63,642 nucleotides of DNA, filler included, from Collodictyon triciliatum (GCA_043381765.1; 6 parts of 5 records of this genome joined end to end with filler, not necessarily neighbours in it); one strand, 5' to 3'; numbered from the whole stretch's first letter, positions 1 to 63,642 are shown. Translations and numbers: made by a program. The notes: a model not told the origin generated them from the letters alone.

Positions 1-90
1 CAATAAAAAACAATAAAAAACAATAAAAAACAATAAAAAACAATAAAAAACAATAAAAAACAATAAAAAACAATAAAAAACAATAAAAAA
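1..90 (+). repeat. (CAATAAAAAA)n tandem repeat
   Basis: Nine perfect 10-nt units read directly. Confidence 0.95.
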
Positions 91-384
91 CAAAAAAAAC
101 AAAAAAATAAAGACAAATTTGCACAAAGTCCTTCAACTGTGCTGCTTTATATTCTTCCCAGAGCAGCTGTATTTGTCTCCTTTCACACTATGAGAGATAT
201 ATTCTTCTTATCTCTTTATTCATCGGCTTCATGTGTCAGCAATATATTTTATTCCCTGAATTTTTTTATTCATATTTTTTCAATATTCCTTGGGTATGTT
301 GCTCTTACAGAGAATATGCCTTCCACAGAGGCTTACAAGCAGATATTTAATTGCTTACTTTCAAAAAGGCGGAGAAAAGAAAGC

Positions 385-3038
385 ATGGAATCCGAGCGCA
401 TGTGCCCTGCTTGTGCAGAAATCCTCGATAATCCTCGCCAACTGCCGTGTGGACATGTGTACTGCTTTGAATGTCTTCAAAAGTTCGCAAACAATCTCTC
501 CAATGTGGGCTCTGCAGCCTCAAAAGTCGAAAGTATACAGTGCTACATGTGTGATCAAATTCATACCTTGGGGGAGGATGGCTTGTTGAAGCTTCCACAG
601 TCTCAGTATCATGTGGAGCTTGTTGATGCCTACAAATCTTATGAGACTTCGAAAGCGCTTTGCTGGCAGTGCGACGAGCCGGCAGTCTCTAGGTGTGTCA
701 GTGGATGTGGCAACATTTGTGGTGGTTGTGTCTCTGCTCATGGCTCGATGGTTGCTTTCTCGTCGCATGTCGTCATGTGAGTTCATTATTCTTTTGAGCT
801 TTACCTTTTTTTTTCAAATACATGAGACTTTTCAAAAGATGTTTTCAAGAGTCATGTTTGATCACTTAAGCTAATAAAAAGTATTTTCAATGTTTTTTCT
901 GATTTCACATTCGAATGCCCTGACAGTGACGGCATTTCAAGTCGTCCTGGTGCATTTGATACAATCTGCCCGAAGCATTCTCATGATTTTGTAGAAGTTT
1001 GTCCTCACAAAGAGGAGAGCAACAGCCGATTCATGTGCTATGAGTGCCTTGTTGATCATTTGAAGGAAAAAGGACAGCATCAGCATGATAAATATGAAGA
1101 GGGATGTAGAATATTGATTAGAGTGCTTCAAGGCATACTTGATAGCTTTAGTCAGAAGACTCAAGAAGTGACTTTGTGTCGCGGCAAAATACAGTCCGAA
1201 ATGGAGAAGGTTGATAGCTTATAGAAATAAAGTCAAATAGCTTATTCATCACCGCCACAATAAATAGGCCATCATTTTGAATTATAGAAAATGACTTTAA
1301 TTACTCGTGGTAGAACTGATAATTTCGATGAATACCTTTGAAGCAGGCATAAGTTTTTTTTTTATTTATTTAGGCAGATAGATTGGTCCAAGATTTGGAA
1401 AAAACACTCACTGCAGAGATGAATGGGGTGATGGCCAGTATCAGAGAGGAGGAAGCACAAATGCTCAAATCAGTAAAGAATAGGATATTATGGAGCCAAT
1501 TTGATTTTCGTTATGCTCATATTTCTTGAAATGTCCGAGCTAATCACTACTTTTTTAGATACGGATTTTTCAGGAGCAAATATCGATGCCTTTGCTGGAC
1601 GCAAGTGGGAAGCTGGATATTTTATTCAACCACATTCAATACTGTAAGAATACCATCGAAAACTCAATACAAGTGTATCACGAAGAAAGGTCGCCCATGA
1701 AATTCCAGGTAGCTTTGGAGTTTGGTGAGCTGGTTCAAAAGAAAAGACCGCATAATATTGTAGGATTTCTCGAAAGAAGACATTTTGTGATTCCAAAAAT
1801 CCAGATATTTAGAAAACATAAGGACCGAATATCAGGGTTAGAGCTGGAGCTTCAACAATCAAAGGATGAGGGAAAATCGCTGATGTCTCAGATAGACCAA
1901 TTAAAAAACCAAAATAAGTTGAACAAAAAAGAAATAGCATTTAAAAATATTGAAAATAGTCGCCTCTTGCAGGGAAATCATTCATTACGGCAAACAAACT
2001 CTAGTCAAAAAAGCACAATTGCTAGTCTTGAGAAAGAAAAAACACAAATGCAGAGTATATTTAAAGAACAAGAACTACGCATCGAGGTGCTTGAAAAGGA
2101 AAATGTAGAAGTAAAGCAGCTGAATGATGATTTGGGCTCTCAGGTTAAGCAGCTACAAGATGAGGTTCAAAAGTTAGTGAATTCTTATAGTGAACTTGAA
2201 GAAAAGGAAAACCAACTTAAACATAAGTACGAAATTTTAAGAGTAACAAACGTTGGACAGAATAATACCATTACAAGGCTTCAGAAACAAGCCGTAGAAC
2301 TCATGGCCAAAATCAAGGAGAATGGCGTTATGATCGAAAGTCTGAAAGCTGATAGGGAAAACTATCGTCAATCAAGCGAGGTTCACTTAAATCGATATAC
2401 ACAATCTCAAAAAGAATTGAAAATTTGCAGTGAGCAGAACGACAACCTTTTCCAACAGATTGAGGCTCTGAAATCTGACAAAAGTAAACTAGAAGGTGAT
2501 AAGCAGCAACTTGACCAGAAAATATCACGAATCCAAAAAGAACTTGAGCTGAAACATATCAGTTTTCAAGAAATGGAAAAACGCATGAGAAATATCCAAG
2601 CTGAAAGAGACGAATCGCTAAAATCATATGATACAGTCAAAACATCCACGAAGCTTTTGGAAGAAAATCGCCTTCTTAAACTTGCACACGACGAGAAGTT
2701 CAGAGAAAAGCAAAAACTGGAGGAAAACAATCGAAGGATTCAAGCAGCTTTATCCGAATGCGACGCGTTGATCCAGAGAATGAAGAGAGAAAACGAGGAT
2801 CTAAAATCGGACGTACAAAGTAATATTTTATTCATCAACATAATTTCTTCAATTTCGGAAATCTAATTCCAAAAAATAAGATTTCCAATACACATCGGCC
2901 AAAGAGAAGCTGGAGCTTTCCGAAAGAATTAAGAAACTGGAGGCTGAAAACGATGATATCAAACGAGTTTTAAGTGAGCAAGAGACATTCACATCCCGAA
3001 ATGCACCGTTTTTTGATGATAGAAACAGTAGCGGATGG
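385..3038 (+). CDS. TRIM/RBCC-like protein (RING, two B-box-like zinc fingers, long coiled coil); 3' end unresolved
   Basis: RING CPAC..LPCGHVYCFEC..CYMC; B-box-like CWQC..C..GC..CGGC..H and CPKH..C..MCYEC..H; heptad-rich ORF 1586-2866. Phase-compatible GT-AG exons at about 385-776, 927-1209, 1374-1472, 1559-2819 and 2881-3038. Confidence 0.85.
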
Positions 3039-3580
3039 GTAATTTCTGACTTGATGTTTACAATTGTATTTTATATAACTTAATGGTAAAAATGTGTATT
3101 ATATCGCTCAACATGAAATATTTAACATTTAAAAAAGTCTGTAAGTGATACCAATGATAAGTCCATGATTATTTTTGACCAAAAACAAGTCTTGATGAAT
3201 TAATTTATTTAAATTTCGAAGTGTAAGTTGAATTTTAAAACACAAAAAAGTTTATACTTAGCAATAGAAAGGTTTTCAATAGCATTAGTCTCAAGTCCAT
3301 TTTTGATATCTCTATTGAAGACTGTAATAATTTATATTTTTAAATGTCTATTACTTATTTATGAAATTGTGTTTTCTGATGAATTTATTTCATTTAAATA
3401 AAGACCGTAAGATAATTCTATGTAATAGAGAAAAAGGATAATTTGATGGATTGCAGACTTAATATTTCCTTCTTTATTTTGTTAAAAGTTTGTGAGATTT
3501 TTTAATTGCATTATCACTGTCAGATTTATATAAAATCTTCCATTCTTAGATAACGTTTTGTTTAAATTAAGAATGTAATT
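3039..3580 (+). other. Candidate array of six 1-3 nt microexons separated by 80-99 nt introns
   Basis: AAG|TCT|GTAAGT (3138-40), AAG|T|GTAAGT (3222), AAG|ACT|GTAATA (3321-23), AAG|ACC|GTAAGA (3404-06), AAG|TTT|GTGAGA (3489-91), AAG|AAT|GTAATT (3572-74). Confidence 0.6.
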
Positions 3581-4744
3581 TTTGATTTTTTTGAATAAAT
3601 ACGAAGAAACCCATTCTAATTTAAGTTTCATAAATCTGTAAGAGGGAGTATTTTTTATTTCTATTAACACATATTTCATATTTGGGAAACGAAATAAAAA
3701 ACCCATTATTTCTAAATTTTCACCGAATTATAGACTAGCTGGTAGTTAATCTTATACTCTTGAATAAGAATATCATGTTTTTCTCATATGGTATTTTATA
3801 TACTACATCGCAGTCTTTGAGCCGTGGTAATCATCGTTTATTACATTTGATTCTATTCCAAAGTCTTACTGTCATATAATATTGTTAAATCTAACCTGCT
3901 CTCAGTTTATTTTTATACTAAAATGTTGTGATTTATAATCCGCTCTTTCTCTTTATCGACCCACAAATATTCGCAGTAGCGTTTCTTTTGCTCTCTACGA
4001 AGTTGCAAGGGAAACAGCATGGTGAGTTTGAATGAAATTAATGGAAATAACTGGTCTGTGAATAATATAATATCCTATATGTTCATCTCCACGTTTAAAT
4101 GAATTAATTAAGTTTTCATCAAATGGCAACAGAAACGGCTCACTGGAGGAAATATGACGAAATATTGCAAACCATAACAAAATAAAATCTCTTGAAATCT
4201 ACTGCGATTCTTTCAGCACTAATGTTAATTTCGAATCTTTTTTATCTTTACGAAAGAGAAATACACTCGTTTTCATCTGTTGGAAAACAAATATTCGAAT
4301 GGAAATAAATGGCGAGGGAAATAGACTGAAATCACTATTTTTGTGATCAAATGTTATTCTTATTTTATTTTTTTGTTTTGTTTCACGTTGAGTCTGAATC
4401 ACTCATTTGTGACCAGAATTGTGGAATGGTAGAGGGCGGTATCAAATGAGCCTTATCAGTAGCCATTTAACTTTAACCACAACATTCTAACGGCTGGTTA
4501 TCTCCCCAGAGGTTTATGAGTCTGTGAATGCAAGTGTCAAAGGAGAAAACGCGGTGCAAGGTGTTTTCATACTATTATCTTAAATGCAGATAGCAGTCAC
4601 ATTTCCTCAATTCAGTAATAATGTGCTTTTAAAATTATAGATGATGATACATTCTTAACAGTTTAACAAGTGTGACATCAGTAGATGTTGATTTCTTTCA
4701 TTTTGATCAATTCTTATTCCTCTTTTTATTCATATAATTTTCGA

Positions 4745-7700
4745 TTAATGAAGGTATTTGTTTTCAGTCATTCCATATTCATCACAGTCATTGACTGGGT
4801 CGTCAATCCATTCCACATGTCTACAAAACATTCTCCATGAATTCGGCCTTCTCTTAATGATGTACACGTTCCCGCAAGATAAATGCCTCATCTCCTTACG
4901 AATCAACACACTAAATTCAAATTCTGGGGATGTTCTCATGGCACTGTAAATATTTTCTGATACCTAATTTTTCTTCCTGTTAATTTTCTAATTGAAGGAA
5001 ATGGGAACACACATTATACTGCAATAAAAAACCAATAATTGAGGCTTAATAGTATTGGTTTAAAAATCCTATAGGAAAGCTCCCTACACATGTGTTATTC
5101 TCGGGTATACTAGAGACTACGGACAAGCATTCAGAAACTATTCGAGGTGACGATGAGATTTTTTTTGAAATGGCCTGATATGTATTTATCCCTAAGGATG
5201 ATTTTACAAACTTGGTTTTCCGTAGCAGTCATAAAGGAATTTCTCGTTTCCTATGATAAAATAAAAATCAAATAAGCAAACATTTCATAATATTCGTAAT
5301 ATCTTTGAGAATTTTTTTTTGGTAAAAATAACCGAAGATTCCAGTCGTGACTTCCCCCAAACATATGGATATCTTCGACTGAAGAAAGATACCCGTATAA
5401 CCCAAGCTAGCGCCAGATACCAAGGACTGAGCCTGTAACAAATGTTAGAGCAATTATTCTATGCACGAACTTTTAAAATCTTCAAGGCTTTGATTTTCCC
5501 AGTATTTCAAGTAACAAGTGAGATTCAGATTTCAATAGACTTGCGTTGAGACTGAAATTTAAAGCTTTTTCGTAGCGCAACAGGCTGTTCTCAGATCTCT
5601 CTAAACTTCTTTCGACCGAAGGAATGGGTCTTGATAAGAACTAGATGTGTTATAAAAATACAATCTTGATTATCCACAGAATTTTTTTCACATAGACACC
5701 TTGACGATATGATAATATGAAGGAGCTTAAGAAGAGATAGGATTATGAATACAAAATATATTACAATAGCTGCAGTTCCCGTCGTTTTTAGGATTTCTAT
5801 GTTGTAATTCTTTGAAAAATCCTCCAAACAAGAGAACAGGCCTGTACAAAATTGTCTTTAAATTCGAATACAAAAATAATCATATCATACAATACGGATA
5901 CCTGACAGAGACTCAAAGGTGCCAGAGTGTGTATATCCGATTGAATTTCTTGGGATAATGATTTCGAGGACTATGACTATAGCATCTTTTATTGACTGAA
6001 ACATTTGTAATTTTCTTTGCTTCAAATTACGGTATAGCTCCGGAGATAGAACAGAGACGAGAGCTTGTTCAGATCTTTTATTCTCCTCAGATAAATTATA
6101 CATGAACTGTAAGTAGACGAATGAAGTTTATTAGCGGCCTTTAATTGAGCTAGTATAAAATTTCTTAACCTATACCTCAAACAAGATGAGACGCACAGAA
6201 AGATGGAAGTACCTCTAGAAGCAGCTTATTATCGATGTACTCTTTTCGACCAGAATAATCCCTAGTCAAGGCAAAAATGTAGAAGAGCATCGTCGGTATT
6301 ACAGACCAGATTATAAGTGGCTGCACAGGATAATAGGAATCGAACCTGTTAACGAAAAAAGAAATGAAGACAGGAGTGATATTACTCACCATGAAACAGT
6401 ATTCTAAACCAAAAAAATGAAAAAATAATGATGTTTACCCAAAAGCTGTTCCATATTTAAAGAATAAGATTATGGATAGAGATAGCCCGCTGACAAGTAA
6501 ATAAAAAAGATCGATGCTCATAACATTCGTACTAGAAAGACAAAACATTCCAACTTTGTATGTTTCAGAGTAAATAAAGGCTGAGTGGTTCCATGACAAA
6601 TTACAACCAAAGCCAAAATCTCCAAAAATATAAAACAATCGACCAAAAGAAAATATCTGATATACAATCGCTGTAATAAATGGAATATTCCGGTAGGTAA
6701 TGTGAGTTTTTAGACTAGACATAGGAGAATATGACAAGTAAAAGGCCAAGGTCAAAAGAAATACTGGAGGTGGAAACAGAATGAACCGATAAAATGTGTA
6801 ATACTTCTGAGAAATGAGGTCGATATGACAAAAGTCCAAAATTATTGTCAAGTCCACAAATCCGAACATTATTAGACATATGACAATAGTAATCATTTGT
6901 ATCCTAGTCATTGATGAAATGCAAAGTTTTAGAAAATTGGCCTGTCATCACGAATTTTACAAAAATTGATCAACCTACACTGTAGTAAATATATTGTGAC
7001 TTGTCTCCAAGCTTGTTTGATATTCTCTCTCCGTTTCATCATCAACAAATCGCATATCACCCAAAAGCCCATATAAACCTCTATCTCTTCTAGCCAGGCT
7101 GTATGGGTCCAAAGATCTCATTTCGTGCTTATTTTTGAGGTGAAATGAGTCAATAAAAAATAAAATATTGTTATTACTAATAGACTGTATTTTCTATGAT
7201 TGTGATTATTATTTTTAATATTATTAAAAAAATGAAAGAGTTGAAAAGCATCACGAAAACCTCTTTAGCTGCATCTATGCCATTGGAAAAATCACTTTCT
7301 ATATTCGCAGATTTATTTTGATTGCCATGATTGTGCTTTTCAGACTCATATGTGGTTCCTCCATCGGTGTTTGAGTGGGCCGAGATACATAACCAAGTAT
7401 CATTTCCCCCAATGAGGCATGCCTCAAATCGAAGGATGCGTTCCTAGGTCAATCTGTTACATGCTTTTCAAAGTCATAAAATATCTTAAATTTACATCAA
7501 CAGGCGCCTTTTGTAGCCATGTTTCTTTCGTTGAGTCATCTAAAATCAATTCCCACGCTGAAGCGTTTTCAAGACAACGTCTAGATGCTGCTTCTCCTGT
7601 TCCCAAGTTTACTTTCTCTTAGAATACCAAATTTATATGAAAATGCGTAGCAAATAATTCCATATTTAAGGGTAGACAACCTTCACCAAATATGTCAAAG

Positions 7701-10313
7701 CTAGATTTGGAGTACTTGACTATACCACCTTGTACAGTTCCAGAGCCAATTCCAATTGAAACTGTTAACTTTGAAAATATTCGTGGAAAATTATTTTCAC
7801 GACATTTTTGATTAAGGAACTTAAATACACCACGGTTTCTGTAATTCATGTTGGATGGCCTTGCCCTTTCATACCTTGCAAAAATTTTCTGCTTTACATT
7901 TTTTAAGTATTTCATGTGCTGCCATTACAACATCAGAAGAATCTTCTCCAAATAAACCACTAATACCCTGTTAAATTTCAAAAACAAAAAACAAAAAACA
8001 AAAAACAAAAAACAAAAAACAAAAAACAAAAAACAAAAAACAAAAAAAAAAAAACAAAAAACAAAAAAAAAAAAACAAAAAAAAAAAAAAAAAAAAACAA
8101 AANNNNNNNNNNNNNNNNNNNNNNNNNNNNNNNNNNNNNNNNNNNNTTAATTAATTAANNNNNNNNNNNNNNNNNNNNNNNNNNNNNNNNNNNNNNNNNN
8201 NNTTTTTTTTACCACGATGCGAAGCCCTACATTATTTTTCTTAATTGTAACACACCAAATATTGGAATTAACCGTGATTAATGGGCATACACACAACTTA
8301 TTAAATTAATCTATTGAAACATACCACATGTTCTCACTTTGTGGATACGATAGCTATTTTCATTAAAAACAATTTTATGGACCACAATTTATTACTTCAT
8401 GCCTAAATTACGAATTACAAACTACAAATTCCAAATCGAATGATTATTTTATTACCACTGAAAAGCTTCGACTATAATCCTATAAAGGGTCATAAGTTAG
8501 TTTTCGAACAATAGTTTCCATATTCAATATTTTGAGATAATCACCCATATGCCCTTTCTATTTCTATCCTTAGAACTGCTGTAGGAAACACTGTATTATC
8601 TTCCGTTACATTTATCATTACGGACACAGTGGCACAACAAGATGCCTGATAAAATGGGTATTCTTCCCGTTCGAGTAGAATGGAATTCATAACAGGCCTG
8701 ATTTGGATAGCTTCAAAATTAGCAACTGAGGGGTTTTTTGTTCTAAAATCGAATAATAATATGATATCATTCAAAATGATTTAACTTTGGATAGATATTT
8801 GATAGGATGGCTTTCGTTCTCTCCTTCGTCTCAGATATCCTTTTGTTAATCCACCTCATCTTTCTGGTGGAGTAGAATGAACTATGATAAAATGCCATTA
8901 GGAGAGTAGAAAAAAATTGGGTTATATGAATGACAAACTTCATCCTCTGCAATTCCATTGTTTTAAACAAGGTGAAGCTTAAAGCTGAGGTCAAGAAAAT
9001 GGGCGAAAAGCACCGATATATAACAAGATAGTCTGATGTGGACCACAGGAGCAGGGAAAGACAAATTAAATTTGCATAGACCACCAAAACCACTTTTATT
9101 CGGTAATAACCGGGGATGACTATGAGCAAGCCCTAGGTATATAATTTTATGTTGATTTTTTTTTTTTTGTAAATAACAAAGAAAATGGACTGCAAATACA
9201 CTTCTGGCCACGAATATTGTAAATTTTACCGTGACAATAATTTCTACATCACTCAAGTTTCTGTCTACCATGTGAATCGGTATGAAAAGGGCAAATATGG
9301 ATACTGAGTAAAGATAGAACACAATCACCAAGACATGGAACAACCTCAAGATTTTTTTGTGATTAGTATGTAATTCGTGGTAAATATTTTCTAAGCCTTG
9401 AAAAAAATGAGGGGAAACTTACTTTGTATGAAAATTGAGGTCTCTATGAGCTTTTAATCTACGACGGAGGTAGCGAAATAGAATGGCAAGTATCATGCTT
9501 AAGATTGTAAATGCCAAGAACATAAGGGAAGTTTGAGGCCATTGTAGGCTATAGATTTTTTTTTAAAAAAAAAGCGCATTAAGATTTTTCTTTTTAGAAG
9601 CGCAATATTCAACGAAAGGGAATGAGGCTGATCCTTTGTGTATATATGAAATAGGAAAGCAGACATAAGGTCATCAAGGTATCCTTTCTTTCAAAAAATG
9701 AGTACCAAACGACCAAAAAAATATTTATTTATTTTTAGTATTCCTACTAGCTGTAAGTTTCGATGATTCCATATATGACCCCAACCAAAGAGTAATAAAA
9801 CAATATTGTGCTATAGTTTCTTGCTGTATAAAGTCTGTACTCAGATTCCATCCTAGTATTTTCAAACCTACCAAATCATATGATTGGTCCGTAGTAGGGT
9901 AACATGGAAAAGTTAAATCCTGTCGATCCAAAAAAAAAAAAAAACATCCAAAGAAAACGACGGATACATAGCAAGGAAGCATTTATCGAAAGGCGATTGA
10001 AAATGAACAATATTTCGACGATTGAGTACCTCAAACTCCTACCGCAGATCGACTTGGCGGGAAATCCGACCCCCGAAGGCAGTAAAGACTCTATGTGGTC
10101 GCCTGCCACTGAAAAATCCTGGCATTCTCCGGCCATTTCTGTTCCATGAAGCTGCGAAGATAGATCGCTGAACGCAGCATCGTTGTTTCCCAGCACCGAT
10201 CTTTCATGGGGGACGCTTCTGACGTGCATTCGAAGGAATTGTCCGTGGCGCTTTGTTGTGGCATATTCTGTGCGGCTGACAGCGTGCCCTGATGATCGAG
10301 TCTTCGGTCCCAT
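4745..10313 (-). CDS. Multi-pass membrane class III adenylyl/guanylyl cyclase-like protein (M1-C1-M2-C2), multi-exon, spanning the 8103-8202 spacer
   Basis: Two TM bundles, each preceded by an RFxxxxxExEY motif. C1 has HKVRTCGLRIV|GISGLF and SIGIGSGTVQGGIVKYSKSSFDIFGE; C2 has EILKTTG, KISICLGEVTTGIFGNEKFLYDCYG and VSENIY..FEF. The start at 10313 is tentative. Confidence 0.75.
7980..8102 (+). repeat. (AAAAAAC)n low-complexity tract in an intron
   Basis: Directly visible; abuts the spacer. Confidence 0.9.
8103..8202. other. Artificial contig spacer 44N-TTAATTAATTAA-44N
   Basis: Identical 100-nt cassette carrying six-frame stops, found five times in the window. Confidence 0.97.
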
Positions 10314-11191
10314 TCCCGTCCTCGACACAGCCCAACAACCCTTTTGTGAATGCGATAAAATATCAAATCTGATGCCCACAGAGGCAAAAGCGACTTGCAA
10401 GAGAGGCCAGCCAGAAACCTTCTGCTTCGCAGGATTCTGTGTTCAGATCTGGGCAGCTGAGTTTGCCTTTGCTGGGAGTACATGGTGCCATGAAAGTCGA
10501 ATGTGGCTGCAAACACAAAGGCGCTTATGGACAATCACTAGATGTGGAGAAGCAGCCTCGTTTGGAACTGGTATTATCTTAATCTGGATCGGGCCTGTGT
10601 GTGCTGTCCAAAGGAACTCAAGATACAGGCCAGAAGAGGCAACGACCAACGGAGCGCGGTTTCGTGGTGGGGAAACGGTGTCGAAGTTCTTTTCTTATCA
10701 ACACCAAGAGGCAAAAGCATATCCATTGAGAGAAGAATGATGCAGTCCATATATATCCATTTAAAAATTATCGAAGCTGGAAAGTTCTTGGATACTTGGG
10801 CTCTGCTCGAAAACAGATGAAGGATTTATGTGAAATGAAGGAAAAGAAAATAAAAAGGAGTCGAGATAGAAACTTTGCGCACCACAGCGGAAAACAGTGG
10901 GTAGAGTTGTAATTTTTTTTTAAAATTTGTATTTATCTGATAATGAGGTAGAGATTAAGGAAGATGTATGCAACACAAGAGATTTGCATGATTGGAGGAT
11001 GCACCAACGCTTGTCCGCGATTAAAATATTTTTTTACTGGCATGCGCGGTTGAATGAGACAATGAATGCATGTATAAGGCGACCGATGATTGAAGCCAGA
11101 TACTGAATTACCTAGAATGTGACTTTGATTACAAAGAAACATATACTTCGGAAACAGTCTAACTTGTTTGCTCTGTATTTCATACCGATTT

Positions 11192-14850
<3,659 letters not shown>

Positions 14851-14869
14851 TCCATTGAGAGGACAGAAA

Positions 14870-15092
14870 TGAAGAAAAGAAAGAAGAATGACAGAAAGAG
14901 AAAAAGAGAAAAAGAGAAAAAGAAAAAAGAGAGAAGAGAGAAGAAAGAAGAAAGAAAAAAGAGAGAAAAAGAGAGAAAAAGAGAGAAAAAGAGAGAAAAA
15001 GAGAGAAAAAGAGAGAAAAAGAGAGAAAAAGAGAAAAAGAGAGAAAAAGAGAGAAAAAGAGAGAAAAAAAAGAGAGAAAAGAGAGAAAAAAA
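14870..15092 (+). repeat. (GAGAGAAAAA)n purine-rich tract
   Basis: Directly visible; intergenic. Confidence 0.9.
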
Positions 15093-15114
15093 GGGTGGGC
15101 TTGTGATTAGCAAC

Positions 15115-18100
15115 CTACCAAATGGAAAATTGCCTTGAACTCTCAGATGCAAGTATCAGCTCCTTATCAGGCCCGATGGCGACGATACTCAATTCATTGA
15201 GCCTTGCGTACGTCAACGCTAACCCGGAATATGAATATGCAATAACAATATCCATGTGCCGAACCAGAAACCCGCCATTAAATCCCTTATGTAATCCATA
15301 AGGATAGCCCATCTTGAATAGGCTTATTTCGCGCAGTTGCTTCCCATTGGAGTCGAAAACACGCACCAAATTTAAGTCAGGTAAGAGGATGAGAACTTCG
15401 TCCAGATGGTTGACATACAGCCCCGTGACCCTTGTTTTTACAGCCCCACCAGGGAACGTAGTGAAGCTATATAAAAACTCGCCAGAAATGCTAAACTTCA
15501 TAATTCTGTTTTGTGCATTTTCGACGACGTACACATTCTCCGCAGAGTCAGTAGAAAAATAGTCAACGTACATTAAACCAAGAGGCGTCTTATCACCCCC
15601 GATGACTGTGCGTTCCTGTTGCGAGTTTATAAAATAAATTTGGTGTCGCGCGCTAGGTAGAGCAACGAAATTGTGGCCATCATTTGAGATGTAAATTGAC
15701 TTGAACGGGGCCATCGTAATGTCTGGAGCCCAAACACTTTGGTGATGAGTTGGCTCAAAGGGGCAACTCTCATACATAACATTCCTGAGTCCTCTTTGCC
15801 TGACATAGTCAACATTTTGCGGATGGAGGATATACTGAAAGAAAACATTTCGGTATAACCTTTGTCGTGTAGAGAGAAGAGCTTGGCCTTCTGTATGACT
15901 TAACGATTCCCTTCGCCAATTGGGATATCCTTTTATTATAAAGTGGAACTTTCTGCTACTGATATACATGGCTCCGTCAGAGCTGAAAGCTGCACTGGCC
16001 GGAGACATAATTCGTACTGTTCTTCGAATCTTATGGACTTTTGAGCGAAATTGTATCATGTGCTTGTCATAGTTTATCAGCATGTAGTCGTCTCCAAGTG
16101 TTGGTGCGAAGAAGGTTTTTGTGACATTCTCATCCATTTGAATAACTTTGACGCGGATACCTTTCTGATTGAAAATGTATATCTTTGCACTATCAGTATA
16201 CGTGACAACATATTCTCCCAGTGTTGTAATATGGAAGCATGATGGTAAACCTGTCTCCCACGATGAGGGATCTCTCAGATATATGTTACCGATGAAGTCT
16301 GCATTCCTGCTTATTTTTTGAATTCGTTGATTCATCCGGTCAAGTATGTTGACGTTGTGTGATGAATCAATAATGACTTTTGTAGGCTTGTTGAATTGAA
16401 GAGGTTTTTGGCCTTTTTCACAAAAAACTGATAAAATTTTCCCGCTACCGTCCAAGAAATAGACAGCATTTGCGGAAGAAGACACCACAACCATAAATGA
16501 ACCATCTGGTGCAATTGACATGCAAGTAGGAGCTATTAAGCGATAGAGGTCACCCTCATTTGTTTCGATTGAACGAACAAAATGTAAATCTTGGCGGAGA
16601 ACTTGAATTCGATTGTTTCCTTTGTCCACTACATACAGTTCTTGGGTGATTGGATGTATTGCCAGTGTTTGGGGTGTTCGGAATTGATTGTACTCTGAGC
16701 CACGGCTGCCAGCGTACTTTACATGGTCCATGAATAGAATTTGCCTAGGTACGTAGCGTTCGTCCGACCAGAGTGTGTAGTCAAAGTCTACAAGATTTGG
16801 AAAGACATGGATTTCGCTGGAGAGTCGATAAGACAAGTCCTTGATATGGCCTGCTGGTGTGACCTTGATTGAATCCAATGAAAGCCACACAGTATAGGCA
16901 CGGACATGGTTCAGTGATGGTTTTTTTGGCGCTCTTCGCTGGCTGGAAGGGGCTTTCAGTATTGAAAGCAAAAGCTTCAATCGGTTGTAGATCATTCCCG
17001 AGTGATATTCCATTGGCGAGTATATCTTGAGCATGTTTTTCTTTGACGTGTTCAGCTTTTTTTTTGGTAAGGTTTTTAAAGCATGATGTAAAAAAAAATA
17101 AAATAAAAGGTATTTGTTTAGGAATAGGAATAGGAATAGGAATAGGAAAAGGAATAGGAATAGGAATAGGAATAGGAATAGGAATAGGAATAGGAATAGG
17201 AATAGTATAACAGAAATAAAATATAATAAAACAAAAACAAAAATGAATAAAAATATTGAGTTAATAGTGTTTCTAAAATGGGCCATATGTATATGTACAA
17301 TACCAAGGCAAACCTGTTTGAACATATTTTCCTCGAACTTGGTCATCAGCTCAGTACGTTGCTGGATAGACTCGATGATGGTTTCATCCACCTTTCCAGA
17401 ATAGTCTGCAAGCTGTTTAAATAACAGAAAATCACGTCACTCAATCTAAAATTTAAGCTTTCTTTATTTCATTTGACGTGCTAAGAAAAAAATATACGCA
17501 ACAAGTCGTAGTTTTCGTACGTTTTTATTGAACTTTGCTGTCTGTTGATGACAGATAGTAGCTATATTTACCTTATCCATGATGTCGTCGTATGCTGTGT
17601 ATCTCTCTTTAGTTTTATCGATGAGACTCAATGCATATTCTTTCTCCTCCTGCGCACCTTGAAGTGCTTCAAAATCCACAATCGCCAGCTCGCTCTCAAT
17701 CTTTTCTACAACACTATGAACAGACTCCAACATTAAGTCTTTTTCTTGTAAAACATCTTCCTCGCTGTCCGGTCTGGTTTCTATCAAACGCTCTCGATGG
17801 GTGGTCAGGTCACCTGCTTCGACAGGAGATGGTGATACGCCTGCAGGCGACTTGGCTGGCTTTGCTGTCGAGGGCTTCCCCTTTGATGGAGGTGTCTTTT
17901 CCGCGGGTTTTGTGCTTGGCTTTGGTGCTTTGCTTGCGGTTGAAGGTCGGCTGGTTATGTTTGGGGGTTTGAGGGCAGGATTCACAACAGTCAGTGCAGG
18001 TGCGGCGGGCTTTGTTGGTGTGCGCGTTGTACTTGAAGGTGTTGCCTTCTGATCCTCTTCTTTGAGTGTGTGAGACTTCCACGATCGCGTGGGTAAGGCG

Positions 18101-18117
18101 TACCTCGGACCAAACAT
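15115..18117 (-). CDS. NHL-repeat beta-propeller protein with Pro/Ser/Thr/Lys-rich N-terminus and coiled coil
   Basis: NHL motifs QFRTPQTLAI..LYVVDKGNNRIQV, QFNKPTKVIIDSSHNVNILDRMNQRIQK and TDSAENVYVVENAQNRIMKF. Exons 18117-17572, 17412-17314, 17055-15115. Confidence 0.82.
17118..17206 (+). repeat. (ATAGGA)n intronic microsatellite
   Basis: Directly visible. Confidence 0.95.
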
Positions 18118-19208
18118 CTTCAATACCGTGTGAACAGGAAGGAGTTCAATTCGATGGCTAGAAAAATGGCTCGGCGTAACAATCTTTTTCTTGATTTTTT
18201 TTTTCATCTCAAAGGGGCTACATAAATATTGTTTTCTTCTTTTCTTTTTCTTTTTGGCTCCGTCGTGTTGATCAGCCGGGTGGTTAGGCTACTCGGCGGG
18301 CTTTTCCTCTTGTCCGATCCAAGTGTCACATTTTTTGGAAAATATATAATCCAGATTTGTTACCAGGATTCGCCTGCGATGTGCAGAAGCGGCTGCGCAT
18401 GGTTATGTGTGCGACCTGAGACTTCAGTAAAATGTTTCTCGTAAATTTGTAAACATAATTGATACTACAAAGCAAATGTATTTTAATATAAATGTCGTAT
18501 GGAGTACTACAAGACTAAAATCAAATTTAATTAATTTCCAGATTTATTTAATAGTATTCTGAACTTTCACCAAAAAAGACCAACCTACATAAAATCGACT
18601 GAACGCTCCGACGAAATGTCTAGTTTTGAAGCTTTGTGTGTATTTAAGTATATTTTCCTGTATTTCTGGGGCATTTCATTGGGCAGTTCGCGATTTTTTC
18701 GTTGGGGGCGTGAATGTTGCTGTCACATTTTGTGGTGGTGCTGCGTGTGGGTATGTGCAGAATGGTATTCTAAGCGCAGGTTTATGGAGTGGGTCTAGTT
18801 CCTTCTCCGCCACAAGGAAATACCGAACAGAACTACAGGACGAGCGATGAAAGTGTCCAGAGGCTTCTTGATTCAACCCCATTTCTTCAAAGAACTAGAA
18901 TAGCGCTAGGGTTGCAAAACAGCGCGGAGGAGTTATTGTTGATGATATCTTGGTCTCGTGTGAATATGTGGGCATTTTCTGGGATCGGAATGATCGTTTA
19001 GGCTTCTTCGACAGTCTGTTCGCTTATTTCTCCTTCCTTTGTTGTGTTAGTGGTTCGTGTGGGAGGGGTTTTTTTTTCTTGTCTTGTTTCATCCAGCTAC
19101 TTCTTTTGGATCTCTTGCTTGCAAATTTACCCGAATCTACCACCAGAAATGTCTTTTTTAAATAATAAATAATAAATAATAAATAATAATAAATAATAAT
19201 AAATAATA

Positions 19209-19246
<38 letters not shown>

Positions 19247-19346
19247 NNNNNNNNNNNNNNNNNNNNNNNNNNNNNNNNNNNNNNNNNNNNTTAATTAATT
19301 AANNNNNNNNNNNNNNNNNNNNNNNNNNNNNNNNNNNNNNNNNNNN
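19247..19346. other. Artificial contig spacer
   Basis: 44N-TTAATTAATTAA-44N. Confidence 0.97.
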
Positions 19347-19356
19347 GGTCGCGTAC

Positions 19357-19517
19357 CGTTCTGCTCCAGGGTGTTGACGAGCTGGGCGACGGTGCTGCGC
19401 TTCTGGCCGACGGCGACGTAGATGCAGTAGAGCTTCTTGGTCTCGTCGGAGCCCTGGTTGTTTGAGCGCTGGTTGATGATGGCGTCGATGGCGACGGCGG
19501 TCTTTCCGGTCTGGCGA

Positions 19518-19552
<35 letters not shown>

Positions 19553-20453
19553 GGGGACGAGCGAGTCGATGGCCTTGAGCCCGGTCTGCATGGGCTCGTT
19601 GACGGACTGGCGCGGGATGATGCCGGGGGCCTTGACCTCCACGCGCGTGCGCGAGTCGCCCTTGATGGGGCCCTTGCCGTCGATCGCCGTGCCCAGCGCA
19701 TCCACGACGCGTCCGAGCAGCCCGCGGCCTGGGGTGGGCGGTTGTGGGCGGTCAGAGGCGGTGTTTGGACGGGCGAGTGAGGTGGGGGTGACGGGTAAGG
19801 TGGGGGGGACGCACCGACAGGGACGTCGACGATGGCGCCCGTGCGCTTGACCATGTCGCCCTCCTTGATGACGCGATCGTTGCCGAAGACGACCACACCG
19901 ACGTTGTCGCTCTCGAGATTCAGGGCCATGCCCTTGAGGCCGGACGAAAACTCCACCATCTCACCGGCCTGCACCTTGTTGAGCCCGTAGACGCGCGCAA
20001 TACCGTCTCCCACGGAGAGGACGCGGCCCACCTCGTCGATCTCGATCTTGTCCGTGTAGTTGACGATGCGCTCCTCCAGGATGGACGACAGCTCGGCCGG
20101 GCTGATGGAGGCTGCGCGCGGCGGCAGCGTCAGTGTCCCGCTCTCGGGAGTGGAGTGGAGTGGAGGAGAGGAGAGAGAGGGGAGGAGAGAGAGGGGAGGA
20201 GAGAGGGGGCTTGGATTTGCGGGAGGGGATGCGGAGAGGAGGTGGACGTACCAGTGCTGCGCACGCTGGTGGCGACGGCGCGGACGGCGGTGGTCTGGAT
20301 GGGGAGGGGGAGAGAGAGAGGGAGGGAGGGGGAGAGAGGGAGGGGGTGAGTGGGCTGTGGACGATGGCGGGCGGGTTTTCTCGAGGGGGTGGATGATGCG
20401 CTTACCGAAGGGGCGAAGAGGCCGCGCAGGGCGGGGGCGATCTTGGACAGCAT
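19357..20453 (-). CDS. ATP1: Mitochondrial F1 ATP synthase alpha subunit, nuclear-encoded; 5' part only, truncated by the spacer
   Basis: [23 protein letters not shown], Walker [24 protein letters not shown]. Exons 20453-20406, 20294-20252, 20111-19815, 19728-19357. Arg/Ala/Ser-rich presequence with no acidic residues. Confidence 0.97.
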
Positions 20454-21498
20454 TGTGGGGTGCTACGCGCGGGGAAGTTAGTGCGGGCTGTGAAGAGAGG
20501 GGGAGAGAGAGAGGAGAGAGAGGAGGGGCTGAGAGCGAGAGAGAGGCGGCCTGTGCCACTGCGGATCCATCTCACGCGCGGGTGGTGTTTGGGTGTGCGG
20601 CTGTACCAGTGGATGTGGATGTGGACGTGCGACAAGAAACGGACTTTGGAAATGGGTTGTGTGGTTGGTGGTGACTGGAAATCGGCCTCATTTAGTGAAT
20701 TTTCGCACTTACTGGATTTTCGGTGGGGAAAAGTGCTTTTGGTTTCTTTGTGTCCTGGAGGATTCTTAATTGCACACATTTCCATGGAAAATTAAAATAT
20801 CCGCATCGTGTCCTGATTCTGATACGATTTTTTCCACACACACTCCTGTTTCAGAAAACCACAAAAACGCGCCAAAATACAAACATTTAAAATTATAAAA
20901 TTTCCAATTGTGGAAGAAATTTATTCGTCATCATGTGACGCAATCGATTAGAAAATTGCAGTGATTATGGGCAATAGACCGATTATGTACTGAAGACATT
21001 AAAAATTCAATGAATTGGCCTTCATTCAACCATCTTGGACTGAAAAAATTATATGGAAAATATCACGGTGCAGATGGTCATGGTGTCAAGGCTGATTCCC
21101 TGTCCATCGAGGTTCGATTCTTGTCTCATCTATGTTCGAGCCTCGGGTGATGTGCCATGCTTGGTTATTGGCGAAACACTCTTTGTTTTTCTTAAGCTCT
21201 CTTTCAGTTTCGGCTGTGTGGACTCATAACTGGAGACACGAAAACTACACCCAGGAGAGAACGCTGGCTATCTCGGGCAATTTATTTTATTCTTTATTTT
21301 TATATATATATATATATATATATTTGCTAGGCGAGCCTGAGTATCACTGCCGCACTGCAGCAAAGTAGGCCCCAAGGTAGCATTTCTGTTGCCCAGTCCC
21401 CATCCCCGCACTCTCATTCTTTTTTAAAACGAGATGCTCTCTGCAACTATAGGTCCTTCACGCACAAGTCAAGTTTTTTTTAAAAAAAAATAAATAGA

Positions 21499-23704
21499 AT
21501 GAGACTCAAGATAACAAGGTAATATTTCCTGCGGGGTGCGTCGTCTTGAAACACTCGGCTGATCACCCTCTTCCATTCTTTTGCCATTTCCTTTGCAATA
21601 TTGTTTTATTCTTTTGTATACTTTAAGCCTGCATAATCGCGATTTCTAAATATTGTGCATTATTCGAATCTAAAGAAAACAAAGAAAAATCCAATCAATT
21701 GCATCACTATTTATTTTTCGGGATGTTTAAATAATTCACTCCATTTTGTCCATTTACAATATATTTGTCAATACGCACATTCAAAAGTGATGAAGTCAAT
21801 GTGCTGGTCTATCGGTATTTGATGGAATCTGGTAGGGTCTTTCTTCAATCAATCTCGTTTAAACTCGAACCAATAGGTTAAATTCAGTGTCTATTTAACA
21901 ATATTATTATTTTGATATATGTTATGCTTTATTCAAAATCATTCTTTTTTTTTTTACATATTTTTTGAACAAGGATTCACACACTCTGCATTCGCTTTTC
22001 AGTCCGAGAGCCACATACATAAGTCAGGGTTCCTTGTAGATTCACTCCCACCTGGAGCACTCATTAATATGCTTCAGAAAGGACTACAGTATTACGAAAT
22101 TGAATGCCATTTGAGTCCAGTAACACCTTCTCTTTTTAATATCGTTCTTATTCAACATGCACGATTTTTCTCTCCTCCTCCCCTCTCTCCCTCTAACTAC
22201 CATGTACATGTAAATACTTTGTGTTCTCTATGTCCTTACGAATGATGATATGACCTTTTCTTCTTTTTTTTTTTTTACTTCATTTTCATTTGAAACGGTG
22301 ACTAAAATTTTGATTTTTTTTTNNNNNNNNNNNNNNNNNNNNNNNNNNNNNNNNNNNNNNNNNNNNNNNNNNNNNNNNNNNNNNNNNNNNNNNNNNNNNN
22401 NNNNNNNNNNNNNNNNNNNNNNNNNNNNNNNNNNNNNNNNNNNNNNNNNNNNNNNNNNNNNNNNNNNNNNNNNNNNNNNNNNNNNNNNNNNNNNNNNNNN
22501 NNNNNNNNNNNNNNNNNNNNNNNNNNNNNNNNNNNNNNNNNNNNNNNNNNNNNNNNNNNNNNNNNNNNNNNNNNNNNNNNNNNNNNNNNNNNNNNNNNNN
22601 NNNNNNNNNNNNNNNNNNNNNNNNNNNNNNNNNNNNNNNNNNNNNNNNNNNNNNNNNNNNNNNNNNNNNNNNNNNNNNNNNNNNNNNNNNNNNNNNNNNN
22701 NNNNNNNNNNNNNNNNNNNNNNNNNNNNNNNNNNNNNNNNNNNNNNNNNNNNNNNNNNNNNNNNNNNNNNNNNNNNNNNNNNNNNNNNNNNNNNNNNNNN
22801 NNNNNNNNNNNNNNNNNNNNNNNNNNNNNNNNNNNNNNNNNNNNNNNNNNNNNNNNNNNNNNNNNNNNNNNNNNNNNNNNNNNNNNNNNNNNNNNNNNNN
22901 NNNNNNNNNNNNNNNNNNNNNNNNNNNNNNNNNNNNNNNNNNNNNNNNNNNNNNNNNNNNNNCATGAAAACCTGAATATGGGGTTTCTGTTATCTAAGCC
23001 CCATGTTCAGAATTTCATAATCATGGCTCCACAGTTTCAGTGTTTATCGAAATCGACCTATTTAACAATTCGTTCTGCAATATCAAACGAAATTCTCTAT
23101 ATTAAATTATCCCTATTAACTTAAGGTTTTAAGTTGTTCCTGGAACCCTTCTGGGGAAACCGTCGCCACTGGTTCATGTGATGGCACAGTAATAGTTTGG
23201 AAATCACCCGAGCCAAATATGTTTGCAAACTCCGCAGTTGTTTTCCATGACCAGTTTGTCAAGCTCATTCACAAAGCACCTGTGGAGGACCAACAACGAG
23301 ATGTTATTTGCATAGATTGGAATGTATGATTTTGAACTATTTTTTCAGTATTTGTTGACACATGTCGAATCTATAATATCTCATCATTATTATGATTTAG
23401 TAGAGCTCAACAAGTAATAATAATGATAATAATAATAATAATAATAAAAGTGGAATGAGGATGGGGATAAAAAAATCTTTTGTTTTACATCAACTAGAAG
23501 ACTTCCTTGAAGCACCAACAATCGTTAATTTAAAAATAGGAGGACGGCAATATGATTGCTGCTGGACATCAGAATGGGTCTGTCAACATATGGGATGAAA
23601 AAGGGAATCTGGTTTGGAACTTAGCCAAACATACAAAGCCAGTTCTCTCACTAAAATGGAATAAGAAGGGCGACTGTTTGATCAGTGCAAGTTTGGATAG
23701 AAGT
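21499..23704 (+). CDS. TBL1: TBL1/ebi/Sif2-like LisH-WD40 protein, partial (two N gaps; 3' half not seen)
   Basis: Spliced MRLKITS|DEVNVLVYRYLMESG|FTHSAFAFQSESHI..PPGALINMLQKGLQY; WD exons with RDVICIDWN and HTKPVLSLKWNKKGD. Confidence 0.88.
22323..22962. other. Assembly gap
   Basis: Run of N. Confidence 0.99.
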
Positions 23705-24352
23705 NNNNNNNNNNNNNNNNNNNNNNNNNNNNNNNNNNNNNNNNNNNNNNNNNNNNNNNNNNNNNNNNNNNNNNNNNNNNNNNNNNNNNNNNNNNNNNNN
23801 NNNNNNNNNNNNNNNNNNNNNNNNNNNNNNNNNNNNNNNNNNNNNNNNNNNNNNNNNNNNNNNNNNNNNNNNNNNNNNNNNNNNNNNNNNNNNNNNNNNN
23901 NNNNNNNNNNNNNNNNNNNNNNNNNNNNNNNNNNNNNNNNNNNNNNNNNNNNNNNNNNNNNNNNNNNNNNNNNNNNNNNNNNNNNNNNNNNNNNNNNNNN
24001 NNNNNNNNNNNNNNNNNNNNNNNNNNNNNNNNNNNNNNNNNNNNNNNNNNNNNNNNNNNNNNNNNNNNNNNNNNNNNNNNNNNNNNNNNNNNNNNNNNNN
24101 NNNNNNNNNNNNNNNNNNNNNNNNNNNNNNNNNNNNNNNNNNNNNNNNNNNNNNNNNNNNNNNNNNNNNNNNNNNNNNNNNNNNNNNNNNNNNNNNNNNN
24201 NNNNNNNNNNNNNNNNNNNNNNNNNNNNNNNNNNNNNNNNNNNNNNNNNNNNNNNNNNNNNNNNNNNNNNNNNNNNNNNNNNNNNNNNNNNNNNNNNNNN
24301 NNNNNNNNNNNNNNNNNNNNNNNNNNNNNNNNNNNNNNNNNNNNNNNNNNNN
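23705..24352. other. Assembly gap
   Basis: Run of N. Confidence 0.99.
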
Positions 24353-27300
24353 TAGTATTTAGTATTTAGTATTTAGTATTTAGTATTTAGTATTTAGTAT
24401 TTAGTCAACTGAAAACTTCAATGACCTGCTCGGCATGTTATCATTTTTACGACTGTCAAGCCAACATGTTGGTGTTCATCTCAAAATAAGATCTACCATT
24501 ATATAATGTCCTTAATTCCAATAAAGGAGAAATACTTTTTATCCTTTATGGGTAAACTGTTAAGTTTTACTACTACGTAATCCAAGGTAACAAAATCTCT
24601 TTAATCAGTACAAGTGGTTATTAATTGGTATTTTAGAAAAGATAAATGTTCAGAATGAAATATAAAAATACTAAAATAGATAGCACCGAGAAGTATTTTC
24701 ATTTATTCATCTTTTTTCTTACTGCACACTTGTAACATGAAATATTACCTCTGCAATTATCGAATTCTTAGCAAGCTACCATCTTACTCGACGTGAAGAG
24801 GTCCTAAATGTATTTTTTGTCATGTATATAATTATTTCAAGTGTTTAGAAGACAAACCGCGTGGCCATTTTTTTAAACATCGTAAACTAAATCTTTGTCA
24901 ACTATTAAACAAGGATGCAGCGTTATATGTTATAAGCTAATATTTACCTATTTTATAATTACCCTTTTGTAAAAAAAACCGTATAAATAAGTAATTTAAC
25001 CAACGTTGGTACATTGTCATTTAAAAATACAATCCATCTTTTGGATTATGTGAAATGAAAATCATCTTTCCAAAGCATTTTGAATTACCTATGAATGTCA
25101 CGATGTGGACGCTCGTTACCAGTGATTCTTCCAGTGATATCAATTTATTTATTTTTTCATTTATTCGATTCAAGGGGAGGAAGGGTTTGTGTTCAAACTA
25201 TTTATTTTTAAAGGCATGTGAATAATAGTTACCTTAACTAATAATATCGAAAAAATATGCAGGACTTCTATCTTTTGATTAGGAAGATTATGTTTGGCCC
25301 TATTTCTTCCTTTTAACACCTCTAACATAGATGAATATTATGAAAGTAATATATTTTTGTATATTAAATATTTGCTTTGCAAAACTGTCCCAAATCTTTT
25401 TTCCTTTGTTCGATTCAAAGAAAATGGTCCACAATCTATTGTACCTTGAAGTTCTCTTTCAAAGCATTTAGTCATATATAGTGTAACATCACACAAAGTC
25501 ACCTTTACTAAAAAAGCTATCATACGTAGTGATCTAGCTTGTAATATGATCTGGCTATTTACAACCAAAATTTAGCTGCCCTAACTATTGATCCCTCAGC
25601 TGTTTAGGCCTTCAAAAAATCAACTGAACTGAACAAATTGTATATTCCTTTTTTAAAATAGAATGTTATCTACTCATAAAATCTTTATGTGACCTTCATT
25701 TATTTTAAATTCATTTAACAATCAACCTTAATATATCTCTATTTTAGGTAACATGGAGGTGCCAACCTCAGCCTAACCATTCGTATAGAAGAGGTGACAT
25801 ATTTGATAAAGGTGACAATATGCCAACGCTTCCTTCTTTTCTTTTTTTTTTTTTTTGCTTTAGTTCTTTTTTATATAATTATTAGAACAAGTAACTGTAA
25901 TATGGATCCATTTTATGCGAAAAAAACTAAATAGAATCTTTTCATGATATAGGAGTGACATTATTATAGAATAAAATTGTGGGGAGGTCATATTTTTTCC
26001 TCTATTCGATATAAAGTGTGCGGAGGTAAGAATTTAATATATTTTAAAGTTAATAGGGTCAATACTATATAACAAAATATTTGAAGTTTTTCTATTTCTA
26101 TGTTCCATAGGTCAATTATACAGAATTTAAAATTAATAAAAGCAAAAAAAAAAACTTAAGTCGAGTAAATATTTTATTATACATCTTACTTATATGTATT
26201 CAATGTACTAGATGATTGCCGATAAAAACCAAATTACATCACTTAGCCATTTACTGTTTAAATAACTAGTGCAAGAGATTCAATTTTTCTTTTTTTAAAA
26301 GTATGTATAGTATCATCCCGATCTCCTCCTATTTGAACATTTTTATCATGTAAACCAAAATTATATCTCTAATCATTTACAGGAATGGACTCTGAATAAT
26401 TTTAGATTGAAATTTTTATTATCCGATCATATTAACAACATGAATTACAGACTAATAGTTAAATTGATTTTTTTTGTTCTTAAGGTTAATGTTGCTCTAA
26501 TTGAAGACTCCGTATTTGTAGGTGGTATATATAATACATATTTATCGGTTTCAAGATGTAAATATTTAAGTAATATTATTTTTTCTTCATTCTATTCTAA
26601 ATTTCAAGGAGTGAAGAGGTATATTGGCAAATAATTTTAAATTGTTTGATGATATGTACCTTTTCAAGTTTATATGTTCTATTAGATATTTCATGAATAT
26701 AGGACATAGTACAAATTATATTTTAATATACCGAAGTTTCGATTTAGTTTATATGCAAAAAAAAATAGAGTAATATCTAGTAATTTCCATACATCTAATG
26801 GTAGTATATTTATGTTTATTTAGTCTCCAACGAGATATCGTAATGCTTTTTTCTTTTATTCGATTCAAGGGGAGGTATCGTAGTATTGTCAAATGGCTGT
26901 CCATAGAAAAGTGTAAGATTTTTCATTTTAAATGAAAATATAGGAAATTCAATCATACAAACTCAATTATATAATTTTATAATAATTCTAAAGAAACAAA
27001 TAAATAAGATAATCCACCTTTGAAATTTTTAAAAATATGATTATTAGGTATTTCCATTATGAATTAGGTCTAAAGAAAAATCATGAACAACTTTTAGAAA
27101 GAGGAATTAGAGTAAACAATTTTTTTCTGTTGTTCGAAACGATATATTATGTCAATGTTCTGACATTTTAGGCAAAAAAAAATCGTCACTAATGTACAAA
27201 TTAAAATCCTATCACCAATTTCACCATGTCAATTATAATTCAAAAATATCGATCATAACCTTACCTGCACAATGGACATTTGCATGAAGTACATGATATG

Positions 27301-28118
27301 TCAAATATTAAATGATTTATCATCGTTTTCGATGAGTAGAAAGAGTAATAGTCAGATAAATGAAAATGTATTTTCTTTTAATGCTTTTGGCATAAATATT
27401 ATTATAATACAAATGATATAGGGTATGAATTGTGAAATTATTTTACTACTATAAATATACTCTTTTTTATATTTTTGTACTATTATTGACATTGATATAT
27501 GTTACCCATCTATGTTTATCATTCTACGTCATGCAGAGTGTAATTATTTTAATTTAATATATGATTAATTTACGTGAAAGTAAAGAAATTGGTATTTTAT
27601 AATTACAATATATATTTTTTGAATAATATTAAAAATTATGTTCAATTTATGATGAAATGAAATCGTATTAATAATATTCATTTAAAATCATCTCTTTTGT
27701 TTAAAAAATAGTATATTCTCTACCTTTACTTTAACGATATAGGAGATGGAATAATATTGAATTGCTTGAGTTAATTGAATAAAATAAACTTGATATGAAT
27801 AAATAGATATATATTTCATATATTTAAGCAATTTATTGGTAACTTTGAATCACTGAAAATATCATTCTCCGCCTTTTGAGACTGAAAATTGTTCTACATA
27901 AAGGATGAACTTAAATGAAAAATGATTATTTTTTTTTTATTCTTCCTTTCAACTTTTGTGCAGGACCGAGGGGGGGTGTTGGCAACTTAAATGAAAAATG
28001 ATAAATTATAAATATTATATTTTATTATGCGTAAAATGTATATTAATTGAATTATTTATTCAATTGCTTTAGCCTCTTTTAAATGAGTAGAATTTTAACA
28101 AAACTATATACACATTAG

Positions 28119-28532
28119 GATTATTGCGCTATCTATGGAAACGAACTCATGTATAAGATATATTACATGTTTTATTAATGGGGTAAGAGTATGTGATATG
28201 AAGCTTAAAATTTTTATCATGATTAGTCTTATGAATTTTTCAACTATTAAATAGATTCCTCCTGACCGTAACAGCCATGAATCTAGTCGCAGGAGAGCTG
28301 AAAATTTTTTCAAAAATACTATCATTGATCTTCATTATTTATTGGAGATGATCTCATTCAATATGAAGTATTTATCAGAAGAGATGAAAATGTAATCGAC
28401 CTTTTGGCATTTATAAAAAGAATATTTCATATATTTTATCTGCATTCTTAATTTTTTTCAAAAAAAGCGACATTATCTCAAAAACTCTGCATAAATGTAG
28501 TGAGGGGCGCGATCGTTATAATTTCGACGAAT
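28119..28532 (+). CDS. Probable upstream exons of the NACHT-WD40 gene
   Basis: AG/GT-bounded open segments 28119-28182, 28255-28391 and 28468-28532 splice in compatible phase into the acceptor at 28730 and the 28757 frame. Confidence 0.55.
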
Positions 28533-28730
28533 GTATGATACACTAAATCTAAAAATTTATTTGATTAAAGCCAAAAACTTAACTATACCACAAAATTGAA
28601 TGAAAGAAGAAAAAACTTTAGTTTCCTTTATTCAAATCAAATAAGGAAAAAATAATATCTTGCTACAATTTTAAGGCATGTCATAAATTTGTTAAGCAAC
28701 ACTAACTTCACGTAATAATCTATTCAGTAG

Positions 28731-31700
28731 GCAATCACAAATATCCTGGCGAATATATGAATGAGATAATATTACAAGATTTAACAAACCAGATCTGTAA
28801 TGGTATAGTCCTTCCTCCTTTTTGCGACACAAGTGTCCTAGATTGTTATAAGAGCCTGGGTGAATCATTCAATATAAAATTTCGTGAAGACGGAGTATTT
28901 CAAATACATTCAATTTTAATGGGCGGTGGCAATACGTCATCAAGAATGGCTCGAGCAAATGCTGCACCGGCTTCATCAGCGAGAACTCAGAGCGTTCGTG
29001 CCGATTCAGCACTTGATATACTCGAAATTCTATCTAAGCTGAATGACGCATCCCAAACCTTCAGCGGTGATTCAAAATCTGGCCCGAATATATCAAATAC
29101 TTCCTTACAATTGAGTCAAGTGTTAGCTTCTCAATTACTTATGAGTCCTAATAAAGAGGAAGATATTCAAATATTGGAAAGACTTGCTGCGCTTCATATA
29201 TCGATAGCTGAAAAAAAATACGCAATTCAAAATCGTGTCTTACGTGAGCAAGCTGACATTTCTGAAAAACAAAATGAGTCAAACCAAAGGCTAGTTCAAA
29301 GTCTTATAGACCAAGTTTTAAGACTTCCAGTTTCTCAGCAAACCTCTCAAACAATTGATTCATTGGTGCGTGCTATGCCTTTTAGTGGAGGATTAACCTT
29401 AAGTCATTCGAACACCACATTTCCATCCATACAATCTCTTGAGAGAAATCATGCTACCACACCACATCAAGATTTAAATAAAGATTTACCTGCTCATAGT
29501 TCACATTTAAACCCTAATAGTTCTGGAATAGTTAAGCCAAATCTCGAAAACGAGAATTCCATTCAAGCACTTCGTATTGTAACACCGAGTACGACAACTT
29601 TTAACCAATATGGAACAAAGGAAGCTTCTCCAACCGATGACCTTGATTGTTCAACAAATTTCCAAGATAACAGCTTGGGCTTAATTAATCTACCTAATTC
29701 TTCGTCTATAATACAAGTCCCCACCAGTCTAGCGATCACTAAATCAATATTAAGATCAAATGATGTTGACCTCTCCTTGGTTTTTAGTGATTGGGAAATT
29801 AAAAATTGCAAGTATATTGAGACACCTGTTAACACATCCGAGCTTGCTAAAGCCATATCTGAGCAACGAGAAAAAGAATCTGGCAATAGTGCTGAGAAAA
29901 AAAGAGCTCTTCGCATAATCAAGCTATTTATGAAAGAAAAAACTGCTTGGGACGAGAGCTTGGATGAACTCGCTGCACTGGCCCCAGCAGGAGACAAACT
30001 CATTTCAGAAAAGCTAATAACCGCTCTTGGCACGATGATGAATAAAAAAATGGAGAAGCTAGACCGCCTGCTAAATGCCTTAAATATCGTTGTGGGGAAT
30101 ACACTGAAGGAGGATTTCAATCACTCTTTGCTTGCTCAAGTCCTAGATATTCTGATTGAACGTGTCGGTACTCTCTTCGCCTCAGACGAGGCTTTATGTC
30201 AAAGGATAATAGATACTCTGATTTCCATATTGAATTCGCTGTATTTTTCTGGTGCATCAGGAATTTCTGAGGAGAAATATAAAGCATTCAAAGAGACATT
30301 TGGACAGAGCTGGATTGAAAAGAAAATTGAGACCCGTGGGGAAGAAATCGAGAATAAGATAAAAAATCAATATTATAAGGCTAAGAAATCCTTGTTCTGT
30401 GAGCTACTGAAGCACATTGGCGATGGTCAGAATCCAGTCGTAAAGAGACTGAAAATTGTTGGGAAAATCGGATTAGGTCTAGTATTTTCCGCTTCCTCGG
30501 CATTCTGGTTTGACATAAGTGGCACTCTAGATTCATTGCAAGAAATTGCCAACGCTGTTGGAGAATTTGATATCAAAAAGAGTTGGTTTACATTCTATCA
30601 AGCGTTTCGCATCAGTTTATTCATTAGTGTCGATGAGGCAAAAAAAGTATGGGATTCTCAATTTTCAGGAAAGAAGGACAAAGTTGGAGATACTCTGGCA
30701 TTTCTTATCATAGACACAATTTCTGAACGATTCTGCTACACTCATATTGGCTCTGAGCGACAAAAAGTTTATGAATTGATGGGATACATCACGAAGCATG
30801 AAAAATGGTCGAAAAGCGAGGTTATGAATCGATTTGTGGAAACAAAACAGCACCAAATGGCAACATATAAGCCAAAAGAGTCAAACTTACCTACAATTCT
30901 TTTTGAAAAAGCTGGTAAAGACGAAAGAACAATTCAAGATATCATTGATAATATCAAGGAGGAGATCATTCGAAACGAAGAATTTAACAATCGATTCAAC
31001 ATCTATATCTCTTGTCAAGCCGAAAGAATTGCTGAGAAAGGGAAAGTGTTTGATGCCCAAGAATACATCCTGAATTTCATCACATCTGGAAAAGACAAAG
31101 TGCTGCTCGTACTTGGGGATTCTGGCTCTGGAAAATCACTATTACAACAATTTATTGTGCGATTGCTTTGGGAAAAGTATGAATACGGAAAAACACATAT
31201 TCCATTGTATGTTGCCCTGACTTCGTTGGAAAGCCCCAGAGAAAACGTCATCGAAGAACTGCTGCTTTCTGAAAGTAAAAATAGCTTCTATATACCAGAC
31301 TCTGATTTCCGAAAAGATCAAATCAAAGAACTAAAAAAGATGAAATTCATAATTTTCCTGGATGGTTACGATGAAATTGAAGATAGCGGCAAATCCTTTT
31401 ATAATTCAAATAAACTTGAAGAATGGACCAACTGCAAGTTTGTGATTGGATGCCGCAAGCAATTCTTGGACAAGAAACCTCACTACCAATCATTATTTGC
31501 ACCTAAAGCTAGTCATGGCTATTCTCTTGATGAAATATATCTGAGACCTTTTGAAAAAAGGCAAAGAATCGATTATTTTAACAAGTTTGCTGCAAGAAAT
31601 TCGGTTGAAGGATGGAGAAAAGGAGAAAAATACGAAGAGGAATTAAGAAGGATAAGGGAACTTGATGAGTTGTCTGTCACTCCATTTATGATTTTCATGG

Positions 31701-34700
31701 CAGCAACCACACTTCCGTCTATACTGAAGGACAGAACTGAGTCAAAGTCGAAGGAGATGGCAAAAATTATGAGAACAGATTTCCTGGACAAGTTTTCAAG
31801 AAGGTGGTTTGAACGTGAAAGAGAGAAGCTTGAAGGTAATTTGTCATTGACACAAAAAATGCCTAAGGATTTAGATAGTCTCTTGGAGCGAAAATGCAAG
31901 AAAATAGCAAAGTGGATGCATGAAAAAGAAAATAAACCTGCGCTTGAATACGAATATATCGAAGGAAAGGCAAAGAAGCACGAATACGATGAGTTTTTCC
32001 ATCCAAATCCAGACCATATGATTGATGGTGAGCGAACATTCTCTGTCTTTGTTCTGCGATGTGCACCTATTAAGAAATCAAGTGCCACGACCTATGAGTT
32101 CTTCCACAAATCGCTCTACGAATTCTTTGCTGCTGAATACATCAAAGATGAAATAAATGTTGCCGACGCGGAAAATCAAGCTTCTGCCCAACCATCGACG
32201 GAAGGTCAAAATGCTGCATCTTCTTCTGAACCTGCGAATTCTATTTTCGAAAAGTCTGACACGAAATCACCAAGATTCAAGCTTTCAAATGTTGTACATT
32301 CTGTGATGAAATCAAAAGGGAAGACGAATGTTCTTGATAGAATGCTAGAGCCTGCTATTCTGCTCAATCTGAGTGAAAAAGTGAACAAAAACAAAACTTA
32401 CAGAGACAACCTGTTTTCAATCATCGAGCAATCCAAAACAGATGCAAGCCAAGCGCAAGCTGCATCAAATGCCATCACAATTCTGAACTATGCCGATGTT
32501 TCTTTCAGTGGCATGGATTTCAGAGGGATTCAAATTCCAAATGCCGATATGTCACAGTCTGTTGCAGATGGTGCTGACTTCACTGGTGCCAATTTGGAGG
32601 GTGTTTTGCTCTACAATGCGTGCATTTCGAACTGTGTCTTTGATAATGCGAATATGAAGAACATCAATTTTGGTCGTTTACCGATGTTCTTGGGTCACTC
32701 AGATTATGTCTCTTGTGTTTACTATTACGATGGAATAAATGGTGAGCCATTGCTTGTATCGGGAGGTTGGGATAACACAATACGTATTTGGGAAGTAGCC
32801 ACAGGAAAACAAATCAAATTATTAGAAGGACACACAAAAAGTGTCAACAGTGTTTGCAGCATTCAAGGGCCGAATAGTGAAAAGTGGTTGGCTTCTGGAG
32901 GTAATGATAAAACAATACGTATTTGGAAGTTTGTCACAGGAAACCAAATCAAAATATTAAAAGGTCATACAGAACGTGTCGCCAGTGTTTGCAGCATTCA
33001 AGGACCGAATGGTGAAAATTGGCTGGCCTCTGCAAGTGATGATAAAACAATACGTATTTGGGATGTAGCTGCGGGAAATCAAATCAAAACATTAGAAGGA
33101 CATTTAAATTATGTCAATAGTGTTTGCAGTATTCAAGGACCGAATGGTGAAAATTGGTTGGCGTCAGGAAGTTGGGATAATACAATACGTATTTGGGATA
33201 TAGCTACAGGACTACAAACTAATATATTAGAAGGTCATAAATATGGAGTATACTGCGTTGGTATATTTCAGGGACCGAACAACAGAAAATGGTTGCTATC
33301 AGGAAGTTCTGATAGAACAATACGTGTTTGGGATGCAGCCACAGGGAACCAAATCAAAATACTGGAAGGACATACAAAAGAAGTCAAGAGTGTCTGCAGC
33401 ATTCAAGGACCAAATGGTGAAAATTGGTTGGCTTCTGGAAGTGATGATAATACAATACGTATTTGGGATGTAGCCGCCGGAAATCAAATTAAACCATTAG
33501 AAGGGCACACTGGTGATATCAAGATTATTTGCAATATTCAAGGACCAAATGGTGAAAATTGGTTGGCTTCTGGTAGTGTTGATACAACAATATGTATTTG
33601 GGATGCAACGACGGGCTATCAAATAAAAGTACTTCAGGGGCACACTAGTTCAATATACTGCATTTGTAATGTTCAAGGGCCAAATGGTGAAAATTGGTTG
33701 GCTTCTGGAAGTTTTGATAAAACAATACGTATATGGGATATAGCCACAGGGAATCAAATCAAAACGTTAGAAGGGCATACAAGTGCAATAATGAATGTTT
33801 GCCACATTCACCTTCTGAATGGTGAGTTTTGGTTGGCATCTGGAAGTCGTGATAATACTATCCGAATTTGGGATTTAGTATCAGGGAAATCTCTAAAAAT
33901 ATTGAATGGACATTTAAACCCTGTCAATACTATTTGCAATATTCAGGGGCCTAATGGTGAAATATTGCTAGCCTCTGCGGGTGATGATAAAACCATATGC
34001 ATATGGGATGTTCTGACAGAGAATATTTTAAAAAAATTACAAGGTCACACGAAGGATGTTGAAACGATATGCTCTTTCCGAGGTGACAATGGGAAAAACT
34101 ACTTGGCATCTGGTAGTCGTGACAGTACAATATGCATTTGGGATTTGCTGGATGGAACTCTTCTCAAGAGATTTGAATGTGATAAAAAAGAGGTAAAAAT
34201 TGTTTACCCTGCCCAAGGACCAAATGGCGAAAAATGGTTGGCTTCTGTGGGTGATGACAAAATCATACGAATTTGGGATGTAGCCTCTGGGCTTCAAATA
34301 AGTTGTTTAAAATCATCTGAGTTGACATATACAGATAAAAATTTCCTCGTTAAAAGAAATGACCCCTATGAATTCATTTCATCGCTCAATAGTAGAAGTG
34401 ATGCTATGAATCTCATCGATACCAAGAGAATTATGAATACCAAAACTGTTCGAATAATTGGCCCAAGAACTTTAGAAGGTAGAAATATTTGCATCAGAGA
34501 CGTGATTGGACTAAGTGTGATGAACAAGGCCCTGTTTTTACAAGAAGGTGCTGTCTCTTGTGATGAAGACTTTATTGCCTATTGTGAGCAGGCTAAGGTC
34601 ACGAAGTTTCAAAATCAGATGATGGCTGAATGCTATGAAAATGGATGGGTCGTAGACAAGGATAACGAAGCAGCCGCATATTGGAGACAGAAAGCTGATG

Positions 34701-34787
34701 ATCCAGAAGGTAAATATACGATCATATTTATTAAAAAAATCAATTGAACTGTAAATCAATTCCTTATTTACAGGAAGCTGTGCTTGA
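28731..34787 (+). CDS. NLR-like NACHT NTPase with helical N-domain, pentapeptide repeats, 12 WD40 repeats and a C-terminal Sel1-like repeat
   Basis: Walker A GDSGSGKS (31115-31138), Walker B FIIFLDGYDE, YEFFHKSLYEFFAAEY, AASNAITILN followed by pentapeptide repeats, 45-aa GH..WD repeats and MAECYENGWVVDKDNEAAAYWRQKA. A probable last intron 34710-34773 gives ..PEGSCA*. Confidence 0.93.
32693..34312 (+). repeat. Coding tandem repeat, 12 x 135 nt (WD40 units)
   Basis: Recurring CAAGGACCAAATGGTGAAAATTGGTTGGCTTCTGG..ACAATACGTATTTGGGAT; Gly codons of the GH motif at 32693, 32828, 32963 and onward. Confidence 0.93.
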
Positions 34788-35018
34788 ATGAAAATCTTTA
34801 GATATTTGGATTTCCAATAGGCGTCCTCGAGCAACTTTCAACAACGTAAAAGGAAACAATAAAAAAAATTGCATCTATCTACAAATCTTGACCAATCGAC
34901 ATACCTATTCCTTCAACAAAATTGAAATGTTTGTTTTTTTGTTTTTTTTGTTTTTTTTTGTTTTTTTTTGTTTTTTTTGTTTTTTTTGTTTTTTTTGTTT
35001 TTTTTGTTTTTTTTTTTT

Positions 35019-35074
<56 letters not shown>

Positions 35075-35095
35075 TTTTTTTTTTTTTTTTTTTTT

Positions 35096-35195
35096 NNNNN
35101 NNNNNNNNNNNNNNNNNNNNNNNNNNNNNNNNNNNNNNNTTAATTAATTAANNNNNNNNNNNNNNNNNNNNNNNNNNNNNNNNNNNNNNNNNNNN
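35096..35195. other. Artificial contig spacer flanked by T-rich and (TTTTTTCTCTC)n tracts
   Basis: 44N-TTAATTAATTAA-44N. Confidence 0.97.
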
Positions 35196-35343
35196 TTTCT
35201 CTCTTTTTTCTCTCTTTTTTCTCTCTTTTTTCTCTCTTTTTTCTCTCTTTTTTCTCTCTTTTTTCTCTCTTTTTTCTCTCTTTTTTCTCTTTTTTTCTCC
35301 TTTTGACTTTTCATTCTGATTTACACATGTATCCTCTCACAAG

Positions 35344-37090
35344 ATTTTGTCAAGAGGGATTTTATCCAAAGGCTTCTCTGTGGCGCACGATTTTCAGGCT
35401 ATGATTGACGCGTTGGTTCAGGTCACCAATGGACTTTTCGATGGTGCAGAGAAAGATTTCTTTGACGGATGCACAGGTAATTTGATGCACAATGTTTTGA
35501 TATACATGTTCTCTGTAAGTGATAGCAGTAATGACCATGTTTTGTTAAGGGGCTGATGTTATCGTTGCCATGCCTCTTTGCTTCGAATTTGGATACACTC
35601 TCGCTGAGCACTTTTGCATTCCCCTGATTGGGCTCAGTCCACACCCAACAAATCCGTCGCCTTTATCGCCAATGGTGTTGCTTCAGTCTACTCCAATCAA
35701 GGGCATATTCTCCTTTGTTAATGTACTAGTGCATGAAATATATGCTTATTCACTCTGGTGCAGCCGAAGGGAAACTCATAACGAATGGAGAAAAAAACTA
35801 AACTTGAATCCCATTAAAAACTGGTTTGGAGTCTACACCCTGTGGCAAAAATGCAACATTCCAACCATATCTACTTACAGTTCTTCTATCGTTGGTGGAC
35901 TAGATTCGCTCAACAAAAATAATTGTATTGTGGGTTTTATAAATGGTTCTTGGGGAGGTGCTACTTCGTCGCGTCTTGGAGAGAAAATCGAAGGGTTTCT
36001 TTCGAGCGGAGCAAGACCTGTGTATTTTGGCATTGGTTTCCTTCCAGACACAAACTACGACTCTCTACTGACAACAACTCTCCAGGTTGCATTCATAACT
36101 TTTCCAAAAAGAAAAAGAACTCATGCTGATGAGAAGCAGCTTAAAAAAATCGAAGATATGCTTAGAGGCTGAAAAAAAAACCTGCAGGAATGTGATATAG
36201 TAACAGCTTTTATGTATATGACCTACAACTATTCCTCCCATTTTCTAGGCCATCGACAGAGTCGGATGTCGCGCTATCATCGCTTCTGGGTCAAATAGTA
36301 TCAATGAATCGAAATCCACCAAAGCAGTCCTCTTTGTTAAGGACGCACCCGCCGAACATCTTTTTCCTCGTTGTAAATCTGTGTTGCATCACTGCAGTTC
36401 CACTTCCACAGCTGCTGTTTTATATGCTGGTGTTCCGAGCATCGCAGTCCCTGTCCATTCAGATAATTTTTTCTGGGCTGAACAAATTCACAAAGTCTTT
36501 TTCTGCTCGATAAAACATTAAAGATTTTTAAAAAAAAATATTTTAGTTAAAATAAATTTTCAGTTTAGAATGACTAACTTTATCCACTCAACATTTTAGC
36601 TTGGAGTATGCCCAAATCCTGTACCGTACTCTCAGATGAATGTAGACGTTCTATCTGAATCGATCATTTGCTCATTTGCACCAAACCAGTCAAAATGCGC
36701 TCAGTCGGTCAGATCTAAGCTTGAGATGGTAAATAGCAATTGCTCTGTTTTTTTTTCTTTTGTGTCTTTTAAGGATTTTCTTGAGTTGTGTTATGCCACT
36801 TGATCGTCTTTTTTTTTTCAAGATATGATAATAAACAAGCTAATAGATAATGAATTTCAAATTCCTAACCTAAGTTTCGATTTTAGGATGGAAATACAAC
36901 CTCAAAAGCTTTGGAGCGATTCCAGCATCTAGTTTCGCAAAGAACCCTTGTAAATCCTGGTATAGCCTCCACATCGACCATCTGGCTTCTCCCGCAACTA
37001 AGGGGAATTGTATCTAGCACAACGTTGGTCGTCTCAGCAAGCTTTGCCATTACAGCCATTAGAGCCATCCGAAATGCGCTTCTGAGCTAA
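35344..37090 (+). CDS. GT1-family glycosyltransferase (sterol 3-beta-glucosyltransferase-like), 5'-truncated
   Basis: ADVIVA..LAEHFCIP, FLSSGARPVYFGIG, APAEHLFPRCKSVLHH..AGVPSIAVP..DNFFWA; five exons; hydrophobic C-terminal tail. Confidence 0.82.
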
Positions 37091-38084
37091 AAAGAAAAAG
37101 ATAACCCACCACTCATATTTTGATACAATTACTTTGACACCGGTCCTTTAAAAATAAAGTTAAAATGAAGGAAAAATGAATAGTATCGTTATTAGTCAAG
37201 ATATTGTTGGTTTTTATTCATATACTTGAGATATGTGTGATAAAACTTGCAAAAAAAAAAAAAAGGCTTTTGAATATGATTTTGAACATGCATTCTTTTT
37301 CATTTTTCTTAGACTTTGAGCTAGTATATTCACTTGCACATTGAAATTGAGTAGAGTACTTACTTTGGCAACACCTGCTGGCTCTCATCCGATAAAAACT
37401 CCACCAAAAGGAAAAAACTAGTATCACGCGATATCATTCTTACGCACATACAAAATCACCGACACGTATGATTCTAGTGTTTTCTTTTTTTTCTTTTTTT
37501 CTTTTTCTTTTTTGTTGTTGTTGTTTCTTTCTCTTAAGGATAGAATCGATTTGGAACATTAAAGTATCACATACTGCCTCCCTTCCCTCAACAGATATCC
37601 ATGCCAATCGACCTGGGAAAAAAAAAACTAATGTCCCTCCATTTGCACTCAACCTCGTTTTCATTTCCAAACCAGGATAACTTCTGATTACATTCCAATT
37701 GACCACTTTCCCAAAGCCACATCCTAACCATCTAAACCCAATCACTATTTAAAAGAAATTAAAGAGCATTACACTGGACAAAATATTCCTCTGAAAAAAA
37801 ATTCACAAACAGCGGCATGAAACGCCCCCTTTGCATACCTTAAGTGAATGGTAGCTCAGTACTTTTTCAATAAACATATTCTTAGATTCCATATACCGAT
37901 GAAAATCAGCTGCATCGAGAATGGAAAGAAAATTGGCACATTAACGAATCGTGATGTCCAAAAAGAAAAAAATTAGTTTTGGTTACCAGTTAATTTGCTT
38001 CTTTTCTGTTTTTGTTTCTAAAAAAAAAAAAAAAAAAACTTACATTCTCTCTATCTACCCTTCTCTTGAATAGGCCATAAGTTT

Positions 38085-39422
38085 ATGAGTTGCACCAACG
38101 ACACCGAACCACCCATTCCGTTCAACCGTCCGTATTACACAGGTAAGATGTTGCGTGCATTGACAAATATATGTGTTGCGCACGACGGGTAATTGCAGTG
38201 TTCATATGTTTTAATTTATTTTTTTTTAACCTCACCTATTTCAACATCTTCGTTTAAGGCATTTGATTATGATATTTTGTGTAAAATTCATGTTCGACTC
38301 ATTCCAGGCGATGAAGTAAATGAGGTCAATAAGTTGTTCCAAAACAAGAGCGGATTATCGGGTAACGGGCCAATTACCAAAGAATGTCAAGCTCTACTCA
38401 GAAAAAATCTGGGGACTCCTTTAGCTCTTTTGACACAATCAGGGACAGCAGCCTTGGAAATGTGCGCCATTCTATGCAACCTGTCCATAGGCGATGAAGT
38501 AATCATGCCGTCTTATACATTCGTGTCCACAGCCAATGCGTTTGTTCTCCAAAAAGCCACGCCAGTTTTCGTTGATTTAGATATGAATAGAGTTGGAGTC
38601 GACCCCAAGTGTATCAGAGCAGCAATCAACCCAAGAACGCGAGCTATTTGTGTGGTTCATTACAGCGGCATCGCTTGCGACATGGATGAAATAATGTCCA
38701 TAGCAAAGGAATATAATCTACTGGTGATAGAGGATGCTGCCCATGCGGCGTTTGGAAAGTACAAAGGAAAAATGCTTGGAAGTATCGGAGACTTTGCTGC
38801 CTTGAGTTTTCATGAGACCAAAAACATTCAGTGTGGAGAGGGAGGCGCTCTTCTCGTAAACAACAAGAATTACATCACCCGCGCTGAGATAATATGGGAG
38901 AAAGGTACTAATCGGAAGCAGTTTCTTGAGGGAGTCTCACCAAAATATTCTTGGGTTGATGTTGGCTCTTCTTTCTTGCCGAGCGAATTGACAGCCGCTG
39001 CACTTTTACCACAACTGAAGAAGGGCTTTGAAATCACTAAAAGGCGTAGGGAAATATGGGCAAAGTATCATCAAGGGTTGTGGAATCTTCATACACAGGG
39101 CAAGCTCACACTACCTTTGATTCCTCAAGATGCAGCCGAGCATTCAGCTCACCTTTTTTTCTTCTTTGCAAGAAGCCCCGAGGATTTGCGCGAAATTGTG
39201 GCGGAAGGGAAAAGACGCAGGATAAGTTTGATGCAGCATTACGTCCCGCTGCACTCGTCCCCATATGGCACCAAAGGGGCTCGCTCAAGCGGGTTGATGG
39301 CTAATACTGACTGGGCCGCAGCAACGCTATTAAGGCTGCCTTTGTGGTGTGACTTGACTGATGATATGGTCGAACGGGTGATTAGTGTAATTTCGGATGT
39401 GCTATCTGAAAAATCGTATTGA
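38085..39422 (+). CDS. wecE: dTDP-4-amino-4,6-dideoxygalactose transaminase-like (DegT/DnrJ/EryC1/StrS family), one intron 38143-38307
   Basis: IPFNRP, GDEVIMPSYTFVSTANAFVL, IEDAAH, SFHETKN (PLP lysine), EKGTNR, YSWVDVGSS, HYVPLH and LLRLPL match the WecE/RffA subfamily. Confidence 0.93.
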
Positions 39423-39826
39423 GGAATTATATTGGGAGTGGCATTTATCCAATAAACTTCTAAAGAAATATAAACAAAACAAAAAAAAAGCCCCCACATT
39501 CAAAGTGAGCCGTCCCACCCATCCAATCTTTTGATAAAGAAGCTGAGATTGGTATAGGCACCAAAGACGTTACTTTCTTTGGCTCATTTGTCTTTTGTAG
39601 TTGGTTTTTTTTTTTTTTTTTTGAAAGAGGTGATGCATCCAGAAAATAAAGTAGAATAATAGCTTACTGGCTGTTCATAATAAACGGACATTTTAAAAAA
39701 AGTTGTAGCAACTGCCTTATCAAATATCAAGCGATGATTTTTCTCTACATATAATCATAGAGTAAGTATTCGTCCTTTTATGATTTTTTTTCATTATTTA
39801 TTTCCGTTTCTTTGAGAAACAACTTT

Positions 39827-42461
39827 CTAAACTGAGCGCTGCAGATGTATTCGCAGATGGAGCCTGAGTTCAAAGATGTAATCGGAGTATCTATCGCGAG
39901 CTTTAATGAGCTTCTTGTCCCCTTCCTCAGTATTTCCTTGCAACACTAGCATACTACCGCACTCATAAATAGCATGAGGTACAATCCAAGTTTCATCCTT
40001 GATATGTTTGTCCATTTTTTCGACTTCATTGAAGCATTCCTGGGCCGCAGTGATTTGATTCAACCCCTTGAGCGCCGCTCCTTTGAGTAACAAGCACAAG
40101 GCTTCCTGAGTAACGTTGGAATTACCACTTGATTTTCTTACAGCTGAAAGTGAATCTTCTATATCTAGCAGCGCTCTTTGGATTTTTTCAGCTGTCATCT
40201 GACTAAATCCATTCCAGAGATAAGCCATCTCGAGTTGTGGCAAAAACAGTGTGTTTGAGCCGTTTCGGACATACAACTGTGCTTTTTTCAAGACAAACTA
40301 TAAATATTTATCATCTAATTAGTTTTAATAAATAAATAAAATAGTCAAAAATCGAATGTTAATCATATGTATAGTATATGATGGTAGTGGTCATTCAAAA
40401 ATATTCCAATAAAATTGGTTGGTGATATGGGCTTAGAATAATTGACTTGTTCAACAGTGATTGTTCGGCCTCCATAAGTTCGGGTTACAAGAGACGGGAT
40501 AGTAGAAAGGAGGTAGTTGGCACGTTCGTGCTTTCTTTTGATTTCATGAATTGATAGACCTTCATCACACCCGGAATCAAGTAAACCTACAGCCACCATA
40601 TATGTATAGAATGCCTTCGACCATTCATTTTCATCCATTAGTTTTTCAAAATACGGTAGGGACTTATTCCATTCCATGTTAAAAATATGGCTCCACCCAA
40701 CGTCATAGTAACAAACATGTTTTAGTTGGAGGAACTGGTTCTGTGCATCGATTGCTCGTTGAAAAGCTTGGATGGACTCGTTGATCTCTCTTTTCATACG
40801 CGCCAGTCTCCCAGAAATCATAAGATGTACAGCCGACGAAGGGTACTTTGTCAACTCCTCGTGCAATATGCGTTCAGCCTCCTTTACATGGAATTCAATT
40901 CTTGGAGAGGAAAAGAAGGATGGGTATATAACATGGTAGAATAACAACGACAATCCTGCTAGAGGGGACCTTGCACCATCTTGCGAAAGGGACTTGTTCA
41001 ATTCATCAAGCCCAACCATTCGATCTCCTGGGTATCCGAAAGCAGATACAATCCGCAGTATCTATTTTTGAAAATTTTGATTGTCTCATACATTTCCTAG
41101 ATTTGTAACTACACACCAAACTGGCTTGAAATCAGTATGAGTTATCCGAGATTTTTTTGGTAGAGAAAGTTAAACACCCCTAAATATGAATACCTTATTG
41201 GGTAGCATCGATATGACCATGTTTACGTTGCCGACTCTGCGTGCAAAATATTTTTCACTCAAGAATTGTTTTCAGATTTTGCTAGATTGCATTATTCTAA
41301 AACATAGTGGTAATAGAAATATGTAATAATTGCGGCTTAATCTATATGAAAAACCCAAAATGAATTCCACTCCGTGTATCAGGAGATATTTCATATTCTT
41401 TTCTTTTTTCGACTTCAGATATTATCTAATAACAAGAAAAAAACTTCAAATCAGTAACCGAATATATAACTTTAAGCCAGCAACTATTTGTACTGAAAAT
41501 ATAACATAAAATTTATGTATTCATTGGAACATAATTACAAAGTACCAAATAACCACCTGATGACACTGCTCATAGTAGGACCATCCTTTCCGAAGCCCGA
41601 GACCGGCTTTTACATAACTGACGATACTTTCTTGAAATAATAACAATGCAGAGCGAAGGAGATAGCTTTCAGCAAGAGCCAATGTATAGTCCAACTCCTT
41701 GCTTGACATTGTGACCTTACTGACAGCAGACGAAAACAGTCTTCCAAAGTATTGCGCAACGCCCTCTGTTTTTTTTTCCAGAAGACTTTCACAAAGAAGT
41801 TGAGCTGCTTCCATACGATTTGATGCCTCCAAGAAATCGTCCTCACCGAAAGTCATCAGGGCTTTCTGTGTATGTTGAGTCGTAGTGCATGGCAATTAAT
41901 GAAGTAAATCAACATTCCAACTGCAACATGTATATATTTTAGTCACTTTTGTTAAAGCGATGAAAAGATAAAGATCTTAGCACCGCTTGCACAATACACG
42001 ATTGCATTCTAAAATAGACACAATCAAAGCCAATCAGAATTTGAAGGGTGTTTTCCAACAGAAATAATAATAATAATCAATTTTCGTTGGTGCATATAAC
42101 AACATAACATTTTCATGTTAGAGGCCGGCTATACCAAAAATCCCATGGATCCAAAACAAATGGCGTGAAGAGGATCCGACTTTGCAAAGGCCGAGAATGT
42201 CTCCTCCGCATCCTGGAACTGATTAGAAAGAAAGAGCTGGATTCCGCGCATCACGTTGCCATGTAACATCTCTTGTCCGACACCCTCCGGAATCTGCTCA
42301 GCAGAAAACCCGGCTCGTGATCGCTCCTCCTTCTCGACGGCTTCTTGCATGGCTGCCTCTACCTGTGTCTTTGCCTCTGCGCCAAACAGCCCATCACCGC
42401 GCTCACGGGTAAAATCCTCGGGCGCATCTTCGTAGTCGCTCCCTGAATCAGACTCGCTCAT
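39827..42461 (-). CDS. TTC39: TTC39/IML2-family TPR protein, about 6 exons
   Basis: GIQLFLSNQF, KALMTF, SYVKAGLGLRKGW, FG|VGNVNMVISMLP, FGYPGDRMVGL, ENEWSKAFYTY, YIFELRLHLRIH. Confidence 0.9.
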
Positions 42462-43075
42462 CTTCTTCGTGTGTAAAGTCCCTGCAGCAAGAGTTGTGAG
42501 TCTGGTCAGTCGAAAGCTCAGCGCAGGCATGGACAAAAGAAAAAAGCCGAGAGGATAAAACGTCAAAGGCCAGCGACGCTTCCTGATTTGAAAGACGAAT
42601 CTGGAATAAAGGGCACAGCCGCTTCTCCCAAAATCTGTGCTCTTTAGAGGTCGCTTCTGAGAAGGAAAGGGGAGCAGGAGGACTGTCCTTGGCTTTCCTG
42701 TGCAATCGTTGGCGAGAATCTGCCTTCCGTGTTGGAGCGGAGACATGAGTCTGAAGGTGATTGTTTAATACAGGTATCAGAGCTATGGAGATCAGGCTCG
42801 TGGGAGCAGGAATTGCCGACAGAAAAGGGATTTAATGGCGAGACACAAGGTCGGGTGGTTGGGCTTCAAAAGAAGGGAGAAGAGTGCTTGATTGTCCAGG
42901 CGTGGTGGGTTCCTTGCTGCCACCAGAAGGCTTTCATAAAGTTCGTGTGGCTATGGACGGTCGAGCTAGCGACTGGTGTGTGGAGACAGAGAGCTGGGAT
43001 GTATATCTTCGTCACGTGTCTCTTTGCGCTGGTAACAGCAAGCAAACACCAAAGACAGGACGCTTCACAAGCCTA

Positions 43076-43132
43076 TTAACGACGACCAACAGGGGCTCCG
43101 CGACCTAGAGGATCGTGTGTTTTATTGTTATG

Positions 43133-43225
<93 letters not shown>

Positions 43226-43883
43226 TAAAAAGGCAAGTATACATTGTGAATGGTGGGCATTAACCTCATTGTGAAAGGGACGTAAAATACATATTGAAGG
43301 AAATAATTCATACCTCTGGGAGCTCCACGACCTCCGCGGATCGAACCCTTTGCGAGCAGACCTTTGCCGCGCGCTGGGCCTTTGGTGCCGATGCTCTTGA
43401 ACATAGGAGCGTTTCGCAACATGTCTGGAATGATCACGAAGCGGACCTTGCTTCCTCTCAGGAAAACCTGGGTGTTTCAAAAGTAGTGGGAAGAGGGATA
43501 CGAGTGCAAATAGAGTTCAGACAGGACTTGAAATGGGCCCGCAGGCACAGGACTCTCCAACCTCGTTAGGTAAGAGGGGGAGTGAGAGAGAAAGAGAAAG
43601 GCAAGGACAGGAGTCGTAAAGGAGAAGAGACAAACAGGCCAGAGACGACAAGGGTGAGGAGAAAATAAGGGAAAGACTCTTAGCTGCTAGGGTGCCTCAG
43701 AACCTGCTCAAGTTTTGTGACGCGTCCCTCACGCGATGTGACGGTCACGTCGACCAGCTGCAGATTCATGTTATCCTCACTGTCGTGGAGCTTTCCTCGG
43801 TAAGTCTCGCCGGACATGAGCTCCACCGTGACGATGTGGCCGTTGGCCTCGTGCAGTACCTTGACCGGGATTCCGACGCTCAT
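43076..43883 (-). CDS. SNRPD3: Small nuclear ribonucleoprotein Sm D3
   Basis: [55 protein letters not shown], then an RG-rich tail. Exons 43883-43704, 43467-43314, 43104-43076. Confidence 0.97.
43134..43224 (+). repeat. (TTA)n intronic microsatellite
   Basis: Directly visible. Confidence 0.95.
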
Positions 43884-44567
43884 ACTTGGGCTTCTGGGTC
43901 GATGATTAAGATGCGGTTACGCGGTCGAGTAAGGTCGCTTAGGGATGCCGCTCAGTGAAGCATCGCGTTTGTTGTGGCTCTTGGACCTCTAATGTGGTTT
44001 CAGGTTCAGAAAGGAGAAAAAGACTTTAGGTGCTATCGATACCACATTTATTGTATTTGGAAGGTATTCGTTATATGAGGGCATTATCTTCACATTTGTA
44101 TCTTAAACATTGGCTGTGTCGTCGTGCGCTACCCACTCACCCGAGTTTTTTCCCCTTGTCTTTCTTTATTCGATTGAAGAGGTTTTCTCATGGAGAGATC
44201 AAACGTTGCCTAAACCACATAATAGCTTTATCAACACGGAGAGCTGATATGGGTCATAATTATGCACTTAATTTGCTAAAAGATTTGAAATCACAAGGAT
44301 AACTCTATCTTGGTTATTTTGGTAGATGTTGCTGAAAGAAGCGCTTCATATGGTCAACTCAATCAGATGGCTGTTTTCTAGGATTTTGTAAAATATATTT
44401 AGCCATAAAAATCGCACAAGGCAGCGAGTAGGTGTTTAAAATAACATGACTCAATTATTTTTAGATTGCTTTTTGTATATGCAAGCGAGCTGTGACATAC
44501 CGTTTGGGCGCTTGACGTGGCAATACTTTCCCAAGAATAATGTATGTGAGATGGCAAGCGCAGCTAG

Positions 44568-44680
44568 TTTTTGTTTTTCTTTGTTTTTCTTTGTTTTTCT
44601 TTGTTTTTCTTTGTTTTTCTTTGTTTTTCTTTGTTTTTCTTTGTTTTTCTTTGTTTTTCTTTGTTTTTCTTTGTTTTTTG
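44568..44680 (+). repeat. (TTGTTTTTCT)n tandem repeat
   Basis: Directly visible. Confidence 0.95.
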
Positions 44681-45331
44681 TTATTTAGGAGGAAGTTGTG
44701 AAACTTACTTTACATTGAACGGACACCCAAGGTTAGCCGTTCGAACATTTCAAAAAAGTTAAATCTTTTCCATCAATATCGATGCTCTGGTTCTGGTGAT
44801 ATCTTATTATCTTTGGTGATTGGTGTGATTCTCGATAACATAAGAACCGATTCATGAGTTTTAGCATTCAGACCAACTCGCTCAAACACCCCGAAATTGA
44901 GGGAGGATTAGAATTTGTTAAACGTAGGAAACTTATATATATCTTTATTTTAATTTTAAAACAAAGTTGAGTGAGCTTTAGCGACTTACATCTCTGCTAT
45001 GTTAATTTTTGAACATTATAATTAGATTCCGTATTAGATATAATTCAATGAAATCAGCTAATGTGGAAAATCCCAAGAACAAACCGATCGCACGAGCAAA
45101 TCAGCCAGACGAGGCGGTCGCTTCCGCTAAACAGTACACATAACAATTCACATAAGCAGATGATCGAGAGGCACGAACAAAGTAGAAGCGAGCTAACAGC
45201 CATTCAAACAGGCGACACCAGTAGATGCAACTCCTCCACGACTCACCCTTATTTTTTTTTTTAACTTTTCTTAAATGAATTCATAAGTCAGGGGTTTCTT
45301 CTGATCTTCCGAGTTCACAGGTCGCGAAAAA

Positions 45332-46600
45332 ATGGGAGCCACCACATCTGATCTTGCCCCAAGTGAAGTGGCCCGCTATGAACGAGAGACCAACTGTTTG
45401 CATTTCGATTCTCTTGTTCTCATAATAGCCATGACCTTAATTTTCCCTCAGTCTCTTTTAATTATTTATACCGTGTGTACTTGCCTTTGGCTGATAACTG
45501 GCCACCGATTTCAAGACTGAAGCTATCAGCCGAATATGACTTGAAACGAAGCGTGCTTCATGACCGAAAATACCCACTTTTTTATTATTATATTACTGCA
45601 TTTTAACTCCACGCGTACGCAATAGTTTCTACCTCCGAGATTCATCGCCTCTACCAACGCTTCCAGCGCCTCTCCAAGGGGGATAGCAAGAAGCTGACCA
45701 TGGATGACTTTCTATCTATTCCTGAACTCTCGATGAATCCTTTGGTAATTTTAAGAATTGAAAAGTAACTCTTGCTCATTTATTCAAGCCCATTTAAAAT
45801 CGTTTCTGGATTTCACTTCTGCAAACCCATCACGTCAAAAAAAAAAAAAACGCAAAGATGAGAGAAATCAACCCGCATATACCATGTATTTTTGTATTCT
45901 TATTTTGATAAAAGATAGGATAAACTCTTTATAATGTTTAATTCACACCATGAACATCAGGCTGTTCGCGTTATTATGAAGTTCTCTGACAACAAAGATG
46001 GAGAAGTTGACTTTGAGCACTTCATCAAGACTCTCTCCACATTCAGCATTAAAGCTAGCAAGCAAGACAAGTTGAGATTTGCTTTTGATGTGTTCGATGA
46101 GAAGGGTGACGGCTACATCGACCGCGAGGAACTGATTCTAATCCTCCGACTCATGGTCAAGTATGTAATTAATACCATCTATCTATCCTCAACATGACCT
46201 ACCCCACTGTATCTCCTAGTTGACGACACTACTCGCACAGATGAATCAAAATTTATCATACATTCTTCCCAGAACCAACCTCAAGGATGACCAGATCAGA
46301 AAGATTGTGGACACAACCATATCAGAGGCAGACACGGATCACGACGGAAAGATCTCATTTGAAGAGTTTTTGGCTGTAACACATCTCCTTTTTTTTTTAC
46401 AAATTGATTGATTCCTCTGTATTTCACTGTGTTGATTGCCCATACAACATCAAGAGAACCTCTCCACTGAAACACAGTAAAAACGCCTACCTTTTTTTTT
46501 ATCTTAACCTTCATGCACATATGACAATCATGTTAAATCCACGTCATGGCAGGTTGTCGAGTCGACTGTGTTGGACTCAAAGCTTTCCCTGCGCTTCTAA
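45332..46600 (+). CDS. CNB1: Calcineurin B-like EF-hand protein
   Basis: MGATTS myristoylation-type start; [68 protein letters not shown]. Exons 45332-45395, 45626-45744, 45961-46160, 46273-46375, 46553-46600. Confidence 0.9.
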
Positions 46601-47028
46601 GTGCCCGCAAACAATCGCAGCGCCCACATCCGAATCACTCGCGCCAACCCGCTGAGGTTCTCTATAAACTTTCCGGGCATAAAAGCTGGAAGTGGTAAAC
46701 TTGCTACACCTAAAAAAAAAAAAGTAACCTGGTCTCCTCGCCTTGTCGCTGCCCCTTATTGCACTCCAATCCACCATGTGCAGGGAAGTTGATACAAAAT
46801 CAGACTGATCGCAAGCTAAAAGGCTGTTGTGATGCGAAATTAACCAACAATATTATAATTTCCAGATGAAGAAAACGGTTTATGTATTAGGCATGAGCTA
46901 CCAGCAAGTACACATCTGCTCCATCAATCAGCCACCTTTCAACACACGCGGGCAGCACAGATGAAAGCTGGAGAAGGAGACAAACAGCACAGAGAACTCA
47001 CCCGCAGACTCGACCTCAACGCAGACAC

Positions 47029-50471
<3,443 letters not shown>

Positions 50472-51038
50472 GACTTCTTATTTTCTTTTCTCCTAATCCG
50501 GTCGAGTGGCACATTCTTTCATTAAATCCTTTGTGCTATTATACTCTTCTATCCACAAAATATGATATTATTCTGTTTTAATCTACCACATCCGCATTTC
50601 CAATCTGTAATATTTTCTGAAACCCAAAGCAAGCAGAATAAATAGTATGCGCTCATTAATGTGGTTCTTGTGGGAGCCATCAGCACATCCTTTTCGGGAG
50701 AACTAAACGCTCTGATATTTTCCCCCAGCTTCTCTTGCTTTTTCCTCTCCTCTCAAAACCGCCAAAAAAGCAAAACAAAACAATCTGCCCTGTCATACCA
50801 TAACTGGTCGAAGCGGTTACTTCTGCTGTGGCCCTCTATCCTTTGCTATGGGTCGACTCTTGCCACCGTGACTACTTCTTCGTCAGTAAAGACCATATAT
50901 TTATCTCCTAGTGTAACTGCGTTCTCTTGTCTTCTCTTGAATAGCCTTATTATCTCACCCTTTTTTCTCTCTCGAATTATTCCCCAAAGGAAAGAAGGTG
51001 AGAAGGAAAGGAAAGAAGGAAAGAGGAAAAAGGATAGT

Positions 51039-53703
51039 AATGAACCCGGAGTCAGCTACCACCTTTCTAGAGTTTGGCGATCATCCCTCTCCTTTTGTAA
51101 CACTCCCAAATCAAATATCCTACGAGCCTCCAGCCAATAACGAATTGAACGACTGTGCAAAAGAACAAAGACTTCATATGGGCGACTGCGATAATAAAGT
51201 CGTCGCTAGCTCGTCAAAAAGTCATACAGTGACCCAAAAAAGTCCGCAGCACATCCCCGCCGACGATAAATCCAAGCCCGTAGTTGAGAGGGGTGAGGAT
51301 GCTGCAGATAACAGGATTCATGATGCCAAATGGAGAGGATACTTTTTGCTTGCAGATACAGACTTTGTGCAGGTTTTGGACTGGCATGATACCATCGGCC
51401 AGAGACTAATGGGACGTTCATTTATGAGGTGGCTCAACAGATGGTATTACCGCAGAATCAGTGTTATCTTACATTTTGTATACGTAATTTCCCTAGTATG
51501 GGGGACATATTTCATCACGTTGCCTGCAGAAACAGAGGCGCCGCTGGTTTTGCAGACTTTTATGGTTTTAACAATAATACATCAGGTACTGACAATTTGC
51601 CTAGTGAATGTTAAAATTGCTCATCGATGCATCCAAAACTTTGAAGTTATATATCTTAGCGTGTCAGTTGCTCTGGAAATATCGTTTCTGTGGGATTTAA
51701 GTTATCCATCGAGAATATTTCATTTATTCGCACCTACTGTAATAATCACGGGTATCATAGCTCCAATTACTGATGCATTGCCTCGGAGCAGAAAAGCCTA
51801 TGTTCAATTAGTGAACCATCTTCTTCAAAAAAGAAATGAAGTAGACAGAGATGGACAGACTAAATCCATCGCACCAAAGGACGAATCGAACAAAAAATCT
51901 GCTGAAACACACATCGTATATATCACTAATCTTAAATCTGATTTTATCCAACTGCAACTAGCTTTACATGCTTTAATTTACCACACCAGCCAGTTTTTCA
52001 AAGCATCATCTCCAAAAACATGGCTAAATTTTTTTCGGCTATTTCATGGGATATCTTGTCTAGATAAGTTAGTCTCATACATGGTTTCTTTCATGTTGCA
52101 TGCTATGATGTTATATGTCGTTTTAGTGAATAAGGGAGACAGATTTAGAGAATCTGATTACCGTGTAGTTTGGTTTGCATGGTCAAACAAAGACATCTTT
52201 TGCGCCTCATGTCTTAATGTTACATTATTCACTCTGCGAAGACTTTGCGCCATCATATTACATCCTTTAGAAATATCTTGTTTTTCAAAAAAATATTACA
52301 AAATCCCATTGGTATCTGAATGGAGTGACCGTCCGTCCGATGGATTAAAGGAAAGTTTTGAGCTTTTTCATCCACTTCCGTCGATGACGAAATTGCGATT
52401 TTTACCTCCAAAAAGTGTGCCCATGGAAATGAAACATGAGCTGACTAACTACTTGACATCTGAAATTCGAAAGCACAGGGACATTACAGAGATATACCCA
52501 GGTTACAAATGCGCGTTTTTTTTATTTGTTACCTGATCAATGTATAAATTTGCTTTCATTCTTAAACTTGTATATAATAACACAACTGTATTTTTTAATA
52601 GATGAAACGCTGAATCGAAATTTGCCTGATTTATCAAGAAATAATTATCAAAATCCTGTCGCTGCGAGTATTATGTTTCATGGGACATTAATCAATATCC
52701 GAGACAGTTTTATCTGCCGACTGCTTGGGCGGCGAATTGGAAATACTTTTTCAATATTCTACTATCGTAACGTTAAGTATAGCCTTACTGGTTGGTGTAT
52801 ATCAAGTGTGGTTTTTTAGTTAGTTTTACTCACCAAAGAAACAAAATTTTGCTGATATTTTCGATTATTCTTAGTATAATTGGATTGTTTCACCAAGTTG
52901 GATATTTTCTTTTACTATCACACGATGCTGTTATCATATCTCTTCGAAAGTTTGAAATAGCTTTCCTCCTAGCCAACTCTTGTATTTTTTTGTCCATGGT
53001 TTTGGTCTACATGACAGAATCTCCAGGGTCTATGTTGATAGGTGTACTTATGGTTTGGTTTACCATTTTAAACGGGGTTTTTGTTGATGCTGGCGTTGTA
53101 TCTTTCTCTATGTTTTCCCGTCATCTTCTTCGCTTCAAACGCTTGATTAAAGAGAATCCAGAATCTGACTATCATCAAAATTCCAAACTTGGATTGCAAA
53201 AAGTATGCAGAATGGTCAATATATTCTTCTTGAAATGTGCTCTAAAACAAAGAGATGAAGAAGAGGTATCTCCGGTCATGGAGAGGTATTTTCAATCCAG
53301 GAACTCTAACCGCTCATCTTCCGATATGCAAATGGATACACCAGTCAAGCAAGCGCATCGATATCCAGAAGGCTGGTATCTTACCAAATTGATACATACC
53401 TGGGACTTTATTGGAATCGTAATTGGGGTGTTTTACCTTTTGACGTTTTATACTTTGATAAACTTAAATCAGCTGCATGCAAAAAGTGGCGAAAACATTC
53501 CAGTTCTTGCTGGCCGGGTTTCACCACTTTTTGTCATTAAATCATCCCTCACTAATATTATTGTCTTTTTTGCAAAATGTCGTATTGAAGCAATCTTAAA
53601 TCCATGTCGCTCGGCGACAATATCGCGTCCGGTGTTCTATGTCGGAGATTTGGAAACTGCAAAACGCTTGATACCTGAGCTCGGCTTGGACTGTAATTGT
53701 TGA
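51039..53703 (+). CDS. Unknown multi-pass membrane protein with two internally homologous halves; apparent 1-nt frameshift near 52815
   Basis: Hydrophobic ORFs 51039-52501 and 52602-53703 joined by an intron; the halves share RLxGR..YYR, HQV, FE(V/I)xxL, DA and AILxP motifs. Confidence 0.7.
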
Positions 53704-54728
53704 CCTGGTATTGAGGAATGAAAGGTATCTCAGTGTCTTTGATATACTGAGAAATAAAACCAAATCAGCGAGGAATCGCTAAAACAGCTTCGATGTGTGT
53801 ATGATATGATAGATTAACTGATTTCAAACTTATTAATCTATCAAATAAGCTAGAGACTAAAAAAAAATCTGAGAATGATATCGCTTTTATTCAATAAGCT
53901 CGTATAAGGCGAAACGAGAGTTTATCGTGTTGTTTTTTAAACAATTTGGTTGGGCGTAGGTTGGAGTTGATTTTGGTTCTGTGAATACGAAGGATTATAT
54001 TACTAAATCGATGCAATAATGTACCAAGCTTGCTTTCAGTTTCCTTTTCTTATACTGTATATTTGAGATACTAACGAGGTTTAAGAAATGTTTCAGGTAT
54101 CGATGTTTATTCGCAGTTTCTCTCGAGTGTGTGCAAATAAATGATTTCTACAACGTGCAAACAGGGGAAAAAAGTCTTCAGACATAGTCAATGCAGAGTG
54201 CTGTAGAAAACATACACATATAATCACCGATAGCAATACAAGACTCTTAAATTGCAAGAAGAAAAGCAATCAGAGCAAAACATATGTGGCCAAAGTAAAT
54301 GGAGGATTTTTTTTTTTAAAAAAAATGTGAGGAACCCAAAATACAAAAAAAAGAAAAAAAAAACAGACACGATTCTTTTGCATTCTCGTGCTTGCAACTT
54401 CTGAAGGATGGTTGCAGTAGCTTTCAAGCACCAGAATTGAAGTCAAAAGAGTCAAATGCCAAATAGATTAATTAACTTCAGCTAAAAAACAATAAAAAGA
54501 TTGGTAGTTCATTCGTTATGAATAAATAAATCGGTATAGAACATATTTTGTAGGTAATTATTTTAATAATCATTCTTTGTCCCCATGTGTTTTTCCATTC
54601 AACATAATTTCCTTGGATCAATCCTCCATGGTTGTATGAAAATTAATTTTTCTGTATTAACTCTTCATGATGATTTCACCAAAACGATTTATTCCAATGA
54701 ATGAATGGAAAGAATATGAATGCGTAGT

Positions 54729-55409
54729 TCATTCGAGCTTCGGAGACTCTATTAAATCATCGTTGTATATGAAAGGTAAAACAGAGCTTGAATCACACTT
54801 AGGATGTTTAGAAAGCTCCACCGCTCCTTCCATTACCGGCTTCGATACGTTTGGTTTCATCTTCACAAAATACATTTGTATATCAGATACGTTAGTTAAG
54901 ATAAATATGGAGTATTAAGATGTACGATTGTACGTTAGTATGAAACTGAAATGTTTATAACAATAAGAAAAATACATATCTTGAATAATATGGAATATAA
55001 AAAAAATAGTGTTATTAGTTTAGGATTATAATTATACAATATGAATAGAAAAAGGGTCGCTGTCAAGAAGTGATGTGATTCTCTGATTGAATTGTTGCTG
55101 GACCACAGGCAAAGGAAGGTCGTTGTGGTCATAGCCGAAGGGTTGCTCGAGCTGTCCGGCAACCTAAATGTGAAGCATATTTATTCATTCGAATTCATTT
55201 TCTTTTGGGCACAAATATTATGAAATCAGGAGTTTTTTGAATACATCAAGCATTAGGGGAAGAATTATTTTTTATTAAAAAAAAAAACCTCATTCAAAGA
55301 AAAGTAGCACAGAACCATTGAAAAATTGAAAACAACTACCTAGAAATTATTCAGTGGGGTGTTATATTTATGTAAGTGATGTGACGTTTTTTTTCCATCT
55401 CCTTTATCA

Positions 55410-55504
<95 letters not shown>

Positions 55505-55804
55505 ATNNNNNNNNNNNNNNNNNNNNNNNNNNNNNNNNNNNNNNNNNNNNNNNNNNNNNNNNNNNNNNNNNNNNNNNNNNNNNNNNNNNNNNNNNNNNNN
55601 NNNNNNNNNNNNNNNNNNNNNNNNNNNNNNNNNNNNNNNNNNNNNNNNNNNNNNNNNNNNNNNNNNNNNNNNNNNNNNNNNNNNNNNNNNNNNNNNNNNN
55701 NNNNNNNNNNNNNNNNNNNNNNNNNNNNNNNNNNNNNNNNNNNNNNNNNNNNNNNNNNNNNNNNNNNNNNNNNNNNNNNNNNNNNNNNNTTTTTTTTTTA
55801 TTTT

Positions 55805-55840
<36 letters not shown>

Positions 55841-56580
55841 TTTTTTTTTTTTTTTTGTATTGCATACCTTGTGGCAACAGAAGGCGGAACATTGGAACCC
55901 AAAGCCTTTAGCCTGCGGGTTATGGTTCTAGCCAACAAAAACAAATCATGAATAATAAATGAACTTATATTGAATATACACTAATATATCATATAATATT
56001 CCTCTTTTCGTGACTGCCATTGAAGTTCAGAAAAATAAGAACAAGATTAGTAGAGACCAATAAAATGAAGTTTATTGCAGTGGTGATGTAATTTATACAG
56101 TAGCCTATGGTTTGTTTGTTTTTTGTTGTTGTTTTTAGAAAGAAAGAAAAAAGAGATGCTCTTTCTATGTCCTCACTTTAGTAACCAGGTATAAACTCGA
56201 TATGTGGGGTCCTCATGGACATATCCCATTTCATCATCCATATGTTCCCCAATCAGTGCGCACTCAATCTGAAGGAAAGATATACATGGTGATTTATTCA
56301 CGATAGTTTGCGGTAGAAAAAATGAAGCAATGTGGTTTAATCTTTAAGATATTCATTTAGGTCATTTCGGTGTTACTTCAGAGATTCCCCCAAGGACCGG
56401 AAGGATGTAAACAAACTCAGCCAGTTCATTCAGAGGGAGTATCACTTGGTCCTCGGGGAGAGCAAAATCTATTTTCTCAATCTGGAGCTCTTTTAAAGTA
56501 GGCTATTTTGTTAGAAAATGAAAATTAACAAGGTTCCTTTTGCTATTCAAACACACTGGAACTATACTTTCCCCCCCCCC

Positions 56581-56612
<32 letters not shown>

Positions 56613-57834
56613 TATTTTTNNNNNNNNNNCCCCCCCCCCCCCCTCTTTATTCGATTCAAAGGGATTGAATCCATACTTATCATATTTATATTATGTAATT
56701 ACCAAATATTTGACGTGATTTTGGGAAGTCATACCATAAACATCGACGTCTCTGGTTTTTGTTTATTCAATCGCTTTATTGTATTCGACTCATTAACAAA
56801 GGAAGCCATGGGTTGCACTTTTTTTGTTACTCTTTCAGATGATTTTGATTCCTCCATCATATATTTTGTAATACTAAATGAGCTTCCTTGTTTTGTATGA
56901 AATGTCTTTGCAGCCCTTCTTATGTCCACTTTTTTCAAATGTTTCGGTACTATTGTTTTACGAAGTGACATTTGCACTTGTGAGTAATTTGCGTTTGTAT
57001 TTGAAAAAAAAATCACGTGAAACATGTGTGAGTATTAGAATAATTTTGCATTTAAATTTCACATATCCATGATTGCAATTAAAACGCGCACATATGTATT
57101 TAAATTTCAAAAAAAAATACCATCAATATTTTTCAAATAGCATGTGTTCTTCATTTTTACCAATTTTGCGACTTAGAGTTTGCAAAGCGACGGACATCAG
57201 AAGACTTGACTGATGGATAACCGTATGTGAGAATATCTTAGATTGCTCGTTTTCTGAATTGCAGTCTTCACAAGTCAAAGCCTGGATGAAATGAAAAGAA
57301 TGTGAACATAAATCGTAAACTGATCCCTAGGACATGCATTTGATAGATTAAAATTTTAAGTTAAAGAAATATAATGGGGCGTTTTTTAACTTTTCTTCTT
57401 TGATTTAGACTTTATATATGTAGCTTTGAACCAAATATTATGTTTATCTTGCAAACGGTACAAATATTATAATTAATCGTACCAAAGCAATCGCTTCACT
57501 CCACGAACTAAAAATTTGAAATAATCTCGCACTGATTCGTTTGTATAATTCAAGATTTAGAAATGTCTTCAGTCTCAATTATATACTCGATTTTTTATCA
57601 CCTTAGTAAGATATTAATTACATAACAATTTCCTTCAGATAATAAAAAAAATTAGAAAGAAATTACCTCCCATCGCTGAAGCGTGTGTATGATAGGTTGG
57701 TTCTGAAAACAAGTAGAACACTCACAAATCCTGTAAAAATCTACACAGACGATTGTGAACCATAATCGTTTTATCTTTAAATTATGTGATGACAATATGA
57801 CTTACAAGGTGCTGAAAAAATAATGATTGCGGTC
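54729..57834 (-). CDS. Bestrophin-family (YneE/VCCN-like) anion channel, many small exons, 5'-truncated and gapped
   Basis: Spliced LLVFRTNLSYTRFSDG (57740-57667) and VLCYFSLNE|VAGQLEQPFGYDHNDLPL (55339-55289, then from 55163) match the FRTNxxYxR and LExPFGxDxNDLPL signatures. Confidence 0.82.
55507..55789. other. Assembly gap flanked by (AAAT)n and poly-T
   Basis: Run of N. Confidence 0.99.
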
Positions 57835-57894
57835 CTTTATCAGATTGCACAGTTTGTGAAAATAAAAAGAATGCATGTGTTCATTTTTATTTCT

Positions 57895-57990
<96 letters not shown>

Positions 57991-58090
57991 NNNNNNNNNN
58001 NNNNNNNNNNNNNNNNNNNNNNNNNNNNNNNNNNTTAATTAATTAANNNNNNNNNNNNNNNNNNNNNNNNNNNNNNNNNNNNNNNNNNNN
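57991..58090. other. Artificial contig spacer preceded by (AAT)n
   Basis: 44N-TTAATTAATTAA-44N. Confidence 0.97.
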
Positions 58091-59341
58091 CCTGAGCCGG
58101 GAGACTGCAGGCAGCTAACACCTCATGACATGTGAGTCCTGAATAGCTGGCCAATTCCATTTGCAAGACCTGCGGTAACAAAGCCAAAACTCTCGACCTT
58201 GGTTGTGAGAGACACCAGGGAGTGGTAGCTTATAGCCATAGGTTTCTTTTGCAAGCAAGAGGGAGAAATCCCTTCGACAACCCTCACTGAAAAGACCCTA
58301 ATACGGTCTGGAAGGAGGTGAGTCAACCATGCAGAGAAGTCCTCTTTGCACTCGACCTAGTTCTTATCAAACGAACCTCACTTCTCTTTTCACCATCCTT
58401 TTCGACACCTTGCGCCATCAAAGCAGCATTCCCCCTCCTCCATCCAATCAATATCACATGTCCCTTTTTTTCATGCTCACGGGACACTATCACGCGTCCC
58501 CAAAAGAAATCCATGCGTCTCTTATCAAGCCTCAAGGACCTCTCTTTTCCCTTTATTTTCTTTTTATCCCTGTTTTTCTTTTTCTATCTCCCACACATCA
58601 TCACCTACTTTCGAACTACTTGCCTGATGGTTGAATGAAAGATTGTTGAGACGGGCTCAGCAGCTAAGACTTTTAGAATAAAAAAAAAATCATCATTATT
58701 TTGCTGGTACTGAATTAGCCTGTGGTGTAATCAGGCGCTCGTCAGGTTTTAGAAAGTATATTTCACACAACCGATAATCGGTAATCTAGTTTATGTATGC
58801 TGATTCTTACTCTTTTTTTCCCTTATGCATAACTCCGAGGCTGCAGAGAAACACTCGAAAATTTGTGCTGTAAAACCGATATGTGAACAAAGATTCGCCC
58901 AAGAACTTTTTACCAAGAGGCTAAGTACACCTTGTGATTGGTCTATAAAAGTCCACACATTCATCCATTCGATCAAAAATATATTATTACTAAAAAAAAA
59001 AAAATAATAAGAAGCTGCTACGAACACCCTATAGAGACAAACCGCAATTTTCATCATTTGCATTTAAGAAACTCGTGGGCCACCCTTCACCATTTAATCA
59101 AAGAAAAGGTGTGGACGAATCAAGAAGCATTTGGCACGGTCGTAGTTCCTCATTTTAAACGAGCGAAATAAGTGGAAGGGCGTTTGATGCATTTATTCCA
59201 TTATTTATTATAATTTCTTTAAACAATTCTTCCATCTAACCTGTTGCCTTGAGAGGTGGTATAGTTTTGACAATCTTAATCTTTCTTATCTTGAAGAGAA
59301 ATATTTGACTTTCTTGTATGATGTAAGAAAAGTGTCATTTT

Positions 59342-62279
59342 TTAGCCATCGTGTTTCCTGCAGCACTCTAAACAAATACGAGCCAGAGTTGTATATCCCA
59401 TTTCAGGTAGAGTGCGGAAATCTTTTGATGGAGAACACCTGCAAATGAAAATCTCAGACTCTGTAAGAATAAATATTAGACGGGGAAGATTTATATCTGC
59501 GAATATGAAGAAATTGCTTTACTTATCACAGATGGACAACCCACAATGCCGGCATCGATGCCTTCTATTCGTTAATGTGAAAGAGCGAGAACAAAGATAG
59601 CAAGCTTTTTGGAAAGATGATAATACTTTAGTGATTTCCTCCCAGAGACCATTAGCTTCTACGAAAAGAGCATCGGTGGGCTCACATAAGGAGGATATTA
59701 TTTCAAGAGCCTTCCTGCAATAATCGCAGAATTCGTTGGCTTCGTCCATACTCTATATTGACGAAATTAAGACGTTCAAAATATTTTCTTCTATATTTGA
59801 TGCAAAAAGACGTATAGTCAATTGTATTATCTATCGATGAAATTAGATATTAGGGAGCGAACCGCTATATCTGAAAACTCCAATTTAGTGGCAACAAGCT
59901 TCAGTTGTGTCTGGGCAACCTAATATGAAGGATGCAATCGAGATTTATGACATGAATCTTGATATTCCTCTGGGGTTGTAAGCCAAAAGAAATAAAGAAA
60001 CCATATTATGCATTACAGATAGATGTCCTGAGCCAAATGTATCCTGTCGTATCTGAAGGGCAAGCTTGTACAAAGGCAAAGCATTAGCATATCGCTTTTG
60101 AACTCTTCTGTAGTTTGCCATTTTATGTAAGGTCATGGCTGTTAGAGGATGGTGACCCAAATTCTATTTTTCAATTTAGAAAGAAATCAAAAGAATCATT
60201 AGTGACATGTTATCAAATATGTCATTTCTCATATTTAAGTTATTAGATTGGATGTAATTAGCCTTGGAAATTACCAAGACAATTCTTATGGTTAAGTTAA
60301 CACGCAAAAGACAGAGAGAAAACAGGCTCTTTTTTTTTAATCCAAATGCAAAAAATAGACTCATGATTTTACTTTCATCATAAACTCCTGCCCGAACTCA
60401 TACCACTTTGAAGCATTCTGGTCTTGGTGGGATAATTCATAAGCCCGTGCCAGCGTGTACATCGATTGACAAGTTTCGATATGGTCACCAAAAACAGACT
60501 TTTTCGTATCGTAAACTTTGTGCAAAAGAATTGGATCTGCACTTGACTCTGCTTCCCTCTCTAAAGCCATTATCATAAAGAATTCCTTATGGTAACCTGC
60601 TACAGGGCCTTCGAATGTTGGAAAAGCAGAAAGCGAATCCAACGCCATTCTTGCATATGTTTTTGCTTCGATGATTTTCGAATCCCCTAGGTGTGTTTAT
60701 TAAAGATAGTGGATATTAAGTGATATGCTTTTCATTAAGAGAATTTACTGTAATTTTTGAATTACAATTGGCAGATAGATGTAAATTTATCATAATAATA
60801 AAAATTACACAAAAAACATGAGGATATCCTGGAATATAAGCATGACATTATAAGGCAGTCTTCTGACGACGCTGGCCTGGCTTTGATAGCACCCATAATC
60901 CGCTCGTAGAATCGAACGATGTCTTCAGCAGAATATCGAAGTTGAAGAATCTATGGACGAAAGCAAAATAAAAGGAAGTCATTTAGGAGCTATTCATCGA
61001 AATATAAACGTTTGATAATGAAGAAAATCTCGAAACATCGAAAAATAAATGCGTAGCACTTACATCATGAGCACTTATGGCAATACTAAAGTAGCTCTGA
61101 AGGCACTTTGATGCCCATGGCCCAAACAAAAGCGACGAAATATTCCCGTAATCATCATCGAATACGTAAAATCCAGCAGTGCAATCAGCTGAGGAAATAA
61201 GCTTCCCTAATTGCTGTAAAAATTTGGAAAAGTAATCCACAAACCTATATCATTTAGTAAATGAAAAGGAAATTATTAAAAATTCATTTAAGGTTATTTC
61301 TGGTATGCGTATTTGTGTTTTGCATTTTTTCAATTCTATAAAAAAAAGTATATCTTTTTATAACTTTTTCGTGTATTTGAAATATGTGTCGTATGATGAT
61401 TTATGTAACAGTGTACACACTGTTCTCTCAGGAGCTCAGAAACCGTAAAGTCGATTGGCGTGTTGCTATAAACATAAGCTCGCACAAAATCAGGGATAGA
61501 GTATCTTCGTCCGAACGGTCTACCAGTAGTCTAGTATTTTTTTAGTATTTTTTTAGTATTTTTTTTAGTATTTTTTTAGTATTTTTTTAGTATTTTTTTA
61601 GTATTTTTTTAGTATTTTTTTAGTATTTTTTTAGTATTTTTTTAGTATTTTTTTAGTATTTTTTTTAGTATTTTTTTAGTATTTTTTTAGTATTTTTTTA
61701 GTATTTTTTAGTATTTTTTTAGTATTTTTTTAGTATTTTTTTAGTATTTTTTAGAATTTTTTAGAATTTTTTTTAGAATTTTTTTTAGAATTTTTTTGGT
61801 ATTTTTTTGGTATTTTTTTGGTATTTTTTTGGTATTTTTTTGGTATTTTTTTGGTATTTTTTTGGTATTTTTTTTTAGTATTTTAGTCGATAAAAAAATT
61901 ATATCGCAGAATCAAATTGTAAAGACCCCTTGGTAACCACCTCTCTTAAAATTTTATGAGACATGTAGCCTTCAAAGACGAGCTCTAGCTCTCTTTCGAC
62001 AATTGGTACTGATGATAGACTGGATAAGATGCTACTCGCGGCCTTTCATATTGTATTCAATAATGAAAATAAATCAGTGTTGAAAACTCTTTGTCGGCAT
62101 GCAAATTTTTTTAAATGCCAATTCAAAACTGTTGTAATCGGTCAATTCAATTCAAAAGTAACCTTGAGATCAAAATCGTACGCAAAGACGCATAGTATAC
62201 GCAGAAGCAAACAATTTGTCACATGCGGAGATGTCCACGGAAAAGATATTTGCAACTTTAATGACTGGTTGAGTATCTC
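59342..62279 (-). CDS. TPR-repeat (kinesin-light-chain-like) protein with a C-terminal FYVE-type zinc finger
   Basis: GHHPLTAMTLHKMANY..YANALPLYKLALQIRQDTFGSGH; CYLCSRSFTLTNRRHRCRHCGLSICDK|CS..RICLEC. Confidence 0.8.
61532..61885 (+). repeat. (TAGTATTTTTT)n intronic minisatellite with blocks of TAGAA and TGGTA variants
   Basis: Directly visible. Confidence 0.93.
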
Positions 62280-62318
62280 CTAAAGAATGTCGTTCGCTCT
62301 TACATATAGAAGAAATTC

Positions 62319-62376
<58 letters not shown>

Positions 62377-62476
62377 NNNNNNNNNNNNNNNNNNNNNNNN
62401 NNNNNNNNNNNNNNNNNNNNTTAATTAATTAANNNNNNNNNNNNNNNNNNNNNNNNNNNNNNNNNNNNNNNNNNNN
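62377..62476. other. Artificial contig spacer flanked by (CT)n and poly-T
   Basis: 44N-TTAATTAATTAA-44N. Confidence 0.97.
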
Positions 62477-62497
62477 TTTTTTTTTTTTTTTTTTTTT

Positions 62498-62577
<80 letters not shown>

Positions 62578-62598
62578 TTCAAGTGCCAGCTCACGCAC

Positions 62599-62706
62599 TG
62601 GTTGCCATGTAAGCCAAGTTGAAGCATGTCTAGTCACTGCGCTAGCAGGGTCGATTGGAGCTGAGGCTTCATTCCACATATCAAGCGTTGATCGCTGTGG
62701 AGGCAT
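62599..62706 (-). CDS. Probable first exon (MPPQRSTL..WQP), possibly of the TPR-FYVE gene
   Basis: ATG-initiated open segment ending at a phase-0 donor GTGCGT; the next acceptor across the spacer (62279) is open in phase 0. Confidence 0.4.
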
Positions 62707-63044
62707 GCATGCTGCTGCATTTTGTGCTCCTCCAGATCATTGCAAATGATATCTCTGTTTCCTTTTTCTTCTCTGAATCTTTTTTCTTTAACTTTTACTT
62801 TTACATTCTTCCGATTTACTGAAAGCTATTTTTTTTTTATCTATCTCTCAATTTATAAAAGTAGAAAGAAGAAAGAAGAAGAAAGAAGAAGAAAAAAAGG
62901 AGACAGGAGGAGATTTCAAGACTTGGATATTTGTTTTGAGTGTAAACACCAGAACAAGCGATCGAGAGGCAGTGCTGAGAACCAGGAAAGATACGAAAAC
63001 TCGGACAAAAAAAAGAAGAAGCGGAAAAAAAGGAATACCTGCCT

Positions 63045-63516
63045 ATGTTTCCTCTGAAAAAAGCGGCAAAATTTCTCCTGAAGCGGACTCTTGGTGCTTA
63101 TTTAAAGCACCAGATAGACTTGGAGCAGCTCGACTTGCAGCTATCAGACGGGCAGATTCTTCTCAAGGAGTTGGACTTTGATCCTAAAGTGCGATTATTT
63201 TATTCGTATTTCAGACACAAATGTTCCAAAAAATGACACTATTCAGAGTAATAAGAACAAGACTGAGCGATGATATACAATATTACCTTTCTTGCATATT
63301 TCGCGCTGTATACTCTTTCCTTTTCTTTGTTGATATTTTCTTCGAATTAAAAACTATATTCATAGGCTTTGTCTGGATTTACACAAGATTATCCTTTTGA
63401 AGTCAGCCATGCATTCATCGGTCAAATACAAGCCGCTATCCCGTGGAGGAGCATATACACTGACCCGTGCCATATTACCATAGATGATGTCGTTCTTCAT
63501 CTGAGTCAGAAAAAAG
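63045..63516 (+). CDS. ATG2: Autophagy protein ATG2, N-terminal chorein domain (partial)
   Basis: LKKAAKFLLKRTLGAYLKHQIDLEQLDLQLSDGQILLKEL|..PFEVSHAFIGQIQAAIPW..DPCHITID. Exons 63045-63188 and 63366 to about 63516. Confidence 0.88.
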
Positions 63517-63642
63517 GCTAGCAATCCATATATATTTTCCCCGAGACGTAACAGAAATTGAAAAAAATCACCAACCATAAACAACTTAATATATGACGGT
63601 TTTCATTTTCATCACATGAAAGTTTCCCCCCCCCCCCCCCCC

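Follow-up and report, generated by a model that had tools for sequence, protein, structure and literature searches.

A run of five, probably six, consecutive exons of 1–3 nucleotides at the end of the coding sequence of a RING-finger gene

Five exons of one to three bases each, lying in direct succession at the 3' end of a coding sequence, have their bases present in RNA in the predicted order, with the intervening segments absent. The stretch 3039–3642 of the window (by which we mean the whole DNA analysed, 63,642 bases, linkers included) is best explained, with a probability that we put at about 85%, as seven ordinary U2-type GT-AG introns placed head to tail, with 3, 1, 3, 3, 3 and 3 exon bases between them, all of which are spliced. 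The introns would be of this organism's usual small size (99, 81, 98, 80, 82, 80 and 68 nt), and the same overall explanation includes a minor form of the transcript that keeps intron 6 and a protein of about 735 residues that combines a RING finger with a B-box-like region and a coiled coil.

The array and the RNA contigs that cross it

A sequence-only reading had drawn attention to the DNA that follows a phase-0 donor at 3039, in which six GT..AAG segments, with the first six of the lengths given above, are separated only by TCT, T, ACT, ACC, TTT and AAT; on rechecking of the sequence, its coordinates, lengths and hexamers all proved correct. The acceptors of these segments are AAG in six of six cases, and the donors are, in order, GTAATT, GTAAGT, GTAAGT, GTAATA, GTAAGA and GTGAGA, with a further GTAATT after AAT. 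Beyond the six, a seventh GT..AAG segment of 68 nt (3575–3642) lies directly after AAT, and all seven start with GT and end with AG (Table 1).

Table 1. Features of the gene and of the array, in window coordinates
Feature	Position	Strand	Basis or remark
Upstream gene body (RING / B-box-like / coiled-coil)	361..2819	+	exons ~361-776, 927-1209, 1374-1472, 1559-2819
Four ordinary introns of the gene	777-926, 1210-1373, 1473-1558, 2820-2880	+	GT..AG joints in RNA contigs
Final normal-sized coding exon, 158 nt	2881..3038	+	phase-0 end ..AGC GGA TGG (S G W)
Array intron 1, 99 nt, GTAATT..AAG	3039..3137	+	sequence; missing from the X1 and X2 contigs that bear letters of both flanks
Microexon 1, TCT	3138..3140	+	in X1 and X2 RNA contigs; placement unique
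Array intron 2, 81 nt, GTAAGT..AAG	3141..3221	+	sequence, RNA contigs, threading
Microexon 2, single T, sets the reading frame of the tail	3222	+	in X1 and X2 RNA contigs; placement unique
Array intron 3, 98 nt, GTAAGT..AAG	3223..3320	+	sequence, RNA contigs, threading
Microexon 3, ACT in the window, ACC in both relatives	3321..3323	+	RNA contigs; sole mismatch of the X1 threading path
Array intron 4, 80 nt, GTAATA..AAG	3324..3403	+	sequence, RNA contigs, threading
Microexon 4, ACC	3404..3406	+	RNA contigs, threading
Array intron 5, 82 nt, GTAAGA..AAG	3407..3488	+	sequence, RNA contigs, threading
Microexon 5, TTT	3489..3491	+	X2: TT(T) before the last joint; X1: opens a longer terminal exon, intron 6 kept
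Array intron 6, 80 nt, GTGAGA..AAG	3492..3571	+	spliced out in X2, retained in X1 contig 4
Probable microexon 6, AAT	3572..3574	+	on the sole GT-AG path fitting X2; costs one further letter difference
Probable array intron 7, 68 nt, GTAATT..AAG	3575..3642	+	sequence and X2 threading; alternative, a GT..GT intron 3492-3639
3' untranslated region	3643..4318	+	two further introns, ~3827-3976 and 4022-4132; AATAAA at 4304

The RNA evidence consists of assembled contigs, not reads, taken from two runs of one study that are labelled as two different organisms, here X1 (relative A) and X2 (relative B), with one contig per run across the array, at depths of 6.6 and 7.4. Since both runs come from the same study, they count as one independent source. 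In aligned pieces their sequences differ from the window by roughly 0–4% of letters, and they belong to relatives, not to the window's own organism. The type of the runs is recorded as 'RNA? (a guess)'; we take them to be spliced RNA because four other GT..AG introns of the gene are skipped in the same runs. Two other data sets are not informative on the array, X3 (from a second study) aligning to 2282–2495 only and X4 aligning nowhere.

X2 contig 9 (725 nt, depth 7.38) runs through 2532–2819 and 2881–3038, then through the 12 letters TCTTACCACCTT, and then through 3639–3824 before continuing at 4132; positions 268–437 of its record hold 170 letters, which are the 158 of the exon and the 12 extra. 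In X1 contig 4 (230 nt, depth 6.55), the first 27 letters, GAAACAGTAGCGGATGGTCTTACCACC, are loose and equal window 3022–3038 plus 10 letters; the contig is thereafter aligned to 3489–3690 with one other letter and one gap, so that its order is ..GGATGG, TCTTACCACC, window from 3489. The stretch 3039–3488 is without X1 contig coverage, which was counted only alongside the X2 contig that joins across it. When the X1 letters were threaded through the window with GT..AG skips only, exactly one path emerged, with one mismatch: 3138–3140, 3222, 3321–3323, 3404–3406 and 3489 onward, that is, microexons 1–5 of the sequence-only reading. The chain in the relatives' RNA, TCT-T-ACC-ACC-TT(T), is the predicted chain save for one difference, C for T at 3323. 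In the relatives' contigs, introns 1–5 are precisely removed in both X1 and X2 and intron 6 is removed in X2. If a microexon is defined as an internal exon of at most 15 nt, with introns on both sides and present in mature RNA, microexons 1–4 are microexons in both runs and microexon 5 is one in X2, being in X1 the start of a longer exon. The core of the earlier claim, that the tiny spacers are real exons joined to give ..SGW-SYYL-stop, is thus borne out by the relatives' RNA contigs, which have SYHL there, together with the unique GT-AG path.

Because the type of the runs is a guess, the extra letters could in principle reflect a genomic difference, with the relatives intronless here or the runs being DNA. 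The same contigs, however, skip the four other GT..AG introns of the gene, and X1 contig 4 runs from TTT into 3492–3690, differing by one letter and one gap, which means that intron 6 at least is present in relative A in nearly the same form. Exact GT..AG loss of five introns between such close relatives is, moreover, far less likely than splicing, and the window's copy would in that case still need to splice out the array introns to make the same protein. We consider an explanation by genomic difference to be very improbable.

The arrangement also stands out from the sequence around it. The window contains the pattern AG-N(1-3)-GTRA 85 times on its + strand and 57 times on its - strand, the array's six sites are the only ones between 2800 and 4300, and the array is the sole chain longer than 4 when both strands of the window are searched. 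Six or more sites occurred in 4 of 20,000 dinucleotide-preserving shuffles of 3039–3700, and a chain of 5 or more, at a spacing of 60–120 nt, in none of them, the longest being a chain of 4, found in 3 shuffles. The comparison with shuffled sequence that had been proposed for such runs, made here for 3039–3700, thus gave no chain as long as that of the array. Its introns also vary much less in length than 11 ordinary introns from that contig (standard deviation 9.2 versus 37.3 nt; F test, p 0.003), two of these 11 control lengths being off by one base on re-reading of the borders. These results bear on the view that the pattern arose by chance in a 3' untranslated region and that the gene reads straight through 3039, to end VISDLMFTIVFYIT-stop at 3084. 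Such a view can draw on the fact that the unspliced frame does close after 14 codons, and on the composition of the region, which is AT-rich (GC 0.26) and in which GTAA and AAG are common. It is hard to maintain against the shuffles, none of which gave a chain of at least 5, and against the spliced letters found in two RNA contigs, that of X2 joining across 3039–3638, and we give it next to no weight.

The end of the array is less firmly placed than microexons 1–5. Threading of the X2 letters gave no path at one mismatch or fewer and exactly one path at two or fewer, which uses all six microexons and starts the last exon at 3643; the sixth microexon, AAT, fits X2 only with G for T at 3574 in relative B. 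X2 can be fitted with one letter difference fewer if there are five microexons only and TTT is followed by a single non-canonical GT..GT intron (3492–3639), the contig then running from TTT straight to AAGAGGG from 3640 and AAT never being exonic. This would, however, require a non-AG acceptor (..CTGT) in a gene whose other joints are all GT..AG, whereas the canonical path ends on a further AAG acceptor and uses a GTAATT donor identical to that of intron 1. Moreover, about 3% of the letters of relative B (6 in 186) differ from the window in this untranslated part, so that a further difference costs little. For these reasons the GT..GT intron appears to us the less likely solution, the canonical path with six microexons is favoured (about 70:30), and the sixth microexon is probably real.

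With all units joined in the window's letters, the array yields TCT TAC TAC CTT TAA, or Ser-Tyr-Tyr-Leu-stop, and the protein ends ..SSGW-SYYL-stop; in the relatives the second Tyr is His (ACC for ACT), which gives a tail of SYHL-stop. The form that keeps intron 6, as X1 contig 4 does, ends SYYLCEIF-stop in the window's letters and SY(Y/H)LCEIF-stop overall. The stop codon is TAA with microexon 6 and TAG without it. Several proposals of the sequence-only reading about the frame can thus be judged in part. A stop codon built across two microexons, from the last T of TTT and AAT, holds in frame arithmetic, microexon 6 being itself only probable. The idea that the 1-nt exon is a frame switch is arithmetically sound, in that all 32 inclusion patterns without it read on for 31–36 residues and 28 of the 32 with it stop after 0–4 residues, but its skipping occurs in none of the contigs. 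Variable C-termini do exist, to the extent that an alternative end (SY.LCEIF-stop) was seen; it arises by retention of intron 6, and not by the exon skipping that had been suggested as its cause. Since the tail differs (Y/H) between close relatives, its coding content is probably of little weight.

The host gene and the rest of the window

After removal of the four RNA-confirmed introns, the gene is open on the + strand for 739 codons, from 361 to 3038, with a probable start codon at 385. The joints 776>927, 1207>1372 (cut +2) and 1472>1559 are GT..AG and are each found in one X1 contig and one X2 contig, and the joint 2819>2881, also GT..AG, has a depth of 30.3 in X1 and 7.38 in X2. A RING finger lies at the N-terminus, in the first exon, with Pfam matches that are all above their cut-offs (PF13445, E 6.5e-9; PF00097, E 7.1e-8; PF15227, E 7.7e-8); the RING-family matches in Pfam span E 6.5e-9 to 3e-6. 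For the B-box there is one weak match, to PF22586 (E 0.0056, 17.2 bits, under its cut-off of 27), and a second Cys/His-rich stretch, in exon 2, had no match in Pfam. The label 'TRIM-like' given earlier to the gene is therefore fair as far as the RING finger goes and weak for the B-box. The fourth exon (420 residues) looks like a coiled coil: its closest Atlas clusters are the coiled-coil proteins GCC2, CP135 and HOOK1, at scores of 0.93–0.94 that are below the level of reliable recognition and mark these proteins as generic look-alikes.

No orthologue with which to compare the C-terminus was found among proteins of 736–2100 residues when the whole exon or its first 110 residues served as query, which is weak evidence. 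A metagenome scan with the 420-residue exon as query returned 194 pattern matches and no relatives, and one with a 20-letter spliced-junction probe returned 3 matches, about the chance expectation by our own estimate and all in unrelated contexts. Within the exon 1559–2819, contigs of X1 and X2 (depths 12.4 and 11.6) contain a joint that runs back 369 bases, from 2581 to 2213; these 369 bases (123 codons) represent either an in-frame tandem duplication in the coiled coil of the relatives or a duplication that was collapsed in the window's assembly.

No reading frame downstream of the stop reaches 60 codons and, with two more introns and AATAAA at 4304, this part is therefore read as 3' untranslated region. 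X2 contig 9 makes its jump to 4132 here, after covering 3639–3824, and the loose ends of X1 at 3822 and 4132 resemble window 3977–4021. A stretch of 12 nt, TTTCATAAATCT, at 3626–3637 has AAG on its left and GTAAGA on its right and is absent from the X2 contig; one more small exon in the untranslated region might lie here.

Some observations concern the neighbourhood of the gene and the window at large. The same letters, ..ACACTACCTAA, stand ahead of window 361 and of window 4799 (+) on two different transcripts, in contigs of X1 and X2; the window does not contain them, even when 2 mismatches are allowed, and a search of the full-text literature with the 11 leader letters found nothing relevant. 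The shared letters look like a trans-spliced leader. At 4716–5900, both X1 and X2 have the CT..AC joints of a minus-strand gene, and X1 also has a GT..AG joint on the + strand (4945>5075), so both strands seem to be transcribed. The gaps at 8103–8202, 19247–19346, 35096–35195, 57991–58090 and 62377–62476 each consist of 44 N, TTAATTAATTAA and 44 N, a linker with stops in all six frames, and the window is thus a chain of separately assembled contigs; the gene studied lies on piece 1–8102, and genes past 8102 are not necessarily its neighbours. The piece after the second linker has, at 19347–21000, a GC content of 0.50–0.56 against about 0.35 elsewhere and carries an ATP synthase alpha/beta N-terminal barrel (PF02874, E 1.7e-20); this piece may derive from another compartment or organism than the rest. 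Other frames matched to Pfam are an uninterrupted one of 2013 codons with many WD40 repeats (PF00400, E 3.4e-100) at 28706–34747, one of 409 codons of the DegT/DnrJ/EryC1 aminotransferase family (E 5.3e-81), a mainly bacterial family, at 38193–39422, one with NHL repeats (E 9.1e-7) at 15115–17436, and one that is TTC39/Iml2-like (E 6.5e-45) at 40363–41061.

Nature and origin of the array introns

The units of the array are not copies of one another in any obvious sense. That the array is no simple tandem repeat, as the sequence-only reading had held, agrees with the outcome of Tandem Repeats Finder, which reported nothing between 112 and 5283, and with the lack of any autocorrelation period. 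Pairwise alignments of the array introns score no better than alignments with control introns (mean z 0.36 for pairs of array introns, 0.17 for the remaining pairs). No copies of the array introns were found elsewhere in the 63-kb window, where only chance matches of 11–20 nt occur, and introner-like elements were rejected on this ground. The predicted folding of each of the seven introns is no better than that of its shuffled versions (z from -1.2 to +1.4), and Rfam gave no match, either at the gathering score or with the E limit raised to 1. A YTRAY motif lies 8–45 nt from the 3' end in six of the seven introns; as its chance of occurrence is 0.52 per intron, the motif does not discriminate. 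In the absence of repeat, similarity, copies, fold or Rfam match, these are therefore ordinary, unrelated-looking short introns that share signals and size alone.

Runs of introns of similar size, each with a small RNA, do exist, SNHG14 being an example (PMC11608373), and introns 2 and 4 contain TGATGA-like words. One might thus suppose that the array is a small-RNA host, in which a mirtron or a snoRNA is made from each intron of about 80–100 nt and the tiny exons are a by-product. The range of fold z values, the silence of Rfam and the finding that the units are no more alike than they are to control introns all speak against this supposition; a mirtron or snoRNA host was rejected on the first two counts, and we hold this reading to be most improbable.

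A different question is whether the array grew through successive tandem duplications, each of a unit with two introns and two microexons, its signals and lengths being held by selection while the sequence decayed. The intron lengths alternate (99/81, 98/80, 82/80), with unit sums of 184, 184 and 168 nt, and they are far tighter than those of ordinary introns; short direct repeats spaced 184 nt (81% over 21 nt) and 168 nt (78% over 23 nt) apart are present close to the 3' ends of introns 2, 4 and 6, and the pair formed by introns 2 and 4 is the best of the 78 intron pairs, with a z of 4.3. Control pairs, however, score equally high (intron 2 against an unrelated intron, z 3.9), and the mean z in the array is close to that of the other pairs, as given above. 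Autocorrelation z is 1.2, 0.95 and 0.5 at lags of 184, 168 and 83, against a median maximum of 2.9 in shuffles, and the microexons are unequal in length (1 versus 3 nt). We therefore regard an origin by duplication as a tentative suggestion, and a rather unlikely one. Arrays of this kind could also result if a long intron, or a 3' coding stretch that can be dispensed with, were divided up into introns of the favoured 80–100 nt. Be that as it may, the array is more likely a tolerated product of the way in which this lineage makes or subdivides introns than a device.

Splicing of the array and its relation to known systems

Exons of 1–3 nt cannot carry exon-definition signals. Because such exons cannot be defined across the exon, each intron of the array would, on general knowledge of splicing, be recognised as a unit across itself, that is, by intron definition. 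U1 snRNA contacts donor positions -3 to +6, and with so few bases between the introns the acceptor AG of one would fall inside the U1 zone of the next donor; neighbouring introns would therefore not be engaged together, and removal would have to proceed one intron after another. Stepwise removal of the array introns is thus plausible. Its kinetics would be akin to those of recursive splicing, except that 1–3 translated bases would be left at each step, and the strong, near-consensus donors together with the uniform AAG acceptors may compensate for the missing exonic help. If the seven introns must indeed be removed in sequence, this could, though less probably, also impose a built-in delay or checkpoint before the mRNA is mature.

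Single exons of 1–3 nt are known rarities. Constitutive exons of 1 nt have been described in Arabidopsis APC11 and plant VPS55 (PMC4674806; PMC8831610) and in Fusarium CYP621A (PMC12940212), and for VPS55 conserved strong GTRAGT donors are reported beside the 1-nt exon (PMC8831610). The array resembles these cases in having, between two GT-AG introns, a one-base exon on which the frame depends and which annotation and standard aligners overlook. In those genes, however, a lone tiny exon is set between normal exons, whereas the array has five, probably six, exons of 1–3 nt consecutively and has them at the very end of the coding sequence. The isoforms of RPS24 differ at the C-terminus of the protein. 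Consecutive microexons are described for this gene, with three of 3, 18 and 22 bp between exons 4 and 6 (PMC11162997), and for a plant Peptidase M1 gene, with adjacent ones of 5 nt and 12 nt (PMC8831610; PMC11096116). Both cases show several microexons in a row, as in the array, and one of the RPS24 microexons, of 3 nt, lies towards the 3' end of its gene; but there the runs are of two or three, mostly of 5–22 nt, as against five to six of at most 3 nt, and the RPS24 microexons are alternatively used, while those of the array are all included in the contigs seen.

Two further systems invite comparison. In Drosophila, zero-nucleotide recursive splicing takes place at ratchet points (bioRxiv 10.1101/006163; PMC8605326). 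There, as in the array, an acceptor abuts a strong donor in non-coding sequence and stepwise removal is likely, but ratchet points leave zero nucleotides and lie in very long introns, whereas the array keeps 1–3 translated bases and has pieces of 68–99 nt. None of its sites is an AG|GT with zero nucleotides, 1–3 nt being retained at six of six, and the whole stretch is 604 nt, not a very long host intron. The micro-exon genes of schistosomes have symmetric exons of 3–81 bp and introns of up to 5 kb, and these exons make up most of a secreted protein (bioRxiv 10.1101/2023.06.21.545858). Like them, the array places many very short exons in one gene; unlike them, it has an asymmetric exon of 1 nt and short introns (68–99 nt) and concerns the last 4 codons only, 13 nt of a coding sequence of about 2.2 kb being microexonic.

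A run of five or six exons of at most 3 nt was not found reported in open-access full text; the supplement of PMC8831610 could list more adjacent microexons. As the parts are standard introns and microexons, the novelty lies in their arrangement. It is doubtful that the spliceosome of this lineage routinely handles runs of exons down to one base, with a wider genomic class that has escaped annotation and a 1-nt exon that serves as a regulated frame switch. Gene predictors and spliced aligners would end this protein with a false read-through tail of 14 residues and would fail to see similar structures elsewhere. Five to six such exons in direct succession in a natural transcript would make an extreme test case for splicing. 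The array offers a substrate for asking in which order abutting introns are removed, and it would show that the pairing of splice sites across an intron can suffice with virtually no exon.
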